From the NCBI GenBank assembly GCA_016783445.1, contig JADHWO010000002.1, positions 25,464 to 89,463 on the forward strand: a stretch of 64,000 nucleotides of DNA. The letters run 5' to 3'. This stretch comes from Candidatus Aminicenantes bacterium. Lineage in GTDB: Bacteria > Acidobacteriota > Aminicenantia > Aminicenantales > Aminicenantaceae. Shown piece after piece: positions 1 to 64,000 of the stretch. Numbering within the stretch: the first letter of the stretch is position 1; each line of letters opens with the position of its first letter. The notes beneath the pieces are model-generated. The model was not told the origin of the DNA and made no database searches. It saw only the letters and a list, made by a program, of their open reading frames with translations. The translations under genes were made by a program, and so were the position numbers.

Positions 1-426
1 ATCGATCTCCAGAAAGATGCTTCTATTAAACCACTGGGAACAGGTCAGGATTTGCTCTCACTTTTAGCAAGACCGGTACAAGGCCCTCCTCTCAGCGATG
101 CCAGGAGTGCTTCAGCTGATCTTTTTTTCGAGATTTCCAACAACGACAGGTTCTTCCGTATCGGTCAAAAAGTAAGCGTTTCGCTTTTACAGAAATCTCC
201 AGAGGATAGCCTTGTTGTGCCCATTTCAGCAATCCTGTATGACATCAACGGCGGGAGTTGGGTGTATACAAAAGTTGCTCCTCACGTCTACTCACGCCGT
301 CGTGTTGAAGTGAGCCATATCGTGAATGATTTTGTTGTTTTAGCTCGTGGTTTAAAAGTTGGTGATCAAGTGGTTGTCGCTGGAGCAGCTGAAATTTTTG
401 GAACTGAATTTGGAGTGGGAAAATGA
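1..426 (+). CDS. RND efflux membrane-fusion (periplasmic adaptor) protein, C-terminal part; the 5' end lies outside the window
   Basis: The frame is open from base 1. The C-terminal sequence is HlyD/MFP-like ([21 protein letters not shown]...). The stop overlaps the start of the downstream RND permease (ATGA at 423-426). Confidence 0.7.
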
Positions 427-3400
427 TGAAATGGCTCGTATCAACCTCTCTCCGTCTACGTGTGGCGATTGTAGTCCTTACAGTGGTCTTGCTAATTGCC
501 GGTTCGCATATTGTCAGCAGGGCTCGTTTCGATGTATTCCCGGAATTTGCGCCGCCTCTGGTTGAAGTCCAGACTGAAGTGCCCGGACTTTCAACATCCG
601 AAGTTGAAGTTTTAGTGACAGTGCCGATTGAGAATGCTCTTAATGGTGTCTCTTGGTTGCAGAAAGTGCGCTCAAAGTCTGTGCTTGGCCTCTCTTCCGT
701 TGTGCTTTATTTTGAAGAGGGCTCTGATTTAATGGAGGCACGACAGCTCGTCCAGGAACGTATAACTCAACTCGCGGAACGATTGCCGGCAGTGGCTAAA
801 GCACCGGTCATACTTTCTCCACTATCCTCCACCAGCCGCGTCCTGAAAATCGGTATGTCTTCAGAAAAACTGTCTCAAGTGGAAATGACGACTGTCGCCA
901 AGTGGACGATTCGCCCACGGCTTATGGCGATTCCTGGTGTAGCCAATGTCGCTATCTGGGGGCAGCGGGACCGCCAGATTCAAGTGCTCATTGATCCGAA
1001 CCATTTATACACCCATGAAGTAACTACAAACGACATTGTCCGCGCTGCTCAGGAAGCAGTACAAATCAGTAGCGGTGGATTTATTGATACACCGAATCAG
1101 AGACTTGCGATTGCTCATACACTGTCTGTTCAATCACCGGAAGATTTATCCCATGTGCCAGTTGCTATCCGTAACGGCGTGCCATTAGAATTGGGTGATC
1201 TGGCGGAACTCGTTGAAGGATTCCCACCTCCGATAGGGGATGCGGTGATAAACGATGGCCCCGGAATATTACTTATTGTGGAAAAGCAGCCCTGGGGGAA
1301 TACCCTTGAGGTGACGCAGAAAATTGAGGATGTTTTAGATGCGCTGCGTCCTGGCCTCAAAGATATAGAAATTGATTCTACAATATTTCGGCCAGCAACT
1401 TTTATCGAGATGTCGCTCAGCAATCTTAATCGTGCTTTGCTCATCGGATGTGTGTTGGTGATTGCAGTGCTGGCCTTCTTTCTCAACGACTGGCGCACTG
1501 CTTTGATCAGTGCTCTTGCGATCCCAACTTCACTGATTATTGCTGCACTCATATTGAACTATCGGGGTGGAACCATTAACACCATGGTTCTTGCCGGCCT
1601 TATAATTGCCCTTGGCGTGCTTGTAGATGATGCAATCATCGTTGTCGAGAATATCATGCGGCGTCTTCGAATCAATAAGACATCCGGAAATCCTGACTCG
1701 GTCTTTAAGGTTGTGCTCAACGCTTCTCTGGAAGTGCGGAGTGCGGTTATGTTTGGCAGCGTGATTGTTGTTCTTGTGCTTATGCCTGTGTTTTTCCTTC
1801 AAGGATTATCAGGTGCATTTTTCCGTCCCTTGGCGTTGTCCTGTGTTTTGGCTATATTATCTTCCTTGTTAGTAGCGTTGACCCTCACTCCGGCACTCTC
1901 TATGATGCTTTTGCCCCGGGCAGTAGAGCGCAAGCAATCTCCTTTCCTGTTGTGGCTTAAAACGAGATATGAGGCGATATTACCTAAATTGATAACCCAA
2001 CCGAGAAAAACTTTGGCTATTACAGCCAGTGCTCTTGTTCTAACTTTGGCGGTCATTCCTTTTCTGGGCGAAGAGTTCCTCCCTAATTTTAAAGAATATG
2101 ATTTTCTGATGCATTGGGTTGAAAAACCGGGTACATCTTTACAAGCAATGGAAAGGATCACTGTGCGTGTAAGCAAAGAACTTCGCTCTATCCCGGGGGT
2201 TCGGAATTTTGGAGCACATATCGGCCGGGCAGAAGTTTCTGATGAAGTTGTGGGTCCAAATTTTACAGAACTCTGGATCAGCCTCGATCAGGATGTAAAT
2301 TATGGAAAGATTGTAGGTAAAATTCAAGAAGTTGTTGACGGGTATCCAGGCTTATACCGCGATTTGCTGACTTATTTGCGTGAGCGGATTAAGGAGGTTT
2401 TAACAGGTACCGCCGCAACACTCGTTGTGCGCATTTACGGTGAAAATCTTGATATTCTACGCCAAAAAGCTGAGGAGGTGCGAGCCGCAATTGCTGAAAC
2501 AGAGGGAGTTATCGACTTAAAAGTACAACCGCAAATCATGGTACCGCAGGTGGAGGTGCATTTTCGCCCAGAAGCTGCTGTCCAGTTTGGATTAACAGCA
2601 GGCGAAGTCAGACGTGTGGTCACACTTTTGATGAAGGGAACTAAGGTTGGAGAATTTTATGAAGACCAGAACATATTTGATGTGGTTGTTTGGGGCGCCC
2701 AGCACATACGTTCCAACATAGAAACACTGCGTTCATTGAGAATAGAGACACCCACTGGGGGTTTGGTCCCCTTAAACGAAGTAGCAGATGTTTTTATAGC
2801 CCCGACTCCGAATCAAATTACGCGTGAGTCGGCATCTCGTTATACTGAGGTGACCTGCAATGTGCGAGGTCGCGACCTTGGAAGTGTTGCCCGGGAAATC
2901 GAGAGCAAAGTGCAGAAGATTCCCTTTGCTCGAGGTTATCATCCAGAGTTTTTAGGGGAATATGCTGCTCAGAGAGCATCCAGGCAGCGGATTTTAGCCC
3001 TCTCTGTTTTTGTACTCATCGGTATCTTTTTGATCCTGTACACAGATTTTGGGTCTTCCAGGCTGGCATTATTGGTCATTGCTGGATTGCCTTTTGCTTT
3101 AATCGGTGGTGTTCTTTCTGCCATTATAAGTGGGGGAGTGCTTTCACTTGGGTCTCTTATAGGATTTATTACAGTATTTGGTGTAGCTGCAAGAAATAGC
3201 ATTATGCTCATCAGTCATTATAAACATCTGCAGCTAAAAGAAGGTTATTCTTTTAGCATCGATTTGATTATACAGGGAGCCAAAGAGCGGCTTGCGCCTA
3301 TCTTAATGACGGCATTAACAACAGCTCTTGCACTTCTTCCAATCGTAATTGGAGGAAATCGCCCCGGACAGGAGATTGAACATCCCATGGCTTTGGTAAT

Positions 3401-3494
3401 TTTAGGAGGTTTAGTCAGTTCTACTTTGCTCAACTTGCTGGTGATGCCAATACTTTACTGGAAATTCGGACGAGTAAAAAAAATAAATGAATAA
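423..3494 (+). CDS. Heavy-metal-efflux RND permease, CusA/CzcA family
   Basis: 1023 aa. The N-terminus [21 protein letters not shown] is typical of CzcA/CusA. There are 12 predicted TM segments with two large periplasmic loops. It is translationally coupled to the upstream adaptor gene. Confidence 0.9.
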
Positions 3495-3549
3495 AAAAAC
3501 AAGAGAAGGAGGCGTTTCTCTATATTTTTAATATTGTGGGCTTGATTCA

Positions 3550-5261
3550 GAGGCTGTCTCAAAACTCAACATATAGTATAATATATTGTGTTACTGATTA
3601 ACATAGAAACAAGAGGAATGGGGAAGAGCAATGAGCAATGAGATAAAGGCAGATTATGATCAACAATATGTTTTACCTCCCTCATTAGAAGATTGGGTAC
3701 CTGAGGATCATCCGGTTAGATTCATAAGGATGTTTGTAGATTCAATGGATTTAGAGGGAATGGGATTTCGAGAGAGGGAGAGTGAAGAGGGGCGTCCGAA
3801 TTACTCAAATGATATGCTTTTAAAGATATGGTTACACGGTTATTTCGAGAAGATCTACAGTACGCGCAGCTTGGAGAAGGCCTGCAAAGTCCAGCTGCCT
3901 TTGATCTGGCTAACTGGGATGCACTACCCTGATCATAATACACTTTGGCGATTTTTCCGGAATAACCGCAAGGTGCTAAAAAAGGTATTTGTTCACTCTG
4001 TAAAGGTTGCCTTAAAGGGTGATCTGGTAGGTTTAGTTCTTCAGGCGATAGACGGCACAAAAATAGTTGCGGATGCTTCTCGGAGGCGTTCACTTCATTG
4101 GAAAAACCTAAAAGCTCTCTTAGGGAAGCTGGAAGAGTCATTAGATGATGTATTTGATGAGATAGAGGAGAACGAAGAGAAGGAGAGTTGTGATCCTGGA
4201 TATAAGCTTCCTTTGAGATTGCAAGATAAGGAGGAGCTTGAGAGATTTATAAGCGACGGCATAAAGGAGCTTTCCCAGGATGAGAAGAGATCCTTGAAGG
4301 AAGAAGTAGAGGAAGGCTTGGATGAATTAGCTGAGGGAGAGACAGAGCATTTAAATCTCACTGATAGTGAATCAAGGATGATGAAGAATGGGAGGCAGAT
4401 TGATTTTTGTTATAATGCGCAGGCTGTGATAGATGAGAAGAAGCAGGTTATTGTAGCAGCTTCAGTGACATCAGAGGGATTGGATAACCACCAGTTAACA
4501 GGGATGCTTGATGAGGCAAAGGAGAATACTGGGGGGATTCCAGAGGAGACGATAAGTGACAGCGGGTATTTTTCAGGGGAGGAACTTAAAAAAGCCGAGG
4601 AGAAAGGGTATTCCGTATTGGTAAATATTCCGGCAAATGTGGGCAGTTATCCTGCTAAAAAAGATGATTCATTCGGTAAGAAGAAATTTATTTATGACTC
4701 AGAGAAAAATGTATACATATGTCCGAAAGGCTGCAGCTTAATTTTTGAGAAAGAGAGTAAAAGGGAGAGATACAAGTCAAGGATTTATAGATGTAAGCAA
4801 GCAAAAGACTGTGCATTTCGTTTCCAATGCAGTAAGGATAAACGAGGAAGGTCAATAGAGAGAACACCATATGATGAATGTATTCTCAGGCAGGTCGAGA
4901 AACAAAAAGATGCAGGGAAGAAGGAATTGCTTAGTAGAAGGAAGAAGATCGCTGAGCCTGTATTCGGATGGATAAAAAGAAATAATAAATTTTCTAGATG
5001 GACCTTTAGAGGGCTAGGATCAGTAGATGCACAGTGGCAATTGCTGTGTACAACAGTGAATCTGAAGAAGCTCTTCAGTAGATGGGTAGATGGAGTCTAT
5101 GTATTTGCCCTTTAAATGAAGAATATACGAGACTTTTTAAGCTTTAAAAAAGAATTTATTTTATCCAGGCGATGATAATATCAAGTTTCCTCTCAAATAA
5201 TTATTTATCCCTCTATTTTGAATAAAAATGATGAATTATAAACAAATTATGAGACAGCCTC
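3550..5261 (+). mobile_element. Insertion sequence, IS5/IS1182 superfamily (IS1182-like), 1712 bp. It has a 12-bp perfect terminal IR and a 4-bp TTCA target-site duplication.
   Basis: The left IR is GAGGCTGTCTCA at 3550-3561 and the right IR is TGAGACAGCCTC at 5250-5261. TTCA occurs at 3546-3549 and 5262-5265. A single transposase ORF lies inside. The flanks rebuild the palindrome gggcttgattca|tcaagccc. Confidence 0.8.
3631..5115 (+). CDS. Transposase, IS5/IS1182 family, DDE type
   Basis: The N-terminus LPPSLEDWVPEDHPVRFI matches the InsH-N/DUF772-like domain of IS5/IS1182 transposases. The C-terminus is Cys-rich (CPKGC...CKQAKDC...FQC), as in IS1182-family transposases. Confidence 0.85.
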   Translation: MSNEIKADYDQQYVLPPSLEDWVPEDHPVRFIRMFVDSMDLEGMGFRERESEEGRPNYSNDMLLKIWLHGYFEKIYSTRSLEKACKVQLPLIWLTGMHYPDHNTLWRFFRNNRKVLKKVFVHSVKVALKGDLVGLVLQAIDGTKIVADASRRRSLHWKNLKALLGKLEESLDDVFDEIEENEEKESCDPGYKLPLRLQDKEELERFISDGIKELSQDEKRSLKEEVEEGLDELAEGETEHLNLTDSESRMMKNGRQIDFCYNAQAVIDEKKQVIVAASVTSEGLDNHQLTGMLDEAKENTGGIPEETISDSGYFSGEELKKAEEKGYSVLVNIPANVGSYPAKKDDSFGKKKFIYDSEKNVYICPKGCSLIFEKESKRERYKSRIYRCKQAKDCAFRFQCSKDKRGRSIERTPYDECILRQVEKQKDAGKKELLSRRKKIAEPVFGWIKRNNKFSRWTFRGLGSVDAQWQLLCTTVNLKKLFSRWVDGVYVFAL

Positions 5262-5387
5262 TTCATCAAGCCCCTACGTGAAAAACAGGATTGCCGCGGC
5301 TCTTCGGACTCGTTATGACATTTGATAAAATGGGGCCTGTCCCTATAACTTATCCCTATTATTATGAGAAGGATCCCTGAGTATAAA

Positions 5388-8300
5388 TTAGATATTGGAG
5401 TTTTTGAAACCAAGGAAGGACTTGACCCTGGAAGTTACGGAATCCGAGATAGAATAGAATGTGGGCAAAAAGATCAGCGTGAAAAAGGTTGATGTGGTCA
5501 GCCCGCCGATGATTGCCACAGAAATGGGTGCCCACATCTGTGCCCTACGCCCCACTGCCTCAAAAAATTGGGGCAGCAAAAAGGGGAGAGCCAGCGGCAG
5601 TACTCCAAAAATGGTGGTAATGGCTGTCATAACGATCGGCCGCATCCTGTCCTTGCCTCCCTGCACGATGGACTCATTCTTGCCCATCCCGGATTTACGC
5701 AGTATCCGGATGTGGTCGATGAGGATGATGCCATTGTTCACTACAATCCCGAATAGAACCAGAAGTCCCAGATAGGAGGTTGTATTTAGTGTAATGTTCG
5801 TTATAGAGAAGAGGATAGCTACTCCAAACAATGCCAGAGGCACTGTCATCAAGATCGTTAACGGATGCACAAAAGACTCAAAAAGCGAAGCCATGATGAT
5901 ATAGATAAAAATAAGAGCGAGAATAATCGCAAGGCCGGACTCCCCCTGGGATTCCTGGAAACGCCTCCACCCGGATCCAAGGCTCCATGAGTAACCGTCA
6001 GGGAATTGAATTGTGTTCATGACCCTGCCGATGTCGTTGGATATGCCCATCATCCCCTGGGATTTGGTGTTGATCCGGATCATCAATTTTGATTGTTTAT
6101 TCTCCTTACGGATAGAGGTTGATCCCATCCTGTAAGTGATGTTTGATACTGCGGAGACTGGAATCCTTGTGGACTGGGTTGGAAGGCTGATATTCCGGAG
6201 GTCTTCTTCAGAGAACCCGTCCTCTCTCCGGATCTTTAAGATGATATCGATCTCCCGGTTTTCAGTTTTAAATTTTCCGATGGGCCGTTCAGATAGAGAA
6301 GAGGAAATAGTCCGTGCAACCATTTGACTGCTTACTCCTGAGCTTTCTGCTTTCTGACGGTCTACCTCGACCATGATTTGTGTGTCTCCACCCTCCAGAT
6401 CACTTGTTACATCCTCCACATTCTCGACTGTCCGTAGCTTTTCGATAACCATTGGAGCAAGCTCGGTCAGTTTAGTGTAGTCGAGGCCGATGAGTTCCAC
6501 TGTGATTCCTCTGTGGTGCCCGCCACGGCCAAAACGTTGCGCGTATTCGTAGGTAATACCGGCTTGTATGGGCAGCAGTTCTTTGAGTCTTTCTTTAATC
6601 TCGGTCACCGACATTCCTTTATCTTCCAGAGCCAACTCAAGTCCCCCGCTGAATCGTCCCTGCCGCATGCGCCTCACACCGAACTCTGTCGTTAGATATT
6701 TGATAGATAGCTCTTCCTTCCGGGACAAGAGTATTTCCTCGTAGTTCTTGAAGAGGACTTTCATTTGTTCCAGAGTAAAACTGCGGGGCATATAGACTGA
6801 GATATCGATCTCCCGCTCGTCACTGGTAGCCATATATTCCTGTTCGATGTTTTTGAAGATCTGGAATGAAGTAAAAAAGATTCCAACAGCCAGACCAACC
6901 ACGAAAAGCTTGGTTTTCCAGTTCTTGATAGTGAAACTAATGATACGCTCATAGACAGCCGTTAGTTTTACCAGCCAGCGGGCTTTTTCCTTTGCTTTGC
7001 CGGCAAGCAGTCGACTTCCAGCCAGAGGGATGAACGAGAGGGAAACGATCAGAGAGGCGATTAACGCCAGGGAGATGGTTAATGCAAAGTCTTTTAAGAA
7101 GCGGCCGAATCCAGACTGGGACATGAAGCTTAACGAGATGAACACAACCAGAGTTGTTAAAGTTGAGGCAGTGACAGCCATAGCTACTTCACTTGCTCCT
7201 GTTATGGAGGCCTTTAGCGGGGAGTATTGTTTTTCCTGCCGAAGCCGGAAGATATTCTCCAGGACCACAACACTGTTATCCACAAGCATTCCCACAGCCA
7301 TCATCAGTCCGCTGAGAGAAATGATGTTGATAGTGATGTCCGCACTAAATACAGTACGGTAGAGGTACATGAGGCTGAAGGTGAACACTATAGCCATGGG
7401 GATGGCGATGGCGATGATGATGGTGCTCCGGAATTTTCTCAGGAAGAAGAGCAGGACGAAAACAGCCATAAGGCCGCCGATAATGCCGGAAATAGTAAGG
7501 TCTTTGAGGCTCCTGAGGATGTCTTCCGACTGATCTCGGTAGAAAATAACATTCATATTCTGGAGCTCGGGTTCCGTCTCCTTGATGCTTGCCATAATGT
7601 CTTTGACGTTGTTGCATACATCCACGATATTAGCATTAGATGCACGGTAGATCTGGAAACGTACGGTTTCATTCCCGTCCAGGCGGTTGAATTCCTCTTT
7701 GACAGGATAATCGTAAGTCACTCGAGCGACATCGGCAATGGTCAGTCCTTTGTTGCTGACAGGAAGGCTTTTTACATCTTCCAGGATCTTGAGTTCTCCT
7801 GGAACGCGAGCCACATAGCGCATGGGGCCCTCTTCTACGTACCCGGCTGAAATATTTATGTTGTTGTTGCGTATGGTGCTGATCAGGTCGGTTATGCGGA
7901 TGGAGGATGAATAGAAAACCTCGGGCTTAAGGTAAATGGTCAGAACTTTGTTGCGGATCCCACGGATATCAACGTTGGCCACTCCTTGAATCCGTTCCAG
8001 TTGCTGTGTGATGTAGTTTTCCGACCAGTAATACAGGTTATCCAGGTCTCCGGGTAAAGCTAAGCTGAAGTTGATCACAGGCCGGTCATTAAATGAAAAA
8101 CGGCGGATGCGGATATTCTCGATGTCGTCAGGAAGGTCATTACGGACGAGGTCGATCTTGTCACGGATCTCCATAGTGACCAGATCCATGTTGGTCCCTC
8201 CCTTGAACTGCATGTGGATGTTCGAGGACGATGAGGAGGAAGTGGAGCTGAGGCTTTCCAGATTGTTTATTGTGGCCAGTACGTCTTCCAGGGGCCTTGT

Positions 8301-8489
8301 GATAATGCGTTCCACCTCTTCTGGAGAAGAAGAAGGGTAGGGGATCTGTACCATGAGTCCGGGGAAAGATGTGTCAGGCATCATTTCCAGGGGAAGTTTA
8401 AGGATTGATATCACCCCGATGGTGATAAAGATGAGCATGGCTACAATGATAGAAACCGGTTTTTTTATGGCAAATTCAGGTAGATTCAT
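5388..8489 (-). CDS. RND multidrug efflux permease (HAE1 family), distal paralog of a tandem pair, MdtC-like
   Basis: 1033 aa with AcrB-like topology. It starts MNLPEFAIKKPVS. There is a 4-bp overlap with the upstream RND gene. Confidence 0.9.
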   Translation of the reverse strand: MNLPEFAIKKPVSIIVAMLIFITIGVISILKLPLEMMPDTSFPGLMVQIPYPSSSPEEVERIITRPLEDVLATINNLESLSSTSSSSSSNIHMQFKGGTNMDLVTMEIRDKIDLVRNDLPDDIENIRIRRFSFNDRPVINFSLALPGDLDNLYYWSENYITQQLERIQGVANVDIRGIRNKVLTIYLKPEVFYSSSIRITDLISTIRNNNINISAGYVEEGPMRYVARVPGELKILEDVKSLPVSNKGLTIADVARVTYDYPVKEEFNRLDGNETVRFQIYRASNANIVDVCNNVKDIMASIKETEPELQNMNVIFYRDQSEDILRSLKDLTISGIIGGLMAVFVLLFFLRKFRSTIIIAIAIPMAIVFTFSLMYLYRTVFSADITINIISLSGLMMAVGMLVDNSVVVLENIFRLRQEKQYSPLKASITGASEVAMAVTASTLTTLVVFISLSFMSQSGFGRFLKDFALTISLALIASLIVSLSFIPLAGSRLLAGKAKEKARWLVKLTAVYERIISFTIKNWKTKLFVVGLAVGIFFTSFQIFKNIEQEYMATSDEREIDISVYMPRSFTLEQMKVLFKNYEEILLSRKEELSIKYLTTEFGVRRMRQGRFSGGLELALEDKGMSVTEIKERLKELLPIQAGITYEYAQRFGRGGHHRGITVELIGLDYTKLTELAPMVIEKLRTVENVEDVTSDLEGGDTQIMVEVDRQKAESSGVSSQMVARTISSSLSERPIGKFKTENREIDIILKIRREDGFSEEDLRNISLPTQSTRIPVSAVSNITYRMGSTSIRKENKQSKLMIRINTKSQGMMGISNDIGRVMNTIQFPDGYSWSLGSGWRRFQESQGESGLAIILALIFIYIIMASLFESFVHPLTILMTVPLALFGVAILFSITNITLNTTSYLGLLVLFGIVVNNGIILIDHIRILRKSGMGKNESIVQGGKDRMRPIVMTAITTIFGVLPLALPFLLPQFFEAVGRRAQMWAPISVAIIGGLTTSTFFTLIFLPTFYSISDSVTSRVKSFLGFKNSNI

Positions 8490-11400
8490 GGTTTACTAGT
8501 TTTTGCTTTATCAAGAGAGAGTGTCGCTTTTGCGTTTTTGAGATGGCGCATCAAGCGGCTTTCCTTCTCTTCTGGTACCAAAGGGTCTCTGACAACCGCA
8601 TTGTAGGCCAGGGGAATAAAGATCAGTGTTAGAAATGTTCCAAAGATCAATCCTCCGATCAATGTCAGAGCCAGGGGGATGCGAATCTCGAATCCCTCGT
8701 TAAAATCCAGTGCCATGGGCGTAAGCCCCAACACTGTTGTGATCGTGGTCATCAGGATTGGCCGCCACCTTACCTGGGCGGCGGTTTTAATGGCTTCCAC
8801 TTTCCTCATCCCTTTTTTCTGCAGCTGTCCGATGTAGTCCACCAGCACGATTGCATTGTTCACGATGATTCCGGAGAGAATAATCAGGGCAATGAGGACA
8901 ATCACGTTGATTGACATGCTGAATATGAGCCCGACGATCACCACGCCTATAATGCCAAGCGGAATGGTGAACATGATGATAAATGGTTTTCTGAAGGATT
9001 CAAACTGGGAAGCCATGACCAGATAAACTAAAAACACGGCCAGTAAGATGGCGAAGATCATAGAGGAAAAGGCCACGTCTTGCTCCATGCTTTGTCCGGC
9101 CAGATAGATCGAACATTCTGGACCAAAATCTATGGATGCGACTTCTACATTGACTTTTTCCTTGGCTTCATCCAGGGGGATCCCTGAGATATTCCCGGTA
9201 ATGACTGCTGATTTTTGCTGGAGTATCCGGCGGATTTCTGCAGGTCCTTCCTGGATATGGATATCGGCCAGCGCTTTTAAAGGAACCATCACACCCAGAC
9301 CATTGCGGATGTTGATTCTGCTGATCTTATCCACTCTGTCGCGGGAATCTTCAGAAAGCCGGACCCGAATATCTATCTCCCGGTCACTCTCGATGAACCG
9401 TGTGGCAACTTCGCCTTCAATTTTATTCCTGAGCTGTGCTCCCACCGAGTTAATAGTCATATTCTGCGAAGCCAGAACGGCCCGGTTAAAGATGATCTGG
9501 ATTTCCGGATAGCCTTCTTCCATACTGGATTTTAGATCGATGATACCGTCTATGCCCCGGAGTTTCCCCAGGAGTTCGTCAGAGACCTGTTTAATCACAT
9601 CCAGGTTGTTGCTTGATACTACTATCTCAAGCGGGGCTTTGAAGGAGAAGAGCCTTGGTTTGTAAACCTTGATTTTAGTAGTGGGAAACTTTTCCAGGTC
9701 AGCTCTAACCCGGTCTATGATACGGTCTTCCTTTTTGCCAAGGATGCCCGACTTCAAGCGGATAGTGAATTCAGAGAGGTTTTCCCGCTCTTCCTGGAAG
9801 GAGATGCCTCCTCTGGACCCTTTTCCGATAAGCTCGTAGATGCTGTCGATTTCGTCATAATTTTTTAATGTCCCGGATATATCTGCGATAATAGCAGCGT
9901 TTTCTTTGAGAGAGGTTCCGGGCTTGAACTCGACGTTGATCAAGAATTCGCCTTGGGAGATGACCGGGATTAATTCCTGGCCCATGAAGCGTGTCATGAA
10001 TATAGCGATGACAAAGAGTGCGAGGACAGAAACAATAATGATTTTTCTGCGTTTCATAGAGGCATCTTGTGTCTTTTTATAGCCGAGATAGAATTGGTTA
10101 TAAATCTTATCAATTGGCTTGAATAGAGTTTTTAATACTTTGCTCAGCGGCTCTTTTGCGTTTTCTCGACGTAAAACCGCACTGAACATGGGAACGAGTG
10201 TCAGAGAAACAACTAAAGAAGCCAGCAGAGAGTAAGTCACTGTCAGGGCCATGTCTTTAAACAGCTGGCCGGCGATTCCCTCAACGAACACGATGGGGAA
10301 AAACACAGCCACTGTTGTGAATGTGGATGCGGTCACGGCTCCTGCTACCTCGGATGTTCCCTGCAAGGCGGACTTGTAGAGTCCTTCACCCTGTTCCCTG
10401 TAACGCTGGATAGACTCCAGCACCACGATGGAATTGTCTACCAGCATCCCGATCCCGAGCGCCAATCCACCAAGAGAGATAATATTCAGGGAGATATTCG
10501 AGGAATACATAAGGAAGAATGTTATGACGACTGATATGGGGATGGTTGCCCCGATAATCAGTGTGCTGCGAAAGTTTTTTAAAAAATAAAGCAAGACCAA
10601 AATGGCAAGGATACCGCCAAAAATGGCGGTCTGCTTGACCTCATGGATGGTGTTTTTGATGAATTTGGATTGGTTGGTGATAACCAGATAATCCATGTTC
10701 CGGGGCTTCAGGATATTATCCCGGACCATTTTTAACCTATCGTTTACAGCATTGGCTACTGAGACTGTGTTGGCATCCGCTGCCCGGTAGATGGCAGCTT
10801 CAATACATTCCCGGCCGTTGATCCGGGAGATGACTTTGCGTTCTTTGTGGCCGCGGAACACATCCGCAAGGCTGCCCAGCGTGATCTGTACATCACCCCG
10901 TCTCTCGATGATGATGTCTTTGATTTCCTCGACAGTTTTGAATTGATTGACAGTCCGGACCAGAAACTGGCTGTCTTTCTGTTTCAGGATCCCGGCGGAG
11001 AGATTTACGTTTTCCTGCGCGAGGCGGTTGGCTACAGTGGTGATAGGGATATTAAGAAGGCTGAGCTTTTGTTCGTTGATGTCGATATGAATCTCGTCCT
11101 CCAGACCGCCTGAAATGGAGCAGGCTGCGACTCCCTCTATACTTTCCAGGGCCTGTTTCACTTCTCTTTCAGCGATGTAACGGATGCGAGCCAGATCTGT
11201 CTCGCCGGTCAGGCCCAGTCTCATGATGGGTTCCTGGTTGGGGTCATACCGGAGGATGACCGGTTTGGTGGCGCCCACTGGAAGACGAAGGATGTCCAGT
11301 TTTTCCCTGAGTTTCAGGGTGGCAAAGTCCATGTTGGTGTGCCATGCGAACTCGACCGTAACTTCAGATAACTCCGCTCTTGAGACCGAAGAAATACGAA

Positions 11401-11632
11401 CAACATTATCCACAACGCCGCAGGTCTCTTCAATGGGTTTGGAGATGATGTTCTCTATCTCTGAAGGGGCGGTGCCTGCGTATTCTGTTTTAATGGTGAG
11501 AGTGGGATAAGAGATTTTTGGCAGCAGGTTCAGGTTCAGTTTGGAGTAAGCGATAAGGCCGAAGATGACCGCAGCTGCTGTGAACATAACGATGGACACA
11601 GGACGATTGATGGAAAACTTAACAAGTTTCAT
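8486..11632 (-). CDS. RND multidrug efflux permease (HAE1 family), proximal paralog, MdtB-like
   Basis: 1048 aa. The N-terminus MKLVKFSINRPVS is AcrB/MdtB-like. It overlaps the MFP stop by 4 bp. Confidence 0.9.
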   Translation of the reverse strand: MKLVKFSINRPVSIVMFTAAAVIFGLIAYSKLNLNLLPKISYPTLTIKTEYAGTAPSEIENIISKPIEETCGVVDNVVRISSVSRAELSEVTVEFAWHTNMDFATLKLREKLDILRLPVGATKPVILRYDPNQEPIMRLGLTGETDLARIRYIAEREVKQALESIEGVAACSISGGLEDEIHIDINEQKLSLLNIPITTVANRLAQENVNLSAGILKQKDSQFLVRTVNQFKTVEEIKDIIIERRGDVQITLGSLADVFRGHKERKVISRINGRECIEAAIYRAADANTVSVANAVNDRLKMVRDNILKPRNMDYLVITNQSKFIKNTIHEVKQTAIFGGILAILVLLYFLKNFRSTLIIGATIPISVVITFFLMYSSNISLNIISLGGLALGIGMLVDNSIVVLESIQRYREQGEGLYKSALQGTSEVAGAVTASTFTTVAVFFPIVFVEGIAGQLFKDMALTVTYSLLASLVVSLTLVPMFSAVLRRENAKEPLSKVLKTLFKPIDKIYNQFYLGYKKTQDASMKRRKIIIVSVLALFVIAIFMTRFMGQELIPVISQGEFLINVEFKPGTSLKENAAIIADISGTLKNYDEIDSIYELIGKGSRGGISFQEERENLSEFTIRLKSGILGKKEDRIIDRVRADLEKFPTTKIKVYKPRLFSFKAPLEIVVSSNNLDVIKQVSDELLGKLRGIDGIIDLKSSMEEGYPEIQIIFNRAVLASQNMTINSVGAQLRNKIEGEVATRFIESDREIDIRVRLSEDSRDRVDKISRINIRNGLGVMVPLKALADIHIQEGPAEIRRILQQKSAVITGNISGIPLDEAKEKVNVEVASIDFGPECSIYLAGQSMEQDVAFSSMIFAILLAVFLVYLVMASQFESFRKPFIIMFTIPLGIIGVVIVGLIFSMSINVIVLIALIILSGIIVNNAIVLVDYIGQLQKKGMRKVEAIKTAAQVRWRPILMTTITTVLGLTPMALDFNEGFEIRIPLALTLIGGLIFGTFLTLIFIPLAYNAVVRDPLVPEEKESRLMRHLKNAKATLSLDKAKTSKP

Positions 11633-12909
11633 TGGATCACGTCAACTCGCTGGCCGTCTTTGAGTCCTTCGACTCCAACCACGACTATGACTTCGCCCTC
11701 ATTCAGTCCGTTTGTAACTTCCACGTGGTCTTCCTCGAGGAGTCCGAGAAAGACCTCGCGTTGGGATACCTGGTTCCGATTCATAACAAAGACATAGGTT
11801 TTATTCTGTTTGTAGAGGATGGCTCTTCGCGGGATAACCAGGACATTCTCTTTCATGCCGATGGCAATCCGGACTTCCACGAACATTCCTGGCTTCAGTG
11901 TGAGTGACTCGTCGAGAACCTCGACGGTGACTTTGACTGTCCCTGTCTGGACATCGACCCTGGGATTGATCAGTTTGACATCACCTGTAAACACATTTCC
12001 CTTCAAGACCTCGGTTTTTACCTCGGCGGGCATCCCGATTTTAAGTTTGATGGAGTCGGATGTGGGGACAGACACGCGGATTAACAGGGGCTTAAAATCT
12101 TCGATAGTATAAACCTGCTCGTTGGTGTTGACACGATCGCCCATTTCGATCAGACGCTCGGTGATGTAGCCTTCGGAAAGAGCCCGGATCTTGGTCCAGT
12201 TCAGCTGGAGTTGAAGATTTTTAAAACTCTCCATACGGTCCTGGTAATCGAGCTGCCGTTGTTTATACAGCGCTTCTTGAGTCTGGAAATCCTGTTCGGA
12301 AATGAGATCACGTTTGATCAACTCCTGATTACGGATGAAATTCTTTTCCGCTTCTTCAAGGCTGAGCTTGGCCTGTTCCAGTTGGATCTTTGCCTGTTCG
12401 TAACTGATTTTTATTTCTGTATCATCGAGAAGGGCCAGGATATCATTTTCTTTGACATAGGCGCCTTCTTCTTTAACGATCTTCTGGACATAGGCAGAAA
12501 GACGGGAGAATATTTCAATTTTCCGTTCCGGCTCTACGATGCCGTTAAGAACGAGGTAAGAGTTCAGGTTTTTCCGCTGAACCGGCGCAGAACTCACAGG
12601 AACGGCCTCGCCGCCACTCTGGAACCGGGCAAGGATTTCCGGAATTTGGTCCTTCGGAATGCGTCCGGATTTTATGGCCTCTTTCACCTGGTCGGGGATA
12701 TCAAGTTTATCGATATCAATGTTTTCGCTGCTCTTAGATCCGGGTTTTTGGCCGCTCTTGGCTTGGGCACCTTTATCCGTCTGAGCCTTGCCAGGATTTC
12801 CTTTTTCTGACGGATTCTCCGTCCTGTTTTGGCCGTTGTCCCCGGATTTTCCGCAGCTTATAGTAAAAGCCAGGAGTGCTCCAAGTAAAAAGATGGATAA
12901 TTTTCGCAT
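11629..12909 (-). CDS. RND efflux membrane-fusion lipoprotein (HlyD/MdtA-like)
   Basis: There is a lipoprotein signal (LAFTISCGK). It has coiled-coil, lipoyl and beta-barrel MFP architecture. It is the first gene of the MFP-RND-RND operon. Confidence 0.85.
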   Translation of the reverse strand: MRKLSIFLLGALLAFTISCGKSGDNGQNRTENPSEKGNPGKAQTDKGAQAKSGQKPGSKSSENIDIDKLDIPDQVKEAIKSGRIPKDQIPEILARFQSGGEAVPVSSAPVQRKNLNSYLVLNGIVEPERKIEIFSRLSAYVQKIVKEEGAYVKENDILALLDDTEIKISYEQAKIQLEQAKLSLEEAEKNFIRNQELIKRDLISEQDFQTQEALYKQRQLDYQDRMESFKNLQLQLNWTKIRALSEGYITERLIEMGDRVNTNEQVYTIEDFKPLLIRVSVPTSDSIKLKIGMPAEVKTEVLKGNVFTGDVKLINPRVDVQTGTVKVTVEVLDESLTLKPGMFVEVRIAIGMKENVLVIPRRAILYKQNKTYVFVMNRNQVSQREVFLGLLEEDHVEVTNGLNEGEVIVVVGVEGLKDGQRVDVIQ

Positions 12910-13218
12910 GGTTATTCACCTAAATTATAATCAGTTCATTTCTTCTTGCCGAACGCTTGCTGTATCCGGGTCGATTATTCCGGCTGCTTTCCGAACGGTC
13001 TCGTTTCCTGCGTTATTCGTTTTAATTCGCAGAAACACACTTGTAACGATTCATAAATATTAGACGAAAAAATAAACAATTTCTTCCAAAACTTTCAATA
13101 ATTTCTATATAATTTCTGCAATTCCTATATAACTAAAATTTCAATTTAACTATATATAATATTCTATTCTGCCTCCTGGCACAAGTTGGATTATTTTTGC
13201 GAGGAACATAGAAAATTA

Positions 13219-13388
13219 CCGCGTTGCGCTCGCAATGAGCCACGTAATCTCTTTTTACGTAGGGGCTTGATTCATCTGTAGAGGTTTGATTTATCTGTAG
13301 GGATTTGATTTATCAAACCCACAATTTTTAAATAGATAATTTTCAATCGAATAATCATTTAACGGATTTGAAAAATCAAGCCCCTACA
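13219..13388. repeat. Cluster of REP-like palindromes. One family-2 unit sits at 13219-13251. Three family-1 units and a partner half sit at 13258-13388.
   Basis: The sequence is gtaggggcttgattcatctgtagaggtttgatttatctgtagggatttgatttatcaaaccc ... aaaaatcaagcccctac. Confidence 0.6.
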
Positions 13389-13548
13389 GCTTTATATAAA
13401 TAATGAAGCCTGTCCTCATTATTGTAAAAAAAGTTTTTATTTTATTTGAAATAAAGTAATATTAGGCATAAAATTTATGGGCTATCAAATGTATTTTGAT
13501 AAAACGCTTCTACAGTTAACCTTGATTATTAATTCATATATTAAGATA

Positions 13549-13834
13549 TCGGCAGTTTTTATGAATAATTCAGGTAGACATGGGTTATTCACGAGTTGAG
13601 ATTACCGTAGATGCGAGGCGCAGGGTGTGAAGCTGTGGTTTTCCACCGCGAATGCCCTGCAACGAAGCAGGTTCGGTGAGATCGGCTCGCCTGAAAGGTA
13701 AAAAATGCCGACGTAAAATTAAAATGAGGCCATTGGAGAATGTTTGAATGTTAATATTCAGAAATAATCAACGTAACTGGCTAGTATTTTTGAAGATAAA
13801 AAATGTGTCGGCAGTTTTTATGAATAATTCAGGT
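13549..13834 (+). repeat. Copy A of a roughly 250-bp structured intergenic repeat (MITE or ncRNA-like). It is flanked by 28-bp direct repeats of GTCGGCAGTTTTTATGAATAATTCAGGT.
   Basis: It is about 85 percent identical to 47148-47425, and to the reverse complement of 36522-36758 over the conserved segments. It contains the inverted repeat AAAAAATGCCGAC...GTCGGCAGTTTTT. Confidence 0.7.
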
Positions 13835-13883
13835 TAAATGGAATAGTTATTTCCAAAAATTTACTTTAAAGGAGGGAGAAGGC

Positions 13884-16022
13884 ATGAAGTTTCAAACTTT
13901 TAAGGTTTGCGGGCTGGTCTTTGCCTTTTTGATTGGCTCTGCCTTTTTAGGCTCGTCCGGTTCCGCTTTCGCCTCACAGAAGGTTCCCATCAGCTTTAAC
14001 GATTACCATGGGTATACCGGCACTGTGAAGTACATTAAGAGTGTGGCAAAGGCCTACCCAAACATAAGCAAGCTGATCGAGATCGGCAAGAGCAACATGG
14101 AGAGGCCGATTTATGTTCTTGTAATCTCAAACATGAAAACAGGAACAACAATCGACACTTTTGTGGAATTGCGCAATAAACGTAAGGAGGGAGTCAAGAA
14201 TGTTCCTCCCATGAAGGCGTATCAGGGCAAGCCAGGACACTGGATCTGCGGGAGCACACATGGAAATGAGTATACCGGAACAGAGGTTTGTTTATACATC
14301 ATCGATAAACTGGTCTCAGGGTATGGTTCGGACAAGGAAGTCACCCGGCTTGTTGATGGCCAGACATTCTACGTTTGCCCTGTCGTTAATCCTGACGGTT
14401 TGTATAACAGCATTGAGAAGGGAATATCCCAGAGGCAGAACAGCATGAAAAAAGACGACGACGGAGATGGAAAAGTTAATGAAGACGGCTATGACGACCT
14501 CAACGGCGATGGGCACATCACTCGATTTCGCTACAAAGACCCGAATGGCAGGTATGTGATTGATGATGTTGATCCGCGTTTGATGGTCCGTCTTGGCAGA
14601 AATGCTAAAACAGATAAACAGCTGTATTCAATCATCAGGGAAGATAGGGACAATGATGGTGATGGTGAACGCGGGGAAGACTCTGAAAGAGGCATCGATT
14701 TAAATCGGAATTTTCCGGAAGGATGGTGGGAAACTGATGGAATGGCGGGTGGCCAGGGAAATTACCCGACATCAGCCCCTGAAATCCATGCAATTGCCGA
14801 GTTCTTCACCAACCATACAAATATCCTGATGGCACAGAATTATCATACATCCGGCGGATTTACCTACAGACCGCTGGGGACTGCTCCTCCCAATCAGCTG
14901 CATCCAAAAGACGTTGCAATATTCGACATGATCATGGGAAAAAAATACCTCGAAATTATAGGAGAGGAGGTTCCTGAAGCATGGAAAGCGCCTGGTTCCC
15001 TTGCCAGATTCAAAGAAGAGCTTGAGAAAAAATCTAAAAATAAGTATGCCATAGCACGAGGATATGAATTGCCGCGTGGTTGGAGAGCCAGCTATAACGA
15101 AGCCAGGGACCGGCGATACGGCTATGGAATGGCATCAGACTGGATGTACATGCAGTTCGGTGCATATGCCATAACCACCGAGCTCTGGAACCCTCAAAAA
15201 GACATAAAGGATTTCCCTCAGTTTACCGGACCTGACGCCAGAATAGAAGCGCAACGTGCCCTTTTAAAATACCAGGATGAAAAATACGGCGGAAAACTTT
15301 TTATCCCATGGAAAAAGTTCGAACATCCTGAACTGGGAGAAGGTGAAATTGGTGGCTGGATACCAAAATACCGAAGTAATGCTTTGCCGGGTGAACCTCT
15401 GCTCAACGTCTGCGAAAAGCACTGGCAGTTCGAGCTTTTTAGAGCAGGACTCCAACCAGAAATCGTGATCACCGATGCCAAAGCTCGTGTGCTGTATACA
15501 GCAAATAAAGCAAATAGTGCAGTCGTGTCTCAGAAGGGCGATTTAGTGTCAATTAAAAAAGGAAAATCAAAAGGAAAATACAAAATTGTTGAAGTCACTG
15601 CAGTAATCGAAAACAAAGGAAAACTTGCTACCCATATTGCCCGGGGAGCAGAGCTTGCAGGAAACCGTGAGGACATTGTTTGGCTGATCGGAGACAGAGA
15701 TAAAATCACTCACCTGCAGGGCACAAAATTCCAGAAACTGGGTGTTATCGAGGGAACACAAGAAATCCCCGGATATGCAGGCAGACCCGGTGCTGGATCA
15801 GCAGGACAACAGCGGATGCAGAGAATGCCTCGCCTTATACCGCCAGGCTATCCTATGTTTTTCAGGATGCGGGGAGCGAGATTCGAGCCAACGCAGGTTA
15901 AGCAAACAGGTCCAAAACGTGAAGTTAGATGGCTTATCGCAGTGGAAGGAAACACGCCGCTTAAAGTTGTAGTAACATCTCAAAAAGGCGGAACAAAGGT
16001 TAAAAACCTTTTGATTCAATAA
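13884..16022 (+). CDS. Secreted M14 zinc carboxypeptidase with an acidic Ca-binding D-x-D-G repeat insert
   Basis: There is a signal peptide, the HGNE (HxxE) zinc motif, and DLNRNF. The insert DDDGDGKVNEDGYDDLNGDGH is thrombospondin-type-3-like. An RBS (aggaggg) is present. Confidence 0.85.
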   Translation: MKFQTFKVCGLVFAFLIGSAFLGSSGSAFASQKVPISFNDYHGYTGTVKYIKSVAKAYPNISKLIEIGKSNMERPIYVLVISNMKTGTTIDTFVELRNKRKEGVKNVPPMKAYQGKPGHWICGSTHGNEYTGTEVCLYIIDKLVSGYGSDKEVTRLVDGQTFYVCPVVNPDGLYNSIEKGISQRQNSMKKDDDGDGKVNEDGYDDLNGDGHITRFRYKDPNGRYVIDDVDPRLMVRLGRNAKTDKQLYSIIREDRDNDGDGERGEDSERGIDLNRNFPEGWWETDGMAGGQGNYPTSAPEIHAIAEFFTNHTNILMAQNYHTSGGFTYRPLGTAPPNQLHPKDVAIFDMIMGKKYLEIIGEEVPEAWKAPGSLARFKEELEKKSKNKYAIARGYELPRGWRASYNEARDRRYGYGMASDWMYMQFGAYAITTELWNPQKDIKDFPQFTGPDARIEAQRALLKYQDEKYGGKLFIPWKKFEHPELGEGEIGGWIPKYRSNALPGEPLLNVCEKHWQFELFRAGLQPEIVITDAKARVLYTANKANSAVVSQKGDLVSIKKGKSKGKYKIVEVTAVIENKGKLATHIARGAELAGNREDIVWLIGDRDKITHLQGTKFQKLGVIEGTQEIPGYAGRPGAGSAGQQRMQRMPRLIPPGYPMFFRMRGARFEPTQVKQTGPKREVRWLIAVEGNTPLKVVVTSQKGGTKVKNLLIQ

Positions 16023-16036
16023 GATGGGGGTGCACT

Positions 16037-17923
16037 ATGAAATCGAAAAATAATTTTAAATACATATTGGGTTTGGCACTGACTGTCTTACTGGTGGCAT
16101 CCTTTACGGTTCCAGCATTTGGACAGAAAAAACTGCAGAAAAACCCAGCCGGGTACCACGGTGAACTCGACTTTCCCATTAGCTGGAAGCGGTATTATTC
16201 CTATGCGGAATGGACAAAGATTATGCACGATATCCAGAAGAAGTATTCTCACCTGGCAGACATCGAAAGCATCGGCAAGAGCCGGATGGGGCGCGACCAG
16301 TACCTGATAACCATCACCGCAAAATCGACAGGAAAACATCAAGACAAGCCTGCGATGTGGGTCGATGGAGCAATACATGGAAATGAGGTAAACGGGATTA
16401 CATGCTCTATGTACCTTATGTGGTATTTACTAACGAGGTATGATTACGACAAATACATCTTTGACCTGGTAAACGACTGCACATTTTATATTCTGCCTGG
16501 TCTCAATGTGGATGCCAATGAATCCTTTGTCTCATTTCCAAATACGCCTAACAATCCGCGTGAACCGTACAGACCCGAAGATAACGACGGTGACGGGCTT
16601 TACGATGAAGACCAGACAGAAGATGTTGACGGCGACGGAGAGCTCTCTGTTATGTACATTGAGGATCCCAAAGGTGCGTACAAGTTATCACCTGACAAGC
16701 GTCAGTTTATTCGGTTAACTGATATAAAAGAAGAGGGCTTGCGGTTTCGCCGAATCGGCTCAGAAGGGTATGACAATGACGGCGACGGCATGATCAATGA
16801 AGATGATATTGGCGGCCCAGATCCGAATAGAAATTTTCCATATGGATGGAATCTTCAGGCGGGAAATCCCTATCCCATGTCAGAACCGGAATGTCGCAAT
16901 GTGTTCGAATTTCAGATTGCTCATCCTAATATTTTTGCCAGTTTTCACTATCACAATACCGGGAGGCTGATCATGTTCCAGGCACCGCCAGCAGTAAGAG
17001 CTCCAGCCCAAACAACAGGACAAAGCCAGCGTATGCAGGAGATGATCAATCAGCGCCTGGAGGAAATGCGAAAGGCCAATAAATACGCACAGTATTTTGA
17101 CCGCCAGGTTGCTCAAGAATATCAACATGACATGGATACACAAACAGAAATCGTTACGATGGGTGCGCGTATTATGAAAAACTACCGCCCCACCATCGGA
17201 GGCCTCAGCGGCCAGGCACATGCAGCAACATATTATATGCTCGGAGCGTATAGCTACCTTATCGAACTATGGGGATCGCCTGCATTTGATGCAGATGTGG
17301 ATGGTGATGGGAGAGTCTCTGATGAAGAATACCTTAAGTGGATTGATATTGAGCTGACTGGGGAAGGTTGGATTTTGCCGCACAAATGTAATCATCCCGA
17401 TCTTGGAGAAATCTGGATCGGCGGCACACGTAAAAAACACACACAGAGAACACCCCCTGCCCGGTATATAGAAATGGAAGCCTTTAAAAATGCTCAATTC
17501 GTGATGTACTGTGCCAGTCAGTTTCCTAAAGTGGAAATAGATGAATTGACCATAACTCCTGCAACGCAGGACCTTTACTGGGTCGAGGCGGCGGTAAGGA
17601 ATGACCGGATTTATCCCACCATTTCGGACAGATCAATACAGCTGAAGAGAGGGGAGAAGGATAAAATCACACTCAAATCGTCGGATAATATATCCCTGGT
17701 TAATATTCCTGAAGGCAAGACAATGGTTGATCCTTTTAATTACGAAACACAATATGAAACGATCACCGAGAAAGGAACTGAATTCAGGCTCAAAGGGAAA
17801 GAAACGCTCCACTTCTGTGCTCTGGTAAAAATGGATGGATCTCAAGGCTGGGTGGAAGTGAATGTCAAATCACAGCACGGCGGTACAGCCAAGAAGAAAA
17901 TTAACATTAAAGTAGGTAAATAA
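16037..17923 (+). CDS. Secreted M14 zinc carboxypeptidase, a paralog of the upstream gene
   Basis: It has AIHGNEVNG, DPNRNFPYGW and D-x-D-G repeats (DNDGDGLYDEDQTEDVDGDGE). The C-terminal domain resembles that of 13884-16022. Confidence 0.85.
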   Translation: MKSKNNFKYILGLALTVLLVASFTVPAFGQKKLQKNPAGYHGELDFPISWKRYYSYAEWTKIMHDIQKKYSHLADIESIGKSRMGRDQYLITITAKSTGKHQDKPAMWVDGAIHGNEVNGITCSMYLMWYLLTRYDYDKYIFDLVNDCTFYILPGLNVDANESFVSFPNTPNNPREPYRPEDNDGDGLYDEDQTEDVDGDGELSVMYIEDPKGAYKLSPDKRQFIRLTDIKEEGLRFRRIGSEGYDNDGDGMINEDDIGGPDPNRNFPYGWNLQAGNPYPMSEPECRNVFEFQIAHPNIFASFHYHNTGRLIMFQAPPAVRAPAQTTGQSQRMQEMINQRLEEMRKANKYAQYFDRQVAQEYQHDMDTQTEIVTMGARIMKNYRPTIGGLSGQAHAATYYMLGAYSYLIELWGSPAFDADVDGDGRVSDEEYLKWIDIELTGEGWILPHKCNHPDLGEIWIGGTRKKHTQRTPPARYIEMEAFKNAQFVMYCASQFPKVEIDELTITPATQDLYWVEAAVRNDRIYPTISDRSIQLKRGEKDKITLKSSDNISLVNIPEGKTMVDPFNYETQYETITEKGTEFRLKGKETLHFCALVKMDGSQGWVEVNVKSQHGGTAKKKINIKVGK

Positions 17924-17952
17924 AAGCAAAAAAAAGGGAACTGGTTTTTTGC

Positions 17953-18152
17953 CGTAGGGATTTGATTAAATTGCAGGGATTTGATTCATCATACCCGTTA
18001 ATTCTGAATTTGTAGGAGCTTGATTTATCAAGCCCACTTTATTGTTTTGCAGGGATTTGATTCATCAAACCCGTTGATTTTTAAAAAAGGGAATTGGCCT
18101 CAATTTCTTTCTTTTTCTGTCATTGCAAGGAACGAAGTGACGCGGCAATCTC
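17953..18152. repeat. Cluster of four family-1 REP-like palindromes plus one family-2 unit
   Basis: The family-1 units are gtagggatttgattaaattgcaggg, atttgattcatcataccc, gtaggagcttgatttatcaagccc and gcagggatttgattcatcaaaccc. The family-2 unit is tcattgcaaggaacgaagtgacgcggcaatctc at 18119-18152. Confidence 0.6.
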
Positions 18153-18238
18153 TTATCAAAATCTAGGTATTTTTGTCGACTCAGTAGGGCAATAACTCAG
18201 ATAAATCTGTTATTATATATAAACTCAAGGAGGTAGAC

Positions 18239-20494
18239 ATGAAACGGCTTTCCATCTTTCTGGTGTTACTGTTTATGTTTTTTGCCTGTTCATCGCAGCA
18301 AGGGCAGGAAAGGGACCCATCAATTCTTACTCTGGAGCGCATCTTTAGTTCTCAAGAATTCGCTTCCGAACGCTTTGGACCGGCACGATGGTTAAAAGAT
18401 AAAAGTGCTTACACAACTCTTGAAGACTCAAGGTCAAAAAAAGGTGCTCGTGATATAGTTCTATACGATGCAGAAACAGGCACACGAGAAATCCTGGTGT
18501 CCGCCAAAAAGCTCATCCCGAAAGGCGAGTCAAGACCTCTCTCCATTTCCAATTATGACTGGTCTTCGGACGCAAAGAAACTCCTCATCTTTACAAACAC
18601 AAAACGTGTCTGGCGGCAGAATACACGGGGAGACTACTGGGTTATTGATTTAAACGACGGGAATCTGCATAAGCTTGGGGGAGATGTGGAGCCTTCATCG
18701 CTCATGTTCGCCAAGTTTTCCCCGGATGGGAGCAAAGTAGCGTATGTTATCAGGAATAACATCTATGTAGAGGACCTGAGAAGTCATCAGATAAAGCAGC
18801 TGACAAAGGATGGCTCAGAGACCATCATCAATGGAACCTTTGACTGGGTCTATGAGGAGGAATTTTCGCTCAGGGACGGCTTTCGCTGGAGCCCGGATAG
18901 TAAATGGATAGCTTACTGGCAGCTTGATGCAGAAGGGGTGAAGACTTTTTATCTTATCAACAATACTGACCAGCTTTACCCAGAGCTCATCCCGGTCCAG
19001 TATCCGAAGGCAGGGGAGACCAACTCTTCGAGCCGTATTGGAGTGGTGAGTGCAAAGGGAGGGGAGACTTGCTGGATTGAGCTGCAAGGTGACCCGAGAA
19101 ACCATTACATTGCCAGAATGGATTGGGCAGCAAATTCGGAGGAGATTATTTTCCAGCGCCTTAACCGCCTTCAGAATACAAACTGGGTGAAACTTGGTGA
19201 TATTCGCACCGGAGAGGCGCGCACGATTCTGACCGAACGCGATAAGGCCTGGCTGGAAGTGGAGAATGACATGCGCTGGCTGGATGATGGAAAACAATTC
19301 GTTTGGATTAGCGAGCGGGATGGCTGGAGGCATATTTATCTTGTCTCGCGGGATGGGAAAAAAGTTAAGAATTTAACTCCCGGGGAATATGATATAGTCA
19401 GCCTGCAGAGCATTGACGAAAAGAGAGGCTGGATTTATTTTATCTCTTCCCCAGATAATCCGACACAACGCTATCTTGTCCGGGTGGGATTGGACGGTTC
19501 AGGAAAAACTGAACGTGTCTCTCCCCTGGACCAGACCGGATCACACAGCTACCGGATTTCCGAAAACTCCGGCTGGGCTTTTCACACTTTTTCCTCCTCT
19601 GGTGAACCGCCTGTGACTGAGCTTGTGCGCTTGCCTGAACATGATGTGACGCGTACATTAGTGGATAACTCAAAGCTCCGGGAGAAAGTTAAGACTATTA
19701 AAAAGAGCCCTGTTGAGTTTTTCCGGGTGGATATCGGTGGTGGTGTGGAACTTGATGGGTGGTGTTTGAAACCGCCTGATTTTGATCCAACAAAGCGCTA
19801 TCCTGTGCTTTTTTATGTCTATGGTGAGCCGTGGGGGTCTACTGTTGTTAATAGATGGGGTGGAAACAGCTATTTGTGGTATCTTATGTTGTGCCAGCAG
19901 GGCTATCTGGTGATGAGCGTGGATAATCGAGGGACAAGAGTGCCTCGTGGACGGGCATGGCGGAAGTGTATTTACCGGCAGATAGGGATTCTTGCCTCTG
20001 CTGACCAGGCTGCAGCATTACAGGCTATAGTCAAACGCTGGCCCTGGGTGGATTCAAACCGCATCGGGATCTGGGGCTGGAGTGGAGGAGGGTCCATGAG
20101 CCTCAATGCCATATTCAGATACCCGGACCTCTATCATACAGCCATGGCTGTAGCTTTTGTAAGCAACCAGCAATATTATGATACGATCTATCAAGAGAGG
20201 TACATGGGGCTTCCAGAAAAAAATAAGAAAGGTTACAGGAACGGTTCTCCCATCACTTATGCCCATCAATTAAAAGGGAACCTGCTTCTTGTTCACGGGA
20301 CAGGGGATGATAATGTCCATTACCAGAATTTTGAGGCACTGGTGAATGAGTTGATCGAACACAACAAGCATTTCACGATGATGGCCTATCCAAACAGGTC
20401 ACATGGGATTTATGAAGGGGAGAATACGACACGCCATCTGTATGAGCTCCTGACAAGATATTTAAAAGAGAACCTGCCGTCCGGCGGGATTTAA
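18239..20494 (+). CDS. Dipeptidyl-peptidase IV-type prolyl oligopeptidase (S9B), secreted
   Basis: It has a DPPIV N-terminal beta-propeller and an S9 alpha/beta hydrolase domain. The nucleophile motif is GWSGGGSMS, followed by a downstream Asp and His. There is a signal peptide and a strong RBS. Confidence 0.9.
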   Translation: MKRLSIFLVLLFMFFACSSQQGQERDPSILTLERIFSSQEFASERFGPARWLKDKSAYTTLEDSRSKKGARDIVLYDAETGTREILVSAKKLIPKGESRPLSISNYDWSSDAKKLLIFTNTKRVWRQNTRGDYWVIDLNDGNLHKLGGDVEPSSLMFAKFSPDGSKVAYVIRNNIYVEDLRSHQIKQLTKDGSETIINGTFDWVYEEEFSLRDGFRWSPDSKWIAYWQLDAEGVKTFYLINNTDQLYPELIPVQYPKAGETNSSSRIGVVSAKGGETCWIELQGDPRNHYIARMDWAANSEEIIFQRLNRLQNTNWVKLGDIRTGEARTILTERDKAWLEVENDMRWLDDGKQFVWISERDGWRHIYLVSRDGKKVKNLTPGEYDIVSLQSIDEKRGWIYFISSPDNPTQRYLVRVGLDGSGKTERVSPLDQTGSHSYRISENSGWAFHTFSSSGEPPVTELVRLPEHDVTRTLVDNSKLREKVKTIKKSPVEFFRVDIGGGVELDGWCLKPPDFDPTKRYPVLFYVYGEPWGSTVVNRWGGNSYLWYLMLCQQGYLVMSVDNRGTRVPRGRAWRKCIYRQIGILASADQAAALQAIVKRWPWVDSNRIGIWGWSGGGSMSLNAIFRYPDLYHTAMAVAFVSNQQYYDTIYQERYMGLPEKNKKGYRNGSPITYAHQLKGNLLLVHGTGDDNVHYQNFEALVNELIEHNKHFTMMAYPNRSHGIYEGENTTRHLYELLTRYLKENLPSGGI

Positions 20495-20507
20495 GATAGA
20501 TGGAATA

Positions 20508-20618
20508 GGGGTCGCGTCTCAACACTTGACATTACAGAAAGAAGTGAGACTGCCGCACTTTGTTCGCAATGACAATAATTAGTGAGATTGCCACGTCACT
20601 GCGTTCCTCGCAATGACA
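20508..20618. repeat. Repeat cluster with one copy of the 26-bp motif (inverted) and two tandem family-2 units
   Basis: The 26-bp motif is ggggtcgcgtctcaacacttgacattac. The family-2 units are gagactgccgcactttgttcgcaatgacaat and gagattgccacgtcactgcgttcctcgcaatgacaat. Confidence 0.6.
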
Positions 20619-20641
20619 ATATAAATTGGGGCCTGTCCCCA

Positions 20642-22531
20642 TTAATGATATATTTTTCGCCAGTTCTCTGTATCTAAATTGACTAACCAAAGCTCATCTT
20701 TATCAGGATTTTCAACCAGGACAGTATTGTTTATTCCCAGAATATAACGAATGCCATATTTAGTGCGAAAAGGAATTTTAATGCTTTTTTCCTCTTTGAG
20801 TTGTTTTGAAATCATAACTAAGTGAGATTCACCGTTTATCACATCAACAACAACAAATTTTTGGTCGTTCAAGACAAAATCAAAGTTTAAACGACGCCAA
20901 CGGATTCTATCGTATATAAGTTTTACTTTTCTTACTTTATCTTCCTGAAGATCGTATGCCTGTAATTCATTTTTATTTGCTATAAATACAATTTTATCTC
21001 CATTCTTGCTCCATTTGTATCCTTCTATTGAACTAGCTTTGTGGACTTCTTTTTTTTCAAATGTTTGGAGGTTCAATAAAGATAAAGTTTGCTCTTCAGT
21101 ATTATTTTCGTAATATTGAAAAGCGAGGAAATCCTGTTTAGGTGAAATCCGTAATTCTCTTGGCCGGTTAAGGCTATCTGCCAAGATTTTGTATTTTTCG
21201 TTTTTTAGGTCATATTTAACAATTTTTTGTGGTCTCATCATACTCAATAAAAAAATCAGGCTGTTGTCGGATTCTGACCATTCGATTAATCGAAAAGAAG
21301 GGTTCCCGGGAAAGCGCAAGCCTCGACTCTTCAAACCGGTTCCATCTGAATTCATCCTCCATAATGTATATATGATATTGTATGTCTCTCCAATATAAGC
21401 TCTTGTTATAAATACAATCTCTTTGCCATCCTTTGAAAGAACACAGGAATAAATGCTTGCATTATAAAAAGGAGAATCTTTTTTGATTCCTGACTCTATC
21501 AGGCGTTTTTTTTGGGAGCCATCTGTGTTCATTATCCACAATTCTTCTTTTTCATATTTCCAGTCAACATATTGTAGGAAGGCAATTTTTCCTCCCCTCA
21601 CAGAATAAAGATCCTGAGAATTGAATGGCAGATGCAGTTTTGAATTTATGATTTTATCTAATTTCTCTTTTTCTGGAAGATACCTGAAAATTCCTTTGTC
21701 AGTATCAAAGTAAAAATTTCCTTTGTATTCATGGTAGGCATCAGAGGAATAAGGCAGATATTTATAACTGGATTTTATAAAAGAAAATGTCCCTGTACTT
21801 AAGAAAATGAAGGAGAGGGCTAAAAAGAGAAGTGCAGACTTTGAGAATTTCCAGATTTTTTTCCAAGCTTGAGAAAAATCAGTCTTTAAAAATGTAATAA
21901 CAGAAGCCAGGATAAAACTTAGCCAGATAAAAGAAGCAAAGAGTCCAATGCCTGTAGACCCGCGGAGTATCTTGAGAAAGGTTATATACATGTCCCATGC
22001 AAGAATTAATCCAATAGTTATTGAAATAGAAACAAATATAATAATGAATTGTTTCTCATAAAGAAAAGATATGGAAAATGAGATGGTGAACAGAATGAAC
22101 GCAATCACCAGAAAACTGAAGAATAAAGAAGAAACTCCAGGGAAATCAATAGTATTGTTAAAACCAGCAATAACTACTTTTAATCTTGGGAAAATAAGGA
22201 TTGTGGAGAGTAATATCAATAAAGTAGAAAAAAAGATAATTGTTTGAGAAAGATATTTAATGAACCAGATTTTCCATTTTTTTATTGGACGGGAAAAAAG
22301 ATAGGTCCAGGAATCGTCCTTGAACTCAGAAAAGAAAGCGCTGGAGCCAAGGAGAACAGATGTTAGAGGGAAAACTACCAGTATCATCGCGAGATATAAG
22401 TACTCGAGTAATTCTGACTTTGCTCTTGGATAAAAAAGATATATCAAAGCAAAAATGAGCATATTGATAGTGAAAAATATGAGTATATTTACTTTCTCTC
22501 TCAACTCCTTAAAGAATAATTTTCTAAACAT
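20642..22531 (-). CDS. ABC-2 family transporter permease fused to a C-terminal PD40/WD40-like beta-propeller domain
   Basis: The N-terminus MFRKLFFKELRE is followed by about 6 TM helices. The C-terminal roughly 350 aa carry repeated ...DGS/DGK...IVF motifs typical of TolB-like propellers. The gene is AT-rich. Confidence 0.6.
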   Translation of the reverse strand: MFRKLFFKELREKVNILIFFTINMLIFALIYLFYPRAKSELLEYLYLAMILVVFPLTSVLLGSSAFFSEFKDDSWTYLFSRPIKKWKIWFIKYLSQTIIFFSTLLILLSTILIFPRLKVVIAGFNNTIDFPGVSSLFFSFLVIAFILFTISFSISFLYEKQFIIIFVSISITIGLILAWDMYITFLKILRGSTGIGLFASFIWLSFILASVITFLKTDFSQAWKKIWKFSKSALLFLALSFIFLSTGTFSFIKSSYKYLPYSSDAYHEYKGNFYFDTDKGIFRYLPEKEKLDKIINSKLHLPFNSQDLYSVRGGKIAFLQYVDWKYEKEELWIMNTDGSQKKRLIESGIKKDSPFYNASIYSCVLSKDGKEIVFITRAYIGETYNIIYTLWRMNSDGTGLKSRGLRFPGNPSFRLIEWSESDNSLIFLLSMMRPQKIVKYDLKNEKYKILADSLNRPRELRISPKQDFLAFQYYENNTEEQTLSLLNLQTFEKKEVHKASSIEGYKWSKNGDKIVFIANKNELQAYDLQEDKVRKVKLIYDRIRWRRLNFDFVLNDQKFVVVDVINGESHLVMISKQLKEEKSIKIPFRTKYGIRYILGINNTVLVENPDKDELWLVNLDTENWRKIYH

Positions 22532-22555
22532 TAGCGCCTCCGATGCTTTTTACCT

Positions 22556-23443
22556 CTATTTTTCGTTTTTAGATACAAAGCTGATAAAAATTTCTTCCAG
22601 AGTTAAGGGTTCAATATCCCAGCGGGTAGGGGATAATGCTTCAATCTGTTTCTCTATTGACTTGTCCCATGGATAAATAACCAGGTCAGCTATATTACCT
22701 TCTCTCTGTTCCTTAAGAACTCCGTCAATTCCGATATTTTCAGGAAGCGAGTCTTTGAAGGTTATCCTGACTCTTTTTGCTGCATTTTTTACCTTCTGAT
22801 AATCTTCATCAAGGATTAGATGTCTGCTGTGAAGTATACCGAGGTGATCAACGATTTTTTCCAGTTCATGGATGAGATGGGTGGAGAAGAGAATTGTGGT
22901 TCCTGCTTCGCTGAGTTCTCTGATAATGCCCTTTAGAAAATCCTGCCGGGTTGGAACATCTATTCCAGAGGTTGGGTCATCAAGTATTAAAAGTTCAGGC
23001 TCTGAGGCTAATGCAACAATCAATCCCAGCTTTAACTTCATCCCCCTTGATAGAGTTCTTATTCTCACTTTATTGTCTAAAGAGAATCTTTCTAAGAATT
23101 CATGCGCTTTTTTTTTGTTCCATTTGGGGTAGAAGGAAGAATTCAAATCCAATAAATCTTTTATAGTCATCCAGGAGTAGAAAAAAGACTCCTCTGGGAT
23201 GTAACCGACTTCTTTTTTATAAGATGAGTGTTTGAATTCGATTTTTTGATTTTTATAAAAAATCTCTCCTTTATTCGAAGGAATGATTCCCATGATCATA
23301 CGGATTAAAGTGGTTTTCCCCTCGCCATTATTACCGAGGAGTCCGTAGACTTTTCCTTCCTGAAGTGTCATGTTGAAATTCTCAAGAACCTTCTTTTGTC
23401 CAAAACTCTTGTCCAGGTTTATTATATTTAAGATTTCACTCAT
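22556..23443 (-). CDS. ABC transporter ATP-binding protein
   Basis: Walker A is GNNGEGKTT, the signature is LSRGMKLKLGL, and Walker B is LLILDDPTSGID. Confidence 0.9.
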   Translation of the reverse strand: MSEILNIINLDKSFGQKKVLENFNMTLQEGKVYGLLGNNGEGKTTLIRMIMGIIPSNKGEIFYKNQKIEFKHSSYKKEVGYIPEESFFYSWMTIKDLLDLNSSFYPKWNKKKAHEFLERFSLDNKVRIRTLSRGMKLKLGLIVALASEPELLILDDPTSGIDVPTRQDFLKGIIRELSEAGTTILFSTHLIHELEKIVDHLGILHSRHLILDEDYQKVKNAAKRVRITFKDSLPENIGIDGVLKEQREGNIADLVIYPWDKSIEKQIEALSPTRWDIEPLTLEEIFISFVSKNEK

Positions 23444-23901
23444 TTTTTCTCTCCTTGAGTTACAGTTTTATCTGAGGTTTGAAGCCTTTTATCAAAGAGT
23501 TTTTTCATTTCAAGGGATTGAAGGCTAAATTTTTTCGCTTCCCCTATGGCCTCGTCAAATATTCGATTTAGTATTTCCGTGCGTTCTTTTTTTATAAGGG
23601 AAGAAGATATTTCAGAAATATAACAGCCTTTTGCTTTTTTTGTATAAATAAATCCTTCCCTTTCCAGTTCTCTGTAAGCTCGTGCAACCGTGTTAGGATT
23701 GACGATTAGCTCAGCTGCCAGGTCTCTTATAGAAGGGAGAGGCTTGTGAGGCTTCAGGATGCCAAGGGAGATGTTTATCTTTATTTCTTGTTTTATTTGT
23801 TCATAGATAGGAACAAAACTTTTTGGCTCTATTTTTATCAAATTGTCCTCACTTCTGTATGACTGTATTAGCAATATAATACAGTTAATAAAATTTGTCA
23901 A
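23440..23901 (-). CDS. GntR-family transcriptional regulator (YtrA-like), first gene of the ABC operon
   Basis: The winged-HTH sequence LPSIRDLAAELIVNPNTVARAYRELEREGFI is present. There is a 4-bp overlap with the ATPase gene. Confidence 0.85.
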   Translation of the reverse strand: MTNFINCIILLIQSYRSEDNLIKIEPKSFVPIYEQIKQEIKINISLGILKPHKPLPSIRDLAAELIVNPNTVARAYRELEREGFIYTKKAKGCYISEISSSLIKKERTEILNRIFDEAIGEAKKFSLQSLEMKKLFDKRLQTSDKTVTQGEKK

Positions 23902-24005
23902 GTTTTTTAAAAAAATATTTAAAAGTTGCGTCGTTAAACTTGCAATGAAAAGAAATATAAAATATCTTTAAAGTTGTCCTGAAATAATCAACAAGGAGAA
24001 TTCAT

Positions 24006-25817
24006 ATGGATAAAAAAGTTCATCTGTCTTTTAAAACATTCACCTTATTTGCGCTTCTTTTGCTACTGCTAATTCTGCCGGTCCATGCGCTGGAGAAAGA
24101 AAAAGCAGATAAGATTACGTCCTTTGAAGAACTTGAAAAGGCGATAGTACAGACGCAGGAGAAGATAAAGGAAAATCCGGAAGATGTGGAGGAGTATTGC
24201 CGGCTGGCCCAGCTTATGCTCAAAAAAGGACAGTACGATGCAGCCAAACAATCTTTACAGAACGTTTTAAACATTAAACCGAACCATATCGGCAGCCTCC
24301 TTACTTTATCAAGAGTGTACTGGGGCTTGTACCAGTTCGAAAAAGGAGAAGAAACGTTTAAAAAGGTTGAAGCTTTGGATCCTGAAAATAGGAAAGCGCA
24401 GTTTCTTGAGGCAACGTTTGCCATTGACAGGATGGATTTTGATGCAGCTCTATCAATCTATCAGAGTATACTAGAGAAAAAACCGGAATCAGCAGAGGCT
24501 CTATGCGGGATTGCTGAGGTCTTTTACTGGAGAGATCAATTCGAAGAATCTGAAAAATACATTAAGAAGTGCCTTTCACTAAACCCGGAGATCTCTAGGG
24601 CTTATCTGATACAGTCGTTGATCCACCGCCTCCGGCAGGAAAATGACGAATGGAAAGAGACCGGTCTTAAAGCTGTGGAATTAGCTCCCTTTGACGAGTT
24701 GGCCAGGACGAATATGGCAAAAATTTTTATGAGAGGCGAAGGCAAGATGGATGAGGGCTATGAACAGATACAAATTGCTCTAAAAATTAATCCTTATTCT
24801 TATAATAGCCACTTATTTCTAGGGACAGGATGGACTCCAAAAAATTATAAAGAACAAAAGATTGAGGGTGATGAGGAAACAGTCAATAAGATTAAAGAAC
24901 TACTTAAAGAAGGAGACGACTTTCTCCTTAACCAGGAGTTTGATAAGGCTGACATTGCTTTCAGTGAGGTCCTTAAACTTGCCCCTTCAAACATAACGGC
25001 TCAAATCGGCAAAGGCACTCTGAATTATCACAGGAAAGAATACAGAACCGCTCTAAGCTGGTTTTTCAAAGTGCTGGACATAGAACCTGATTATGGCCTG
25101 GCTCATTATGGTGTCTGTCAGTCGCTTCTCCGTTTGAAAGACAGGATTAATGTCAGGTTCTCTGAGATTGAGAAAGAATTAGCTGCAAAAGATGAAGCCG
25201 AGCCGTCTTTTCTCAGGGAAGTTTTTATCAATTATGAACAGCTCGACCCGGAGATTCAGAAAATCATACGGTTCTCGGTCAAGCCTTTAAATAATTATTT
25301 GAAAGTTTTGAAGGATGGGCATGCGACCTTTTATCTAATTCCCTTTCACAAACTGCTCTGGGAATGCCCTTACCTTGACAAAATGAAAGGGACTCGCACC
25401 TTTGACAAAAGGCTGTGGGATGATGTTAAAGGTTGCGGAGGATTTAATTCAACAAGCGGCTCTGATTGGGAAAAAGATGTCAAATATTTTCGATTTAATG
25501 TTGTAGCCCACGAGTTCGCCCATCAGGTGCATTCGTTTTTGTCAGAAGAACTAAAAAAAGAAATCAAGCGGCTTTTCCTTAAAGCCAAGAAGGAAAGAAT
25601 AACCCTGGATTTCTACGCGGATTTTAACGAATGGGAATACTTTGCTGTTGGTGTGGAGGCCTATGTTTCGGAAGAGAAACTGGCCGACCAAAAGATCGGA
25701 TATGGTCACACTAGAAGGGAACTTCTGGGAAAGGACCCTGACCTATATAACTTTATTAAAAGCCTGAGCGAGCAGGAAAGATACCTTGAGAATGAAATTA
25801 AGGCTGTGGTCAGATAA
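24006..25817 (+). CDS. Secreted TPR-repeat protein with a C-terminal putative zincin-like HExxH domain
   Basis: There is a signal peptide and multiple TPR-like repeats. The HEFAHQVH motif lies near the C-terminus. Confidence 0.55.
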   Translation: MDKKVHLSFKTFTLFALLLLLLILPVHALEKEKADKITSFEELEKAIVQTQEKIKENPEDVEEYCRLAQLMLKKGQYDAAKQSLQNVLNIKPNHIGSLLTLSRVYWGLYQFEKGEETFKKVEALDPENRKAQFLEATFAIDRMDFDAALSIYQSILEKKPESAEALCGIAEVFYWRDQFEESEKYIKKCLSLNPEISRAYLIQSLIHRLRQENDEWKETGLKAVELAPFDELARTNMAKIFMRGEGKMDEGYEQIQIALKINPYSYNSHLFLGTGWTPKNYKEQKIEGDEETVNKIKELLKEGDDFLLNQEFDKADIAFSEVLKLAPSNITAQIGKGTLNYHRKEYRTALSWFFKVLDIEPDYGLAHYGVCQSLLRLKDRINVRFSEIEKELAAKDEAEPSFLREVFINYEQLDPEIQKIIRFSVKPLNNYLKVLKDGHATFYLIPFHKLLWECPYLDKMKGTRTFDKRLWDDVKGCGGFNSTSGSDWEKDVKYFRFNVVAHEFAHQVHSFLSEELKKEIKRLFLKAKKERITLDFYADFNEWEYFAVGVEAYVSEEKLADQKIGYGHTRRELLGKDPDLYNFIKSLSEQERYLENEIKAVVR

Positions 25818-25820
25818 AGA

Positions 25821-27221
25821 CTATCTTTTTCTCTTCCAATAGTAATAAACCGGTATTCCCAGTGCGGTGAAAAAGATGCCGGCCAGGGCTTCAACGGGTT
25901 TTTCTATCAGCGTATTGAGAAGAATGCCTAATGAGGCGATGATGAATATAATGGGGACGACAGGATATCCCCAGGTCTTATACGGCCGTGGAAGGTCGGG
26001 AAACTTTTTCCGCAGCGTAAAAACAGATGCGGTTGCAGCGATCCAGAAGACGATAGCAATAAACATGGCGAAGGTGAACATCTGTTCAAAAGTTCCAGCC
26101 AGAGTAAGGATGGATGCCCAGACTGCTTGAATGAGAATAGAGAATCCCGGGGTACGGAAACGGGGATGGACCTGGGAAACCTTCTGGAAGAAAAGTCTAT
26201 CTTTGGCCATAGCGTAATAGACCCGCGGGCCTGTTAAAATGGAGCCGTTGAGAGAGCCAAAGGTTGAGATGATGACAACCGCCGAGATTAGTGCCCCAGT
26301 TGATCCCCCGAAAAGTGCTGTTGTGGCTTTTTCTGCAATTCTCACGACTCCTGTGACTTCACCTATGGGCAGAGCGTAAAAATATAAATAATTAGTCAGA
26401 ACATAGAGGCAAGTGATTCCCAGGGTTCCCAGGATTAAGGCCAGTGGAAGGTTTCGCTTGGGATTTTTAATTTCACCGGCTACAAAATTTACATTATTCC
26501 AGCCATCAAAAGCCCAGGACACTGCTACAAGTGAGATCCCAAACCCGATGAAAAGTGTACCAAGACCAAGACCGCCCGGATTCATAGTGAGGTCAGGATG
26601 TGATCCTTTGCCAAAGGCAAATCCCAGGATGATAATAGCCGCGACTATTCCCACCTTGAAGACAGTGAAGACATTCTGAATAATTTTCCCGAACCCAACT
26701 CCGATAAAATTAAAAAGAGACAGCAAAAGGATAACAGCGACACCAACGATCTGGCCTGCTGAAAGAGTGAAGTGGAAAGAAAAATGGAAGATTTTTATGC
26801 TTTGATTGAGAATAATGGTATTAGTGGATAAACCGGGGAAAAAATGGCCAAAATATTCTGCGAAAGCGAGAGCCAACCCGGCAATGCCTCCGGTCATATA
26901 AACAAGAAAAAGGATCCAGCCAAAAAGAAATGCAGCCATATGACCGTAGGCTTCTCTGAGGTATACGTACTGTCCACCGGCTTCCGGCATAGCGGCTCCA
27001 AGCTCAGCATAGGTTAGGGCCCCGGCAAGTGTTAACAGCCCGCCTACGATCCATGCCAGAAGTATAAGGCCGGCCGAAGGAAGATATTTGGCCATGATAC
27101 CGGTTGTGAGGAATATGCCTGACCCGATAACGATCCCGACCATAACCATGGACGAATCAAAGAGACCGAGCTGGCGGGTGAGTTGAACCGGAATTTTTTC
27201 CTTTGTTCCTAACATTTTCAT
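25821..27221 (-). CDS. APC-family amino acid permease
   Basis: It has 12 TM helices. The N-terminus LGLFDSSMVMVGIVIGSGIF is typical of amino-acid/polyamine permeases. Confidence 0.85.
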   Translation of the reverse strand: MKMLGTKEKIPVQLTRQLGLFDSSMVMVGIVIGSGIFLTTGIMAKYLPSAGLILLAWIVGGLLTLAGALTYAELGAAMPEAGGQYVYLREAYGHMAAFLFGWILFLVYMTGGIAGLALAFAEYFGHFFPGLSTNTIILNQSIKIFHFSFHFTLSAGQIVGVAVILLLSLFNFIGVGFGKIIQNVFTVFKVGIVAAIIILGFAFGKGSHPDLTMNPGGLGLGTLFIGFGISLVAVSWAFDGWNNVNFVAGEIKNPKRNLPLALILGTLGITCLYVLTNYLYFYALPIGEVTGVVRIAEKATTALFGGSTGALISAVVIISTFGSLNGSILTGPRVYYAMAKDRLFFQKVSQVHPRFRTPGFSILIQAVWASILTLAGTFEQMFTFAMFIAIVFWIAATASVFTLRKKFPDLPRPYKTWGYPVVPIIFIIASLGILLNTLIEKPVEALAGIFFTALGIPVYYYWKRKR

Positions 27222-27406
27222 TTAAAATGATACATTTTTTTAAAAATGAATCCAATTCAATTTTACTGGATTGAAACGCCCCACTCTGTTAATAAAAAAT
27301 ATTTTAAAAATATTAAAAAAAAATACTTGACAAATGATGGTTTTATGCTTAAATTACTTTATATATCAAAGTACTTTAAATTAATTAAATTTATAAAGGA
27401 GAAAAC

Positions 27407-28009
27407 ATGAACGATTTACAAGCAAAGGATGAGATTCAATTCATTCAAGAGATGATTGAGAGAACAAGGAAGATTACAGCTGGTTCCTGGATGTTCTTCT
27501 TAGTCTGGGGGATTGTGGCTATTCTTGGTATTGCCGGTATGTATGCTCTGGTTTTTGTCGAAAAATACAGTTGGATCTGGTTAAACTGGGTAGTTTTTAT
27601 GAGTTTCGGAGTTGTCTTCTCGATCGTTTATGGCAAAAAGCTGGAACGAATGGAAGGAGCGAGGACCTATGCTTATATCACAACCGGTCATCTCTGTATT
27701 GCCTGCGGAATAGCTTTCGGTTTAGTGGGTTTTATTTTTCCCCTTCTGAAGCTGTATTCCTGGGAATTAATTCCAATTTTCATATCATTGGTTGCAGGGA
27801 TTCTTGTTTTTACTATGGGGGGTATTTATGAGTGGAATCTATTAAAGTGGTGTGGTGTTATCTGGTGGCTTGGCGCGTTAGGAATGGTTTTTATTCATGA
27901 GAACTATCGAGGTCTTCTTGTTGTACCGCTTTTATTGATCGGTTACATCATGCCTGCCCTTGTACTCCGCTCCAGGTATCAAAAACAAAGTGAAGAAAAT
28001 GCCTCCTGA
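27407..28009 (+). CDS. Integral membrane protein of unknown function (about 5 TM)
   Basis: The ORF has an RBS (aaggag). It is hydrophobic and is paired with the downstream winged-helix regulator. Confidence 0.5.
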   Translation: MNDLQAKDEIQFIQEMIERTRKITAGSWMFFLVWGIVAILGIAGMYALVFVEKYSWIWLNWVVFMSFGVVFSIVYGKKLERMEGARTYAYITTGHLCIACGIAFGLVGFIFPLLKLYSWELIPIFISLVAGILVFTMGGIYEWNLLKWCGVIWWLGALGMVFIHENYRGLLVVPLLLIGYIMPALVLRSRYQKQSEENAS

Positions 28010-28301
28010 GAAGTTAGCACAACTTGACCCTGTCATTCATTCCCGGATAAGGCTTGCAATATTATCAGTCCTGATTTCTGTTAAAGATGCGAGTTTTAAT
28101 TATTTGAAGGGTACAGTTGGAACTACAGATGGAAATTTAAGTGCGAATTTATCAAAACTTGAAGAGTCTGGATACATTTCCATAAAGAAGGTTTTTAAAA
28201 AGAAGAAGCCTCTGACAACCTGTTCCATTACAGAAAAGGGGAGAAAGGCATTTTCAAAGTATTTGAAAGTACTGGAGTCTTATGTAAGCTTTAAAAAGTA
28301 G
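27999..28301 (+). CDS. Winged-helix transcriptional regulator (HTH_34-like)
   Basis: LDPVIHSRIRLAILSVL...GNLSANLSKLEESGYI is present. The probable start is the internal ATG (MPPEKLAQL), which overlaps the upstream gene. Confidence 0.55.
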   Translation: MPPEKLAQLDPVIHSRIRLAILSVLISVKDASFNYLKGTVGTTDGNLSANLSKLEESGYISIKKVFKKKKPLTTCSITEKGRKAFSKYLKVLESYVSFKK

Positions 28302-28335
28302 TAAGTGGGCAGCCCCTTGTTTTTATTATACGGTT

Positions 28336-28572
28336 TTAAACTTTTTGTTTTACTTTGAAGAGTACATGACCGAGGTAACCAGAATCATTAATCTCTGCAA
28401 TATATAGTCCTGGCTGGAGGTGGGCTCGTCTTTTTAACATAGGTTCTGAGAGATATTCCAGCAGGGCACCTGCTTCCCAATCCTTACTGTTGTCACTCAG
28501 TAACACCGGTACTTTGTCTTCAACTAACTTTTCCAAGATTTCTCGTAAGCTCATAGCTGCTTCTCCTGACAT
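28336..28572 (-). CDS. Small hypothetical protein (78 aa)
   Basis: It is an ORF only, with no recognisable motif. Confidence 0.3.
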   Translation of the reverse strand: MSGEAAMSLREILEKLVEDKVPVLLSDNSKDWEAGALLEYLSEPMLKRRAHLQPGLYIAEINDSGYLGHVLFKVKQKV

Positions 28573-28933
28573 ATTTGTTCGGTAATTTACCTCTAAATAT
28601 ATTATACGTCATTTTAACTCTTTTGGTTGCTGTTATTTTTTATCGTTTTCCTCAAAAAATTCTCTGAAATTCTCCTTATATATATGGACGTAAAAGTTGT
28701 AGAAATGGTTGCCTGTGATAAAAATAATGTTTGCATCTAAATATTTATCATTGAGTCGACAGCTAGAAGAAAAAAATGCCTTTAAACTTTTTTCATTTTT
28801 CTTTTTATTTGAGAAAAACAGACAATTAGAATCGTCTCCATGAAGTACTTGACATTTTTAAAAAATGAGAATATTATTGTATGAAAGTAGGAAAGTAAGA
28901 AAATAAGAATATCTGACAAATTAGGAGATAAAG

Positions 28934-29254
28934 ATGGAAGAATTGGTTAAAGTGAGAGAAAAAGGGCAGGTGACTTTGCCGTTGTATATAAGAAAAGATT
29001 TGGAATTAAAAAAAGGGAGTTTTGTTTTAGCCAAAGTTGTTGACAATACTATTGTATTGGTGCCCCTAAAAGTCATAGATAAGAGTCAAGATTGGTTTTG
29101 GACGGAACGGTGGCAAAAACTTGAGGCAGAGGCTGAAAAAGATATCAAGGAGGGGAGAGTGAAGACTTTTGATTCTGTTGAGGAACTATTTGATGAAATT
29201 GAAGAAAGTTCTAAGATTGACAAGAACAGAAAGGTTCAGAAAAAGCGTTCTTGA
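28934..29254 (+). CDS. AbrB/MazE/SpoVT-type antitoxin
   Basis: The looped-hinge-helix signature VREKGQVTLPLYIRKDLELKKGSFVLAKVVDNTIVLVPL is present. The RBS is aggag. Confidence 0.7.
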   Translation: MEELVKVREKGQVTLPLYIRKDLELKKGSFVLAKVVDNTIVLVPLKVIDKSQDWFWTERWQKLEAEAEKDIKEGRVKTFDSVEELFDEIEESSKIDKNRKVQKKRS

Positions 29255-29474
29255 TTTAGATCAAAAAACACAGGAAAAGCTAAAGAAACAGCTAAAGATC
29301 TTAGTATCCAATCCTCGGAGTCCGTCATTAAAAATAAAAAAAATTAGAGGAACAAGGTTCATTTTTGAAGCTAGAGTGAATGATTCGTACAGATTTACTT
29401 TTGAGTATGGAGAAAAAAACGAAATCATTCTAAGAGTTGTTGGACAACATAATGCAGCACTAAAAAAGCCTTAA
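29193..29474 (+). CDS. RelE/ParE-family toxin (mRNA interferase)
   Basis: The C-terminus ...FIFEARVNDSYRFTFEYGEKNEIILRVVGQH resembles the RelE/ParE core. It overlaps the antitoxin gene, and the start codon is uncertain. Confidence 0.5.
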   Translation: MKLKKVLRLTRTERFRKSVLDLDQKTQEKLKKQLKILVSNPRSPSLKIKKIRGTRFIFEARVNDSYRFTFEYGEKNEIILRVVGQHNAALKKP

Positions 29475-29957
29475 TGTAGGAAAAACGTGACAAACAATTT
29501 TTTCCTGACGTAATACGAGCCAGCCCCAATCTTTAAATATTATTAATAAAGCCAGCCAACCATTTATATCTTTGTACGTCTTTCTCATCAAATTCTCCTA
29601 CGGCTTTACATTGTAATACTAATAACAGGGCCTTGGGTCGTACCCAAAAATAATTATCCGTAAATCAAAGAATAAGCCAAGACTTAAGAGCAAGTAATAA
29701 ATAACCTTCATCGAGTCCGGAATATGCCGGTTTATTTATCTCGTGTAGGACAAATACTGACAGATTTGCGAGTTGTAGTCCTACAAAAAATACAGAGATT
29801 TTCCTATTCAAATGATATGTTTCTTGATTTATTATTATTAGAGATATTCTCTCTGGTCGGCTGGAATATTCCCTCCATTTCCAATTTTTTCCCCCTCCAG
29901 CCGACTTTTCTAGCCATAATTTCTCCTGTCAGATAAAAAGGTAGTACTATCCTTTAT

Positions 29958-30070
29958 TACTTTGCCAAGAACCGGAAATTTTTGCGTGGCACAAAACCGG
30001 AAATTTTCACGTTGCTAAGAACCGGAAGTTTTTACTTTGCCTTGACAAATTACTTAGTACACTTTGACAT
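29958..30070 (+). promoter_or_regulatory. Three direct repeats of AAGAACCGGAAATTTT at 26-bp spacing, followed by TTGACA elements, upstream of the Tat-exported Gfo/Idh/MocA gene
   Basis: The units are aagaaccggaaattttt, aaaaccggaaattttc and aagaaccggaagttttt. ttgaca occurs at 30041 and 30063. Confidence 0.4.
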
Positions 30071-30135
30071 CCATATTTTTCTATGATAGAAGCAAAAGGA
30101 AATTGGGTCTTGAATTTATCTTTGGAGGGATACAT

Positions 30136-31479
30136 ATGTCAAAGAGAAAAAGTGAACTTAGCCGGCGCAAATTTTTGTCTTCTTCTATGGGAGTTGTTCT
30201 GGGTGCAGCCAGCCTTCCACTGCTGAAGAGAGGCTTTTTGTTTGGAAAACCTGCTGGAAGAAAATTAAAAGTTGCTCTTGTCGGAACCGGTGTCCGGGGA
30301 TGCTCTACCTGGGGAAGAACTTTGATAAAAAAATACAGTGATGTACTGGAGATGGTCGGACTTTGTGATATAAATCCAAAGCGTTTGGATTATGCCAAAC
30401 AATATATGGGCGCAACCTGTCCCGTTTATATTGATTTTGTCCGGATGATTAAGGAAACAAAGCCGGATACAGTAGTTGTAACAACTACAGACTGTTTTCA
30501 TGCTAAATACATCTGCCTGGCCATGAAGTTAGGATGCAACGTAATTACCGAGAAACCTATGGCAACAGATGAAAAAATGACTCAGGACATTATTGATATT
30601 GAAAAAAAGACAGGAAAAAAGTTAATTGTGACCTTTAATTACAGATATAGCCCGGAGGCTATAAAAATAAAAGAGATCTTGATGTCGCGGGAAATCGGGG
30701 AAATCACATCTGTGGATTTTAATTATTATCTGGATGTCTACCATGGTGCATCCTATTTCCGCCGCTGGCATGGATTTAAGCAGTTTTCAGGTTCCCTCCT
30801 TGTCCATAAAGCAACACATCATTTTGATCTTATGAACTGGTGGCTTGCGGCCGAACCCGTGGAAGTAAATGCATACGGGGAGCTGCGTAAATATGGATAC
30901 AACGGTTCAATACGGAGTGTCCGGTGCATGACATGCCCCCATAAAGAAACGTGCGAATTCTTCTGGGATATTACCAAAAACGAACACTATATGAATCTGT
31001 ATGTAAAAGCAGAATCCGAGGATGGATATATCCGGGATTCCTGTGTTTTCCGGAAAAAGATCAATATCTGGGATACCATGAACGTCCAGGTTCAGTATCA
31101 CAATCGTGTGACAATGAGTTATTCCTTGAATGCCTTTATGCCTTATGAAGGGTATTTTGTTGGCTTTAATGGAACAAAGGGGAGACTGGATGCCCGTGTC
31201 TATCACAACCAGCCCTGGAAGATTCAGAATATGGCTGATTTCAGGATTACGCATAGTTTTAAAAAGAGCCGGACCTTTGGTATCCGGTCAGGCGGAAGTG
31301 AACACTGGGGTGCTGATCAGGTTATGCAGGATCAAATCTTCCGTAAGCCAGGGCCAGATCCTCTGGGACAGAGGGCTGGAAGCAGGCAAGGGGCGCTTTC
31401 CAATTTGATTGGAATTGCTGGACGCCGCAGTATCGAACAGGAGCGCCCGTTTAAAATAGAAGAGCTGGTCAAGATTTAG
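30136..31479 (+). CDS. Tat-exported Gfo/Idh/MocA-family NAD(P)-dependent oxidoreductase (candidate glycoside 3-dehydrogenase)
   Basis: The Tat motif is SRRKFLSS. The Rossmann segment is VALVGTGVRG. The RBS ggaggg lies before ATG 30136; the ORF track starts earlier, at 30064. Confidence 0.8.
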   Translation: MSKRKSELSRRKFLSSSMGVVLGAASLPLLKRGFLFGKPAGRKLKVALVGTGVRGCSTWGRTLIKKYSDVLEMVGLCDINPKRLDYAKQYMGATCPVYIDFVRMIKETKPDTVVVTTTDCFHAKYICLAMKLGCNVITEKPMATDEKMTQDIIDIEKKTGKKLIVTFNYRYSPEAIKIKEILMSREIGEITSVDFNYYLDVYHGASYFRRWHGFKQFSGSLLVHKATHHFDLMNWWLAAEPVEVNAYGELRKYGYNGSIRSVRCMTCPHKETCEFFWDITKNEHYMNLYVKAESEDGYIRDSCVFRKKINIWDTMNVQVQYHNRVTMSYSLNAFMPYEGYFVGFNGTKGRLDARVYHNQPWKIQNMADFRITHSFKKSRTFGIRSGGSEHWGADQVMQDQIFRKPGPDPLGQRAGSRQGALSNLIGIAGRRSIEQERPFKIEELVKI

Positions 31480-31701
31480 TTGAACCGGGCCACAATAAAT
31501 GACTCTTTTTAAAGATTGAGCCGCCTTTTTTTAGAGAGTTCAAGAGGCCTGTATGCCGGATTGCTGGCCTGCTTGGCTTCGAAATTGTTGAAGATACCTG
31601 ACTGCTCATAATCAGGCTTTTAAGGAGTTTATAATAAAATATGAAAATTTTCGTTAAAAATAATATAATAAGAGGTCTTTTAATATTAATAGGAGAGCAA
31701 G

Positions 31702-32997
31702 ATGGTGTTGAAGAAAAAAGGCCTTGAAGGAAAAAGAATAAGTTGTGATGACTACACTTTAGTAGACTTCCTTGAATTTGAAAGTAACGACCTTTTTGAA
31801 GTGGCTGATTATTTCTGGGAATACATGTTAGATGCAGCAAGAAGAAAATATTTAGTCTACGGTCAACCCATGATGTCTGGCCCAAAAGCTGAATTTAAAG
31901 TTTATGACCGAAACACCAATTCAGTAAGAAAATTTTTAAATTTTTGTTCTTATAACTACCTCGGATATTCTTTTCATCCTGAAGTCGTTAAAGCTGTTCA
32001 GGCAACTATCAACGAATTTGGCACCGGGGCTGTGTCAGCACCACTGCTCAGCGGATATTCTAATCCGGTCAAGAAGTTAGAGGAAGAATTAGCTAAATTA
32101 AAAGGAAAAGAATCAGCAATAGTATTTTCAACAGGATATGTGACAAATTTGGGAATACTATCAGCGCTTTTAAAACCCGGTGATACTGCAGTCTTGGATA
32201 TTCTGTCTCATGCTTCTATATATGACGGGGTAAGGTTATCCGGGGCAGATATAAAAGTTTTTGCGCACAATAATCCTCAGCACCTGGATAAAGTTCTTAA
32301 TGGTTTAAAAACAAAAAGGAATATTGTTTGCGTGGAAGGTGTTTATAGTATGGATGGAGACCTGTCAAATCTTCCTGAAATAATCCCCGTTTGTAAAAAA
32401 CATAAAGCGAAGATATTAGTTGATGAGGCTCATGCCTCATTGGTCTTTGGGAAAAAAGGGGGAGGAGTGGCAGAACATTTTGGCCTTGAAGATGAAGTTG
32501 ATATTTCTATCGGTACGTTCAGTAAATCCTTCGGTGCTATTGGAGGGTATGCTGCAGCCAGTGAAAAGCTTATCGCTTTTTTCAGGTTTTTTACAAGGTC
32601 TTATATTTTTTCATGTGCTATGGCGCCTCACACCGCTGTTGGGATCCTCAAAGTCCTTGAAATTTTCAATAAAGATAAATCCAGAAAGGAAAAACTTTGG
32701 GAAAATACTCATTATATGCATGCCAAGTTAAAAGAAGCAGGGCTTGATATTGGAAGTACAAAATCTCAGGTGGTTCCTGTCATGGCTGGAAATGATTTAA
32801 GGCTGCGTGAAATAAGTAAGAGGATTCAAGAGAAAGGGTTGTACACGGGCGTAGTAACTTATCCAGCTGTATCAAAGAATAAAACCAGGCTGAGGCTATC
32901 AGTTTCTTCGATGCATACTAAAGAACAGATAGATAAATGTATTAGAATACTCGCAGAAGTTTTTGATAGTATGGCTGATTGGAAGCCGGGTCAATAA
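31702..32997 (+). CDS. PLP-dependent alpha-oxoamine synthase, serine palmitoyltransferase-like
   Basis: NFCSYNYLG is present, and the PLP-lysine motif is GTFSKSFGAIGGY. The protein is 431 aa. Confidence 0.8.
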   Translation: MVLKKKGLEGKRISCDDYTLVDFLEFESNDLFEVADYFWEYMLDAARRKYLVYGQPMMSGPKAEFKVYDRNTNSVRKFLNFCSYNYLGYSFHPEVVKAVQATINEFGTGAVSAPLLSGYSNPVKKLEEELAKLKGKESAIVFSTGYVTNLGILSALLKPGDTAVLDILSHASIYDGVRLSGADIKVFAHNNPQHLDKVLNGLKTKRNIVCVEGVYSMDGDLSNLPEIIPVCKKHKAKILVDEAHASLVFGKKGGGVAEHFGLEDEVDISIGTFSKSFGAIGGYAAASEKLIAFFRFFTRSYIFSCAMAPHTAVGILKVLEIFNKDKSRKEKLWENTHYMHAKLKEAGLDIGSTKSQVVPVMAGNDLRLREISKRIQEKGLYTGVVTYPAVSKNKTRLRLSVSSMHTKEQIDKCIRILAEVFDSMADWKPGQ

Positions 32998-33087
32998 AGA
33001 ACTTTTCCAAGAGTACACTGCTTTTTTAGTAAGCTCCGACTTTTAAAGGTTATAAATAAATATCAGCACCCAGGGGGATCTTGCTAT

Positions 33088-34425
33088 TTACTTTATTTTC
33101 ACTTCTTGTTTATTTTCATCAAAGGTTACACGTTTCCCGGTAAACATCGCAGCGATTGTCATGCAGAGAGCTACAGAGTGGTTGTACCCTGCACGGATAT
33201 CCGCGTTTGGCTTCTTGCGTTTGCGCACACACTCCATCCAGTTGCGCATGTGGGCAGAGGTTGCATTATCGGTTCCAGTGATTGCGGCTGTTTCCACTCC
33301 CCCTGCCTCTGCAATAGCTATTTCCGGCAGTCTGTTTTCCTCCATCCCCATAACTTTTGCCATTCTCTGAGATAGCCCACCTTTAGGGGTAATCATATTT
33401 GTGTCCAGATTAAGTGTGCCGCCATTAGAGAAATACAGTTCTTTGGTCCCTCCTGCCGAGTTTGTCTGCCTGGAAGAGTACACAACCTGGAAGCCTTTGG
33501 ACATATCATTGAGTGGACCGTAGTCAAAAACAGCTGTAAGTGTGTCAAAATTTTTCCGTCCATCCTTCCATAGGTAGACCCCACCATTAACTACTACACT
33601 TCTCGGGTGCGGTAAATCTGTAAACCAGTGGACCGTGTCAATCTGATGTACCATCCATTGACCAGGAATTCCGGACGAATACGGCCAGAACAGGCGGTAT
33701 TCGATATATTTGCGTGGATCCCAGGGTTCAAAAGGGCGGTTCATGAGGTACCTTTTCCAGTCAACATCTTTCTCTTGAAGAGCAGCTACCAGGTGAGGGC
33801 GTCGCCACCGGCCAGGCTGGTTTACGTTCCATGTCATATCCACTGCTACAATATCTCCAAATCGTCCTGAGCGGATAAATTTATCAGCCTGAATGTAATT
33901 GGTTGCGCTCCTGCGTTGAGTGCCTATCTGAACAATCCTGTTAGACTTCTGAACAGCTTTGAGCGAAGCGCGCGCATCTTCCCCTGTGTTTGCAAACGGC
34001 TTTTCTACATAAGCATCACAGCCTGCCTCGACAGCCTGGATGCAGTGCAGGGCATGCTGGAAATCCGCTGTGCTTATGATCACAGCATCTACTTTTCCAG
34101 AGCCATAAAGTTCCTCATTGTTACGTTTAGCAACAATTTTCCTTCCTGTTTTTTCCTGAATAAATTCCACTCCCTCCCTACGTCGGCGGTTCCAGATATC
34201 TGAAACAGCCATAATCTCAAAATTGAGCTCCTGAGTATAATTCAGCATAGCCGGAATAAGTGCATGCCGTGCCCGGTCTGAAAAGCCGACGATTCCGACC
34301 CGTACGCGGTCATTGGACCCGAGGATTCGACTGTAACTTGCGGCAGGCAAACCAAACGCGAGCCCGGCTGCCCCTGTAGAAACAGTCTTGATGAAATTAC
34401 GGCGGGTTATCTTTTTTTTCGTCAT
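33088..34425 (-). CDS. Tat-exported Gfo/Idh/MocA-family oxidoreductase
   Basis: The Tat motif is TRRNFIKT. The Rossmann segment is VRVGIVGFSDRA. Confidence 0.85.
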   Translation of the reverse strand: MTKKKITRRNFIKTVSTGAAGLAFGLPAASYSRILGSNDRVRVGIVGFSDRARHALIPAMLNYTQELNFEIMAVSDIWNRRRREGVEFIQEKTGRKIVAKRNNEELYGSGKVDAVIISTADFQHALHCIQAVEAGCDAYVEKPFANTGEDARASLKAVQKSNRIVQIGTQRRSATNYIQADKFIRSGRFGDIVAVDMTWNVNQPGRWRRPHLVAALQEKDVDWKRYLMNRPFEPWDPRKYIEYRLFWPYSSGIPGQWMVHQIDTVHWFTDLPHPRSVVVNGGVYLWKDGRKNFDTLTAVFDYGPLNDMSKGFQVVYSSRQTNSAGGTKELYFSNGGTLNLDTNMITPKGGLSQRMAKVMGMEENRLPEIAIAEAGGVETAAITGTDNATSAHMRNWMECVRKRKKPNADIRAGYNHSVALCMTIAAMFTGKRVTFDENKQEVKIK

Positions 34426-34495
34426 TTTTGCCTTCCTTTTTTAATGGCCATAGGACCTTTATTTTAGCATGCCCTGTGTACAGTGAGAATAAGCT

Positions 34496-35395
34496 TTAAA
34501 AAAGCTTTATTTCACGAATCTTGATGTTGCGAAACCAGGCCGCATCAGTATGGTCCTGTAGAATTATGTGGCCTTTTCGTTTATCTGCAAAGCCCTGAAT
34601 ATTGCGGTATTTACTTGCGGCGAGTAAAACGTCCATTTGAGGCGTTTCCAGGTCGTATTCCAGTACTTTTACTCCGTTGAGCCAGTGTTCTCCATGGTTT
34701 CCACGGAAAATGATTCGTGCTGTGTTAAATTTGCCTACAGGTTTAAGTGTTTTTCCCTCAGGCGCAATTAGGTCATAGAGTGCGGCAGCCGTTCTGTTGC
34801 CGCCTTTCTGTGCATCGGGATGCCTGTCATCATCAAGTATCTGGTATTCAAATCCAAGCGCTGCATACTTGGGTGGATAGGATGTAGACATCTCCTCTGA
34901 AACATTATACTTGATGCCACTGTTTCCGGCAGGGCAAATTTTCCATTCCAGATAGAGTTCGAAGTTCTCAAATGACCTGGCAGTCATGATGTCTCCTCCC
35001 TGAAGAGGTTGCCCGTCTTTTTGCAACGGCACTTCCCCGCTGGGCACCTTTTTGATTGCGCCATCTTCTATGACCCAGGGGCCATCAGGGATTCCGTCCC
35101 TTCCAAGGCCTTGCCATCCGGTGAAGGTTTCACCGTCAAAAAGAAGTATCCAGCCCTCTGCTTTTTCTGATGAGGTGAGTACGTTAAGCTCTAGCGTGGT
35201 TGTGGATAAAGGTTCGGTCTCCTGATTTGATACACAGGATAGAGAGAAAAAGATTAAAATGAGAGAAACAGCTGCAATACACATTAAGTTAAGTCTTAAC
35301 AAAAACATGTTTTTTTTAAGGCAATCTGACATGGCTTGAATTATCCTTTCTGGGTTTTTAAAGTTGCGGCTCAATTTTTTGGGATTGAATCTCAA
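34496..35395 (-). CDS. DUF1080 (3-keto-disaccharide hydrolase-like, LamG/jelly-roll) protein, secreted
   Basis: GWILLFDGETFTGW is present, and the C-terminus FRNIKIREI is typical of PF06439. It sits upstream of the Gfo gene in the same operon. Confidence 0.75.
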   Translation of the reverse strand: MRFNPKKLSRNFKNPERIIQAMSDCLKKNMFLLRLNLMCIAAVSLILIFFSLSCVSNQETEPLSTTTLELNVLTSSEKAEGWILLFDGETFTGWQGLGRDGIPDGPWVIEDGAIKKVPSGEVPLQKDGQPLQGGDIMTARSFENFELYLEWKICPAGNSGIKYNVSEEMSTSYPPKYAALGFEYQILDDDRHPDAQKGGNRTAAALYDLIAPEGKTLKPVGKFNTARIIFRGNHGEHWLNGVKVLEYDLETPQMDVLLAASKYRNIQGFADKRKGHIILQDHTDAAWFRNIKIREIKLF

Positions 35396-35456
35396 TATTT
35401 AAAATATTTTTAAGAAGCATCAATTTATTAATATCAATTTAAAAAGAAAAAGAGGA

Positions 35457-35482
35457 AATGTCAAATGTTGAGATGCGACCCC
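35457..35482 (+). promoter_or_regulatory. Copy of the 26-bp motif AATGTCAAATGTTGAGATGCGACCCC, in the divergent promoter region
   Basis: The same motif recurs at 46000-46028 and inverted at 20508-20535. Confidence 0.4.
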
Positions 35483-35648
35483 ATTCTTCTTTTATCTTTT
35501 TTGCAAAGATGCCTCCAACTTTGTATAGTATGAGCGTTCGGGTTTTTGACTCGTAATCGGTGAGCCTAAGGGACAGAAACTTGTGGGCAGGCTCTACCGC
35601 AAACCTTGGGTTCTCCCCAGGGTGTAAAGCCTTAAAAAGGAGAAGGGC

Positions 35649-36500
35649 ATGGGAAAAACAACAAGAAGGGATTTTATCAGATTAGCTGGAGTGGGAGTGG
35701 CAGCTGTATCATTGTCGCCTGTCCTGGAGGGCTCCACAAAAAGCCGCCATGAAAAAAATGAAAAAGAGCATAAGCGGTTAAAACTTGGAATGGCTTCTTA
35801 CACTTTCCGGAAGTTCAATCTTGAAGATACGTTAGCCATGACAAAAAGGCTGGGATTAGAGACAATTGCTTTTAAGAGCTTCCATCTTGCTCTGGAAAGC
35901 ACTGGGGAAAAGATAAAGGCTGTAGCAGAGAAGGTCAAAGCAGCCGGACTTGAGCTCTACGGCTGCAGTGTGGTTTACATGCAGAATGAGGAGGAAGTTT
36001 ATCGTACGTTTAATTACGCAAAAGCAGCAGGGATGAAGGTCATAATTGGAGTTCCTAACCACGAGCTTCTGGATTTAGTCAACAAGAAGGTTCAGGAGTT
36101 TGATATTCAATTAGCGATTCATAATCATGGCCCTGGTGATAAGCTCTATCCAACACCTGAGAGCGCTTACCAGAAGATTAAAAATCTTGATCCCCGTATA
36201 GGATTGTGTCTTGATATCGGGCATACACAGCGCTCTGGCATCGATCCGTCAGACTCCGCAGAGAAGTTCGCTGATAGGCTGCTCGATGTGCATATCAAGG
36301 ATGTCACCGCTGCATCTAAAGAGGGGAGACCTGTGGAGGTTGGCAGGGGTGTAATCGATATTCCCAAGTTTCTCCGCACTTTGCTCAAGTTGGATTACAA
36401 AGGAATTGTGTCGCTTGAATATGAAAAAGATGCCGATGACCCTCTTCCAGGAGCTGCGGAATCCCTCGGCTATGTCAAAGGTGTCCTGTCTGTTATCTAA
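35649..36500 (+). CDS. Tat-exported xylose-isomerase-like TIM-barrel protein (sugar-phosphate isomerase/epimerase family)
   Basis: The Tat motif is TRRDFIRLAG. An AP-endonuclease-2/TIM-barrel pattern is present. Confidence 0.8.
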   Translation: MGKTTRRDFIRLAGVGVAAVSLSPVLEGSTKSRHEKNEKEHKRLKLGMASYTFRKFNLEDTLAMTKRLGLETIAFKSFHLALESTGEKIKAVAEKVKAAGLELYGCSVVYMQNEEEVYRTFNYAKAAGMKVIIGVPNHELLDLVNKKVQEFDIQLAIHNHGPGDKLYPTPESAYQKIKNLDPRIGLCLDIGHTQRSGIDPSDSAEKFADRLLDVHIKDVTAASKEGRPVEVGRGVIDIPKFLRTLLKLDYKGIVSLEYEKDADDPLPGAAESLGYVKGVLSVI

Positions 36501-36521
36501 ATATACACTTTAAACTAGCGT

Positions 36522-36758
36522 GCATTATTCATAAAAACTGCCGATGCCATCATTCATTCTTTATAATATCTATATCAATCATCGGCATTTTTTACTCTTC
36601 GAGCGAGCCGATATTGTGAGATTGCCGCGTCGCTTCGCTCCTCGCAACGACGTCTGCTTCGTTGCAAAGGATTTGCGGTGGAGAACCACAGCTTCATCCT
36701 TCACGCCTCGCATCTACGGCAACCTCGACTCGTGAATAATGCACGTACGCGTGAATTG
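36522..36758 (-). repeat. Copy B (inverted) of the roughly 250-bp structured repeat. Its internal hairpin plus T-run is placed as a terminator for the upstream gene.
   Basis: The reverse complement aligns to 13583-13834 and 47160-47425. aaaaactgccgatg...catcggcatttttt lies directly after the stop at 36500. Confidence 0.7.
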
Positions 36759-36829
36759 ATTTTTGAAAAAAATTGATTTATATTGTTAGCAAAATCTAAG
36801 GAGTAATATCTGAATTAGGAGAAAGGAAA

Positions 36830-37651
36830 ATGAAACAAAAAAATCTTCTTAGTATACTTTTATTTCTTTTAATAGCCCAATGCTATGTGGCTGTTGGCCA
36901 ATTCACTCCTGCTGAAATTGCTCAAAGGGAAAAGCTGGAGGAATTCCTCAAAACCGCAGAAATCATAAAATCAGAAGATATAGGAGAGGGAGTTACAAAA
37001 CCAATAAAGCTTACACTAAAGAAGGGAGATGTGGAAAGATATGGAGCATGGAAAAATCCCAAAGGCATTAAATCGGGCCAGCTTGAGGGCTGGCAGTATG
37101 AAATAGCTGCTTATGAGATGGATAAGCTTTTAGGATTAAACATGGTCCCACCCACAGTCGAGAGAGAGCTCCACGGATTGAGAGGGTCCCTTCAGCTCTG
37201 GGTCGAGTCTCAATTAAGCGATCTGGAACTAAGAGAAAAAGGAATGAGTATTCCTGATTCTGAGCTTTTACAGTGGTCAAAAATGAAGTATTTAGCAAGA
37301 GCATTTGACAGTTTAATTGCCAACGACGACCGGACCCAGCAGAATGTACGCTATACTAAGGATTGGCGGACGATTCTCATCGACCATTCCCGTTCTTTCC
37401 GCTCCTCCGGGAAGTTCATGAAGAGACTTGTTTTTGGAAAAAAAGGTATAAAGGGTGTCACGCTTATCAGGTACGTGCCCAGGGCTTTTATAGAAAAGGT
37501 TAAAGCCTTGAACTTTGATACCATAAGGAATGCTGTAGGTCCTTATTTGAAGGACAAAGAGATTGAAGCTGTTCTCAAGCGTAAAGAGCTTCTCCTTAAA
37601 GAGATCGAAGAAATGATAAAAGAATATGGAGAAAAAAAGGTTTTGTATTAA
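36830..37651 (+). CDS. Secreted protein with an atypical-kinase-like catalytic motif (HipA / PI3K / Fam20-like)
   Basis: There is a signal peptide. The sequences AFDSLIANDDRTQQNVRY and ILIDHSRSF resemble a kinase catalytic loop and metal-binding loop. Confidence 0.4.
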   Translation: MKQKNLLSILLFLLIAQCYVAVGQFTPAEIAQREKLEEFLKTAEIIKSEDIGEGVTKPIKLTLKKGDVERYGAWKNPKGIKSGQLEGWQYEIAAYEMDKLLGLNMVPPTVERELHGLRGSLQLWVESQLSDLELREKGMSIPDSELLQWSKMKYLARAFDSLIANDDRTQQNVRYTKDWRTILIDHSRSFRSSGKFMKRLVFGKKGIKGVTLIRYVPRAFIEKVKALNFDTIRNAVGPYLKDKEIEAVLKRKELLLKEIEEMIKEYGEKKVLY

Positions 37652-37681
37652 TGCTTCTTTATGTCTTTTTGGCTTTTTTTA

Positions 37682-39817
37682 TTACTTTTCTTTTAGGCTT
37701 TCAATAATTTTCTTAATTTTTTCTTGTTTTGGATTAATCTCTAACGATTTCTTCCAGGCTTGTAAAGCCTGCTTATTATCTCCAAGCGCAAAATAGCATT
37801 CTCCAATTGAATTCAGGATCTCTACAACATTGCCCTTATGTGAAAGAGCTTTCTGATAATAAGAGACTGCCTCTTCAAGCTTGCCCAATTCATGAGATGT
37901 TTTTCCGAGATTGTAATAGAGCTCAAAATTCTCTTTTCCTGCTTTATCAAAAGGGATTAGGATTTCTCTTACTCTCTGGAATTCTTTCAAGATCAAGAGA
38001 GCTCTCGCGTAGCTTAAAGCGTAATCCAATGAATCCGGCTTTCCTTTATAGGCTTTCGATAATTCTTCTTGGGCTTTTTGTATGTCTCCCTTGTTCAGAA
38101 ATTGATTCCCCAGGATATAAGAATAGTACGGATCATCAGCAGGTGGATTGGTCTGAGCGACAACCCATGATCCGGGAAAAGGTTTTGTTGTGACAGAGAG
38201 TGCTTTTCTTTCAGAAAGATATTTTCGCCCCTCTCTGTCGAGGAGGGAAACCTCCACTGTGTATATTCCAGGTGAAAATTTATCCAGGAGGATTTCTTCG
38301 AGAAAATCGCGGCTGTTTTTGTATTCATTGATGTTCCTGTGTTTCGTCTGAAATATCTGCTCACCCGAATAAAACGTAAATTCCAGTATTCCCTCTTCTT
38401 TCAATCTCTGCTTTAAACCATAGATCTGAAAGAAAAGGAACAAATTGTCTTTTTCAAGGAATTTGTTATTGATGGATGGATAGAGCTGAAGATTCCCCAC
38501 CTGAAAGGCTCTGTTTGACTGACTGTATGGTGAATCTCTGTTGACTTTCCTGGATAAGATGACAGGGCTCATCTTTAGATTTTCACCCCTGGGCACAGAG
38601 ATCTTTTTTTCGAAAGAGGTAAATTCTTTGGTGACCATGTTTTCAAATAAGAGGTTGAAGGTGTAATTGCCCGGGATCATAGGGAAAGAATCATAGAGAA
38701 AAAAAGAACTAGTCTCCAATATTTTCAACTCATCCTTTCTTAATTCAAGCGGAACATTCCTTCCCCGTTGAAATATGGTCTTCCCCTCTGCATCTGTCAA
38801 ACGGATGGAAGTTTTTAAATCAGAAAAATATTTATCCTGGTAGAAATCGACAGATAAAGTTTCCGGCACAATGATGTAATTCACAAAGAAAATGCCGGAG
38901 GGATCCTGGATAATGCTAACCTTCGACTGGTTCCCCATGTAATAAACGGAATAACTGACTTCAACTACCGCTTTATGCTCTAAAAACTCATAAGCGTAGT
39001 CATCATTGACTTTCTTATGAGGATAGGTTTCAACTTCACCCACTAACATCGAAGACTGGAGTATTTGTTCCGGGCCGCTTCTTCCTGGGAAGTTTGAAAA
39101 TACAGCCTCAGCCAACATGAACCCAATACTGGATTTTATTATCATGTAAGCATCTATATCTCTTTTGTCTAAATTATAAGCCTTTAATCTTTGTAATTCT
39201 TCTGCGTCCTGTGGGGATCTTTCCGCCAGAGGCGATATCGATTTTGCTTTAGAAAGCACGTCCAATCTCTGAGTGAAAGGGACTAAACTTTTTGGCCCAT
39301 CTGCAAGCGGATTATAAAGTTCAAACTCTCCCGCTCCAAATTTCTGAAAGAACAGGAGTCGAAAGTTTGGTGCCTGCCCCAGTCCCGGATTGCCCTGGTA
39401 ATACCAGATTTCTATAGGGTAAATGTCTGCTGATATGTATCTATCCACATTGGAAGGCCTGCCCAGCATTATGTAAAATCTTCCTCTATCCGTTCTCCAG
39501 CCCTTTAAGGGTGTACTTCTTCCGAATTTTTTATCCGTATATTCAATCCTTCTGTAGTGTTCTTCTTTGAATTCATTCCGGGATGTGGTTGGAGTGGGAT
39601 CTCTTTGCCGCCAGAATTCTTCAATAAAAAGATTCCTTTCTCTATCCGTTTCCAGCTTGTAAAAAACCTCCTTTTCCTTAGGGGTAATGATGTAGACGAC
39701 TTCTTCTTTTATCCATTTCTGGAATTTTTTAGGTAAATCGGGATTTTTCTTTGAATAGAGTATAAAGGGAAAGATAAATACAAATAATAATATCGCGCTG
39801 GTAATTTTTAATTTCAT
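37682..39817 (-). CDS. GWxTD-domain protein with C-terminal TPR repeats, secreted
   Basis: KGWRTDRGRFYIMLG contains the GWxTD motif. There is a signal peptide after the internal Met (MKLKITSAILLF). TPR repeats are at the C-terminus. Confidence 0.7.
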   Translation of the reverse strand: MKLKITSAILLFVFIFPFILYSKKNPDLPKKFQKWIKEEVVYIITPKEKEVFYKLETDRERNLFIEEFWRQRDPTPTTSRNEFKEEHYRRIEYTDKKFGRSTPLKGWRTDRGRFYIMLGRPSNVDRYISADIYPIEIWYYQGNPGLGQAPNFRLLFFQKFGAGEFELYNPLADGPKSLVPFTQRLDVLSKAKSISPLAERSPQDAEELQRLKAYNLDKRDIDAYMIIKSSIGFMLAEAVFSNFPGRSGPEQILQSSMLVGEVETYPHKKVNDDYAYEFLEHKAVVEVSYSVYYMGNQSKVSIIQDPSGIFFVNYIIVPETLSVDFYQDKYFSDLKTSIRLTDAEGKTIFQRGRNVPLELRKDELKILETSSFFLYDSFPMIPGNYTFNLLFENMVTKEFTSFEKKISVPRGENLKMSPVILSRKVNRDSPYSQSNRAFQVGNLQLYPSINNKFLEKDNLFLFFQIYGLKQRLKEEGILEFTFYSGEQIFQTKHRNINEYKNSRDFLEEILLDKFSPGIYTVEVSLLDREGRKYLSERKALSVTTKPFPGSWVVAQTNPPADDPYYSYILGNQFLNKGDIQKAQEELSKAYKGKPDSLDYALSYARALLILKEFQRVREILIPFDKAGKENFELYYNLGKTSHELGKLEEAVSYYQKALSHKGNVVEILNSIGECYFALGDNKQALQAWKKSLEINPKQEKIKKIIESLKEK

Positions 39818-39876
39818 TTTTCTTTTTTTGTCTCTTACATTAATCATTAACAGAAAAATAGAATGAGAAGTCATTT

Positions 39877-41049
39877 TTAAAATTTAAATCTTATTCCTGA
39901 GCGAAAGCTGAAGCCACTGAAATCAAAAACGCCTTTTCTTATAATTTTATAACCGGATGGTTCTTCTTCAAGTATGGTCAAATAAGGATAGTTATCATCT
40001 TCCAGATAATAAAGCACTCCTTCTTCTACTGAATCAACATATCTCCATACATCCCACACTCTATCTGTTTCCTTCCCTTTGAAGTTGGAAACCTTGGCAT
40101 ATCTCCCCCGGCCTTCGATAAAAAAGATAGCTCTATGGGTTAATTTGATTTCAAAGCTGATCCCCCCGTGAAATCCGAGACCTTTGGCACTTGTTTTGTG
40201 ATAAATGCTATTCAGATTCGTCCAGTCCTTATCAAGGGTAAGGGAATACTTAGTCAGATAGAGTGCTGCTCCACAATTAAAGGAGACAGCAAATAAGCGA
40301 TGAATGGGAAGGGAAAAATACAATCCAAGTCTGATAGGAACAGCAGTTATTTTGGGCGTACTACGCAATTGTTCTAGCCCTAATAAGCCCGCTCCTGACA
40401 CAGTTAGAGTATTTGTTTCAGACGCGCTAATGTAACCTGCTCCTAGTCCAATTCCAATTTGAGGGGTGAAGTTAAAAATGATATCTCCTGAGATATCAAC
40501 TGCATTGTGGAAGGATTCTGTCTTGCTTTCCAGGGAGTAGCCTGCGGAAGAGAGAAAATCAGCATTTGAATCATACAAACCTTCGGTCCCTTTAGTTATG
40601 TCCCCACCAAAAAAATAATTCAGGCCTCCACTGAGCTTAACGCTCAATCCTATACCCTGGAAAAATTCAGGTTCTTCTTCCCAAAAATCCGGTTCTTTAG
40701 TAGTCTTTTCCTTTATTATGTCCACAGCGTTTGAGTGAATGTAGCCTATAAGCACAAACCCTTCCTTGTCAGGTCCTATGATCACCCGGAACCACTCTCC
40801 TGCCTTTTCATATGATTTTAGAATCGTTCCTTTCAAGGCGCTGGTTACGACCGGACTTTTTATATCGGGCTCCAGTCGAATATCTGCCTTCTCAACCTTG
40901 ATTTTTAGCTCCCATTCAGAAGAGCTCGAATTTAATGCATAAATATTGAGCGTTAAAAGACATACTACTAATAAAATTAGAAAGGGGTTTATTCTGCTTA
41001 TTTTAGTACTCCTATATACTATATTATCTCTAAAATAATTATTGTGCAA
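39877..41049 (-). CDS. Secreted protein with an N-terminal SH3b-like domain and a probable C-terminal outer-membrane beta-barrel
   Basis: There is a signal peptide, amphipathic beta strands and a C-terminal ...IRFKF. Confidence 0.45.
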   Translation of the reverse strand: MHNNYFRDNIVYRSTKISRINPFLILLVVCLLTLNIYALNSSSSEWELKIKVEKADIRLEPDIKSPVVTSALKGTILKSYEKAGEWFRVIIGPDKEGFVLIGYIHSNAVDIIKEKTTKEPDFWEEEPEFFQGIGLSVKLSGGLNYFFGGDITKGTEGLYDSNADFLSSAGYSLESKTESFHNAVDISGDIIFNFTPQIGIGLGAGYISASETNTLTVSGAGLLGLEQLRSTPKITAVPIRLGLYFSLPIHRLFAVSFNCGAALYLTKYSLTLDKDWTNLNSIYHKTSAKGLGFHGGISFEIKLTHRAIFFIEGRGRYAKVSNFKGKETDRVWDVWRYVDSVEEGVLYYLEDDNYPYLTILEEEPSGYKIIRKGVFDFSGFSFRSGIRFKF

Positions 41050-41159
41050 TCTTTATGCCAGATGATAACAGGCTAAAATATTTTTTTTCAAGCTTATAAT
41101 TGTCCATGATTATGTACATGTGTAATTGATTGAGAACGATGCTGAAGACCCCCTTTTTA

Positions 41160-44100
41160 TTATTTTATTTCTTTGATTCTGATGTTGCGGAACTCCACAT
41201 GCGAGCCATGGCCGAGGAAACCAATGTGTCCCTTCTCCCGTTTGAGTCCTGGATGGTCTTTTCCATCTAGTGTAGTGGGTGTGCTGGCTTTATCGATATT
41301 TGCATCAACGATAGTTACACCGTTGAGATTGACGATGATTTTTCTGCCCCTGGCAATAACTTCCTCATAATTCCACTCGCCGACAGGTCTGAGATAACCG
41401 CGTTTGGCTGGAACAATACCGTATATGGAACCGTGATACTGGTATGGCTCTAGGTCTTTATAGATGTGAGCTGTATTGTCCAGGATTTGAAGTTCCATGC
41501 CTACATAGGCCGCATCTCCTGTCAGAGGAGCGCGAATCCCCAGCCCGTTGTTTGCACCGGAAGTAAGTTTAAACTCAAACCGCAGGATATAGTCACTGTA
41601 TTCCTTTTCTGTGTACAAATTCCCGCTTCCGCGTTTCGGATAAATAACGATTTTTCCATCTTCGGCAACATAGCCGGTTGTCTCACCGGTCCAACCTGTA
41701 AGATCCTTCCCATTAAATAACAGCTCAAAACCCTCGGCAGTTTCCTGCTCAGTCAGGCCCTGGGCTCCCTTCTCAGGGATAATCTCACGGATGAATATGT
41801 TACGGAAATAGAGCGGACTGTTATGTGATTGAAGTTCGATCTGGCCTGTCGGGTAGATCGGTTTATCCTGCTCCCAATAATTTTCCATTACTACATTATC
41901 TACCATCAGTACATCATTTAAGTAAACCGTAACCTTTTCACCTGTCATCTTGATTCGGAAAGTGTTCCATTCGCCAATAGGATTATCCACACATTTTAGC
42001 GGCTTACTCGGACCTTCTTTGTTATTGTACAGACCGCCGGAACCCTCAGGCCATTGTTCTGGATCCCAGATCTGCACTTGAGGCGACCCGCGGAGATAAA
42101 TGCCGCTGTCTCCACCCTTCTCAATTTTCCAATCAACAAGCATTTCGAAATCAGTGTAATCTTTTAAAGTACAGAGGCTCTCTCCTTTGCCGTCAAAAAC
42201 AAGTATCCCGTCTACAACCTTCCAGTGTTCACGCATCGATAGATCTGCCTCTTCCTGCGCTTTAGTCAATTCTTCCGGAGTCATTTTTGTTCGACTGATG
42301 GGATCACCGACAAGGCCTTTCCATCCGGAAAGATCTTTCCCGTTAAAAAGGGATACAAATCCTCCTTGCTCCAGAATGGCGCTGATATATTTCTCAATCC
42401 TTTCCTGTTCATAACTGTCTTCAATGAGCCCGACCGATTTTTTCAGCACAGATATCACTTCAGCTCCAAAGAGTCCTCTTGCTGTCCCGGGTTGGGGCAA
42501 TGCAATTTCTGCCACGGTTATGGCTGCTTGAGCCTGTAAATCCTGGTCACCAAGATAGGCTGCAACAAGCCTCAGTGAGTTTAGGATTTTTACACTGCCC
42601 AATCCCTTTAGAATATGATTTTTTTCTTCTGTTTCTGCTGCAATATCCAGGGCTTCTTTGAGTATGCTGAGCCTCCTTTCTGGAGTAAGTTCTGATTCTA
42701 TTACGAGCCTGACATAACCCTGAATAGCAAAAAGACGGTGTTCCTGTTTTTTTGTAGTGCTGTAAATATTAAACAATTCCTCTACAGCGCTAATGTCAGG
42801 CCACTCAGCCAGAGTGGAGACCGCCGCATCTTGAATAATTGGGTCTTCGGTTTTTGTCTCTTCTATTACGGTTTGAAGTGCGTTCTTTCCACCAATTTTT
42901 GCAAGAGGCCTCAGCAGATCAATCCGTTTTGTGTCAGTGGTTTCCTCCAGCGTTTCCAGTATCAGGTCAGCGCGCTTTTCCGGATCAATAATTAAATTTG
43001 CACTGGCCACCACAGCATTTTGAGCAAGCGATATTTCGGTGCTGTTTTGAGCTTCAAGAAGAATTTTTATTAAATGTGGCAGGTCTGTTTCACTTGCCAG
43101 ATTTTCAAGCCCGGCAAGAGCGGCAAGCCGGACTGATTCGTGATCACTATTTATTTGAGTAAAAACTGTATCTACATGTTCCTTTGCCAGCCGCTCAGAT
43201 AGGATTTCTATAAGAGCTACCTGAGCTAGTGGCGGCATTTCTTCCAAGATTTCGACCACACCAGGAACAACCTCGCTGCTTGGAAATCTTTTAAGAACTT
43301 GTTTTGTAGTATTAATTTCGTCCGCCTGATCTGTGTGCAAAGAGGTGAATAATTCAGGAAGAACATCACTTCCTCCAAGATGGGCCAAAGCTGGAATTGC
43401 TGCCAGCCGGATAATTTTTTCCTCACTCTTTAATGCCTGTAAAAGTGTAGGAAGTGCTGATATGTTTTTGCGGTACCCGAGCATTGTGATTATTTCTGCC
43501 TGAGTTTCTGTTGGAACCTCGGTCATTTTTTTTATCCATTGTGCGGTAGCGTATTCTCCTTGGAAAGTGCCGGCAAGTTCAATTGCTCTTGATCGAAGTT
43601 CTTTGTTTGGATTTTCCATGGAAGACAGGAGGTCTCCAAAAGCCCTCTCGCCTATAGCGTTTACCAGTATACTTAAAGCCAAACACGGGACATTGCTTTC
43701 ATGAGGGGATGTGTAGTTTTTTATCAGATTGCGGCAGATCCTTGCACACTGCTGCTTTTTCCCAGATTCAGCGAGACGCTGGGCGTATAATAAATAAAGT
43801 GAAGGAGCTTTTGATCTTTCGTAAGATGAGGAAGCTACTGAAATACTGTCTAATACCTTTTCAGACTTCGGATCGCCGATATTTGCCAGAGCGTATAAAG
43901 TTACGTGGCGCAGTTTTTCGTTTCTACTGGAAACATATCTGGTGATTTTTTTCACAGCTGCCTTACTGCGAAACTCACCAAGGGCTTTTATGATCGTGAT
44001 CCTGTTTGTTTCTGATACAGAGCGAAGGGATTTTAACAAAGCCTTCTCAGCCTCAGGTGTTCGGATGGCAAGCAGTGCCTGAGTTGCCGGTTCGCATAAC

Positions 44101-44549
44101 CTTTTGTCCTTGAGAAATATTCTTAGGGGTTTAACGGATTCGTTTTTACCGACAAGTTGAAGCTGACGGATTAAAAATGCTTTTACCTCACTATCTTTTT
44201 GTGACTCCAGAGCTTTCAAAAGAGTTCTGGCATAGATTCCTCGTTCCTGTTCAGCCCCAGCTCGGTGGGCATATACAGATAGTGCATTCAGTGCGAATCG
44301 GACCCTGGTGTCATCACCTGTTCCCGGCGGAACCAGCATGCGGCAAACCTCCTGAATTCCTTCCTGACCAAGTTGAATGAGTTCAGAGGCTAACTTATCT
44401 CTTTCAGCAGTGTTTTGAGCGGGAAATTTGGCAAGTGTATCAACAACTTTTGTCTTTGAAGTTCTTACATCTTCCTGTCCGATCACCAAAGATGAGGCTA
44501 ACAGCAATGCTGTTATCAAAATAAGTATTGTTTTTTTCTTGTTTTTCAT
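41160..44549 (-). CDS. Large secreted protein with N-terminal HEAT/ARM repeats and two C-terminal DUF1080 (3-keto-glycoside hydrolase-like) domains
   Basis: There is a signal peptide after the internal Met (MKNKKKTILIL). Two DUF1080 ends are present, YFRNIFIREI and EFRNIRIKEIK. No CxxCH motif is present. Confidence 0.7.
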   Translation of the reverse strand: MKNKKKTILILITALLLASSLVIGQEDVRTSKTKVVDTLAKFPAQNTAERDKLASELIQLGQEGIQEVCRMLVPPGTGDDTRVRFALNALSVYAHRAGAEQERGIYARTLLKALESQKDSEVKAFLIRQLQLVGKNESVKPLRIFLKDKRLCEPATQALLAIRTPEAEKALLKSLRSVSETNRITIIKALGEFRSKAAVKKITRYVSSRNEKLRHVTLYALANIGDPKSEKVLDSISVASSSYERSKAPSLYLLYAQRLAESGKKQQCARICRNLIKNYTSPHESNVPCLALSILVNAIGERAFGDLLSSMENPNKELRSRAIELAGTFQGEYATAQWIKKMTEVPTETQAEIITMLGYRKNISALPTLLQALKSEEKIIRLAAIPALAHLGGSDVLPELFTSLHTDQADEINTTKQVLKRFPSSEVVPGVVEILEEMPPLAQVALIEILSERLAKEHVDTVFTQINSDHESVRLAALAGLENLASETDLPHLIKILLEAQNSTEISLAQNAVVASANLIIDPEKRADLILETLEETTDTKRIDLLRPLAKIGGKNALQTVIEETKTEDPIIQDAAVSTLAEWPDISAVEELFNIYSTTKKQEHRLFAIQGYVRLVIESELTPERRLSILKEALDIAAETEEKNHILKGLGSVKILNSLRLVAAYLGDQDLQAQAAITVAEIALPQPGTARGLFGAEVISVLKKSVGLIEDSYEQERIEKYISAILEQGGFVSLFNGKDLSGWKGLVGDPISRTKMTPEELTKAQEEADLSMREHWKVVDGILVFDGKGESLCTLKDYTDFEMLVDWKIEKGGDSGIYLRGSPQVQIWDPEQWPEGSGGLYNNKEGPSKPLKCVDNPIGEWNTFRIKMTGEKVTVYLNDVLMVDNVVMENYWEQDKPIYPTGQIELQSHNSPLYFRNIFIREIIPEKGAQGLTEQETAEGFELLFNGKDLTGWTGETTGYVAEDGKIVIYPKRGSGNLYTEKEYSDYILRFEFKLTSGANNGLGIRAPLTGDAAYVGMELQILDNTAHIYKDLEPYQYHGSIYGIVPAKRGYLRPVGEWNYEEVIARGRKIIVNLNGVTIVDANIDKASTPTTLDGKDHPGLKREKGHIGFLGHGSHVEFRNIRIKEIK

Positions 44550-44577
44550 TTGAATATCTCCATGTAAAAAAGCTGCC

Positions 44578-45855
44578 TTATAGATGCCATGGTGCACGCA
44601 TGGGTTGAGCGATTAAACGGTTTGCCTCCACATCATTAATGAACCGCTGTTTGTCCGGGTCAAAATGAAGAGGTCTTCCCAATCGCACAGCAATTTTGCT
44701 CAGATTGACGATTGTACAGGAACGATGTCCATTTTCTTCATTTAAGGCAAACTTTTTTCGGGTTCTAACAGCCTTGATAAAGTCGGTCACCTGAGGTTCT
44801 GGGTCAGGAAGAGTAGCCAGTTTTTCTTTTAAATTGGGAATATCGGATTCAAGGCCTTTGAATAACTTTCCATCGGGCCCTTCGATGAACGCTGCATCTT
44901 TATCCTTGTTTTCGCCGTCAAGGATTATTTCACAGCCATCAGCATATTTTAATTGAATCCGGCGCCAGCTTCCACAAGCGTCAGGATGCTGCTGGGGACA
45001 GTCAGCTTCAATTTCGACCGGACTGGTGTCATCTTTGTCAAGAATATATTGAACCGGGTCAAGGTAATGCATACCCATGTCTCCAAGTCCGCCGCCATCA
45101 TAATCCCAGTATCCACGGAATGTGCCGTGAACTCGATGCTTGTTATAAGGTTTATAGGGAGCAGGACCGAGCCAGAAATCATAATCCAGTTCTTTAGGAA
45201 CAGGTTCGGGTTTTAAATTTGTTTCTCCGCTCCAGTAAAATTTCCAGTCAAAACCGGTTATGCCGCTGACCGTAACTTTTAAAGGCCAGCCCAATATGCC
45301 GCTCTGGACCAGTTTTTTTATTGGCTTGACAGTAGTGTCAAAACCGTAGAACTGATCTCTAAATCTGAACCAGGTATTCAGCCTGAAAATTCTTCCATTC
45401 TTCTGCACAGCTTCCACAATTTTTTGTCCTTCGCCGATTGTTCTTGTCATAGGTTTTTCACACCAGATGTCCTTGCCTGCTTCTGCTGCAGCAACGGCGA
45501 TGAGTGCGTGCCAGTGTGGGGGGGTTGGGATATGGACAATGTCAATATCAGACCGCTCAAGGACTTCACGAAAATCCTTATAGCCTGCAACTCCGGGCCC
45601 GGCAATTTTTTGTGCCATGTTTAAATGTTTTTCATCAACATCACATACTGCCAGAAGTTTAGCCCCCGGATAATGAAGGTGCACCCGTCCCATACCGCCT
45701 ACGCCAATTACAGCTTTTGTAAGCTGGTCGCTGGGTGCTGTGTAGCCTGCGCCTCCCAGAACGTAACGTGGCACTATTGTGAGGGCAGCAGTGGCAGATA
45801 TTGTATGCTTAATAAAATCCCTTCGGGTTATTTGTTTTTTTCTTGTCATATCCAT
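44578..45855 (-). CDS. Tat-exported Gfo/Idh/MocA-family oxidoreductase
   Basis: The Tat motif is TRRDFIKHT. The Rossmann segment is KAVIGVGGMG. It is in an operon with the HEAT-DUF1080 gene. Confidence 0.85.
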   Translation of the reverse strand: MDMTRKKQITRRDFIKHTISATAALTIVPRYVLGGAGYTAPSDQLTKAVIGVGGMGRVHLHYPGAKLLAVCDVDEKHLNMAQKIAGPGVAGYKDFREVLERSDIDIVHIPTPPHWHALIAVAAAEAGKDIWCEKPMTRTIGEGQKIVEAVQKNGRIFRLNTWFRFRDQFYGFDTTVKPIKKLVQSGILGWPLKVTVSGITGFDWKFYWSGETNLKPEPVPKELDYDFWLGPAPYKPYNKHRVHGTFRGYWDYDGGGLGDMGMHYLDPVQYILDKDDTSPVEIEADCPQQHPDACGSWRRIQLKYADGCEIILDGENKDKDAAFIEGPDGKLFKGLESDIPNLKEKLATLPDPEPQVTDFIKAVRTRKKFALNEENGHRSCTIVNLSKIAVRLGRPLHFDPDKQRFINDVEANRLIAQPMRAPWHL

Positions 45856-45999
45856 CTCCTGTTTTTTGGAATGTTATGACCGGGTATTTACGGCAAACGC
45901 GGCTCGTTAATAATCCAGGCTATTTTAAGCCAGCATATTATACAGCATTACTATAAGAATTTCTTTTTTTGCATGCAAGAGCTTTCCTCCTTTTTGCTG

Positions 46000-46028
46000 T
46001 AATGTCAAATGTTGAGACGCGACCCCTT
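46000..46028 (+). promoter_or_regulatory. Copy of the 26-bp motif GTAATGTCAAATGTTGAGACGCGACCCC, in the divergent promoter region
   Basis: It lies between the Gfo gene (-, start 45855) and the GHMP kinase gene (+, start 46149). Confidence 0.4.
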
Positions 46029-46148
46029 TTTAACTTTTGCAGCTTTATTTTTTCGATTTTAATAATCCTGAAGACATAATTGATTGGCATACTGTTGTTG
46101 AATATGTAAAATAAGGGACCTTGAGGAATGTCCCTATAGAACAGGAAA

Positions 46149-47144
46149 ATGATTATAAATAATCGTGCCTATGCCAGGGCTGGCGTGTTTGGTAATCCTT
46201 CCGATGGATATTTCGGCAAGGTTATAGCGATATCGGTTAAAAATTTTTATGCAGAGGTCACACTCCGGGAATCCCGGGATCTCCGGATTGAGGAGAAAAA
46301 GCAGGACCTGAACGTTTACAGGAATATTCATGACCTTGTTAATAAGATCAACCTCTATGGATACTATGGTGGAGTTCGCCTGATCAGGGCAACGATTAAG
46401 AAGTTCCATGACTACTGCATGAGCCAGGATATCAGGCTGGAAGATAAAAACTTCACAATCCAGTATGATTCCAATATACCCCGCCAGCTTGGCTTAGGAG
46501 GCTCCAGTGCGATCATTACTGCAGCAATTCGCTCCTTGATGGAATATTATGAGGTAAAAATTCCCATAAAGATGCTTCCCTCAATAGTGCTGGATGTTGA
46601 GCTTAAGGAGCTGGGAATCAATGCAGGTTTTATGGACAGAGTTATCCAGGTTTATGAGGGTTGTATCTATATGGATTTAGATTCTGAGATAATAAGGGAG
46701 AAAGGACACGGAATTTATGAACGCCTGGATACAAAACTCATCCCTGAGCTCTATCTTGCCTACAAACCAGAACTGGGAAAAGTATCAGGGCATGTTTTAG
46801 ACGATATTCGAGCGGGATATGAAAAAGGGGATAGGTTGGTCATCAACACGTTAAAACGGATTGCAGAGATCGCAGAGATCGGGAAAAAAGCCCTGCTTCA
46901 TGGGAATATTGACGAGCTGCATGATTTGATGAACGAAAATTTTGACCTGCGAAGCAAGATCATGAAAATCAACGACAGCAATTTAGAGATGATACAGACA
47001 GCACGCCGGTGCGGGGCTTCGGCCAAATTTGCAGGCTCTGGCGGTTCTATCATCGGTATGTATAAAGATGATGATATGTTTTCCCGCTTAGCAAGTGAAC
47101 TGGAGAAGATCCAGGCCAAAGTTTTTAAACCCGTCATCGATTAG
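46149..47144 (+). CDS. GHMP-family kinase (sugar or small-molecule kinase)
   Basis: The ATP-binding motif is PRQLGLGGSSAIITAAI. Confidence 0.8.
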   Translation: MIINNRAYARAGVFGNPSDGYFGKVIAISVKNFYAEVTLRESRDLRIEEKKQDLNVYRNIHDLVNKINLYGYYGGVRLIRATIKKFHDYCMSQDIRLEDKNFTIQYDSNIPRQLGLGGSSAIITAAIRSLMEYYEVKIPIKMLPSIVLDVELKELGINAGFMDRVIQVYEGCIYMDLDSEIIREKGHGIYERLDTKLIPELYLAYKPELGKVSGHVLDDIRAGYEKGDRLVINTLKRIAEIAEIGKKALLHGNIDELHDLMNENFDLRSKIMKINDSNLEMIQTARRCGASAKFAGSGGSIIGMYKDDDMFSRLASELEKIQAKVFKPVID

Positions 47145-47147
47145 GCT

Positions 47148-47425
47148 GGATTATTCACGAGTAGACGTGAATTATTCACGAGTCGAGATTGCCGCAGATG
47201 CGAGGCGCAGGGTATGAAGCTGTGGTTCTCCACTGCGAATGCGCTGCAACGAAACAGATGCGGTAATACCGGCTCGCCAGGAGGGTAAAAAATGCCGAAA
47301 ATAAAATTAATAATAAGCCCTTGGGAGAATATTTGAATGTTAATTTTGAGAGATAATCAATGTAACAGGTTAATATTTTTAAAAATAAAAAATAGTTTCG
47401 GCAGTTTTTATGAATTGTTCACGAG
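47148..47425 (+). repeat. Copy C of the roughly 250-bp structured repeat. It fills the whole GHMP-dctP intergenic region.
   Basis: It aligns to 13583-13834. It ends ...tcggcagtttttatgaattgttcacgag, immediately before ATG 47426. Confidence 0.7.
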
Positions 47426-48424
47426 ATGAGGAATTTTAAAAGAAGGGTAAAGCTATTCACACTTTTTGTGCTTGCTTCCTACTTCTTTCTCAGTACAGGC
47501 TGTGGAGCCGATAAAAAGATTAAAATCATTAAGCTGGCACACGGCCTGAATCCTAAACATCCGGTTCACATGGCCATGAAATTTATGGCAGAGCGTGTAT
47601 TGGAGAAATCCGGCGGAAGACTGAGAATTGATATTTATCCAAGCGAACAACTGGGTTCTGAGCGAGAATGCCTGGAACTTCTACAAATAGGTAGTCTGGG
47701 CATGACAAAAGTCTCTTGCAGTGTGCTGGAAGGCTTTGTGCCTGCTATGAGTATTCTGAGCCTACCATATATTTTTTTGAATGAAGAACACCGTTTTAAA
47801 GTATTGGAAGGAGAGATCGGACGGAAACTGCTTTTGGAAGGCGAGAAATACTGGTTGAGAGGACTTTGTTATTATGATGCGGGAAGCAGGAGCTTCTACA
47901 CAAAAAATAAGCCCATATTATCCCCTTCAGATCTGGACGGAATGAAAGTCCGGACCCAGGAGAGTTCCACCTCAATGAGAATGGTCCAGGTCCTGGGGGG
48001 TTCACCCACACCGATTGCATGGGGAGAGCTTTATTCAGCCCTTCAGCAGGGAGTTGTGGATGGAGCGGAAAATAATCCACCGAGTTTTTTTCTTTCAAGA
48101 CATTTTGAAGTCTGCAAATTTTACTCTCTTGATGAGCACACGGGTGTACCGGATGTCCTTTTAATCAGCACAAAAATCTGGCACGAGCTTACGCCCGAGT
48201 TACAAGAGATACTTCAGGAAGCAGCCTATGAATCAGAACAGCACCAGAAGATATTATGGAAAAAAGCCACTCAAGACGCATTAGAGCAGGTTCAAAAGGC
48301 CGGGGTAAAAATATATTATCCGGATAAAGACCTTTTTGCTGAAAAAGTAAAATCCATATATGAAGCGTACAAAGCAAAACCGGAAATATATCAGCTTATT
48401 AAGCAAATTAAGGCGGTTCAGTGA
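47426..48424 (+). CDS. dctP: TRAP transporter substrate-binding protein (DctP family)
   Basis: There is a lipoprotein-like signal, and KLAHGLNPKHPVHMAMKFMAERV is typical of DctP. There is no SD, because the repeat abuts the start codon. Confidence 0.85.
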   Translation: MRNFKRRVKLFTLFVLASYFFLSTGCGADKKIKIIKLAHGLNPKHPVHMAMKFMAERVLEKSGGRLRIDIYPSEQLGSERECLELLQIGSLGMTKVSCSVLEGFVPAMSILSLPYIFLNEEHRFKVLEGEIGRKLLLEGEKYWLRGLCYYDAGSRSFYTKNKPILSPSDLDGMKVRTQESSTSMRMVQVLGGSPTPIAWGELYSALQQGVVDGAENNPPSFFLSRHFEVCKFYSLDEHTGVPDVLLISTKIWHELTPELQEILQEAAYESEQHQKILWKKATQDALEQVQKAGVKIYYPDKDLFAEKVKSIYEAYKAKPEIYQLIKQIKAVQ

Positions 48425-48945
48425 TGTTGGCAAAAGCTAAGTATAGAGTCGATAAGATATTAGCATGGCTTCTTATAGTCCTTATGGCTGCAAGCGTGCT
48501 CAACGTGCTGTGGCAGGTATTTACACGCTTTATACTTAAGAGTCCAAGCTCATATACAGAGGAATTAGCCCGATATCTCTTGATCTGGGTTGGCTTGCTT
48601 GGTGCAAGCTATGCTGCCGGTCAGAAAATGCACCTTGCGATTGATATTATTTTGGAGAAACTGAAGAGCAAAACAAAAAAAAATGTTGAGCTGTGTATCC
48701 AGATTATTATATTTCTTTTTGCACTGTTCGTAATGGTTTTCGGAGGCTTTCGTCTGGTTGTGATTACATTACACTTGAATCAAATATCTGCGGCTCTGCA
48801 GATAAAACTAGGATATGTCTATTTAGTGCTTCCCATAAGCGGACTCCTGATGATGTTTTATGCGGGAATCTTTTTTATAGAAAAGGTCCGGGGGATAACT
48901 GAGAGGTCAGTTGAGCATCAGACCGGGATAATAAAAGGAGTCTGA
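48421..48945 (+). CDS. dctQ: TRAP transporter small permease (DctQ)
   Basis: It has 4 TM helices. It overlaps the dctP stop by 4 bp. Confidence 0.75.
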   Translation: MMLAKAKYRVDKILAWLLIVLMAASVLNVLWQVFTRFILKSPSSYTEELARYLLIWVGLLGASYAAGQKMHLAIDIILEKLKSKTKKNVELCIQIIIFLFALFVMVFGGFRLVVITLHLNQISAALQIKLGYVYLVLPISGLLMMFYAGIFFIEKVRGITERSVEHQTGIIKGV

Positions 48946-48961
48946 AAAAGCGGGAATAGGC

Positions 48962-50263
48962 ATGGAAATTCTGCACATATGTGTACTTGTTGGCAGTTTT
49001 ATTTTGCTGTTATTTATCGGGGTCCCCATTTCTTTCAGCATAGGTATCGCCACGATTTCAACAATGCTGCTCAGTATAGATGCTGGGCCTTCCTTAACAA
49101 CCGTTGCACAGCGTATGGCCACTGGTCTGGATAGTTTTGCACTGTTGGCTATACCTTTTTTTATCCTTGCTGGTCAACTTATGAACAGGGGAGGGATTGC
49201 AAGGCGGCTTATTGATTTTGCTAAGGTTTTAGTGGGGATGTTCCCGGGCGGCTTGGCCTTTGTCAATATTATGGCTGCCATGCTTTTTGGTTCGATCTCA
49301 GGATCAGCAGTTGCATCTTCGGCAGCTATAGGTGGATTTATGGTCCCTATGATGAAAAAAGAGGGATATGATCTGAATTACAGCGCGGCTGTAAATATTA
49401 CTGCGGCTACAACAGGGCTAATTATCCCCCCAAGTAATATTCTAATCGTCTATTCTCTGGCCAGTGGGGGTGTTTCTATAGGGGCGCTCTTTCTTGCTGG
49501 ATATCTTCCCGGGATATGCATTGGGCTGTTTTTGATGGTTGTAGCAGGGATAATTGCTTATAGGAAGAAGTACCCGGTTGCCATGAAGGTTAAACTCACG
49601 GACGGCATTCTGCGGTTTCTTGACGCTCTGCCCAGCCTTTTCTTAATCATATTGGTTGTTGGCGGGATTGTGGCAGGTTTTTTTACAGCCACTGAGGCGT
49701 CGGCTATAGCTGTTCTCTACACATTTATTCTGTCATTCCTGATTTACAGGGAGGTCAAATGGAAAGAACTCCCAAAAGTCCTTCTGGATTCAGCTTCCAC
49801 AACAGCTATTGTTTTGCTGCTTATTGGGGTTTCCATGGGCATGTCCTGGGTAATATCCTACGAGAATATTCCCCAAAATGTCAGTGAAACTCTCATCGCG
49901 ATTTCAAATAGCCGGATAGTTGTCTTATTGATCATCAATGTGTTCCTCTTGATGTTAGGAACCTTTATGGATATAACACCTGCTGTTTTAATTTTTACAC
50001 CTATATTTCTGCCTGTGATGATACAAATGGGCATAAATCCGATTCATTTTGGCATCATTATTGTCTTGAATCTATGTATAGGCTTATGTACACCACCGGT
50101 GGGGACTGTTCTTTTTGTAGGATGTGGGGTTGCCGGAATAAGCATAACCAAGGTTATTAAGCCGCTTCTGCCCTTTTTTTTCGCTATGCTCGTTGCGCTT
50201 CTTTTAGTTACCTTTATCCCGGAAATCACCATGTTTCTCCCCAGGCTATTTGGATACGGATAA
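48962..50263 (+). CDS. dctM: TRAP transporter large permease (DctM)
   Basis: It is 433 aa with about 12 TM helices and the DctM pattern (FFILAGQLMNRGGI). Confidence 0.9.
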   Translation: MEILHICVLVGSFILLLFIGVPISFSIGIATISTMLLSIDAGPSLTTVAQRMATGLDSFALLAIPFFILAGQLMNRGGIARRLIDFAKVLVGMFPGGLAFVNIMAAMLFGSISGSAVASSAAIGGFMVPMMKKEGYDLNYSAAVNITAATTGLIIPPSNILIVYSLASGGVSIGALFLAGYLPGICIGLFLMVVAGIIAYRKKYPVAMKVKLTDGILRFLDALPSLFLIILVVGGIVAGFFTATEASAIAVLYTFILSFLIYREVKWKELPKVLLDSASTTAIVLLLIGVSMGMSWVISYENIPQNVSETLIAISNSRIVVLLIINVFLLMLGTFMDITPAVLIFTPIFLPVMIQMGINPIHFGIIIVLNLCIGLCTPPVGTVLFVGCGVAGISITKVIKPLLPFFFAMLVALLLVTFIPEITMFLPRLFGYG

Positions 50264-50338
50264 TGGTCTACTTCCTTTTTATCACATTTTTTTTGCTTGA
50301 CCCATTTTTTTATTTTAAGTTAACTTAAGTTTAATAAA

Positions 50339-51331
50339 ATGAGATTAAAAGTTATCTTCCTTTTTGTTCTTATGGGATTCCTGCCGGTTCTATCTTTGGC
50401 GAAGTCGGAAAAAGGGAAAAATTTCGGTACATTCAGCTGGTGCTTAGCAAATGATATCTTCGCAATTACAGACCGCAGGTTTACTGACGGATTCCAAATA
50501 GGGTGGATGTCCAAAGACTTAAAGAATTACAGAGAGAATCCATGGTTGAAGTGGATGCCTTTTGTGAATAAATCTGAATTTCAACATTCAATTTCAATTT
50601 CTCTCGGACACAGCATCTATACTCCGGATCAAATCTGGCGTAGTGAACTCATTGAGGAGGACTGCCCTTATGCTGGAATTTTCTACTTCTCATTTGGGAT
50701 TCACAGCATTGGCGATCTCCGTATGGATACTCTGGAAGTCAGTATAGGGATTCTAGGCCCTCATTCTTATGCCGAGCAAATTCAAAAATTTATTCATAGC
50801 CTTTATAATGGGATACGCCCGAACGGATGGGATCACCAGCTCAAGGATGAGCTTGCCCTGGGAGTGATTTATGAACGCCGGTGGAAGCTGCCTCAGCTGC
50901 AGTTCAACGATGGTTCCAGGCTTGAATTTATCCCTCATATGGGCGTAGGCTTGGGAAATGTCCAAACTTATGCCAGTACTGGGATGCAGATAAGATTCGG
51001 GCGGAACCTGCCAAAGGATTTTGGCGCTCCTCTCATTCGCCCGGGGGGTGACTGTAATATGACCTTTCGGCGTAGTGGAGGATCTGGAGTTTATGCTTTT
51101 TTTGCAGTGGACGGCAAAGCTGTCTTGAGAAATATTTTCCTTGATGGCAATACATTCCGGGACAGCCACAGGGTAGATAAAAAATATTTCACAACTGACA
51201 TTTTACTTGGAGTAAGCATGAGATTCGGCCGCGTTAATATCAGCTATGCATATGTCTTGTGGACAAAGAGGTTCAAGACCGAGCCAAAGGAACATATTTT
51301 CGGAGTGCTAAACCTTTCTTATTCTTATTAA
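50339..51331 (+). CDS. Outer-membrane protein, LpxR-like lipid A deacylase family (DUF2219)
   Basis: There is a signal peptide. ANDIFAITDRRFTDGFQIGW resembles the LpxR N-terminal motif DNDxF..DRxYTNG. The C-terminal aromatic end is SYSY. Confidence 0.5.
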   Translation: MRLKVIFLFVLMGFLPVLSLAKSEKGKNFGTFSWCLANDIFAITDRRFTDGFQIGWMSKDLKNYRENPWLKWMPFVNKSEFQHSISISLGHSIYTPDQIWRSELIEEDCPYAGIFYFSFGIHSIGDLRMDTLEVSIGILGPHSYAEQIQKFIHSLYNGIRPNGWDHQLKDELALGVIYERRWKLPQLQFNDGSRLEFIPHMGVGLGNVQTYASTGMQIRFGRNLPKDFGAPLIRPGGDCNMTFRRSGGSGVYAFFAVDGKAVLRNIFLDGNTFRDSHRVDKKYFTTDILLGVSMRFGRVNISYAYVLWTKRFKTEPKEHIFGVLNLSYSY

Positions 51332-51352
51332 ACATCAAAAAATAGGAAAAAA

Positions 51353-51907
51353 ATGAACACAAATAAAAAGATAAATTACTCTTTAGTTCTGTCTGATTAT
51401 TTGCAGAAGAGTCGTATTATCCTTTTTGTTTTTGTTGTGCTTCTCTTTTTAACCTCTTGCGGGAAAAAATCAGAAGAAGATTTGATCCTGGAATTCATGG
51501 AAGATATCGGGAGGTTTGCTGAAAAAAAAGACCTCGATAGCATCATGCTAAATCTAGCAGCGGATTATACTGATTTTAAAGGCCGCGATAAATGGAGATC
51601 CAAGGCTATGATTGATCAATATTTCAAACAATACAGAGGAATCGTCATTCATGTCCTGAGTTCCCGGATTGAAGAGATAAAGCCTCTAGAGGCATCCATT
51701 CAAACAGAAGTTGCACTGTCTTCCGGGATCGCTAAAGTTTTTCGTAAATTGGTTAAATTTTCAACTGATAATTATCGCCTGAAAATCAAATTGATAAAAA
51801 GAAACAAAAAGTGGAAGATTAAGTATGCAGAATGGAAATATGTCAGCCTTGAGGAACTCTATCCTGAATCGCTGTCCATTTTTAATAAAATTTTTAAGAT
51901 TGACTAA
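51353..51907 (+). CDS. Hypothetical lipoprotein
   Basis: The lipobox is LTSCGKK. No other motif was found. Confidence 0.4.
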   Translation: MNTNKKINYSLVLSDYLQKSRIILFVFVVLLFLTSCGKKSEEDLILEFMEDIGRFAEKKDLDSIMLNLAADYTDFKGRDKWRSKAMIDQYFKQYRGIVIHVLSSRIEEIKPLEASIQTEVALSSGIAKVFRKLVKFSTDNYRLKIKLIKRNKKWKIKYAEWKYVSLEELYPESLSIFNKIFKID

Positions 51908-52135
51908 AAATAACCCAGAAGTATTTGATAAATAAGGTTTATTCATACAAAGTTAAGATTTTAATAGTAAATATTATTAAAAAGGGTCCTGTCCCCGTTT
52001 TTATAAACTTTTTACGGCAAAAACACAAAAAAATGATATATTTAATTAAAAAAGAGGTAATTCTAATGAAGAAAGCTCTCTCACTACGTTTCGCTGTGAC
52101 ATCCGAATAAAATATTTTATTCCCATAAATTTATA

Positions 52136-52945
52136 ATGCCAGTCTTTAGCCATTCCAGAATACTTTCCTATGAAACATGTCCGTTGAGGTATAAATATGC
52201 CTATATCGATAAAGTAAGGCCTGATGTAGAAGAGACAGCAGACACTTATCTCGGCACCCGGGTGCACGAAGCACTGGAGAGGCTGTACAGAAATCTGGAT
52301 TATGGGAAGTTGATGTCACAAAAAGAGCTCTTGGCTTTTTACAAGAGAGAGTGGGAGAAAAATTGGCCAGACTCCATACTGATTGTAAAAGAAGACTCAA
52401 CTAAGGAAGATTACTGCAGGATGGGGGAGAAGTATATCGCGGATTATTACAGGAGATATAAACCTTTTAAAGAGGGTAAGATTCTTGATCTGGAAACAAC
52501 AGATTTTTTGTCCATTGATGAAAAAAATCGGTACAGATACTATATCAGGATTGATAGGCTTATGGAGATGGGGAATGGCCTCTATGAGGTGCATGATTAC
52601 AAGACTAATCTAAAATTGCCGGATCAGAAATTTCTGGAAAAAGACCGCCAACTTGCCATGTATTCCTTGTGGGTCAGACGGGAGTTTGAGGATTGTCGGG
52701 ATGTCCGGTTAGTCTGGCATTTTTTGGCGTTTGATAAAGAAATGGAGTCCTACAGGACAATAGAACAACTTGAAGATTTGAGGCGGGAAGTCCTGGCGAA
52801 GGTCAAGGCTATTGAGGCAGCTGAGGAATTTCCCGGAAATGCTTCAAAACTCTGTATCTGGTGTCTGTACAAAGGGAACTGTCCGCTGTGGATAAAATCC
52901 AGAGGGGACAGGTCTTCGGATGGTTCAAAATTATATAAAATGTGA
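52136..52945 (+). CDS. PD-(D/E)XK nuclease, Cas4/RecB-like, with a 4-Cys cluster
   Basis: N-terminal YETCPLRYKY, core EVHDYKT, and C-terminal CIWCLYKGNCPLW together form a Cas4-type Cys4 arrangement. Confidence 0.65.
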   Translation: MPVFSHSRILSYETCPLRYKYAYIDKVRPDVEETADTYLGTRVHEALERLYRNLDYGKLMSQKELLAFYKREWEKNWPDSILIVKEDSTKEDYCRMGEKYIADYYRRYKPFKEGKILDLETTDFLSIDEKNRYRYYIRIDRLMEMGNGLYEVHDYKTNLKLPDQKFLEKDRQLAMYSLWVRREFEDCRDVRLVWHFLAFDKEMESYRTIEQLEDLRREVLAKVKAIEAAEEFPGNASKLCIWCLYKGNCPLWIKSRGDRSSDGSKLYKM

Positions 52946-53324
52946 TAAGTGGGTCAGGCCTTAAAAACTCTAATAACTTGGATTTTTGTTACTTGTTTTT
53001 TTTGACATAATATTTTTCCCCATGAATATTAAAATTCTAAAAATTTTAAAGGTCTTTCCCCTATAATTCTAGAGAATTTCAATTTGACTATTTTCTTTTT
53101 AATGAATATCTTATTAGCCAAAAGGAAAAAAGAGGAAGGATTTCATGAGTCATTCTAAAAAAGCAACAAAACAATCCTGTCAAATTAAGCGCAGGGAGTT
53201 TTGTAAAAGGGTTCCCTGTGTTGCAGTTAGCGCAATATTTTCAACCAGCTTGATGGGGATGGCTTTTAAGGGAGATAAAACAACCCCATCTTCAAAGGAA
53301 TCAAACTATAAAAAGGAGGAGATT

Positions 53325-53600
53325 ATGGCCAAAAAAATAACAGCAGTCACAGCAAAAGTTATTAGCCAGAAAGGAACCTGTGCCATGGGGCATAAGATTG
53401 GTCATAAGGTTAAGTTTACTGAATCTGGAATTGAAGGAAAAATCTGTATTCACGCACTATACAGCATGCTTCCAGGAGTTTTTGCAATGATGTATGAATC
53501 TCGGTTTCCGTGGCTCAAAGATCCGGATAAAAAAACGCATGCCTGTCCGGATGCATATAATCCTGTTGTATTTGAAATTGAAAGGATTAGAGAAAAATAG
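53325..53600 (+). CDS. Small TIGR04076-like protein (about 91 aa)
   Basis: The pattern is C..GH..G..F...IC..A.....W.KD....CPD..NPVVFEIERI. A strong RBS (aaggagg) lies 7 nt before ATG 53325. The ORF track starts at 53145 with a Tat-like N-extension (RREFCK). Confidence 0.5.
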   Translation: MAKKITAVTAKVISQKGTCAMGHKIGHKVKFTESGIEGKICIHALYSMLPGVFAMMYESRFPWLKDPDKKTHACPDAYNPVVFEIERIREK

Positions 53601-53678
53601 AATAGGGTTACTGCATGGCACAGCCTGTAGTCAAAATTTGCCTGAACAAACAAGCTTTATTTCACGAGGAGGTAAGAG

Positions 53679-56003
53679 GTGATGGAACATATTGAGAAGT
53701 TTTTAGGAGAATTGCCGTTATTTAAAAAATTTTCCCAGTCAGAGCTGAAAAGGCTTGTCGGAAAAAGCCATGTAAAAACTTTTGCCCCAAAGGAAGTGAT
53801 TATCCAATTCGGACAACCGGGAAGATTCCTTGGAATTGTCCTTGAAGGTGAAGCCGAGGCTGTGATTACCAGTAAAACGGGTAACCGGATACGGCTTGGA
53901 CTTATTGAACAAGGTAATTTCCTTGGTGAGATGTCACTGCTAACCGGCGAACCCACCAGCGCAGATGTTATCGCCTTAAAAAAATGTGAGATCTTTCTTA
54001 TCCCCCAGAAGATTTTTTCAACTATTGTTGCTGTTAATCCCGAGGCTGTAAGGATACTTGCAAAGACCATAACTGACAGGCTAAAAAGCCGCCAGCAGAA
54101 TGAGGAAGAACAGACGCGTGTAAAAAATGCCTGGCGGAGCGTGCCGGATCCTTATGGACTCAGTTTGTCTCCTGATACTCCCAAGAAAATGCTGGTCATA
54201 AACTGCGGCAGTTCCTCATTAAAATTTAGTTATTTTGATACGGCTCATGAGACAAATAATCTTGAAGGGATAGTTGAGAACATTGGCCTGGAGAATTCTG
54301 CTATTCACTCTTCGTCGGAAAAAGGTGAAGTTAACAAAGAACTGGGCAGCATTGGCTATAAAGAGGCATTTCAGACTGTTGTTGAGCTGCTAACTGATTC
54401 CAAAGATGGCGTGATTTCCGATCTTAACGAGCTTAGCGCAGTGGGCCACCGTGTTGTTCATGGTGGTGATAAGTACGGAAGTGCAGTGATTATCGATAAA
54501 GAAGTGATTAAAGACATAAATAAATATTCGAGTCTGGCACCGCTCCATAATCCTCCAAACCTGATGGCTATCCAGGAGAGTATTAATCTTATGCCAGAGG
54601 TGCCGCAGGTGGCTGTTTTTGATACGGGTTTCCATCAGAAGATGCCCAGACATGCTTATCTCTACGGGCTTCCGTATGAGTATTATGAGAAAGACCACAT
54701 CCGCAGGTACGGTTTCCATGGTATTTCTCATAATTATGTTGCTCTTCAGGCTGCTGCTTATTTAAAGCTCAATTTCCGGGAATTGAAGATTATTACCTGT
54801 CACCTGGGGAATGGTGCTTCTATCTGTGCTATTGATCACGGAAGGTCAGTGGACACTAGTATGGGGCTGACACCCCTGGAGGGACTAATCATGGGCACCA
54901 GGTGCGGGGATATCGACCCTTCAACAATTTTACACATTTGCAGGGAAAAAGGATTATCTGTTGAGGAAGTTGATGGCATTTTGAACCGCCAGAGTGGCCT
55001 TAAAGGGCTTTCCGGGATATCCAGTGATTTACGGAAGATTGAAGAAGAAGCCAGTAAAGGAAACCAAAGGGCTTTACTTGCTCTTGACGTTTTTGGTTAC
55101 AGGATCCGGAAGTATATAGGCTCATACATAGCTGCCATAGGTGAGTTGGATGTACTTGTCTTTACTGGAGGAATTGGCGAGGGGAGCGCCTGGGTCAGAA
55201 GCCTGGCATGCCAGGGGCTGTCTCATATGGGAATACGGATGGATAACATACTGAATAAAACGGTATCACCAGGACCTGGAGAAGTAGGGGATATCTCGGA
55301 TGAACTTTCTGAGGTGAAAATCCTGGTTATTCCTACTAATGAAGGAAGAATGATTGCCCGGGAGACGATCCACACCCTTCGATACCAGGATGTGACTCAC
55401 GTGATTAAAAGTCAAAAAGAGAAGAGGTTTCCGATTGAAGTATCGGCCCACCATATCCATTTAGCAACAAGTGAAATTGAATCGCTTTTCGGGGCAGGAA
55501 GTAAACTGACTCTTCGGTCAGACCTATCCCAGCCGGGCCAGTTTGCCTGCGAAGAAACAGTTAATCTTGCAGGGCCCAAGGGCCGGGTAGAGCGGGTAAG
55601 GGTTCTGGGTCCTGAACGGAAAGAGAGCCAGGTTGAGATATCCATGACAGAAGAATTTAAACTGGGTATAAAAGCTCCGATCCGTGCCTCCGGTGATCTG
55701 GAGGGCAGTCCTGGAATCACACTTGAAGGCTCAAAGGGTACGTGCGACGTACCCAAGGGAGTTATCTGCTCATTTCGTCATATTCACATGGCTCCGGAAG
55801 ATGCCCTTTCTTTTGGCCTGAAGGACCGCGATATTGTCCAGGTAAGGGTTGAAGGGGAAAGGACATTGATTTTTGGAGATGTCCTTGTACGTGTTCATCC
55901 TGATTTTCGGCTTAGTATGCATATCGATACAGATGAGGCCAATGCAGCTAATATCACAACAGGAATGGAAGGAACTCTTGTTGGTGTCCAGGACCGCAGA
56001 TGA
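53679..56003 (+). CDS. Tri-domain fusion: cNMP-binding domain + acetate kinase + PduL-type phosphate acyltransferase
   Basis: The cNMP motifs are FLGEMSLLTGEPTSADV. The AckA motifs are VINCGSSSLKF, GHRVVHGG, FDTGFHQKMP, CHLGNGASICAI and VFTGGIGE. The PduL double repeat is SAHHIHL and SFRHIHMAPEDA. Confidence 0.85.
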   Translation: MMEHIEKFLGELPLFKKFSQSELKRLVGKSHVKTFAPKEVIIQFGQPGRFLGIVLEGEAEAVITSKTGNRIRLGLIEQGNFLGEMSLLTGEPTSADVIALKKCEIFLIPQKIFSTIVAVNPEAVRILAKTITDRLKSRQQNEEEQTRVKNAWRSVPDPYGLSLSPDTPKKMLVINCGSSSLKFSYFDTAHETNNLEGIVENIGLENSAIHSSSEKGEVNKELGSIGYKEAFQTVVELLTDSKDGVISDLNELSAVGHRVVHGGDKYGSAVIIDKEVIKDINKYSSLAPLHNPPNLMAIQESINLMPEVPQVAVFDTGFHQKMPRHAYLYGLPYEYYEKDHIRRYGFHGISHNYVALQAAAYLKLNFRELKIITCHLGNGASICAIDHGRSVDTSMGLTPLEGLIMGTRCGDIDPSTILHICREKGLSVEEVDGILNRQSGLKGLSGISSDLRKIEEEASKGNQRALLALDVFGYRIRKYIGSYIAAIGELDVLVFTGGIGEGSAWVRSLACQGLSHMGIRMDNILNKTVSPGPGEVGDISDELSEVKILVIPTNEGRMIARETIHTLRYQDVTHVIKSQKEKRFPIEVSAHHIHLATSEIESLFGAGSKLTLRSDLSQPGQFACEETVNLAGPKGRVERVRVLGPERKESQVEISMTEEFKLGIKAPIRASGDLEGSPGITLEGSKGTCDVPKGVICSFRHIHMAPEDALSFGLKDRDIVQVRVEGERTLIFGDVLVRVHPDFRLSMHIDTDEANAANITTGMEGTLVGVQDRR

Positions 56004-56032
56004 TTTTTAGGATTTAAACCTTTTCGGCTCAG

Positions 56033-56194
56033 CTAAAGCACATACGTAGCTACTGCCTTACAGGTGACTTCATAGCCCGTGTTCTGGCCGGCATCCATCA
56101 GCTCTAAAACAGAGGAGGGGACAAGAAGGTTGAACCCCACAAAGCTAATAATTACAGCTATTATTAAAATGGCTATTTTTGCTCTTAGTTTCAT
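56033..56194 (-). CDS. Small membrane protein (53 aa)
   Basis: The RBS aaggag lies 8 nt upstream of ATG. There is a single TM segment. Confidence 0.4.
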   Translation of the reverse strand: MKLRAKIAILIIAVIISFVGFNLLVPSSVLELMDAGQNTGYEVTCKAVATYVL

Positions 56195-56339
56195 TTTGTT
56201 CTCCTTATAATTATTCATTCTATACATTAATACGTAAAAGAAGGTAAAAAGGTTGCTACTTTTCTATATTCTTGACGCGATGCATTAAAAGTTTTAGCAT
56301 GAAAGCAGTTTAAATCTTTGTGTGAGGGAGTGAATTGAG

Positions 56340-56534
56340 ATGAAGTATTCATTAAAATGCCCTTTGTGCAACCAGTCTTTAACTATAGATGCGGAAACCG
56401 AAAATGATGCAGTAGAAAAATTTTTGTCAGAAGGCAAGGTACATACAAAAAAACATCATCCTAATATACCGGCTATGCCAGAAGAACAAATGAAAACTAT
56501 GATACGTTTTGGGATGAAAAAGCAGGAATCATAA
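56340..56534 (+). CDS. DUF1059-like small protein
   Basis: The pattern C..C....AETE......H...HH..IP.MPEE matches DUF1059 proteins. Confidence 0.45.
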   Translation: MKYSLKCPLCNQSLTIDAETENDAVEKFLSEGKVHTKKHHPNIPAMPEEQMKTMIRFGMKKQES

Positions 56535-56810
56535 GGTAAAGAGGGATTATTCAGTAGAAAATCTAAAGAACCGTCTTTTTTCGTTTTTTCAAAAATATTG
56601 AAGTTTTAAAGTCTGATCCCAAAAAACAAAAAAGAAAGCTGGCTGTTTAGGGTAAATAAGCAAAAGGGGGTATCGGATAGGAAGGAACTTGCCCAGCCAG
56701 CACAACAAGTTTATTCCAGTTTGGCATAACAGACCAAGGAAATCAATCACCTCTTTAGATGAATTTAGGGGTGATTTTTTCTCACCCTTTCATTTTTATA
56801 GGTTTGCCTT

Positions 56811-57269
56811 CTACTCGAGTCTTTTGATGATATGCCAGCCGTATTTGCTGTTCTTTGGGTCATACTTTGCTAGACCAATGCTGTTGACTGAAAGTGAGAA
56901 GCTTACATCGCCAAAGGCTTTAACCATTTTAGAGCGTGAAAATACTCTTTTGCTTGAATCCGGCTCAATATTAAAATTAGACATCTTATAAATCCCTGGA
57001 TATGAGTCGTCTGTGTATTCCCTGACAAGAGCGTCAAAATCTTCCCCTTTTTTAGCTCTGTTGAAGATTTCAAAAGCAAGGGCTTTTGCTTCAGCTTTTG
57101 TACGGGTAACCTGGGCTTTTGGGATTGAACCTTTAAAAGCAATCAGGATATGTTGTACAGTAACCTGGTCTGGCTCTTTAACCTGGCCTGGCTCTTTCTT
57201 CCAGGATACAAATAGCAACAAAACAGCCAACATGAGTAAACATGGTGTTTTTTTTAATTTTATCATTTT
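56811..57269 (-). CDS. Parvulin-type (PpiC) peptidyl-prolyl cis-trans isomerase, secreted
   Basis: VQHILIAF, AKKGEDFDALVREYTDD, MVKAFGD and GWHIIKR are present. There is a signal peptide after the internal Met. Confidence 0.7.
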   Translation of the reverse strand, partial: KMIKLKKTPCLLMLAVLLLFVSWKKEPGQVKEPDQVTVQHILIAFKGSIPKAQVTRTKAEAKALAFEIFNRAKKGEDFDALVREYTDDSYPGIYKMSNFNIEPDSSKRVFSRSKMVKAFGDVSFSLSVNSIGLAKYDPKNSKYGWHIIKRLE

Positions 57270-57445
57270 CACCTCTTTTTTCCTGAATATGTTAAAAATT
57301 TTATCATTTTCCTGTAGAGCAAAACTTATAACAGAGGAATGAATTGTTGTCAAAATGAAAAAAATAACTTTAAGTAATAAAAATCGCCATTTTCAGATTA
57401 ACTTATAACCTCAGGTTATTTTTATATTTTTGTACTATCCTTGTG

Positions 57446-57650
57446 GAGAGTAAAGCGGTGCGGCAATCTTATAGTTTTCTGTAGGAGCTTGATTCATCAA
57501 ACCCATCTTTGTATTGGGGATTTGGTTTAAATGTAGGTAACATGATGATGTGATGCACCTCCACTGGGATTTGATTCATCAAACCCACAATAGGAAAAGG
57601 ATAGAATAAAATGTTTTTGCCAGGAGCATAACGACGCGGCAATCTCACCT
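57446..57650. repeat. REP cluster with two family-2 units flanking two family-1 palindromes
   Basis: The units are gcggtgcggcaatctta, gtaggagcttgattcatcaaaccc, gggatttgattcatcaaacccac and acgacgcggcaatctcac. Confidence 0.55.
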
Positions 57651-57800
57651 TTGATAAGATATGAATAGAATGGATATAGACTGGATGTTTGGCCTTTTAA
57701 GGAGAGCGTCCACTTTGATGATTGAAAAAGAATTGGATTTTTGTTAGAGTGGAGAAAATTCTCTTATTTTTAAGAAACTCGTTATTTTGGGAGAAAAAAG

Positions 57801-58310
57801 ATGAAACCATTCTTAAAAAAACTCCTCAGCATTTTACTTATAGTCTTTATAGCTGTGGCTTTTGCTGTTTTGGGATTCTATTTTAACAAATATGGCTTGG
57901 ATTTTTTAAAGCGCACAAAGTTGGTAGAGCAGATTCCTTTTGGGGAAGTAATTGAGATCACGGGATTTGAAGAAAAAGAGTTCTATAATTCAAAAAATGA
58001 ATTTATCGGAGCTGAAATAAGGATTAAAGTTAGATTTGCCTCAAAGTTAGAACCAGTTGAAAAATTACCTTCAGAATATAAACGAGGAATAGAAAAGGCT
58101 TACAGCAACGTAGTTATAATCGTGAAAGAGATTCCCAGCAAGGAATTACTGGACAAAATGAAAGAAGCATTGGAAGGCAGCGAGTTTCTAAAATTAATCG
58201 ATAGCGCTGAAGTCCAGGTTAGTTATATTGAAACAAAAATTGATAAAAAAAGAGTAAAAAGTATAGAAGAGATATTCGTGAAACCAGAGAGTTATTACTT
58301 TATAAAATAG
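57801..58310 (+). CDS. Hypothetical membrane-anchored protein
   Basis: There is an N-terminal TM segment. No other motif was found. Confidence 0.4.
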   Translation: MKPFLKKLLSILLIVFIAVAFAVLGFYFNKYGLDFLKRTKLVEQIPFGEVIEITGFEEKEFYNSKNEFIGAEIRIKVRFASKLEPVEKLPSEYKRGIEKAYSNVVIIVKEIPSKELLDKMKEALEGSEFLKLIDSAEVQVSYIETKIDKKRVKSIEEIFVKPESYYFIK

Positions 58311-58477
58311 CACGTATTTTCCTTTTTTGCCGAGAAGAATTCGATTTTAAACATCCGTTAGTATGGGGTATGTTTTCTTTTTATTCCTAAACATTATTAT
58401 TGATCTTTATTATCTTAGAAGATAGAAATCGTTTTGTTGGATGGGTAATAGACTCAAAAGGGAAGGAGGATATTTAA

Positions 58478-60064
58478 ATGAGTAATAAGACAAAAAGATC
58501 TTCTGGAAAAAGCTCGTTTTTCAGGGAGAGAGATATATTTAAGATAAAGGCTGTTTGGATTATTGTGATTTTACTCCTAGTTGGTTTTGTATTTGGAAGC
58601 ATGGGAGTTCCGGAAGAAGGAAAAGACTTAAAAATTGCTGTAGCTATGTTTTCCCACGAGACATGCACTTTCTGTCCCAGGCCAACTACTATAAAAGACT
58701 GGGAATACTACGGTCCACCCACCCGTGATATTCTCGGTTTAGACAGAGGATACATCGGTGGCTTTAAAAACATGTGTGAGGAGTATGGAGGTATAAAGCT
58801 TGTTGGTATCCTTTCTCCCCGCGGAGCCCGGGGTGGTTCTTCAGGAAGCTGGATTACAAAGGAAGCCTTTGATAAGTACACAACCCTTATTGCCGGAGAC
58901 CTCAAACAGGCTGGCCCTTTTGATGGCGTTTTTCTTTCTCTTCATGGTGCCATGGCTGTGACAGGAGTGCCTAAACCTGAGGCTGAGATAGTCCGACGGG
59001 TACGCAAGGTAGTTGGGGATATCCCGATTATGGTTTCGCTTGACCTCCATGCCAACGAAGACCATGAACTCTCTGATGCTGCGGATGCGGTCTTCATCAT
59101 CAAGAGATATCCTCACTATGATACAAATCTAATAGGGGAATATGCAGGGAGAGTCATGATCAAGACTATCCGTGGTAAGTATAAACCAACCATGGCAACT
59201 CGAAAACCCGGTGTCATTACCCCTAGTGTTTTTCAGGGAACAGGAGTTTCCCCGGCTATGGACATCATGGAGAGAGCCCGGAGATGGGAGTGTCAGTATA
59301 GTGATGTCTATGTCTCGGTAGCGTTTGGTTTTGCTTATGCGGATGTACCGGATGTTGGAGCAACTGTAATGGTGGTTACCAATAATAATCAGGGGCTTGC
59401 AGACATGATTGCTGATGATATGTCCGGTTATATCTGGAGAGTAAGAAAAGAATTTGCAGGAAAAAAGCTGCCCAAAACAAAAAAAGGAGTGGCCTTGGCC
59501 ATCGGAGCTGCCAGAGCTGGAAAGACGCCTGTTGTCATTGCTGACCACAGCGACAGGACAGGCGGTTCCACGTATATCCTTGAGGAACTTATAAGACAGG
59601 GAGCTGAGAATTTCTGTATAGCCACTCTGCGCGATGAGAAAGCTCTTGAAGAGATTAAGGCTAAGGTAAAAGTAGGGGACACAATCAGCATCGATTTAGG
59701 TGGATATTCAGACAAATTTGCGGGAAATCCCGTCAGGATAAATGGTAAAGTTGAGTTTCTTGGTAATTATGGCAGAGGGACAGTGGCTGTGCTTGTATTC
59801 GGGAAAAACAACAGGGTCATCCTTACTCCACAGCTCATGCAGGTTACAACTCCTCGTATTTTTAGGCCTCTTGGTATTAAACTTGAGAGCCTGGATATAA
59901 TCGTACTCAAGTCCCGTGTCCATTTCAGGAGAGGATTCCATGAGACCGGACTGGCAGGAGCAATATTCGAAGTTGATGCACCTGGCTGGGGTCCTGCTGA
60001 CCTGACTCTACTTCCTTATAAAAATATCCCCAAAGATATCTATCCGATATATAAAAAAAATTGA
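58478..60064 (+). CDS. M81-family metallopeptidase (MlrC/microcystinase-like, DUF1485 + MlrC_C), membrane-anchored
   Basis: KIAVAMFSHETCTFCP is typical of the DUF1485 start. The protein is 528 aa. Confidence 0.75.
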   Translation: MSNKTKRSSGKSSFFRERDIFKIKAVWIIVILLLVGFVFGSMGVPEEGKDLKIAVAMFSHETCTFCPRPTTIKDWEYYGPPTRDILGLDRGYIGGFKNMCEEYGGIKLVGILSPRGARGGSSGSWITKEAFDKYTTLIAGDLKQAGPFDGVFLSLHGAMAVTGVPKPEAEIVRRVRKVVGDIPIMVSLDLHANEDHELSDAADAVFIIKRYPHYDTNLIGEYAGRVMIKTIRGKYKPTMATRKPGVITPSVFQGTGVSPAMDIMERARRWECQYSDVYVSVAFGFAYADVPDVGATVMVVTNNNQGLADMIADDMSGYIWRVRKEFAGKKLPKTKKGVALAIGAARAGKTPVVIADHSDRTGGSTYILEELIRQGAENFCIATLRDEKALEEIKAKVKVGDTISIDLGGYSDKFAGNPVRINGKVEFLGNYGRGTVAVLVFGKNNRVILTPQLMQVTTPRIFRPLGIKLESLDIIVLKSRVHFRRGFHETGLAGAIFEVDAPGWGPADLTLLPYKNIPKDIYPIYKKN

Positions 60065-60127
60065 CATCTAAAACTTCTTTTTTCCTTTTGACTTAAATAT
60101 TATCCTGCAATATAAAATAAAGATACT

Positions 60128-60273
60128 GAGGGCTTGATAAATCAAGCCTCTACATGAAAGAATAATATGAGATTGCTGTGTTTCGCTTGTAAAAACAAAA
60201 CAAATTGTGAGATTGCCACGCTTCGCTCGCAACAGGCTATGTAATCTCATTGCGAGCGAAGCGTGGCAATCTT
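60128..60273. repeat. One family-1 palindrome plus a perfect 24-bp inverted repeat of family 2 that forms a long hairpin
   Basis: The palindrome is gagggcttgataaatcaagcctctac. The inverted repeat is gagattgccacgcttcgctcgcaa (60209-60232) and ttgcgagcgaagcgtggcaatctt (60250-60273). Confidence 0.6.
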
Positions 60274-60315
60274 CTTCGCTCTTCGTTATGACATTAAATT
60301 TTTAAGGAGGTAAAG

Positions 60316-61848
60316 ATGACAGGAAAAGTATTTAAAAAGAGTATTCTCTATGGTTTGGTTATTGCCATCCTGGTTTTGAACCTGGGCATACAGTCGTTTG
60401 CCGCCAAGAAAATACCAAAAGAAAAAAAGCTTGTTCTTGAGTGGCTGAGTCAGTCACAGGTGGTTGAAAAGTTTGGTAAGATCTCGGATGCAATATGGTC
60501 ATACGCTGAGCTCGGGCTGCAGGAATTTAGATCGTCTAAACTCCTGGCAGACACATTGGAAGAAGCCGGATTTAAAGTTGAACGTGGTCTGGCCGGAATG
60601 CCTACCTGTTTTGTGGCTACCTATGGTTCAGGGAAGCCGTTGATAGGGATTCTGGGCGAGTACGATGCTCTTCCCATGCTTTCACAGAAAGGACGAGTTC
60701 CCAAACAGGACCCTGTTCTCAAAGGTGCTCCCGGACACGGTTGCGGCCACAACACTATGTGTACTGCAGCTGCGGCTGCGGCTATTGCCGTAAAACAGGC
60801 TATGGATAAGTATGGATTTGAAGGGACCATAAAAGTCTTTGGCTCGCCGGCTGAAGAAACACTTATAAGCAGGCCTTACATGATAAGAGCCGGGCTTTTT
60901 GATGATGTGGATGCTGTAATCGACAATCACAGCAGCAGTGGATTCGGGACCAGTTACGGCAGGGGAGGGAACGCAATGTTCTCCACTGTTTTCTCTTTTA
61001 AAGGTAAAACCTCTCATGGTGCATCACCCTGGGGAGGCCGCAGTGCCCTCGATGCAGTAGAGATAATGAACGTTGCTACGAATTTTCTCCGAGAACATCT
61101 CTTTTTTACTTACCGTATGCATTATGTAATTCCCGAAGGGGGAGAGGCTCCCAATGTAGTGCCTGACAGGGCCAGCGTATGGTACTTTATCAGAAACAGT
61201 GATGAAAGATTACAGGAGATGTATAGCAAGGTTATTAATTGTGCAAAAGCCGGAGCCCTGGCAACAGGGACGGAATTGAGCATCCGGTGTCTTTCTGCAA
61301 TACACCAGCGTTACGCTAATAAAGCTGCTGCAGAGCTTTTTCAGAAGAACATTGAGCTGGTTGGTATGCCGGAATGGACAGAAGAAGAGCACGCTTTTGC
61401 TAAGTCACTACAGAAAGAACTAGGCAGTCCAGAAAGAGGGATGCCAGCAAGGGTGGGCACGCTGAGAGATCGCCCCCGGACATTTGTAGGAGGCGGATCC
61501 TCTGATGTAGGAGATGTCAGTCTTATCGCTCCAACAGCAACTATCAGGTTCCCGGGACAGGTTCCAGGTGCTATCGGCCATCACTGGTCTTCTGTTGCTA
61601 GCAACTACGGCTCAACAGCCTGGAAAGGGCTCAATGCCGGAGCTAAAGCCATGGCTGCATCAGCTATTGACCTTTTCACCATGCCAAAAGAACTTAAGAA
61701 GCTGCGTGATGAGTTTGAAGCGCAAGCCAAAAAGTTTCCTTATAAACCATTCTTACCTGAAGATGCTGAGCCGCCCCTTGACCTGAACGAGGAATTGATG
61801 AAGAAATGGCGCCAGCTTATGGAGAAATTTTACATCGAGCATAAATAG
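60316..61848 (+). CDS. Secreted M20D-family amidohydrolase (AbgB-like)
   Basis: There is a signal peptide. The GHGCGHN metal-binding motif is present, and the protein is 510 aa. Confidence 0.8.
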   Translation: MTGKVFKKSILYGLVIAILVLNLGIQSFAAKKIPKEKKLVLEWLSQSQVVEKFGKISDAIWSYAELGLQEFRSSKLLADTLEEAGFKVERGLAGMPTCFVATYGSGKPLIGILGEYDALPMLSQKGRVPKQDPVLKGAPGHGCGHNTMCTAAAAAAIAVKQAMDKYGFEGTIKVFGSPAEETLISRPYMIRAGLFDDVDAVIDNHSSSGFGTSYGRGGNAMFSTVFSFKGKTSHGASPWGGRSALDAVEIMNVATNFLREHLFFTYRMHYVIPEGGEAPNVVPDRASVWYFIRNSDERLQEMYSKVINCAKAGALATGTELSIRCLSAIHQRYANKAAAELFQKNIELVGMPEWTEEEHAFAKSLQKELGSPERGMPARVGTLRDRPRTFVGGGSSDVGDVSLIAPTATIRFPGQVPGAIGHHWSSVASNYGSTAWKGLNAGAKAMAASAIDLFTMPKELKKLRDEFEAQAKKFPYKPFLPEDAEPPLDLNEELMKKWRQLMEKFYIEHK

Positions 61849-61866
61849 GGGAGAAGGAGGGTCAAA

Positions 61867-63744
61867 ATGTTTTCTTATAAAAGAATAATACTTAAAGAAT
61901 ACAAGGTCGTTCTTCTACTGTTTATTTTTATCTTTGCTGTAAACAGTTCCAGCACTGGCCGGACTGAGAAGCCAGTGCTTCACGGAAAACACTGGGTCGC
62001 CATCACAGGCAAACCTCTTGCCGCCACTGCCGGAGCCATGATTTTTCAGCGGGGCGGGAATGCCGTAGATGCAGCCTGTGCCATGCTTGGAGCAACATGT
62101 ACTATGTGGGATGTTTTGGGCTGGGGTGGTGAAACCCAGGCGCTGATCTATAATCCCCTTACAAAAAAGGTTATTGGTATAAACGCGCTCGGAGCTGCTC
62201 CCACTGGCGCCACTCCTGAATTCTTCAAGGAAAAAGAGATGGAATATCCACCTTCTTACGGCCCGCTTGCTGCTGTGACTCCTGGGACTCCAGGAGGTCT
62301 GATGACCATGCTGGCTGAGTACGGAACTATGAGCCTTAAAGACGTGCTTGAGCCTTCTAAACAAATGGCAGAAGGCTATCCTGCTGAGGAGGAATTTACT
62401 AGAAGGGTAGAAAGGTCAAAAGACAGGATCAAAAAGTGGCCATATTCCAAGAAAATTTTGCTGCCTCATCTGGGAAAAAAGCACGAGGCTCCTCATCCAG
62501 GGGAGGTCTTTCGACAGCCGGACTTGCTGGAAACTCTGAGGAAACTGGTCGAAGCTGAGCAACAGGCGCTGGATGAAGGAAAAAGCCGTAAAGAAGCTAT
62601 CTATGCAGCTTATGACCGGTTCTATAAGGGGGATATTGCTGAAGAATATACCCGCAGCTGTCAGGAACAGGGGGGGATCATGACCATGGAAGACCTGGCT
62701 AACTGGGAGCTCCATATTGAAGAGCCGGTCAAAACAACCTACAAAGGAATCGAGGTCTACAAGCTGACTTGCTGGGTACAAGGACCTGTTCTTTTGCAGA
62801 TGCTGAATATGCTGGAAAATGTCGATTTAAAATCAATGGGCTTCAATAGCGTGAATTATATTCACACCCTCTACCAAGTGATGAACCTTGCTTATGCTGA
62901 CAGGGATTTCTACTATGGAGACCCTTATTTTCCACCTGAGGAGCCGATAAAAGGATTGCTGTCCAAAGAATACGCGAAAGAACGGTTCAAAAAGATTAAC
63001 TGGAACCTGAATGACCCTGATGTTAAACCTGGAGATCCTTATCCCTTTGAAGGGAAGAAAAATCCTTACCTTCATCTTTTAAAGGAGTGGTCTAATGTGG
63101 GTAAAAAAGATCCAGGCAGGATGAGCGATGCAGAAATTGTAGCTTTTGAAAAAAACTTTACAGCCGGAACTACTTCCATCCAGGCAGCAGATAAGAATGG
63201 CTGGGTTGTTTCTGTAACACCCAGCGGTGGTTGGATTCCAGCTTGTATTGCCGGTAAAACTGGCATTGGGATGAGCCAGCGCATGCAGAGCTTTGTCCTT
63301 GAAGAGGGCAAGAATCCCTTCAATGTTGTCGCTCCTGGAAAGAGACCCCGGGCGACTTTAACACCGAGTATTGCTTTAAAGGATGGCAAGCCTTTCCTCT
63401 CTTTTGCTGTCCAGGGGGGAGATACACAAGATCAGAACTGTTTGCAGTTCTTTTTGAATGTTGTTGAGTTCGGTATGAATGTACAGGAAGCCTGCGAGGC
63501 GCCCAATATTGTGAGCTATCAGATGCAGAGTTCTTTTGGAGAACACATTGCTACTCCGGGCAGGCTTACTCTTAATGAAGCAGTTCCCAAAAAAGTTAGG
63601 CAACTCCTTACAGATATGGGGTACAGGTTAAGATATAGCAAGTATACATCAGGTCCCCTAAATGCAATCTTTTTTGACTGGAAACACCGTACTTTCTGGG
63701 GAGGTTCCAGTAACTATGGCGAAGACTACGGAATCGCCTGGTAG
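61867..63744 (+). CDS. ggt: Gamma-glutamyltransferase
   Basis: The autoprocessing site is FTAGTTS (catalytic Thr). The C-terminal small-subunit motifs GGDTQDQ are present. Confidence 0.85.
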   Translation: MFSYKRIILKEYKVVLLLFIFIFAVNSSSTGRTEKPVLHGKHWVAITGKPLAATAGAMIFQRGGNAVDAACAMLGATCTMWDVLGWGGETQALIYNPLTKKVIGINALGAAPTGATPEFFKEKEMEYPPSYGPLAAVTPGTPGGLMTMLAEYGTMSLKDVLEPSKQMAEGYPAEEEFTRRVERSKDRIKKWPYSKKILLPHLGKKHEAPHPGEVFRQPDLLETLRKLVEAEQQALDEGKSRKEAIYAAYDRFYKGDIAEEYTRSCQEQGGIMTMEDLANWELHIEEPVKTTYKGIEVYKLTCWVQGPVLLQMLNMLENVDLKSMGFNSVNYIHTLYQVMNLAYADRDFYYGDPYFPPEEPIKGLLSKEYAKERFKKINWNLNDPDVKPGDPYPFEGKKNPYLHLLKEWSNVGKKDPGRMSDAEIVAFEKNFTAGTTSIQAADKNGWVVSVTPSGGWIPACIAGKTGIGMSQRMQSFVLEEGKNPFNVVAPGKRPRATLTPSIALKDGKPFLSFAVQGGDTQDQNCLQFFLNVVEFGMNVQEACEAPNIVSYQMQSSFGEHIATPGRLTLNEAVPKKVRQLLTDMGYRLRYSKYTSGPLNAIFFDWKHRTFWGGSSNYGEDYGIAW

Positions 63745-63862
63745 AAGCCTTATAACGACAAAAGGATCAGATTTGAAAATTTAATCCTAAAATTTCAAAA
63801 TTCTAATAATATAAACCAAGTTATGCCTAAATCCGTAGTATGAATTGAGGAGGCAAACAGAG

Positions 63863-64000
63863 ATGAGATTTTTTAAAAGCCTAAAAATATTTCTAATAAT
63901 CTTTCTTGTCGGAGGATTTGTGGGATGTGAAGTAGCCGGTGATATGCAGGAGGAGACCAGAAGCATTGAGTTAGGCAGTGCTGAATCTGTGGAAATAAAT
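63863..64000 (+). CDS. Lipoprotein, N-terminal fragment; the 3' end lies outside the window
   Basis: The RBS is ggagg. The lipobox is LVGGFVGC. Confidence 0.4.
   Translation, partial: MRFFKSLKIFLIIFLVGGFVGCEVAGDMQEETRSIELGSAESVEIN

Follow-up and report, generated by a model that had tools for sequence, protein, structure and literature searches.

Among the insertion sequences (ISs) that use host repeats as targets, IS1397 and ISKpn1 enter a palindrome at its variable centre and generate a duplication of 3-4 bp. Both belong to the IS3 family and are specific for host repetitive extragenic palindromes (REPs; palindromic units/BIMEs), a specificity that resides in the transposase (PMC1525189). 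All copies of IS621, ISPpu9, ISPpu10 and ISPa11 of the IS110 family also lie in host REPs (PMC1525189 Table; PMC12288879), and IS110-type elements employ DEDD recombinases guided by bridge/seek RNA (PMC11208160, PMC11187229). REP-specific insertion has been documented for the IS3, IS110, IS4, IS256 and IS5 families (PMC1525189). In the IS1182 family, IS1272 and TnSha1 of staphylococci insert in both orientations into hairpins or inverted repeats, often intergenic ones or terminators; IS1272 is reported to cut the stem and to delete or replace a part of the hairpin, without a duplication and without any preference for primary sequence (PMC4923244, PMC5678879). The Siguier 2015 review, in the part quoted by Furi et al., mentions that some IS1182 members target palindromes. 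A literature search combining IS1182 with 'extragenic palindromic' returned no paper that describes an IS1182 element with REPs as its target.

The DNA analysed here (the window) is a stretch of 64,000 nucleotides from a Candidatus Aminicenantes bacterium, and it harbours an intact IS of 1712 bp at positions 3550-5261 of the + strand. Perfect 12-bp terminal inverted repeats (IRs), GAGGCTGTCTCA, bound the IS; a search of the window found only two perfect copies of this sequence, the left IR at 3550-3561 (+) and its reverse complement, the right IR, at 5250-5261 (- strand, reading TGAGACAGCCTC on the + strand). Units of 1712 bp were found in many assemblies. The one long open reading frame between the ends (3631-5115, +) encodes a transposase of 494 aa, in which Pfam recognizes an N-terminal DUF772, a DDE_Tnp_1 core and a C-terminal DDE_Tnp_1_6 within this single frame. 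The protein matches the NCBIfam IS1182 equivalog NF033551 with 367.3 bits as compared to a cutoff of 270, and the match runs nearly end to end (residues 8-482 on positions 3-486 of the 488 in the model). When the protein was aligned with ten homologues, the least similar of which is 30% identical, D141, D310 and E442 proved invariant in all 11 sequences, together with C364, C394 and C400, located after the second D and before the E. Conservation suggests that D141, D310 and E442 form a candidate catalytic triad, and the transposase looks intact because all six of these residues are invariant. At NCBI, the identical protein (MBL7082143.1) of a Candidatus Aminicenantes MAG is named IS1182 family transposase. 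Members of the IS1182 family are about 1.3-1.95 kb in size and carry terminal IRs (ISfinder range). The window IS agrees with this family in its equivalog match, domain layout, DDE residues, size and IRs. No structured RNA or tRNA was found in a search in and near the IS, nor was there any Rfam RNA match.

The IS lies between two convergent operons for RND efflux. The last gene of the left operon encodes an RND permease (423-3494, +), supported by an ACR_tran match, with OEP and membrane-fusion genes upstream; the last gene of the right operon (5388-8489, -) also encodes an RND permease and is preceded upstream by a second ACR_tran gene and a HlyD-type membrane-fusion gene. An identical RND protein, MBL7082142.1, is present in a Candidatus Aminicenantes MAG at NCBI. 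A reading made earlier from the letters alone (the sequence-only reading) had described an IS5/IS1182-like element between convergent RND efflux operons; the NF033551 score settles the family as IS1182, and ACR_tran matches on both sides bear out the surroundings. The interrupted palindrome was also considered as a possible intrinsic terminator for the two convergent RND genes and rejected in this role, since neither side carries a T-run.

The tetranucleotide TTCA stands directly outside both IS ends, at 3546-3549 and 5262-5265. When 3550-5261 and one TTCA are removed, the window reads gtgggcttgaTTCAtcaagcccctac. The joined flanks form gtgggcttga-TTCA-tcaagcccctac, or GTAGGGGCTTGA-TGAA-TCAAGCCCAC on the opposite strand, so that the left arm of a REP-like palindrome occupies 3536-3545, and the right arm together with CTAC, the GTAG head of the minus strand, occupies 5266-5277 (-). 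The sequence-only reading had predicted this restoration, and its exact string is found in nature. A look-up of the exact RND protein recovered five assemblies of the same Candidatus Aminicenantes population, one NCBI MAG (L134, GCA_049643465.1) and four Logan runs (L135-L137 and L139), which lack the IS; in these, 177 bp separate the two RND genes and the two arms are contiguous (6115-6140 in L134). The placement of the insertion in that reading holds as well, while its extent (3538-5273) has to be widened by 2-4 nt, the full palindrome being 3536-3549 plus 5262-5277.

All five IS-free assemblies agree with the window, less the IS and one TTCA, at every one of 196 positions (0/196 mismatches), which shows that the insertion is recent and that it added 1712 bp and 4 bp. 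The presence of an uninterrupted REP at the orthologous empty site further shows that the palindrome pre-existed as the target and is not a part of the IS. Folding of the restored site as single-stranded DNA predicted an 8-bp stem closed by the tetraloop TTCA (-8.2 kcal/mol, z = -4.1); since TTCA falls in the loop, the duplicated 4 bp correspond to the predicted loop and the insertion point to the dyad. An alternative parse of the boundaries, with an IS of 1714 bp, IRs of 13 bp (A...T) and a 2-bp TC duplication, also fits the window and the assembly unitig L005, which reads 'a+IS+t'. It is disfavoured with respect to the parse of 1712 bp plus 4 bp because a more distant relative, L019, shows a GTCT duplication whose outer bases are non-complementary, and because the base preceding the IR varies among relatives.

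REPs are defined as imperfect palindromes with a conserved 5' GTAG that occur in REP/iREP clusters (PMC3333891). The repeats of the window follow this description, as they carry GTAG or a close variant 5' of an imperfect palindrome, are extragenic and repeated, and occur in both orientations as REP/iREP pairs and as tandem half-unit arrays. A scan with the pattern GGGCTTGATNNATCAAGCCC, allowing up to three mismatches, returned 7 matches in the window against 0.03 expected. A scan with a 24-mer consensus returned 10 matches, whereas shuffles gave 0-1; the 10 matches represent 9 distinct units because one palindromic unit matches both strands. Unoccupied units lie in four intergenic clusters: tandem half-units with one full and one inverted unit at 13259-13387, three full units and one partial unit at 17955-18072 (+), where the 24-mer matches cover 17973-18072, two units at 57481-57586 (+), and a single unit at 60130-60153 (-). 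Both the REP-like label and the four unoccupied locations proposed from the sequence are thereby corroborated. The repeats share the 5' GTAG head, the extragenic position, the multiple copies and the clustering in both directions with REP/BIME units mobilised by RAYT proteins; at about 24-28 nt, they are shorter than the 30-40 nt REPs of E. coli. The small ORFs of the window that were scanned included no RAYT (Y1 transposase) gene.

The distribution of the target was further elucidated by fetching contigs that encode the identical transposase, near-identical variants (≥97%) or relatives of 78-87% identity, and reading the ends of the IS in each. Every recovered copy whose transposase is 78-100% identical in amino acids (L001, L128-L133, L141-L158) occupies a member of this palindrome family, always at the same point of its centre. 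The group of at least 97% identity displays 6 distinct flanks on the left and 7 on the right, and therefore at least 7 sites; the relatives of 78-87% identity add 5 more sites, to give at least 12 independent insertions, all at the dyad of a REP. On the left, every flank reads TTGA followed by T[TGA][CAT]A, and on the right T[TGA][CAT]A followed by TCAA, with TTCA, TGAA or TTTA/TAAA as the 4-mers that abut the IS ends. Since the GTAG head may stand to the left or to the right of the IS, insertion takes place in both orientations. One insertion, flanked by genes for a PhoH-like protein and an ATP sulfurylase, was recovered with long flanks in two independent assemblies (L141/L142; a Logan contig of 9.3 kb and an NCBI MAG contig of 16 kb). 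The sequence-only reading had suggested that the IS targets a host repetitive extragenic palindrome and had proposed, as a check, to see whether its other copies lie in the same palindrome with a TTCA duplication. This check bears the reading out, as no recovered copy lies outside the palindrome family, and the targeting is further upheld by the IS-free allele with its intact palindrome. TGAA or TTTA/TAAA is found as well as TTCA; the left and right 4-mers are identical at the insertion of the window, in L141/L142, and also in L129 and L130, which are short contigs, and the two 4-mers differ in eight contigs.

Because REPs lie outside genes and insertions at other places might be lost to selection, it could be argued that the IS has no target preference and that only insertions in harmless intergenic repeats survive. 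Such a bias of survival is scarcely credible, as selection accounts neither for the fact that every copy sits at the dyad to the exact nucleotide nor for the missing insertions in the remaining intergenic DNA, and the insertion in the window is recent, with flanks identical to those of the empty allele.

The same copies also bear on the boundary between the IS and its target. The flanks of many copies are mutual inverted repeats right up to the IS ends, the IR GAGGCTGTCTCA is alike at 7 of 12 positions to the REP arm GGGCTTGATTCA, and a like difficulty makes the IR length in the IS1182 family admittedly ambiguous (models A and B of PMC5678879). These features could indicate that the palindrome halves belong to the element, with true IRs of about 24 bp, and that the 'unoccupied' copies are excision footprints or IS-derived MITEs. 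However, the IS-free alleles keep an intact palindrome in otherwise identical sequence, and the 12-bp IR stays constant while the adjoining REP arms differ between copies (GGGCTTGA, GGATTTGA, GGGTTTGA, GGTCTTGA and GGACTTGA; AAGCCC, AAACCC and AATCCC), in the way that the REP family varies as a whole. The assembly unitigs branch 12 nt (L004) or only 1 nt (L005) outside the IR, as fits many copies that share an arm or only the outermost base; units with GTAG heads form tandem half-unit arrays without any IS sequence, and distant relatives keep the IR within unrelated flanking palindromes. A palindrome that is part or footprint of the IS was hence rejected on the empty site and the variable arms, and is very improbable. 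The idea that the IR mimics its target was likewise discarded: next to the 7/12 positions alike in the window, any resemblance in P0013, L019 and L076 is to the opposite arm or absent, because of which it is taken as chance.

Scanning metagenomes with the IR core, together with look-ups of remoter homologues, revealed relatives with 28-59% identity from other hosts, which carry the same IR core or a one-base variant and lie at the dyad of palindromes unrelated in sequence. A scan of a genome collection of species representatives yielded two distant relatives only. These relatives usually show a duplication equal to the loop, of 4 bp and once of 5 bp, as evident from L006 (arms GCCC and GGGC around CGAG), L019 (arms CCTCCTC and GAGGAGG around GTCT), L087 (arms GGTCCGGGAT and ATCCCGGACC around the 5-bp AACAT) and L168, with CTTG as the duplicated loop. 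The P0013 element has CTTG between the arms GTAGGGACAGGG and CCCTGTCCCTAC, which belong to another GTAG-headed REP. For the P0030 element, the arms GTCAAAT and ATTTGAC around AAAG are deduced from separate contigs, the left flank being that of L162/L164 and the right flank that of L159/L161/L163, as no one contig holds both. Flanking stems of at least 5 bp occur in 9 of 11 lineages as compared to 1.8% of random positions (p about 1e-14). A Variovorax plasmid carries five IS1182 copies with a related IR, each set between GGCC and GGCC and three of them inside longer palindromic repeats; the count, from 148 kb of a 429-kb complete record, stands for at least five. The exception is P0107 (48% identity), in which GTAG is duplicated between two hairpins and not at a dyad.

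The targets across this clade are unrelated in sequence, yet all palindromic and with a duplication equal to the loop, and IS1272 targets hairpins that share no sequence similarity (PMC4923244, PMC5678879). A transposase that reads secondary structure only, as IS1272/TnSha1 has been proposed to do, would accept hairpins and cruciforms of every kind and enter REPs because they are the commonest hairpins; it would agree with both observations. The restored window, however, contains 97 perfect palindromes with a stem of at least 5 bp and a 4-nt loop, and the REP family accounts for 7 of these, for 3 of 29 at stems of at least 6 bp and for 2 of 10 at stems of at least 7 bp (7-20%). With a choice by geometry only, the occurrence of 12 out of 12 insertions in the REP family has p ≤ 4e-9. 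Several of the used REPs have imperfect stems, e.g. GGATTTGA/TCAAGCCC, while keeping TTGA-N4-TCAA, and the P0013 and P0030 elements each reuse one palindrome family. The p value and the imperfect stems together indicate that the target is a specific repeat and not any hairpin, which leaves recognition of structure only unlikely; sequence and structure are not fully separable, because the hosts of all close copies share the same REP family.

The eight short contigs of the window clade in which the two 4-mers differ are L131-L133, L146, L151, L153, L157 and L163. The flanking 4-mers are reverse complements instead of direct repeats in L076, L092, L110, L166, L131 and L018, so that the palindrome runs unbroken to the IS ends. 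Most of the additional copies come from short-read metagenome contigs, in which a multi-copy IS collapses and the pairing of left and right flanks is therefore unreliable. The simplest cause of the mismatches is such collapsed-repeat assembly, or IS-IS recombination that joins flanks lying in REPs of opposite loop orientation. They may also reflect a second, duplication-free mode of insertion, as claimed for IS1272.

A wider reading of these observations, which we offer as speculative and consider rather doubtful, is that a large and mostly uncultured IS1182 clade with the end GAGGCTGTCTCAAAA might follow one rule of integration at hairpin or cruciform tips, the loop being duplicated by a 4-bp stagger. 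The REP-like repeat of the host would be what each lineage has become retuned to, and the inverted 4-mers would represent a real second, structure-dependent mode of insertion or flipping and not an assembly artefact. If this is true, the clade would be a natural series on how a DDE transposase reads DNA symmetry or structure, and its rule would tie in with the duplication-free behaviour of IS1272.

The comparison with the described systems places the window IS at the junction of two known themes, the palindrome or hairpin targeting of IS1182 and the REP targeting of other IS families. With IS1272/TnSha1 it shares the transposase family, the inverted-repeat or hairpin target and the use of both orientations. 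Unlike IS1272, it deletes nothing, leaves both arms intact and duplicates the 4-nt loop, as evident from the empty allele; nor are its targets dissimilar, those of the window clade all sharing TTGA-TNNA-TCAA in one repeat family. IS1397 and ISKpn1 resemble it as DDE insertion sequences with host REPs as the specific target, whereas they are IS3 elements with two frames and programmed frameshifting, and their ends and REP sequences are unrelated. The IS110 elements carry neither terminal IRs nor a DDE-type staggered duplication, in contrast to the DDE enzyme, IRs and 4-bp target-site duplication of the window IS.

The window IS very probably integrates by a dyad-centred, 4-bp-staggered DDE reaction into a specific host REP-like family, as judged from its sites. 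It would pick one palindrome family with the consensus GTAGGRGCTTGA-TNNA-TCAARCCC(AC) and integrate at the dyad axis through a 4-bp staggered cut, whereby the duplicated 4 bp would equal the tetraloop and both arms would remain intact on either side. A two-fold symmetric transposase complex may read the half-sites (minimally TTGA ... TCAA) along with the symmetry of the site, and not recognize just any hairpin. Landing in an extragenic REP is presumably harmless to the host, which would account for the persistence of the IS in multiple copies. The IS was recently mobile.

General knowledge of transposition is unchanged by the window IS, which is a fairly ordinary case of a "safe" landing site. 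IS1182 is added to the IS families with REP-specific members, and the case is cleanly documented by filled and empty alleles and by many independent sites, as a DDE insertion sequence for which host REPs serve as presumably safe landing pads; metagenomes are the only source of its phylum. Within IS1182, hairpin targeting is evidently compatible with an ordinary 4-bp duplication and with sequence specificity, unlike the deletion-making IS1272. The unoccupied REPs are sites at which future insertions can be predicted. The insertion polymorphism provides a strain marker for Aminicenantes populations, and many chimeric joins and 1.7-kb contig breaks of these assemblies are accounted for by copies of the IS.

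Direct repeats do not abut the IS1182-family element (IS) at every locus of its clade, as reverse-complementary 4-mers are present at the IS boundaries in L076, L092, L110, L166, L131 and L018. At these loci, the flanking palindrome reaches the IS ends unbroken, extending up to 18 bp in L166. Such inverted 4-mers could reflect an assembly chimera, recombination between two IS copies or a duplication-free mode of insertion.

One REP copy, together with its unique flank, adjoins the left IS end in two assemblies (L166/L167) and the right IS end in a third (L169), so that the IS appears, from these junction sequences, to occupy one REP site in opposite orientations in different samples. In L001/L138 (ERZ24794666 NODE_64608), the left flank and IS are as in the window, while the right flank differs, beginning with ttcatcaagcccgcgttataaaag followed by a 259-aa ORF; this contig is either a chimeric join via the repeat or the product of a real rearrangement involving two copies of the IS.

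Among the relatives, the IS encoding transposase P0107 (48% identity; L170-L175) has the terminal inverted repeat (IR) GAGACTGTCTCAAAA, duplicates GTAG and is placed between two separate hairpins, not at a dyad. Plasmid 2 of Variovorax sp. RA8 (NZ_LR594663.1) carries at least five IS1182-family copies (L182 10185-13071; L183 28589-30234, 35875-37558 and 37950-39633; L176 515-2165) with the IR core GAG[GC]CTGTGTGAAAAC. All of these five are flanked by GGCC on both sides, and three lie within longer palindromic repeats containing CTGTACAGCCG.

In the window, the REP left half-units GTAGGGGCTTGATTCATCT, GTAGAGGTTTGATTTATCT and GTAGGGATTTGATTTATCAAACCC occur in tandem arrays at 13259-13320 and 17955-17996, and this tandem arrangement suggests that slippage or partial duplication may have occurred inside the REP family. 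Secreted-type peptidase genes are found in a run at 13884-20494 and 58478-60064, and comprise two M14 carboxypeptidases, a DPP IV/S9 peptidase and an M81/MlrC peptidase. Besides the REP family, a further interspersed repeat, ∼34 nt long (consensus GAGATTGCCGCGTCRCTTCGYTCCTCGCAATGAC), is present in about 10 copies within the window, at 5287-5322, 18109-18152, 20584-20620, 36618-36655, 57427-57470, 57603-57646 and 60209-60273, with weaker matches at 13215-13245 and 60169-60200. It mostly adjoins the REP clusters immediately, and the two together form BIME-like mosaics.

Follow-up and report, generated by a model that had tools for sequence, protein, structure and literature searches.

The three related repeats found in the window, the whole 64-kb stretch of DNA analyzed here, are copies of a non-autonomous DNA transposon (MITE) that occurs in two classes of ~253 and ~188 bp, and it is strongly supported that the fold of the family, with its near-invariant loops, is kept by compensatory change. 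The element constitutes a new family, set apart by its host phylum, its sequence, and the depth of conservation of its internal rod. The explanation that best accounts for the whole, and which we consider probable, is a MITE that is moved in trans, displays a strand-specific fold, and would act as an RNA module altering host messages.

Copies and fragments of the element in the window

The window contains three full copies, whose boundaries were set from end motif to end motif, including (i) copy A, at positions 13579-13833 on the forward strand; (ii) copy B, at 47166-47423, also on the forward strand; and (iii) copy C, at 36519-36745 on the reverse strand. Three smaller pieces accompany them: a mini copy that lacks the core, a solo end, and a truncated stub. 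The three repeats of the original prediction are confirmed at their places by alignment, with conserved blocks as it described, by the scores of a covariance model built from relatives (136.5, 130, and 78.4 bits for A, B, and C, respectively, and at most 16 bits in the rest of the window), and by the end motifs CCTGGATTATTCACGAG and TTTTATGAATAATTCAGG (17-18 nt), which occur five times each in the window with up to three mismatches, versus ~0.2 occurrences expected by chance. The suggested search with covariance models had a divided outcome: Rfam 15 returned no match at the gathering score on the window, and only noise at E ≤ 10 on copies A and B and on locus L083, whereas the model built from relatives recovers all three copies. 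The window holds no tRNA or tmRNA genes.

Copy A forms part of a composite. The core-less mini copy (13520-13574, forward strand), formed by the left-end-like CCTTGATTATTAATTCA, a 12-nt filler, and the right end TCGGCAGTTTTTATGAATAATTCAGG, is joined to copy A by a TAGA spacer (13575-13578, forward strand), and the entire composite is bordered on both sides by TTAA, a putative 4-bp target-site duplication located at 13516-13519 and 13834-13837. The segment 13549-13574, formerly assigned to copy A, is instead the right end of the mini copy. The same junction, in which a right end is linked by TAGA or TGGA to a left end, recurs in loci L049, L033, and L108.

Copy A itself comprises 255 bp, with a predicted folding energy of -87 kcal/mol and a z-score of -5.8 against shuffles; all its elements are given on the forward strand. 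The left terminal inverted repeat CATGGGTTATTCA (13579-13591; family consensus CCTGGATTATTCA) and the right terminal inverted repeat TGAATAATTCAGG (13821-13833) plausibly provide the 5′ and 3′ strands of a closing stem, P0. The conserved core rod (13592-13689), which shows covariation in the alignments, comprises the helices P1 (13592-13599/13682-13689), P2 (13602-13608/13673-13679), P3 (13621-13627/13653-13659), and P4 (13632-13638/13643-13649), and the conserved loops AGAUGCGAGGCG (13609-13620) and CAACGAAGCAGGU (13660-13672). The rod is followed by P5, a 3-bp hairpin (CCU-GAA-AGG, 13690-13698) with compensatory changes, and by a long 3′ hairpin (13700-13819) that encloses an AT-rich variable region. 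At the base of this hairpin, AAAAAAUGCCGAC (13700-13712) pairs with GUCGGCAGUUUUU (13807-13819) with one A·G mismatch, and the long inverted repeat AAAAAATGCCGAC/GTCGGCAGTTTTT, reported at first as perfect, actually forms 12 of 13 pairs. The AT-rich insert, for which 60-110 nt had been given, measures 94 nt in copy A, 97 nt in copy B, and ~33 nt in copy C.

Copy B (258 bp) has the GHMP-kinase gene on one side and the TRAP-transporter DctP gene on the other, and shows AGA on both flanks. The solo left-end-like 17-mer GCTGGATTATTCACGAG (47145-47161, forward strand) stands directly 3′ of the TAG stop codon of the GHMP-kinase gene and is followed by a TAGA spacer. Copy C (227 bp) is of the short-hairpin type, with perfect terminal inverted repeats (CGTGCATTATTCA) and no flanking duplication; it carries a nested 35-nt GC-rich REP-like repeat (36616-36651, reverse strand) that takes the place of the 3′ strand of P2 and supplies the substitute GCGGCAAUCUC. 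The covarying stem singled out by the original prediction does covary, but the variant ascribed to copy B (tgaagga...tcctttg) is that of copy C, and copy B displays cagggta...gcgctg. The truncated stub CCTGGATTATTAACGAGCCGCGTTTGCCGTA (45889-45921, reverse strand) corresponds to the 5′ part of the element and lies upstream of a Gfo/Idh/MocA gene (44578-45855, reverse strand); a similar stub is present in locus L004. Copies A and B each stand upstream of genes that share their orientation, and copy C is antisense to both of its neighbors. The genes next to the copies in the window are unrelated housekeeping genes that encode a membrane-fusion protein, an M14 peptidase, a TIM-barrel isomerase-like protein, an oxidoreductase, a GHMP kinase, and a TRAP transporter.

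Mobility and distribution of the element

Relatives were collected with two patterns anchored on different conserved segments. A scan of one genome per species with the exact pattern GATGCGAGGCG-N5-9-TGAAGCTGTGG yielded at least 109 loci, from ~34 species-level assemblies among the matches listed, and a metagenome scan with ATTCACGAG-N58-72-AACRAAGCAGATG yielded at least 120 contigs. The first pattern is present in just 13 of 122 metagenome matches, which indicates that the family is much more diverse than the first sample and that the metagenome set is free of the ascertainment of the first pattern. The hosts among the matches listed are nearly all Candidatus Aminicenantes/Acidobacteriota MAGs, including Ca. 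Aminicenans sakinawicola; the other labels comprise several default 'Eubacteriales', one GC-rich Verrucomicrobiota MAG, and one Thermodesulfobacteriota. Individual MAGs carry up to ten or more loci among these matches. Viral contigs scanned with the pattern gave no match, and literature searches for an Aminicenantes MITE or noncoding RNA found no paper describing the element.

The MITE reading, one of those originally proposed, is borne out by inverted ends, 4-bp duplications, uniform length, the occurrence of both orientations, and presence/absence polymorphism between strains. Element lengths span 188-262 bp overall, typically ~253 or ~188 bp, with classes of 252-258 and 193-207 bp in the genome set and of 240-259 and 180-189 bp in the metagenome set. 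The terminal inverted repeats comprise 13 nt (CCTGGATTATTCA/TGAATAATTCAGG), and their pairing over 67 elements involves 747 Watson-Crick, 84 G-T, and 40 other positions; in variant elements, including copy C and members of the metagenome set, both ends change in concert.

The target-site duplications sought at the copy boundaries are 4 bp long and, across the family, occur well above the permutation expectation in two independent sets. In the genome set, 22 of 59 elements carry the same 4-mer on both flanks as a direct repeat (permutation mean 4.9, maximum 12), and in the metagenome set 25 of 94 do so (mean 4.8, maximum 13); the non-palindromic 4-mers of the genome set match 17 times as direct repeats and never as inverted repeats. 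In the window, TTAA surrounds composite A and AGA surrounds copy B. The commonest targets, TTAA, TTAG, CTAA, and CTAG, are of the YTAR type, a sequence that contains stop codons, so that many copies begin a few bases from the end of a gene, as copy B does at the GHMP-kinase TAG. Only one of 112 copies lies inside an ORF, the others being intergenic; 23 copies are co-oriented and 14 anti-oriented between tandem genes, a difference that is not significant, and 20 lie between divergent and 16 between convergent pairs.

IS5- and IS701-type elements typically show 4-bp duplications of the YTAR type, and IS1380 typically has ends with CC together with 4-5-bp repeats. The Aminicenantes element resembles MITEs derived from these families in its 4-bp YTAR-like duplication and CC-starting ends, and differs from them in that no parent or transposase was found in the related DNA searched. 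The clustering of ORFs near the copies of both locus sets discloses no recurrent partner protein, only generic ABC ATPase paralogues, and intervals of 0.9-4 kb bounded by element ends in ~1.4 Mb of related DNA contain host genes, with no transposase and no autonomous element; no larger coding element of which the copies could be fragments appears in these intervals or among the neighboring ORFs. The only insertion sequence of the window (3538-5273), which encodes a DUF772/DDE_Tnp_1_6 transposase, is ruled out as the parent by its different ends (GGGCTTGATTCAGAGG), unrelated to those of the element. A DDE-type transposase acting in trans would mobilize the element.

The three sites were compared between strains by means of contigs encoding proteins identical to those flanking each copy. 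At the B site, four further assemblies from near-identical strains, GCA_014382045.1 and three from ENA, contain 70 nt versus the 313 nt of the window, and CGTGGATTATTCCCG, a 15-17-nt end remnant with AGA on both sides, replaces the element; a fifth assembly displays a run of N exactly at the element position. Five differences are found in the 40 nt upstream, and the surrounding coding sequence is identical. Since the 'absent' allele retains an end remnant, it points to loss or conversion and not to a fresh insertion. The palindromic core of the ends, TGAATWATTCA, makes them direct repeats as well, and the remnant allele fits either slippage loss between the ends or a gain by conversion from another copy. 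A naive empty site with a single copy of the target was not seen in this comparison. At the C site, the nested 35-nt repeat is missing from half of the related contigs, which display the canonical P2 strand and are otherwise identical. At the A site, one related genome contains the same composite, with three substitutions in the element and none in ~540 nt of flank. In the sole informative orthologous pair, L027/L194, identity amounts to 86% in the core and 79-82% in the flanks, values that are not decisive for purifying selection in situ.

The fold and the level at which it is selected

Whole-element folds consistently close by pairing both inverted-repeat ends, and a plausible model has the ends pair as the P0 stem and close a multi-branch junction from which three arms emerge. 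These arms are (i) the 98-nt rod, in which the helices P1-P4 alternate with purine-rich internal loops; (ii) a capped 3-bp hairpin; and (iii) a long AU-rich hairpin raised on an A-run/U-run base stem. The motif GCAGAUGC, found on both strands of the rod, self-pairs through tandem G·A, and the adjoining loops are purine-rich. A pairing between GCGAGGCG and CGGCTCGC was rejected, since the partner of CGGCUCG is the 5′ CGAGUCGA, with which it forms P1 and shows compensatory changes.

Support for a conserved structure with compensatory changes, as originally predicted, grew after the alignment of ~200 further copies. A first alignment of 91 core sequences (RNAalifold) discloses the helix rod, and for 19 of 30 pairs both partners have changed in some sequence. 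A curated alignment of 39 sequences with less than 92% mutual similarity comprises 35 pairs, those of P1-P4, three isolated central pairs, and P5; 95.5% of its pair cells are paired, compared with 34-43% when the partners are slid by 1-3 columns, 21 of the 35 pairs change on both sides, compared with 7-10 in the slid controls, and none of 500 shuffles matches any of five measures. The independent metagenome set (117 unique sequences, aligned with MAFFT without structural input) gives a similar picture, with 96.3% of pair cells paired versus 31-37% in slid controls and with covariation in every helix. This includes P4, which was fixed by the first pattern and here covaries (CG 86/UA 18/AU 6; GC 76/AU 34; GC 41/CG 38/GU 36), the central pair 44-84 (GC 63, AU 46), and the pair U52-A76, which lengthens P3 (UA 102, CG 7). 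In L083, the most divergent copy, from a GC-rich MAG, all four stems are rebuilt with other sequences and the loops are kept. The base stem of the 3′ hairpin covaries as well, with the variants GCCGA/TCGGC, GTCGA/TCGAC, GTATGC/GCATAC, and TTGCG/CGCAA, and the arms of this hairpin pair at 10.5 of 12 positions with their own partner versus 9.1 when swapped between copies; in the AT-rich region, at least three large subfamilies can be recognized together with singletons, all nearly constant in length.

Coding is incompatible with the pattern of pairs, and conserved ORFs are absent, in keeping with the noncoding nature first assigned to the repeats. A small ORF starting at an AUG after GGUAAAAA was discarded, its length and sequence being variable and the AUG being GUG, UUG, CUG, or AGC elsewhere.

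The unpaired bases A33, G34, A35, C38, A40, G42, C43, U52, G53, A54, A55, A75, G104, and A105, fixed by neither pattern, are 91-100% conserved. Non-canonical positions also vary together, with 39/88 avoiding A/A and 54/74 switching from A/G to C/A. At least 14 unpaired bases conserved free of ascertainment, stems that all covary, and a rod preserved even in a Verrucomicrobiota-labelled MAG, in an orientation independent of the neighboring genes and with a motif absent from Rfam, raise the question of whether the rod is the functional RNA itself and the transposon its vehicle; the rod could then be a trans-acting small RNA, an RNP scaffold, a guide or cofactor of the transposase, or a self-cleaving ribozyme. 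Against such a role stand the lack of a promoter upstream of the fold, the element beginning at its first paired base, the lack of a partner protein encoded nearby, the persistence of one GC-rich copy (L098:3050-3173) with a continuous helix in place of the conserved loops, and the insertions or deletions that many copies carry in the rod. The likeness to self-cleaving ribozymes, as small multi-copy elements with invariant loops, is indirect, and known ribozyme models gave no match. The proposal that the 98-nt rod represents a new functional structured RNA class riding on a DNA transposon is therefore held only as a tentative possibility, one that we would sooner bet against than for. It overlaps the best explanation and differs from it in what selection acts on.

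Several observations distinguish the two strands. In the metagenome set, G-U outnumbers A-C by 398 to 51, and the pair table of the first alignment gives a ratio of ~20 to 1; wobble is even the majority state at several pairs (U-G 70/117, G-U 70/117, and U-G 52/117). The strand of the original prediction has a mean advantage in folding energy of 22 kcal/mol over its complement and is the better folded of the two in 64 of 65 full copies, and copy B scores 130 bits in the forward direction and 11 bits on the reverse strand. Covarying stems, near-invariant loops, and wobble tolerated only on that strand argue for selection on a folded single strand, and the likeliest level of selection is RNA, most simply a transcript. 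The terminal stem also shows an excess of G-U (84 versus 6), which comes mainly from two positions, so that pairing of the ends in RNA is plausible and not proven. As the element is mobile, its covariation indicates that the fold matters for the spread or retention of the element, and alone shows no service to the host.

Selection on one strand of DNA would likewise tolerate G-T and not A-C, and the fold could act as single-stranded DNA, formed while the element is replicated or transposed, either as a hairpin needed for mobilization or by driving excision or amplification of a slippage type; the independence of element and gene orientation, and the loss allele at the B site, which resembles slippage between the direct-repeat cores of the ends, agree with such a role. 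However, wobble prevails at several pairs, the conserved tandem G·A and purine-rich loops are features characteristic of RNA helices that come at a cost to a DNA hairpin, and the 4-bp duplications and inverted ends fit double-strand DDE transposition, for which the internal structure is unneeded. A role of the fold as DNA is accordingly judged unlikely.

Possible function and comparison with known elements

Under the preferred explanation, a MITE with an RNA-level fold, host transcripts or a promoter would read through the element, and the self-closing fold would form a compact RNA module that may alter the stability, processing, or read-through of host messages. The invariant loops would then probably be a binding site for a conserved factor, either cellular or transposon-encoded. 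A purely cis role in messages would probably not be the whole story, since orientation is unbiased and half of the copies would place the poorly folding strand in the message.

The copies might also represent residual ends from a larger insertion sequence, for instance a leader RNA plus a terminus, as MITEs generally derive from larger parent insertion sequences, truncated stubs and solo ends exist, and an insertion sequence with a DDE transposase is present in the window. This origin is very unlikely for the family: more than 200 sampled copies display both ends and one or two sharp lengths, no end-bounded interval in the related DNA searched holds a transposase, and the ends of the insertion sequence in the window are unrelated. 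A cis-regulatory leader controlling the downstream gene, such as a riboswitch, is largely refuted and retains next to no probability; the architecture of conserved loops and covarying stems, the position of copies A and B upstream of co-oriented genes, and a slight surplus of downstream genes in the same orientation (52 to 35) would suit it, but copy C is antisense to both neighbors, all four gene-orientation contexts occur, the tandem-gene cases are not significant (23 to 14), the neighboring genes share no common function, and the element occurs in many copies per genome, with target duplications and strain polymorphism.

Consensus scans for internal or outward promoters found nothing conserved, and a candidate promoter inside copy A (CTGAAA-17-TAAAAT) is not kept in other subfamilies; a compact intrinsic terminator, as in SPRITE, is found in neither A nor B, and in the three copies the U-run follows a stem enclosing 33-97 nt, which is no compact loop. 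The mobile promoter/terminator cassette first envisaged hence finds no support in such scans. Elements of the IS200/IS605-type PATE kind have subterminal hairpins, no inverted ends or duplications, and a link to TnpA/TnpB; a PATE with an omega RNA is ruled out by the inverted ends and duplications of the Aminicenantes element and by the lack of a linked protein. The omega RNA of TnpB/IscB (HEARO) and the bridge RNA of IS110 adjoin a nuclease or recombinase gene, in elements without such an inverted repeat and 4-bp duplication. The Aminicenantes element is like them in placing a conserved, covarying RNA at the end of a mobile element, and unlike them in having no linked protein and no Rfam match.

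The closest described kind is bcr1 of the Bacillus cereus group, with Correia, ERIC, RUP/BOX, and SPRITE as looser counterparts. Transcripts of Correia/ERIC-type repeats are processed by RNase III and RNase E. The bcr1 repeat is a MITE-like, noncoding, dispersed element of ~155 bp, flanked by short direct repeats, that is transcribed and in which compensatory base-pair changes keep a multi-arm RNA fold (Delihas 2011, PMC3184786). The Aminicenantes element belongs to another phylum and is unrelated in sequence; it shows 4-bp YTAR-type duplications in place of the 5-bp direct repeats of bcr1, and its fold includes the 98-nt rod, whose near-invariant internal loops are conserved over dozens of species. 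Correia (Neisseria), ERIC (enterobacteria), and RUP/BOX/SPRITE (pneumococcus) are small repeats with inverted ends located beside genes, whose transcripts form long hairpins and can change the stability, processing, or termination of mRNA (PMC3184786). Their RNAs consist essentially of one inverted-repeat hairpin whose conservation stems from recent descent, whereas the structure of the Aminicenantes element is mostly internal, covaries between subfamilies, and displays invariant loops; in addition, the consensus scans allow no promoter or terminator activity to be inferred for it.

If the rod is indeed a functional RNA, the element would represent the first bacterial MITE family with a deeply conserved RNA cargo, beyond the folding that inverted repeats confer, and if the loops bind a factor or catalyze a reaction, bacterial MITEs would prove able to spread a functional RNA module across a genome. 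Otherwise, the family documents selection for compact folding of a transposon transcript and provides a negative control for riboswitch and small-RNA pipelines. In either case, it comprises a structured RNA motif outside Rfam, backed by covariation and present in hundreds of copies in the uncultured, globally distributed lineage Aminicenantes/OP8. Contig breaks are frequent inside these elements, and the presence of elements at such sites explains assembly breaks and N-gaps.

Variant forms of the element

In one subfamily of the element, the approximately 255-bp non-coding MITE, the left end is preceded by a conserved extension, GAAGCGACATTGAAGATTTAGCCTTCGG..GCATGAA..GATC, some 60 nt long, present in the 5' flanks at ten relatives' loci (L014, L027, L028, L029, L038, L076, L077, L081, L090 and L109) and kept both across species and at the orthologous locus pair L027/L194. 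Shorter forms comprise (i) 5'-end stubs of 32-35 nt, cut after TTGCCGTA(G) in two unrelated genomes (window 45889-45921(-) and L004:465-497), with start codons located 25-35 nt downstream; and (ii) L025:2376-2440, where a related deletion affects the interior between the two GCAGATGC repeats. The GC-rich copy L098:3050-3173 retains the rod shape of the conserved core and the outer stems, with a continuous 9-bp helix, UUUCGGUUU/AAGCCGGAA, replacing the conserved internal loops.

A GC-rich, REP-like hairpin repeat of 35 nt, TTGCGAGGAGCGAAGCGACGCGGCAATCTC, occurs at window positions 13200-13239, 18118-18152, 36616-36651, 57612-57646 and 60246-60285, and outside the window at L012, L055, L018, L031 and L098. 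In several genomes this repeat is inserted at one shared site of the element, the 3' strand of the second helix of the rod (P2); the insertion in the window's full copy C (36616-36651) varies in presence among near-identical strains.

An insertion sequence and the 19-nt repeat family

The 35-nt repeat usually adjoins a second family in the window, composed of 19-nt units, TGTAGGGATTTGATTYATC, frequently in tandem and terminating in AAACCCAC (13259-13333, 17954-18085, 57462-57599 and 60123-60154). The units resemble the tips of a complete-looking insertion sequence at 3538-5273, the right tip of which reads CATCAAGCCCCTACG, and the family probably represents solo-end or MITE derivatives of it. 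The insertion sequence displays 27-nt inverted ends, GGGCTTGATTCAGAGGCTGTCTCAAAA, unlike those of the studied element, flanking a transposase gene (3631-5115, +; 494 aa) with DUF772, DDE_Tnp_1_6 and DDE_Tnp_1 domains.

Neighboring genes and a third short repeat

The insertion sequence lies between the first two members of a set of three paralogues, each an ORF of roughly 1030-1050 aa, 423-3494(+), 5388-8489(-) and 8486-11632(-), which adjoin an HlyD/CusB-type gene (11629-12909, -); the 1048-aa paralogue is annotated as ACR_tran on a related contig. A third short repeat, AATGTCAAATGTTGAGACGCGACCCC, containing a TTGACA-like hexamer, is found in three intergenic regions of the window, 20504-20544(-), 35457-35485 and 46001-46029.

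What the first reader, a model, noticed from the sequence alone, without database searches (positions are those of the whole stretch)
30136..36500. Block 1 of a periplasmic 3-keto-glycoside-type catabolic gene set (Tat-Gfo/Idh/MocA, DUF1080, TIM barrel)
Two Tat-exported Gfo/Idh/MocA oxidoreductases (30136-31479 and 33088-34425), a DUF1080 protein (34496-35395) and a Tat-exported xylose-isomerase-like TIM-barrel protein (35649-36500) lie together. From established knowledge, periplasmic Gfo/Idh/MocA enzymes oxidise glycosides at C3. DUF1080 proteins have been characterised as 3-keto-disaccharide hydrolases. Xylose-isomerase-like TIM barrels act on 3-keto sugars, or as C-glycoside deglycosidases in DgpA/DgpBC-type systems. 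The substrate of this set is unknown.
Basis: partly seen in the sequence, partly recalled or inferred. Interest (0 to 1): 0.5.

Follow-up and report, generated by a model that had tools for sequence, protein, structure and literature searches.

The report
Periplasmic sugar-cleaving genes linked to glucuronate uptake
The four exported enzymes are real and belong to a gene set conserved in Aminicenantes bacteria that also holds an acid-sugar importer and a plant-type glucuronic acid kinase, so the set most likely frees glucuronic acid from larger sugars outside the cell membrane, imports it and phosphorylates it.

Summary
Two Tat-signal Gfo/Idh/MocA oxidoreductases, a DUF1080 protein and a Tat-signal xylose-isomerase-like TIM barrel lie at the stated coordinates.
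- The genes are on both strands, in three transcription units.
- A BioF/Kbl-like gene (31702-32997) sits between the two Gfo genes.
- DUF1080 is a lipoprotein.

The window comes from a Candidatus Aminicenantes genome. Across 29 related species loci the conserved unit is larger: Gfo2-DUF1080 lies divergent from TIM-GHMP kinase-TRAP transporter.

The kinase is 44% identical (E 3e-89) to plant glucuronokinase 1. The TRAP binding protein's best solved relatives all bind glucuronate or galacturonate. DUF1080 keeps all eight active-site residues of BT2157, the 3-keto-glycoside lyase/hydratase. The Gfo and TIM proteins are only distant relatives of BT2158 and BT2156.

Best reading (about 0.5): a redox-neutral periplasmic 3-keto route cleaves glucuronides, then glucuronate is imported by TRAP and phosphorylated at C1. 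This is a new variant of a kind known since 2020-2024. No activity has been measured.

The parts
29954..30040 (+). Three direct repeats with a 25-nt period (core AACCGGAARTTTT), 100-180 nt upstream of Gfo1. A possible regulator site; whether it belongs to the system is uncertain.
   Evidence: family D1. Not found upstream of Gfo1 orthologues in 10 relatives.
30136..31479 (+). Gfo1: a Tat-signal Gfo/Idh/MocA oxidoreductase and candidate glycoside or glucuronide 3-dehydrogenase. It is the loosest member of the set.
   Evidence: Pfam. The SRRKFL motif is kept in 7/7 orthologues. Best solved relatives are sugar C3 or inositol C2 dehydrogenases, including P2B11 glucuronide 3-dehydrogenase 8tdi at E 9e-13; the NAD Asn, a Tyr and the catalytic His are kept. 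Present in 8/17 loci with enough upstream DNA.
31702..32997 (+). BioF/Kbl-like PLP alpha-oxoamine synthase. A lineage-specific gene lying between Gfo1 and Gfo2, probably not part of the system.
   Evidence: PF00155 2.7e-54. It falls below every NCBIfam equivalog cut-off. It occupies this position only in the closest clade (L005, L008, L011, L086) and is absent there in L001 and L002.
33088..34425 (-). Gfo2: a Tat-signal Gfo/Idh/MocA oxidoreductase in an operon with DUF1080. Candidate glycoside 3-dehydrogenase with tightly bound NAD.
   Evidence: TAT_signal. The TRRxF motif is kept in 20/20 orthologues. It is 75-99% identical across many Aminicenantes. hhalign against BT2158 gives probability 98.2% over residues 4-262; Q170, K142 and H260 are kept, and BT2158 D248 corresponds to Q256.
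34496..35332 (-). DUF1080 (PF06439) lipoprotein. Candidate 3-keto-glycoside 1,2-lyase and 2-hydroxy-3-keto-glycal hydratase. The start is uncertain (35308, 35332 or 35395).
   Evidence: PF06439 5.3e-47. 37.5% identity to BT2157 over 285 aa. All eight BT2157 active-site residues are kept: D98, N129, E154, Q156, Y178, K233, Q251, H253, counted from Met 35308. Most orthologues carry a lipobox Cys.
35458..35482 (+). Conserved 25-nt motif ATGTCAAATGTTGAGAYGCGACCCC in the divergent DUF1080/TIM promoter region. A second copy lies at 46002-46026.
   Evidence: Zero matches expected by chance. Kept in the same intergenic region of L005, L007, L008, L011 and L088/L089. Overlaps the best promoter-like match on the minus strand.
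35649..36500 (+). Tat-signal xylose-isomerase-like TIM barrel metalloenzyme. Candidate 3-keto-glycoside lyase; its exact reaction is the least certain step.
   Evidence: PF01261 3.6e-23 and TAT_signal. Closest structure is 3lmz (E 1.4e-72), of unknown function. 60-77% identical across Aminicenantes, KSB1, Calditrichota and Phycisphaerae. The metal-ligand pattern H160/D189/H215/E257-E259 aligns with BT2156, but BT2156 substrate contacts His184 and Trp217 are Pro162 and His192 here.
36519..36756 (+). MITE-like repeat, copy A, directly after the TIM stop codon.
   Evidence: It has 13-nt terminal inverted repeats. Further copies lie at 13574-13831 and 47145-47426.
36830..41049 (.). Three genes inside the stretch that separates TIM from the kinase in this lineage: a secreted 273-aa protein (+), a GWxTD/TPR protein (-) and an SH3/OMP-like protein (-). 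Probably unrelated passengers.
   Evidence: Absent from this position in most relatives. Present in L086 and L087.
41160..44597 (-). The domains are divergent.
   Evidence: PF06439 2.5e-91 with two stretches, and PF13646. Its domains keep only 3-5 of the 8 BT2157 residues.
44578..45855 (-). Third Tat-signal Gfo/Idh/MocA oxidoreductase (GfoC2). It is the closest relative of BT2158 in the window.
   Evidence: PF19051 2.1e-146. BT_2158_fam 163 bits against a cut-off of 750. 29% identity to BT2158 over 298 aa. TRRDFI motif.
46002..46026 (+). Second copy of the 25-nt motif, in the divergent GfoC2/kinase intergenic region.
   Evidence: also present in L086 and L087.
46149..47144 (+). Cytoplasmic GHMP kinase; probable glucuronokinase (GlcA to GlcA-1-phosphate).
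   Evidence: PF00288 and PF08544. 44% identity over 321 aa, E 3e-89, to glucuronokinase 1 of Ziziphus jujuba. Its N-terminal GVFGNPSDGYFGK matches the Lilium glucuronokinase peptide VGFLGNPSDVYFGR (PMC2823444). It lies directly after the TIM orthologue in 18/25 related loci.
47145..47426 (-). MITE-like repeat, copy B. It fills the kinase/DctP gap, which is 0-1 nt in most relatives.
47426..50263 (+). TRAP transporter DctP (47426-48424), DctQ (48421-48945) and DctM (48962-50263). Probable hexuronate importer.
   Evidence: The ten best solved relatives of DctP (E 7e-72 to 5e-56) include 4x8r, 4n8y, 4n91 and 4mhf, which bind glucuronate or galacturonate. The Arg/Arg/Asn ligand triad is kept.

Best explanation
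The four genes are the periplasmic half of a gene set conserved in Aminicenantes. The set scavenges glucuronic acid from glycosides.

**Proposed sequence of events**
1. A Tat-exported Gfo/Idh/MocA enzyme (Gfo2, perhaps also Gfo1) carries tightly bound NAD. It oxidises the C3 hydroxyl of a terminal sugar, most likely a glucuronosyl residue.
2. The 3-keto group makes H2 acidic. The DUF1080 lipoprotein and the Tat-exported TIM-barrel metalloenzyme then remove the aglycone by 1,2-elimination, possibly one enzyme for each anomer.
3. DUF1080 hydrates the resulting 2-hydroxy-3-keto-glycal.
4. The reduced Gfo enzyme gives its hydride back to the 3-keto sugar. The net reaction is a redox-neutral hydrolysis, and no free NAD is needed in the periplasm.
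5. The TRAP transporter imports the free glucuronate.
6. The GHMP kinase phosphorylates it to glucuronate-1-phosphate.

**Shown by computation:** the gene content, the export signals, the conserved gene order, the active-site conservation in DUF1080, and the family identity of the kinase and the binding protein.

**Inferred:** every catalytic step, the identity of the glycoside, the division of labour between Gfo1 and Gfo2 and between TIM and DUF1080, and the fate of glucuronate-1-phosphate (UDP-glucuronate salvage or catabolism).
For: **Anatomy and export.**

**Conserved gene order.** Relatives show [DctM<DctQ<DctP<kinase<TIM] divergent from [DUF1080>Gfo2>]. Counts across species-representative loci:
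- kinase directly after TIM: 18/25
- kinase anywhere in the locus: 21/25
- DctP: 13/20
- DUF1080: 20/27
- Gfo2: 19/24

In L006 and L013 the kinase instead sits in the Gfo2-DUF1080 operon. This is an independent arrangement with the same partners.

**Known mechanism of the kind.** In BT2156-2160 and AL1-5, oxidation, elimination and hydration were assigned to a Tat-Gfo, a TIM barrel and a DUF1080 lipoprotein. The NAD is tightly bound and is recycled by 3-keto sugar. A related cluster (P2B11) cleaves alpha- and beta-glucuronides.

**Active sites.**
- DUF1080 keeps 8/8 BT2157 residues.
- Gfo2 against BT2158 gives hhalign probability 98% with the catalytic His kept.
- Gfo1's solved relatives include glucuronide 3-dehydrogenase 8tdi and the 3q2i/3q2k dehydrogenases. 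From my own knowledge, the latter are WlbA-type UDP-GlcNAcA 3-dehydrogenases.

**Sugar identity.**
- DctP's best solved relatives bind glucuronate or galacturonate, and the Arg/Arg/Asn triad is kept.
- The kinase is 44% identical to plant glucuronokinase 1 (E 3e-89). It also matches the C-terminal half of many 620-680-aa proteins, the architecture of the zebrafish pyrophosphorylase-glucuronokinase fusion.
- Characterised glucuronokinases accept only glucuronate (PMC2823444, PMC3938481).

**Context in a relative.** In L011 a GH78 rhamnosidase, a sulfatase and a BNR protein lie between TIM and the kinase. This fits a rhamnose- and glucuronate-containing sulfated glycan.

**Possible co-regulation.** A shared 25-nt motif lies in both divergent promoter regions.
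Against: - No enzyme activity, ligand binding or expression has been measured.
- Gfo1, Gfo2 and TIM are far from the characterised proteins: 25-29% identity, N-terminal or partial alignments only, and NCBIfam equivalog scores ten-fold below cut-off. The C-terminal substrate-binding part of Gfo2 (about 185 aa) aligns to nothing characterised.
- TIM's metal ligands are common to the whole xylose-isomerase-like superfamily. Two BT2156 substrate contacts are replaced.
- The link from the periplasmic enzymes to glucuronate rests on gene order only. In this very genome the kinase and transporter are 9.6 kb away.
- Seven of 25 related loci lack the adjacent kinase. The TIM orthologues of Planctomycetota pair with a different Gfo and no kinase.
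- No pyrophosphorylase or uronate-catabolic gene is in the window, so the fate of glucuronate-1-phosphate is open.
- A binding protein with roughly 40-45% identity to hexuronate binders could prefer a related acid sugar.
Confidence: 0.5

Rival explanations
1. The same 3-keto cleavage chemistry acts on neutral glycosides (glucosides, disaccharides, thio- or pseudo-glycosides), as in Bacteroides. The glucuronate transporter and kinase are merely neighbours with a separate role.
For: The characterised BT and AL systems act mainly on glucosides and mannosides. DUF1080 is closest to BT2157-type proteins. In this window the kinase and TRAP genes are 9.6 kb from TIM. TIM orthologues in 51 other loci lack the kinase.
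Against: TIM, kinase and TRAP form a tight co-directional operon with gaps of 0-20 nt in most Aminicenantes. The kinase joins the Gfo2-DUF1080 operon in L006 and L013. No transporter or kinase for a neutral sugar is conserved next to the set.
Confidence: 0.2
2. Gfo1 and Gfo2 are self-contained NAD-dependent glycosidases of the GH109, GH4 or GH188 type. They would oxidise, eliminate, hydrate and reduce in one active site. DUF1080 would act as a conventional endo-glycanase or binding module, and TIM as an isomerase.
For: GH109 enzymes share the Gfo fold; a GH109 structure (6t2b) is among Gfo1's hits at E 1.5e-11. From my own knowledge they also carry Tat signals. NAD-dependent sulfoquinovosidase-type entries (8qc2, 8qc3) also appear. 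A DUF1080 protein (THTE_1561) is reported as an endo-xanthanase/lichenase (PMC9007349).
Against: The matches to GH109 and 8qc entries cover only the Rossmann domain and are no better than matches to plain dehydrogenases. DUF1080 keeps all eight lyase/hydratase residues of BT2157. The persistent pairing of a Tat-Gfo with TIM and DUF1080 across phyla suggests divided labour.
Confidence: 0.1
3. The periplasmic enzymes do not cleave glycosides. Instead they interconvert free acid sugars through keto intermediates (for example another uronate or a keto-uronate into glucuronate). The product is then imported and phosphorylated.
For: Gfo enzymes with bound cofactor can run oxidation and reduction cycles, and TIM barrels of this superfamily include isomerases and epimerases (weak NCBIfam hits to epimerases and isomerases). 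The tightest linkage is TIM-kinase-TRAP.
Against: DUF1080 with an intact BT2157-type site has no role in such a scheme. No precedent was found in the papers read. In L011 glycan-degrading enzymes are inserted in the locus.
Confidence: 0.07
4. This is a periplasmic inositol-type pathway, with an IolG-like dehydrogenase and an IolE-like dehydratase.
For: The best NCBIfam names are iolG for Gfo1 (80.7 bits) and iolE for TIM (44 bits). JGI labels some TIM orthologues 'inosose dehydratase'.
Against: Both scores are far below the cut-offs of 355 and 290. Tat export and a DUF1080 lipoprotein do not fit the cytoplasmic Iol pathway. No IolD, IolB or IolC is nearby.
Confidence: 0.03
5. The genes are functionally unrelated members of large paralogous families that happen to lie together.
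For: Gfo, DUF1080 and TIM families are expanded in several phyla (10.1101/179903). The genes here are on both strands, with unrelated genes among them.
Against: The same orthologues stay together in 19-20 of 24-27 species despite rearrangements. A conserved 25-nt motif is shared by the promoter regions.
Confidence: 0.05

Closest known systems
BT2156-BT2160 of Bacteroides thetaiotaomicron and AL1-AL5 of Alistipes: stepwise oxidative glycoside cleavage (Liou et al. 2020, cited from my own knowledge; Liu et al. 2021; Nasseri et al. 2024, bioRxiv 10.1101/2024.03.25.586180)
   Same: The three protein kinds and the compartment logic match: a Tat-exported Gfo/Idh/MocA, a DUF1080 lipoprotein and a signal-bearing xylose-isomerase-like TIM barrel. 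DUF1080 is 37.5% identical to BT2157 and keeps 8/8 active-site residues. Gfo2 keeps the Gln, Lys and His of BT2158.
   Different: - Gfo1, Gfo2 and TIM are not orthologues (25-29% identity, partial alignments).
- Both Gfo proteins are exported, and there is no cytosolic BT2159 equivalent.
- No DUF6377 regulator is present.
- TIM uses a Tat signal rather than a Sec signal.
- The genes lie in three or more transcription units.
- The set is linked to a TRAP transporter and a glucuronokinase, which the Bacteroides and Alistipes loci, as described, lack (L085).
P2B11 cluster (unknown Gram-positive gut bacterium): glucuronide 3-dehydrogenase plus two TIM 'isomerases' (Nasseri et al. 2024; PDB 8tdi)
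   Same: It uses 3-keto chemistry on alpha- and beta-glucuronides. Gfo1 matches 8tdi at E 9e-13 and keeps the NAD Asn, a Tyr and the catalytic His.
   Different: P2B11 has two TIM proteins and no DUF1080, and it has no nearby transporter. Here there is one TIM plus DUF1080, all exported. Similarity to 8tdi covers residues 75-243 only.
Plant and animal glucuronokinase (EC 2.7.1.43; Arabidopsis GlcAK, zebrafish DrGKUP)
   Same: 44% identity over 321 aa (E 3e-89) to a plant glucuronokinase 1. The N-terminal GNPSDxYFG motif is shared.
   Different: In eukaryotes the enzyme serves the myo-inositol oxygenase or salvage route to UDP-glucuronate, and in animals it is fused to a pyrophosphorylase. Here it stands alone in an operon with a periplasmic enzyme and a TRAP importer. 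Other bacterial homologues sit next to an NTP-transferase (L090 and a JGI contig), which this locus lacks.
Hexuronate-binding TRAP binding proteins (4x8r, 4n8y, 4n91, 4mhf; STM3169)
   Same: These are DctP's best solved relatives (E 7e-72 to 5e-56), and the Arg/Arg/Asn ligand triad is kept.
   Different: The Asn-Gln pair of the glucuronate-specific Apre_1383 and STM3169 is Gly-Leu here. The characterised transporters sit with UxuAB/UxaC catabolic genes (PMC7660916), not with a GHMP kinase.
PDB 3lmz (listed as 'Putative sugar isomerase'; from my own knowledge a Parabacteroides distasonis protein with no assigned function)
   Same: It is the closest solved relative of TIM (E 1.4e-72, residues 43-280).
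   Different: No function is known, so it does not help to assign the reaction.

Membership tests
BT2156-2160 / AL1-5 oxidative glycoside-cleavage system | Tat-exported Gfo/Idh/MocA glycoside 3-dehydrogenase orthologous to BT2158/AL3 | tested here: not met
   Tat-Gfo proteins are present. However, NCBIfam BT_2158_fam gives 43.5 bits (Gfo1), 67.2 bits (Gfo2) and 162.9 bits (GfoC2) against a cut-off of 750. BLASTP identity is 25-29% over the N-terminal 200-300 residues.
BT2156-2160 / AL1-5 oxidative glycoside-cleavage system | Catalytic residues of the dehydrogenase: Gln161, Arg192, Trp195, Asp248, His252 (plus Tyr349, not examined here) | tested here: inconclusive
   By hhalign, Gfo2 has Q170 for Gln161 and H260 for His252. 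Asp248 corresponds to Q256. Arg192 and Trp195 do not align, although an invariant WNVNQPGRWRRP lies there. The C-terminal domain is not aligned.
BT2156-2160 / AL1-5 oxidative glycoside-cleavage system | DUF1080 lipoprotein with the BT2157 active site (E103, N134, E164, Q166, Y190, K245, Q273, H275) | tested here: met
   D98, N129, E154, Q156, Y178, K233, Q251 and H253 are present; the Glu-to-Asp change is within the reported variation. Most orthologues carry a lipobox Cys.
BT2156-2160 / AL1-5 oxidative glycoside-cleavage system | Signal-bearing TIM-barrel 3-keto-beta-glycoside 1,2-lyase of the BT2156/AL1 type | tested here: inconclusive
   The metal ligands and the Glu pair align (H160, D189, H215, E257/E259). 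Substrate contacts His184 and Trp217 are Pro162 and His192. hhalign probability is 68.5% with 25% identity over 172 columns.
BT2156-2160 / AL1-5 oxidative glycoside-cleavage system | Second, cytosolic Gfo (BT2159/AL4) and a DUF6377 regulator (BT2160/AL5) in one operon | tested here: not met
   All three Gfo proteins in the window carry Tat motifs. No DUF6377 appeared in Pfam scans of all ORFs of 150 aa or more. The genes lie on both strands.
BT2156-2160 / AL1-5 oxidative glycoside-cleavage system | Stepwise oxidation, elimination and hydration shown with purified enzymes | not testable with these tools
   This needs enzyme assays and NMR.
Glucuronokinase (EC 2.7.1.43) | GHMP fold with full-length similarity to characterised plant or animal glucuronokinases | tested here: met
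   PF00288 and PF08544. 44% identity over 321 aa, E 3e-89, to glucuronokinase 1 of Ziziphus jujuba. The peptide motif matches Lilium GlcAK.
Glucuronokinase (EC 2.7.1.43) | ATP-dependent phosphorylation of D-glucuronate at C1, selective for glucuronate | not testable with these tools
   This needs a kinase assay.
Hexuronate-binding TRAP solute-binding proteins | Closest relatives are glucuronate or galacturonate binders, with the Arg/Arg/Asn ligand triad | tested here: met
   Ligands of 4x8r, 4n8y, 4n91 and 4mhf come from PMC11668362 and PMC7660916.
GH109 NAD-dependent glycosidases | Full-length similarity to GH109, including the C-terminal catalytic domain | tested here: not met
   6t2b matches Gfo1 only over residues 38-191 (E 1.5e-11). 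It does not appear among Gfo2's hits.
DgpA/DgpBC C-glycoside deglycosidase systems | DgpA-type oxidase plus a two-subunit TIM-barrel C-C lyase | tested here: not met
   DgpA matches cover the Rossmann domain only. TIM has no hit to a C-glycoside deglycosidase at E<0.01. No beta-subunit gene is present.
Iol myo-inositol pathway | IolG and IolE equivalogs | tested here: not met
   TIGR04380 gives 80.7 bits against 355. TIGR04379 gives 44 bits against 290.

The most novel reading that the evidence does not exclude
A bacterial glucuronate scavenging route that has not been described and is widespread in Aminicenantes. Tat-exported NAD enzymes, a DUF1080 lipoprotein and a TIM-barrel enzyme remove glucuronosyl residues in the periplasm by a redox-neutral 3-keto mechanism. 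A TRAP transporter imports the glucuronate. A plant-type glucuronokinase, not characterised in bacteria in the papers searched, converts it to glucuronate-1-phosphate. That product would go to UDP-glucuronate salvage or to a new catabolic entry that bypasses the usual isomerase (UxaC) and dehydrogenase (Udh) routes.
Probability: 0.35. Interest if true: 0.65.

Novelty: new variant of a known kind. Interest (0 to 1): 0.5.

Why it matters
**Breadth of the chemistry.** Oxidative, non-Koshland glycoside cleavage was worked out only in 2020-2024, in gut Bacteroidota. If this set works as proposed, the chemistry extends to an uncultured, sediment-dwelling phylum and to different enzyme subfamilies.

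**A testable substrate.** The proposal points to glucuronides as the substrate class. Many natural glucuronides resist ordinary glycosidases, for example methylated or sulfated glycans and rhamno-glucuronans.

**The kinase.** It gives a physiological context to bacterial homologues of plant glucuronokinase, whose role in bacteria is unknown. That role could be salvage of an abundant environmental acid sugar into the nucleotide-sugar pool, or a new catabolic entry point.

**Practical targets.** The conserved TIM family (60-77% identity across several phyla, structure 3lmz with no assigned function) and the kinase are easy targets for expression and assay.

Tried and rejected
- **AlphaFold2 model of Gfo2.** Built from 18 orthologues, it was poor (mean pLDDT 55.7, C-terminal domain below 50). 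I ran no fold search, because matches to such a model would be meaningless.
- **Rfam.** A scan of 27-52 kb found nothing at E<=0.1, so there is no known riboswitch or leader.
- **Inversion between the MITE copies.** I considered that the two inverted 230-280-nt repeats at 36.5 and 47.1-47.4 kb mark an inversion or a composite transposon. I rejected this. They are copies of a MITE-like element with its own 13-nt terminal repeats, present elsewhere in the window and in relatives. The kinase also keeps its ancestral orientation next to DctP.
- **Repeats upstream of Gfo1.** I looked for the AACCGGAA repeats upstream of Gfo1 orthologues in ten relatives and found none.
- **Mevalonate kinase or heptose kinase.** I considered these identities for the GHMP kinase. 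The scores are far below cut-off (63 against 163, and 38 against 600), and the match to glucuronokinase is much stronger.
- **Literature.** A search for a GHMP kinase together with a TRAP transporter and glucuronate found no paper. A search on Aminicenantes carbohydrate metabolism found nothing about this locus.
- **PDB codes.** Searches for 3lmz and 4jqt found no functional study.

Full report
**1. The observation**

| Gene | Coordinates | Pfam evidence | Signal |
|---|---|---|---|
| Gfo1 | 30136-31479 (+) | PF01408 9.5e-17, PF02894 9.8e-16 | Tat motif SRRKFL |
| Gfo2 | 33088-34425 (-) | PF01408 6.2e-14 | Tat motif TRRNFI, NCBIfam TAT_signal |
| DUF1080 | 34496-35395 (-) | PF06439 5.3e-47 | lipoprotein signal |
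| TIM | 35649-36500 (+) | PF01261 3.6e-23 | Tat motif TRRDFI, NCBIfam TAT_signal |

(Pfam and NCBIfam results.)

- The twin-arginine motifs are kept in 7/7 Gfo1, 20/20 Gfo2 and 16/16 TIM orthologues.
- DUF1080 probably starts at Met 35332 or 35308. That gives a lipoprotein signal (…FFSLSC), which most of 25 orthologues share.

**2. Source and true extent**

Gfo2 and TIM have hundreds of homologues at 70-100% identity, labelled Candidatus Aminicenantes or Acidobacteriota. One NCBI MAG protein is identical to TIM.

In relatives the arrangement is [DctM<DctQ<DctP<GHMP kinase<TIM] divergent from [DUF1080>Gfo2>], often with Gfo1 convergent.

I fetched 80 species-representative loci around TIM orthologues and scored their ORFs against the window's proteins. 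Twenty-nine are of this type. Among those with enough flanking DNA:

| Feature | Loci |
|---|---|
| Kinase directly downstream of TIM | 18/25 |
| Kinase anywhere in the locus | 21/25 |
| DctP present | 13/20 |
| DUF1080 divergent from TIM | 20/27 |
| Gfo2 present | 19/24 |
| Gfo1 present | 8/17 |

- In L006 and L013 the kinase sits in the Gfo2-DUF1080 operon instead. The arrangement differs but the partners are the same.
- In the other 51 loci (Planctomycetota, KSB1 and others) the TIM orthologue, still 59-68% identical, usually lies next to a different Tat-Gfo (19/36).

In the window the kinase (46149-47144) and the TRAP genes (47426-50263) lie 9.6 kb downstream of TIM. The gap holds:
- a secreted 273-aa protein;
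- a GWxTD/TPR protein;
- an SH3/OMP-like protein;
- a 1145-aa protein with HEAT repeats and two DUF1080 domains;

Two independent assemblies show the same layout (L086, L087), so it is real and specific to this lineage. The BioF-like gene is also confined to the closest clade (L005, L008, L011, L086).

**3. The kinase and the transporter point to glucuronate**

*DctP.* Its ten best solved relatives score E 7e-72 to 5e-56. Published ligands are glucuronate for 4x8r, galacturonate for 4n8y, glucuronate for 4n91, and both for 4mhf (PMC11668362, PMC7660916). The Arg/Arg/Asn triad that holds the ligand is kept, in the motifs GSRSFY, MKVRTQES and GAENN.

*The GHMP kinase.*
- It scores far below cut-off for mevalonate and heptose kinases.
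- Its N-terminus GVFGNPSDGYFGK resembles the Lilium glucuronokinase peptide VGFLGNPSDVYFGR (PMC2823444).
- An exhaustive search of 1.84 billion representatives gave 454 hits at E<=1e-30. Many are 620-680 aa long and match only in their C-terminal half. That is the architecture of the zebrafish pyrophosphorylase-glucuronokinase fusion (PMC3938481).
- One 366-aa hit is 'glucuronokinase 1 [Ziziphus jujuba]'. BLASTP gives 44% identity over 321 aa, E 3e-89.
- Characterised glucuronokinases accept only glucuronate.
- Two of four more distant bacterial homologues that I looked up are followed by an NTP-transferase gene. One lies next to Wzy_C, with a glycosyltransferase gene further along the contig. 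This suggests a salvage role in bacteria.

**4. The periplasmic enzymes compared with the characterised system**

The mechanism of BT2156-2160 and AL1-5 is published:
- a Tat-Gfo with tightly bound NAD oxidises C3;
- a TIM barrel eliminates beta-glycosides;
- a DUF1080 lipoprotein eliminates alpha-glycosides and hydrates the glycal;
- the 3-keto sugar re-oxidises the enzyme;
- a related cluster (P2B11) does this with glucuronides.

I recovered a B. thetaiotaomicron-type locus (L085) by searching with the BT2157 sequence read from a PDB alignment. I then compared the proteins directly.

| Window protein | Reference | Result |
|---|---|---|
| DUF1080 | BT2157 | 37.5% identity over 285 aa; all eight conserved active-site residues present |
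| Gfo2 | BT2158 | hhalign probability 98.2%, residues 4-262; keeps the NAD-contacting Gln, the EKP Lys and the catalytic His; Asp248 is Gln; last 185 residues do not align |
| Gfo1 | 8tdi (glucuronide 3-dehydrogenase) | E 9e-13; also matches the 3q2i/3q2k dehydrogenases (WlbA-type UDP-GlcNAcA 3-dehydrogenases, from my own knowledge); keeps the NAD Asn, a Tyr and the catalytic His |
| TIM | BT2156 | remote: 25-28% identity, hhalign probability 68.5%; metal ligands and Glu pair align, but two substrate contacts differ |

TIM's close structural relative 3lmz has no known function. NCBIfam equivalog scores for BT_2158_fam are ten-fold below cut-off.

The set therefore resembles the known system in protein kinds, compartment and one intact active site. 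It is not an orthologous copy.

**5. Supporting context**

In L011 the stretch between TIM and the kinase carries a GH78 alpha-L-rhamnosidase, a sulfatase and a BNR-repeat protein. This fits a sulfated glycan containing rhamnose and glucuronate. It is only a hint.

A 25-nt motif (ATGTCAAATGTTGAGAYGCGACCCC) occurs in the DUF1080/TIM intergenic region and again in the GfoC2/kinase intergenic region. None is expected by chance. The motif is kept in the DUF1080/TIM region of several relatives and overlaps the best promoter-like match for DUF1080-Gfo2. It may tie the two halves to one regulator. A third copy at 20508 does not fit that idea.

**6. Best explanation and rivals**

I put about 0.5 on a periplasmic, redox-neutral 3-keto cleavage of glucuronides, coupled to TRAP import and glucuronokinase.

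Rivals:
- the same chemistry on neutral glycosides, with the transporter and kinase unrelated (0.2);
- self-contained GH109-like glycosidases (0.1);
- interconversion of free uronates (0.07);
- chance co-location (0.05);
- an inositol-type pathway (0.03).

All catalytic steps are inferred. The weakest points are:
- TIM's reaction;
- the roles of Gfo1 and Gfo2;
- the link from gene order to the substrate;
- the fate of glucuronate-1-phosphate.

**7. Novelty and verdict**

The protein kinds and the chemistry are known, so this is not categorically new. The new elements are:
- the phylum;
- the divergent enzyme subfamilies;
- export of both dehydrogenases;
- the conserved coupling to a hexuronate-type TRAP transporter and a plant-type glucuronokinase.

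I found no paper describing that coupling. I rate it a new variant of a known kind, with interest 0.5. The main addition is a concrete, testable substrate prediction.

Noticed in passing
window 13574-13831 (-), 36519-36756 (+), 47145-47426 (-); also L018 4010-4319, L043 9689-9820, L008 9594-9875: A MITE-like element of 230-280 nt with 13-nt terminal inverted repeats (CGTGCATTATTCA…TGAATAATGCACG). There are at least three copies in the window and related copies in other Aminicenantes genomes. One copy fills the kinase/DctP gap, which is 0-1 nt in most relatives.
   Followed up: partly
window 35458-35482 (+), 46002-46026 (+), 20508-20532 (-): A 25-nt motif, ATGTCAAATGTTGAGAYGCGACCCC, with none expected by chance. 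It is conserved in the DUF1080/TIM intergenic region of relatives L005 (two inverted copies), L007, L008, L011 and L088/L089. It may be a shared promoter or operator element. The copy at 20508 lies between convergent genes and is unexplained.
   Followed up: partly
window 29954-30040: Three direct repeats with a 25-nt period and core AACCGGAARTTTT, just upstream of Gfo1. They are not found upstream of Gfo1 orthologues in ten relatives.
   Followed up: partly
window 31702-32997 (+): A BioF/Kbl/serine-palmitoyltransferase-like alpha-oxoamine synthase that scores below every NCBIfam equivalog cut-off (best: bioF, 352 against 426). It sits between Gfo1 and Gfo2 only in the closest clade. Its substrate is unknown.
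   Followed up: partly
L011 10916-18686: In one relative, the stretch between the TIM orthologue and the glucuronokinase homologue holds a GH78 alpha-L-rhamnosidase, a sulfatase and a BNR/Sortilin-repeat protein. The TIM/kinase junction has therefore been opened at least twice, with different cargo.
   Followed up: partly
L090 3539-5462; JGI 3300042731 contig (no DNA held): More distant bacterial homologues of the kinase (51% and 41% identity) are each followed directly by an NTP-transferase gene. This mirrors the fused pyrophosphorylase-glucuronokinase of lower animals.
   Followed up: partly
window 53679-56003 (+): A 774-aa protein that fuses a cyclic-nucleotide-binding domain, an acetate kinase and a PduL-type phosphotransacylase (PF00027, PF00871, PF06130). 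This would be an unusual single-chain acetyl-phosphate module under possible nucleotide control.
   Followed up: no
window 18119-18152, 20582-20617, 36616-36651, 57617-57648: A GC-rich element of about 35 nt (GAGATTGCCGCGTCGCTTCGCTCCTCGCAACGAC) repeated in intergenic regions and nested inside MITE copy A. It is also seen in L008, L036, L041 and L062.
   Followed up: no
window 27960-29474: An AT-rich stretch (GC about 0.35) upstream of Gfo1. It holds a winged-helix HTH_34 protein (27960-28301) and a small pair of overlapping ORFs; the first is MazE/AbrB-like in the matching locus L086. This looks like a toxin-antitoxin module.
   Followed up: no
window 423-12909: Three AcrB-type RND pumps and a membrane-fusion protein, with an IS-type DDE transposase (3631-5115) inserted after the first pump gene.
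   Followed up: no
window 41160-44597 (-): The two DUF1080 domains of the 1145-aa HEAT-repeat protein keep only 3-5 of the 8 BT2157 active-site residues. They may bind rather than cleave, or they may act on something else.
   Followed up: partly

Follow-up and report, generated by a model that had tools for sequence, protein, structure and literature searches.

Does a dehydrogenase gene followed by a gene for a large HEAT-repeat protein with two DUF1080 domains specify a glycoside-cleaving system of its own, and what part would the HEAT repeats play in it? The question is raised by a locus of a Candidatus Aminicenantes bacterium, situated in the 64,000-nucleotide stretch of contig JADHWO010000002.1 analysed here (the window) and previously the subject of a brief annotation, referred to below as the earlier note.

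Organization of the locus and conservation of the gene pair

The locus is a two-gene unit on the minus strand, with the gene of a Gfo/Idh/MocA oxidoreductase (Gfo) upstream and that of the HEAT-repeat protein (scaffold protein) downstream (Table 1). The 28-nt gap between them, which follows the Gfo stop codon (44578-44580), contains the GGAG of the scaffold gene. All open reading frames of the earlier note were found where it had placed them, except that Gfo probably starts at its second ATG (45849) and not at 45855, because AGGAG lies 6 nt upstream of that ATG and NCBI holds a 423-aa protein 100% identical to Gfo read from it. The GHMP-family kinase gene is indeed divergent, as had been reported, and its product matches heptose and mevalonate kinases weakly; it shows no association with the cassette, given that a homologue was found in none of 163 related loci.

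Table 1. Coordinates of the features of the locus within the window
Feature	Position	Strand	Remarks
Gfo/Idh/MocA oxidoreductase, Tat-exported, 423 aa	44578..45849	-	cassette gene 1; open reading frame list reaches 45855
Tat motif TRRDFIK of Gfo	45808..45828	-	read in sequence
Scaffold gene, 1129 aa	41160..44549	-	counted from ATG
GGAG ribosome-binding site of scaffold gene	44558..44561	-	8 nt upstream of ATG 44549
Sec-type signal peptide of scaffold protein, residues ~1-24, MKNKKKTILILITALLLASSLVIG	44478..44549	-	read in sequence
HEAT-repeat alpha-solenoid, residues ~40-728 (~690 residues)	42366..44432	-	Pfam, AF2, Foldseek
DUF1080 domain 1 (d1 type), residues ~730-925	41775..42362	-	PF06439; AF2 pLDDT 80-89
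DUF1080 domain 2 (d2 type), residues ~930-1129	41163..41762	-	PF06439
GHMP-family kinase, divergent neighbour	46149..47144	+	PF00288 + PF08544; outside conserved cassette

The two genes are kept together far above chance. Of 83 scaffold loci, 81 have a Gfo ortholog as their immediate upstream neighbour on the same strand, and the other two lack upstream DNA. Seen from the Gfo side, 73 orthologs have 600 nt or more of downstream sequence, and in 71 of them the scaffold gene comes next. The gap between them has a median of 35 nt (79 related loci), and export signals are universal. De novo clustering detected no third conserved neighbour gene at scaffold loci. The operon with a Tat-exported Gfo postulated in the earlier note is thus borne out by the short gap, the TRRDFIK motif and the conserved pairing.

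The Gfo dehydrogenase

Pfam assigned PF01408 and PF19051 to Gfo (E 2e-146), and the hallmarks of the Gfo/Idh/MocA family are present, namely a Rossmann GVGGMG at 51, EKP at 133 and DMGMH (D-x3-H) at 259. TRRDFIK is followed by the hydrophobic stretch HTISATAALTIV, and RRxF[LI]K is seen in nearly every ortholog whose N-terminus is intact; in the NCBIfam profile search TIGR01409 remained below threshold. Twin-arginine motifs occur in all three Gfo proteins of the window, in agreement with the description of this one as the third of its kind. Orthologs share 65-90% identity across phyla, and the enzyme is presumably exported folded, with NAD(P) tightly bound.

The best PDB sequence matches of Gfo are 8tdf/8tdh, the Alistipes glucoside-3-dehydrogenase AL3 (E 7.5e-30), and the top-scoring NCBIfam model is NF058561 (BT_2158_fam, glycoside 3-dehydrogenase, equivalog), which is matched at 163 bits, below the cutoff of 750, and over profile positions 1-285 of 487 only. 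In the alignment to AL3, Gln161, Asp248 and His252 are kept as Q168, D259 and H263; the sugar-binding Arg192 and Trp195 are not conserved (W204 and Y207 stand opposite them, where the alignment is gapped), and the active-site Tyr349 falls beyond the aligned part. The structure model of Gfo (pLDDT 54) is too poor for a fold-level comparison with AL3. On this sequence evidence Gfo is a putative glycoside 3-dehydrogenase, akin to AL3 and BT2158, whose NAD(P) would not exchange.

The cassette might instead oxidise a free sugar, a cyclitol or a sugar derivative whose keto product the DUF1080 domains would convert as dehydratase- or isomerase-type enzymes, or the scaffold might tie the dehydrogenase to some other redox partner. 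Many substrates of the Gfo/Idh/MocA family are not glycosides, the other matches of Gfo include inositol, levoglucosan and UDP-sugar dehydrogenases, the two AL3 sugar-binding residues are not conserved, and some relatives of the scaffold protein consist of the scaffold only. We nevertheless judge this quite improbable, as the best sequence relative of Gfo is a glucoside 3-dehydrogenase, the scaffold protein has no cofactor or haem motif and no conserved third gene offers itself as electron acceptor.

The scaffold protein

The signal peptide of the scaffold protein was called by reading the sequence, with an approximate extent (about residues 1-24); most relatives have a similar hydrophobic N-terminus without a lipobox. 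Pfam found HEAT_2 in four stretches (E 6.6e-37), and in the AF2 model (mean pLDDT 83) residues 40-728 fold into 40 helices (pLDDT ~90), arranged as the continuous repeated helix pairs of a HEAT/ARM alpha-solenoid and followed by two beta-sandwich domains; the inter-domain geometry of the model is unreliable (pTM 0.51). The N-terminal alpha-solenoid for which structure prediction had been suggested as a check is therefore confirmed. Foldseek matched the solenoid to CAND1, karyopherin-beta2 and SF3B1, and alphaRep is among its PDB matches. Conservation is 0.37-0.52 in the solenoid and 0.7-0.85 in the DUF1080 domains, the highest of the whole protein.

As the earlier note had observed, CxxCH is absent from the 1129-aa protein, which has 7 Cys in total. 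The NCBIfam search likewise gave no match to TIGR02603/TIGR02604, the models of PVC-type haem-binding HEAT/DUF1080 dehydrogenase-like proteins. Of the two roles previously suggested for the scaffold, binding of a polymeric substrate or of a partner protein, the evidence favours the second and points to Gfo as the partner.

The DUF1080 domains

The two tandem DUF1080 domains predicted earlier were recovered by PF06439 (DUF1080 / 3keto-disac_hyd) as two stretches, spanning residues 730-921 and 930-1129 approximately (E 2.4e-91, 305 bits against a cutoff of 26.8). The "double-hydrolase" label that they had been given is outdated, since the characterised DUF1080 enzymes are 3-keto-glycoside lyases/hydratases. 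Domain d1 holds a 25-residue helical insert at 750-775; the nearest PDB entries to d2 are 4jqt and 3hbk, and AF2 confidence is low at d2 residues 1000-1036 and in the d2 pocket.

Both domains were compared by MAFFT mapping with E103, N134, E164, Q166, Y190, K245, Q273 and H275 of BT2157 (BT2 numbering), pocket and metal residues that the source of the list describes only as "possible" active-site residues. Domain d1 keeps Q166, Y190, Q273 and H275 as Q826, Y841, Q907 and H909, lacks K245 and E103, and replaces N134 by D814 and E164 by Q824, whereas d2 keeps N134, E164, Q166, Y190 and H275 as N1000, E1019, Q1021, Y1043 and H1114, with L1112 in place of Q273 and D/E/N in place of K245. Each domain has family-invariant substitutions of its own, in d1 those to D814 and Q824. 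As for the catalytic residues, on whose presence the earlier note had made its reading depend, most of the pocket is kept in each domain and the full BT2157/AL2-type set in neither.

The single-domain DUF1080 protein of Block 1 (34496-35395), elsewhere in the window, has all eight BT2157 residues, with Asp at the E103 position (conserved as Glu/Asp).

It is very improbable that d1 and d2 are classical (Koshland, GH16-like) endo-glycanases served by a polysaccharide-binding solenoid, even though DUF1080 has a GH16-like fold, NCBI names relatives "family 16 glycoside hydrolase" and members of the DUF1080 family have been put forward or described as endo-xanthanase/lichenase, with Thermogutta THTE_1561 proposed for xanthan. 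The catalytic motif of GH16, E-[ILV]-D-[IVAF]-[VILMF](0,1)-E, gave no match in a regular-expression search of the whole 1129-aa protein, the obligate partner is a dehydrogenase and not a CAZyme, and aromatic residues make up only 4.4% of the solenoid (2 Trp among its 689 residues), unlike glycan-binding surfaces.

Distribution and modular variants

The architecture had been called unusual. Our database survey shows that it is not rare, with full-length relatives in at least 594 species-level genomes of Aminicenantes, Bacteroidota (including cultured Chitinophaga and Pedobacter) and Planctomycetota; HEAT plus two DUF1080 domains is uncharacterised, and within a modular family it is the form that predominates. 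As a stand-alone query the solenoid retrieved 1830 clusters (50% identity) at E<1e-30 with variable C-terminal modules, the relatives carrying between zero and three DUF1080 domains, an F5/8C domain, or both DUF1080 domains as a separate gene. The same PF19051 Gfo precedes scaffold-only (L084), scaffold + F5/8C (L085) and scaffold + d1 (L087) proteins, and in L085 one or more separate genes for d1 and d2 lie just downstream. In L001 a PF19051 Gfo is likewise followed by a ThuA-HEAT protein, whose solenoid is homologous (E 4e-19), and in the scaffold-only variants the pair occurs without adjacent DUF1080. The Gfo-scaffold pair, which is spread over many bacterial phyla, is thus the invariant core, and the C-terminal modules vary.

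This variability also bears on whether d1 and d2 could be non-catalytic carbohydrate-binding modules (CBM66-like lectins) that target a Gfo-scaffold complex to a glycan, with the steps beyond oxidation carried out elsewhere, for instance by the Block 1 enzymes. Such a role would suit the overlap of DUF1080 with CBM66, the departure of both domains from the BT2157 residue set, and the relatives that have a galactose-binding, CBM32-like F5/8 type C domain or nothing after the solenoid. We consider it unlikely, given that the residues kept and invariant across phyla are the metal and sugar binders of BT2, that adjacency of Gfo and DUF1080 is a hallmark of 3-keto pathways, and that 38 of 47 loci have both of the specific subtypes d1 and d2, either fused or split, which fits complementary catalytic steps better than redundant binding.

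Proposed mechanism and significance

We give roughly even odds (about 0.5) to the reading that the locus is a conserved, self-contained periplasmic cassette, an oxidise-eliminate-hydrate-reduce glycosidase held on a scaffold. Gfo would oxidise the glycoside at C3, one DUF1080 domain would eliminate the aglycone or leaving sugar as a 1,2-lyase, a DUF1080 domain would hydrate the resulting 2-hydroxy-3-keto-glycal, and the same Gfo would reduce the 3-keto sugar and regenerate NAD+, the net outcome being a hydrolysis that is redox-neutral and non-Koshland. The Gfo oligomer would dock on the solenoid, so that reactive 3-keto intermediates would stay beside the enzyme that needs the electrons back and its non-exchanging cofactor would not be trapped as NADH; d1 and d2 are two different, specialised DUF1080 domains of one protein. 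Our analysis shows the gene structure, the domain content, the export signals, the two-way synteny, the modularity of the family and the conservation of residues; the chemistry, the sharing of tasks between d1 and d2 and the physical Gfo-scaffold complex we infer. Against the glycosidase reading count the incomplete BT2157 set, the loss of K245 from both domains, the score of Gfo (163 against 750 bits), its lack of the AL3 Arg192/Trp195 pair and the scaffold-only variants.

More tentatively, an ultra-conserved Tat-exported dehydrogenase could have the solenoid as its obligate structural subunit, in a modular periplasmic "metabolon" that takes lyase, hydratase or glycan-binding modules (d1, d2, F5/8C, ThuA) and channels unstable 3-keto intermediates back to a dehydrogenase with non-exchangeable NAD. 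If so, it would be the first machine for carbohydrate processing on a HEAT scaffold in bacteria and would explain why reconstituted BT/AL systems (described below) are slow in vitro.

The oxidise-eliminate-hydrate-reduce route was worked out only in 2024, and only for loose single-domain enzyme sets of gut Bacteroidota; the cassette would be a compact two-gene, scaffold-built form of it in hundreds of environmental and cultured species. Should the scaffold hold the dehydrogenase and both DUF1080 domains, it would show how a periplasmic enzyme with non-exchanging NAD keeps redox balance, offer enzymologists a defined complex and give a role to a large bacterial HEAT-repeat family. The cultured carriers make these proposals directly testable.

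Comparison with known systems

Oxidative, non-Koshland glycoside cleavage is carried out by BT2156-BT2159 of Bacteroides thetaiotaomicron and AL1-AL4 of Alistipes, in which the DUF1080 protein BT2157/AL2 is a 3-keto-alpha-glucoside lyase and hydratase and the periplasmic AL3/BT3 has a non-exchanging NAD, stuck reduced in vitro unless a 3-keto sugar is given (Liu et al. 2021, PMC8121099; Nasseri et al., bioRxiv 10.1101/2024.03.25.586180). The cassette shares with them a periplasmic Gfo/Idh/MocA dehydrogenase gene adjoining DUF1080, the DUF1080 fold with most pocket residues, and AL3 as the best solved relative of Gfo, and the same redox-neutral logic is expected. In contrast, it has no TIM-barrel lyase and no second Gfo, its two DUF1080 copies have diverged into separate subtypes whose pocket residues are altered, its Gfo falls under the BT_2158 equivalog cutoff, and both copies are joined to a HEAT solenoid of 690 residues with no BT/AL counterpart. 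The BT/AL enzymes are reported to work without a complex.

The tandem DUF1080-DUF1080 arrangement of the scaffold C-terminus is also found in BT3469 (PDB 4jqt, structural genomics), the top Foldseek and sequence match for the C-terminal 400 residues; at 24% identity, BT3469 lacks the HEAT scaffold, and its second domain has the canonical Q273 and K245 that d2 lacks. In ThuAB/LacABC of Agrobacterium, Sinorhizobium and Caulobacter (PMC9007349), periplasmic 3-keto-glycoside formation is followed by a DUF1080 enzyme, as proposed for the cassette, and the ThuA-HEAT fusion adjoining a PF19051 Gfo in L001 is a further link. Unlike the cassette, LacABC passes electrons to the respiratory chain and ThuAB is cytoplasmic-type, and neither has a scaffold.

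GFOR of Zymomonas mobilis, which is among the sequence and fold matches of Gfo, is likewise a Tat-exported Gfo-family enzyme, with a tightly bound, non-dissociating NADP and a ping-pong mechanism, but it acts on free sugars, without a partner protein and without DUF1080. Finally, the N-terminal 690 residues resemble the PP2A A subunit, CAND1, karyopherin-beta and SF3B1 in fold and size, and the protein-docking role of such scaffolds is what we propose for the solenoid; the cassette solenoid differs from these eukaryotic HEAT scaffolds in being bacterial, periplasmic and fused to enzyme domains, with sequence likeness limited to the repeat.

Gene organization of the cassette

The three ORFs described in the earlier note were all present in the ORF list at the same coordinates. 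In Pfam searches the scaffold protein showed four HEAT_2 stretches (E 6.6e-37) and two C-terminal PF06439 (DUF1080, '3-keto-disaccharide hydrolase') domains (E 2.4e-91), here called d1 and d2, while the oxidoreductase encoded upstream showed a Gfo/Idh/MocA Rossmann domain and PF19051 (E 2e-146). Only 28 nt separate the Gfo stop codon (44578-44580) from the scaffold ATG at 44549, which has a GGAG 8 nt upstream. The Gfo start is most likely the second ATG, at 45849, instead of 45855 as in the ORF list, since an AGGAG precedes it by 6 nt and a 423-aa NCBI protein from a Candidatus Aminicenantes MAG is 100% identical to the window Gfo. At its N-terminus the scaffold protein has a Sec-type signal peptide, and the Gfo carries the twin-arginine motif TRRDFIK; a twin-arginine motif is also found in the other two Gfo proteins of the window, so that the description of this gene as a third Tat-Gfo is correct, as is the statement that the scaffold protein has no CxxCH haem motif (none was found in a sequence scan). 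Scanning 39700-47500 for promoters and terminators gave counts that did not exceed those of shuffled sequences.

Features of the cassette and of the rest of the window
Feature	Coordinates	Strand	Remarks
Scaffold gene	41160-44549	-	1129 aa from ATG (ORF list); 1145 aa from an upstream GTG
Gfo gene	44578-45855	-	425-aa ORF (ORF list)
GHMP kinase gene	46149-47144	+	331 aa (ORF list); N- and C-terminal GHMP kinase domains (Pfam)
GHMP kinase and TRAP transporter genes	46149-50263	+	DctP, DctQ and DctM complete, 281-nt gap after the kinase
SH3_3 and outer-membrane beta-barrel protein	39877-41049	-	directly downstream of the cassette
GWxTD and TPR protein	37682-39874	-	730 aa; downstream, same strand as the cassette
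Block 1, the other glycoside gene set	30064-36500		two Tat-Gfo genes, aminotransferase, DUF1080, Tat-signal xylose-isomerase-like TIM barrel
Other Gfo genes	30064-31479, 33088-34425		twin-arginine motif in both
Block 1 DUF1080	34496-35395		single domain
cNMP-binding, acetate kinase and acyltransferase fusion	53679-56003	+	774 aa
RND pump genes	423-12909		three AcrB-type pump genes and a membrane-fusion protein gene
DDE transposase	3631-5115		between first and second RND pump genes
ORF without Pfam match	20642-22531	-	629 aa; just downstream of same-strand ABC ATPase and GntR-type regulator genes

Conservation of the Gfo-scaffold pair

Using tblastn with the window Gfo, an ortholog (65-85% identical) was detected directly upstream and on the same strand in 81 of 83 scaffold loci, the two exceptions (L035 and L083) being loci with no upstream DNA. 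These orthologs are better conserved than the scaffold protein, and de novo ORF clustering across the scaffold loci found only Gfo and scaffold to be conserved, the next real cluster being present in 19 loci. The gap between the two genes has a median of 35 nt, and both export signals, Tat on the Gfo and Sec on the scaffold protein, are universal. A metagenome scan from the Gfo side gave 80 loci with Gfo orthologs at least 70% identical; the scaffold gene comes next in 71 of the 73 that extend 600 nt or more beyond the Gfo gene, and among the 47 with enough downstream DNA it encodes HEAT-d1-d2, as in the window, in 38 loci, HEAT-d1 in six, HEAT-d2 in one and HEAT only in two. The operon proposed in the earlier note, with Gfo first and scaffold second, is therefore strongly supported by the short gap and by a pairing kept from both sides. 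The cassette Gfo is conserved along its full length (0.8-0.95), and no Gfo-scaffold fusion was found among the 120 best relatives of the Gfo, which are all 418-433 aa long, or the 150 best scaffold clusters.

The divergent GHMP kinase gene, to which the earlier note had drawn attention, does not belong to this unit: neither it nor the TRAP transporter has a homolog in any of 163 related loci. Among characterised proteins the kinase has no close relative, its best match being a heptose phosphate kinase (E 9e-15), and together with the transporter it may form a separate unit for sugar-acid uptake and phosphorylation. The SH3/outer-membrane and GWxTD genes were also rejected as operon parts, being not conserved (only GWxTD recurs, in one related locus). 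In a Bacteroidales subset (L016 and about 18 other loci), a GH29 alpha-L-fucosidase with an F5/8C domain follows the cassette; 7-14 of these 19 loci also have ROK kinase, MFS transporter, KDPG aldolase and glycerate-kinase-like genes, and a related subset of 11 loci, typified by L027, has a GntP permease. These downstream genes give a weak hint, and no clear clue, of fucosylated or acidic glycans as substrate.

The HEAT-DUF1080 architecture, regarded earlier as unusual, turned out to be widespread in the database survey: at least 473 full-length relatives were found in the protein collection (metagenome proteins among them reach 70% identity), with names that go no further than 'HEAT repeat protein', 'DUF1080 domain-containing protein' or 'family 16 glycoside hydrolase', and at least 594 loci in a scan of one genome per species, which used d1-derived patterns and is biased to d1-bearing proteins. 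In that scan Aminicenantes relatives are 47-64% identical and Bacteroidota relatives 39-44% identical, with Planctomycetota and others also present. Cultured carriers include the Bacteroidota Chitinophaga polysaccharea, C. vietnamensis, Pedobacter gandavensis, P. cryoconitis, Draconibacterium sp. IB214405, Gaoshiqia hydrogeniformans and Splendidivirga corallicola, which makes the cassette testable.

A solenoid with exchangeable modules

The AF2 model of the scaffold protein, built from 30 full-length homologs (mean pLDDT 83), has 40 helices over residues 40-728 (pLDDT ~90), followed by two beta-sandwich domains, the first with pLDDT 80-89 and the second weaker (<50 at residues 1000-1036); at pTM 0.51 the arrangement of the domains is not reliable. 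Foldseek matched the helical part to the large HEAT solenoids CAND1, karyopherin-beta2, SF3B1 and Kap121p, and the N-terminal region is thus an alpha-solenoid, as had been supposed. The top PDB match was BT3469 (4jqt), which comes from structural genomics and likewise consists of two DUF1080 domains in tandem, and further matches were the characterised DUF1080 enzymes BT2 (BT2157; 8tda), AL2 (8v31) and a '3-keto-glycoside eliminase/hydratase' (8rr2, 9fbe).

When residues 30-725, the solenoid by itself, were used as query against 1.84 billion cluster representatives, 1830 clusters were obtained at E<1e-30, nearly all matching end-to-end at the N-terminus and followed by various C-terminal modules.

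C-terminal forms of solenoid proteins
C-terminal form	Length
None	~720 aa
F5/8 type C domain	~860-890 aa
F5/8C and one DUF1080	~1060 aa
Single d1-type or single d2-type DUF1080	~920 aa
d1-d2 (majority) or d2-d1	~1130 aa
d2-d1-d2	1329 aa

A PF19051 Gfo of 422-424 aa directly precedes the scaffold-only protein P0134, the scaffold-F5/8C protein P0168 and the scaffold-d1 protein P0122 alike. Locus L085 (5001-8825) is a split form of the same system, with Gfo, scaffold-F5/8C and then separate d1-type (59% identical) and d2-type (67% identical) reading frames; here the gene caller gave only one 190-aa DUF1080 gene, which may reflect a frameshift or a missed gene. In the complete Aminicenantes genome CP070750.1 (L001, 15987-19372), another PF19051 Gfo gene lies ahead of one for a ThuA-HEAT protein of 942 aa, whose solenoid is colinear and homologous to that of the window (25% identity over 293 residues, E 4e-19), and therefore the scaffold logic here serves an N-terminal ThuA domain, of the 3-keto-trehalose pathway. 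Because the C-terminal modules vary while the Gfo pairing persists, Gfo and solenoid are the invariant core and the catalytic or binding modules are exchangeable, which suggests that the partner bound by the solenoid is the Gfo protein. Consistent with this reading, the solenoid is poor in aromatics (4.4%, two Trp) and evolves faster than the DUF1080 domains (mean column conservation 0.37-0.52 versus 0.7-0.85), and the full-length conservation of the Gfo fits it as well.

Identity of the oxidoreductase

The best solved relatives of the window Gfo are the AL3 entries 8tdf and 8tdh (E 7.5e-30 and 4e-26). AL3 and BT3 (BT2158) are periplasmic glycoside 3-dehydrogenases with tightly bound NAD, which oxidise glycosides at C3, are re-oxidised by 3-keto sugars and stall reduced in vitro (Nasseri et al., bioRxiv 10.1101/2024.03.25.586180). 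The window protein keeps GxGxxG, EKP, the D-x3-H pair (AL3 Asp248/His252) and the Gln161 equivalent, whereas the positions of the sugar-binding Arg192 and Trp195, in a gapped region of the alignment, hold Trp and Tyr, and the best NCBIfam model, BT_2158_fam 'glycoside 3-dehydrogenase', scores 163 bits against a cutoff of 750. Taken together, the kept motifs and AL3 matches on one side and the sub-cutoff score and changed residues on the other mark an AL3-like enzyme that is not an equivalog and probably has a different substrate. In an alternative reading, the substrate of the pair may not be a glycoside at all. For the Gfo, the AF2 model (mean pLDDT 54, homologs only 79-100% identical) matches generic Gfo folds in Foldseek, with AL3 at rank 2 and not distinguishable from others.

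The three Gfo proteins of the window are only 21-26% identical among themselves, and the cassette is therefore a system separate from Block 1 and not a duplicate of it. Block 1 itself has the appearance of a conventional 3-keto-glycoside set of several genes. Its TIM barrel has 3lmz as closest PDB entry (E 1.4e-72), not the AL1/BT1 lyases. Elsewhere in the window, the 774-aa protein joins a domain that binds cyclic nucleotides to a complete acetate kinase and a phosphate acyltransferase of the PTAC/PduL type; this unusual three-domain fusion would be a cNMP-regulated single-chain module converting acyl-CoA to acid and ATP.

Pocket residues of the DUF1080 domains

BT2157 was originally reported to be a hydrolase of 3-keto-trehalose (PMC8121099), a name now superseded for DUF1080, since the characterised enzymes of this family are lyases and hydratases of 3-keto-glycosides. 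The BT2 residues compared here have themselves been described only as possible active-site residues. BT2 numbering was rebuilt from PDB alignments (native = 3osd index + 25, checked on E164, Q166, Q273 and H275), and the reference sequences were then put into one alignment with both domains and with nine family members for each.

Residues at BT2 pocket positions
BT2	Block 1 DUF1080	d1	d2
E103	D	absent	absent
N134	N	D814	N1000
E164	E	Q824	E1019
Q166	Q	Q826	Q1021
Y190	Y	Y841	Y1043
K245	K	absent	D/E/N
Q273	Q	Q907	L1112
H275	H	H909	H1114

The Block 1 domain has all eight residues, with D for E103. As to whether d1 and d2 lack catalytic residues, the outcome is mixed: the core is kept, and the retained residues are invariant across phyla, but each domain leaves the canonical BT2 set in its own fixed way. 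In d1 the family shows no variation at either N134->D814 or E164->Q824; amide and carboxylate have changed places here, and a metal site could thereby be preserved. A 25-residue helical insert is present at 750-775 of d1. At only 27% identity, d1 and d2 are old, distinct subtypes that did not arise by recent duplication.

Alternatively, the domains may be binding modules, given that DUF1080 overlaps CBM66 and that F5/8C occupies the same position in relatives. They may also be classical endo-glycanases, as the 'GH16' names of relatives and a proposal for Thermogutta xanthan would have it, but the GH16 catalytic motif was absent from the scaffold protein in a motif search and the partner is a dehydrogenase.

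Proposed mechanism and relation to known systems

Our overall explanation, to which we assign a probability of about one half, is a scaffolded cassette that oxidises, eliminates, hydrates and reduces. The Tat-exported, NAD(P)-loaded Gfo would oxidise the glycoside at C3, one DUF1080 domain would eliminate the leaving group, a DUF1080 domain would hydrate the resulting glycal, and the Gfo would reduce the 3-keto sugar and recover NAD+. Since the cassette has no TIM-barrel lyase, d1 and d2 may each take one of the lyase and hydratase steps, or may serve the two anomers. With the parts held together by the solenoid, the 3-keto product would be returned to the Gfo, which needs it. Such a scaffold would answer a real difficulty, because in vitro the unscaffolded BT/AL enzymes work very slowly unless a re-oxidant is added; these enzymes are reported not to need a complex (Nasseri et al.), and the argument for a scaffold therefore comes entirely from synteny and modularity, on which basis a physical Gfo-scaffold complex is a tentative proposal, somewhat more doubtful than the explanation as a whole. 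In the literature searched we found no description of a HEAT-fused DUF1080 or of the Gfo-scaffold pair. The cassette, widespread and unstudied, is a new scaffolded variant of a kind of system already known.
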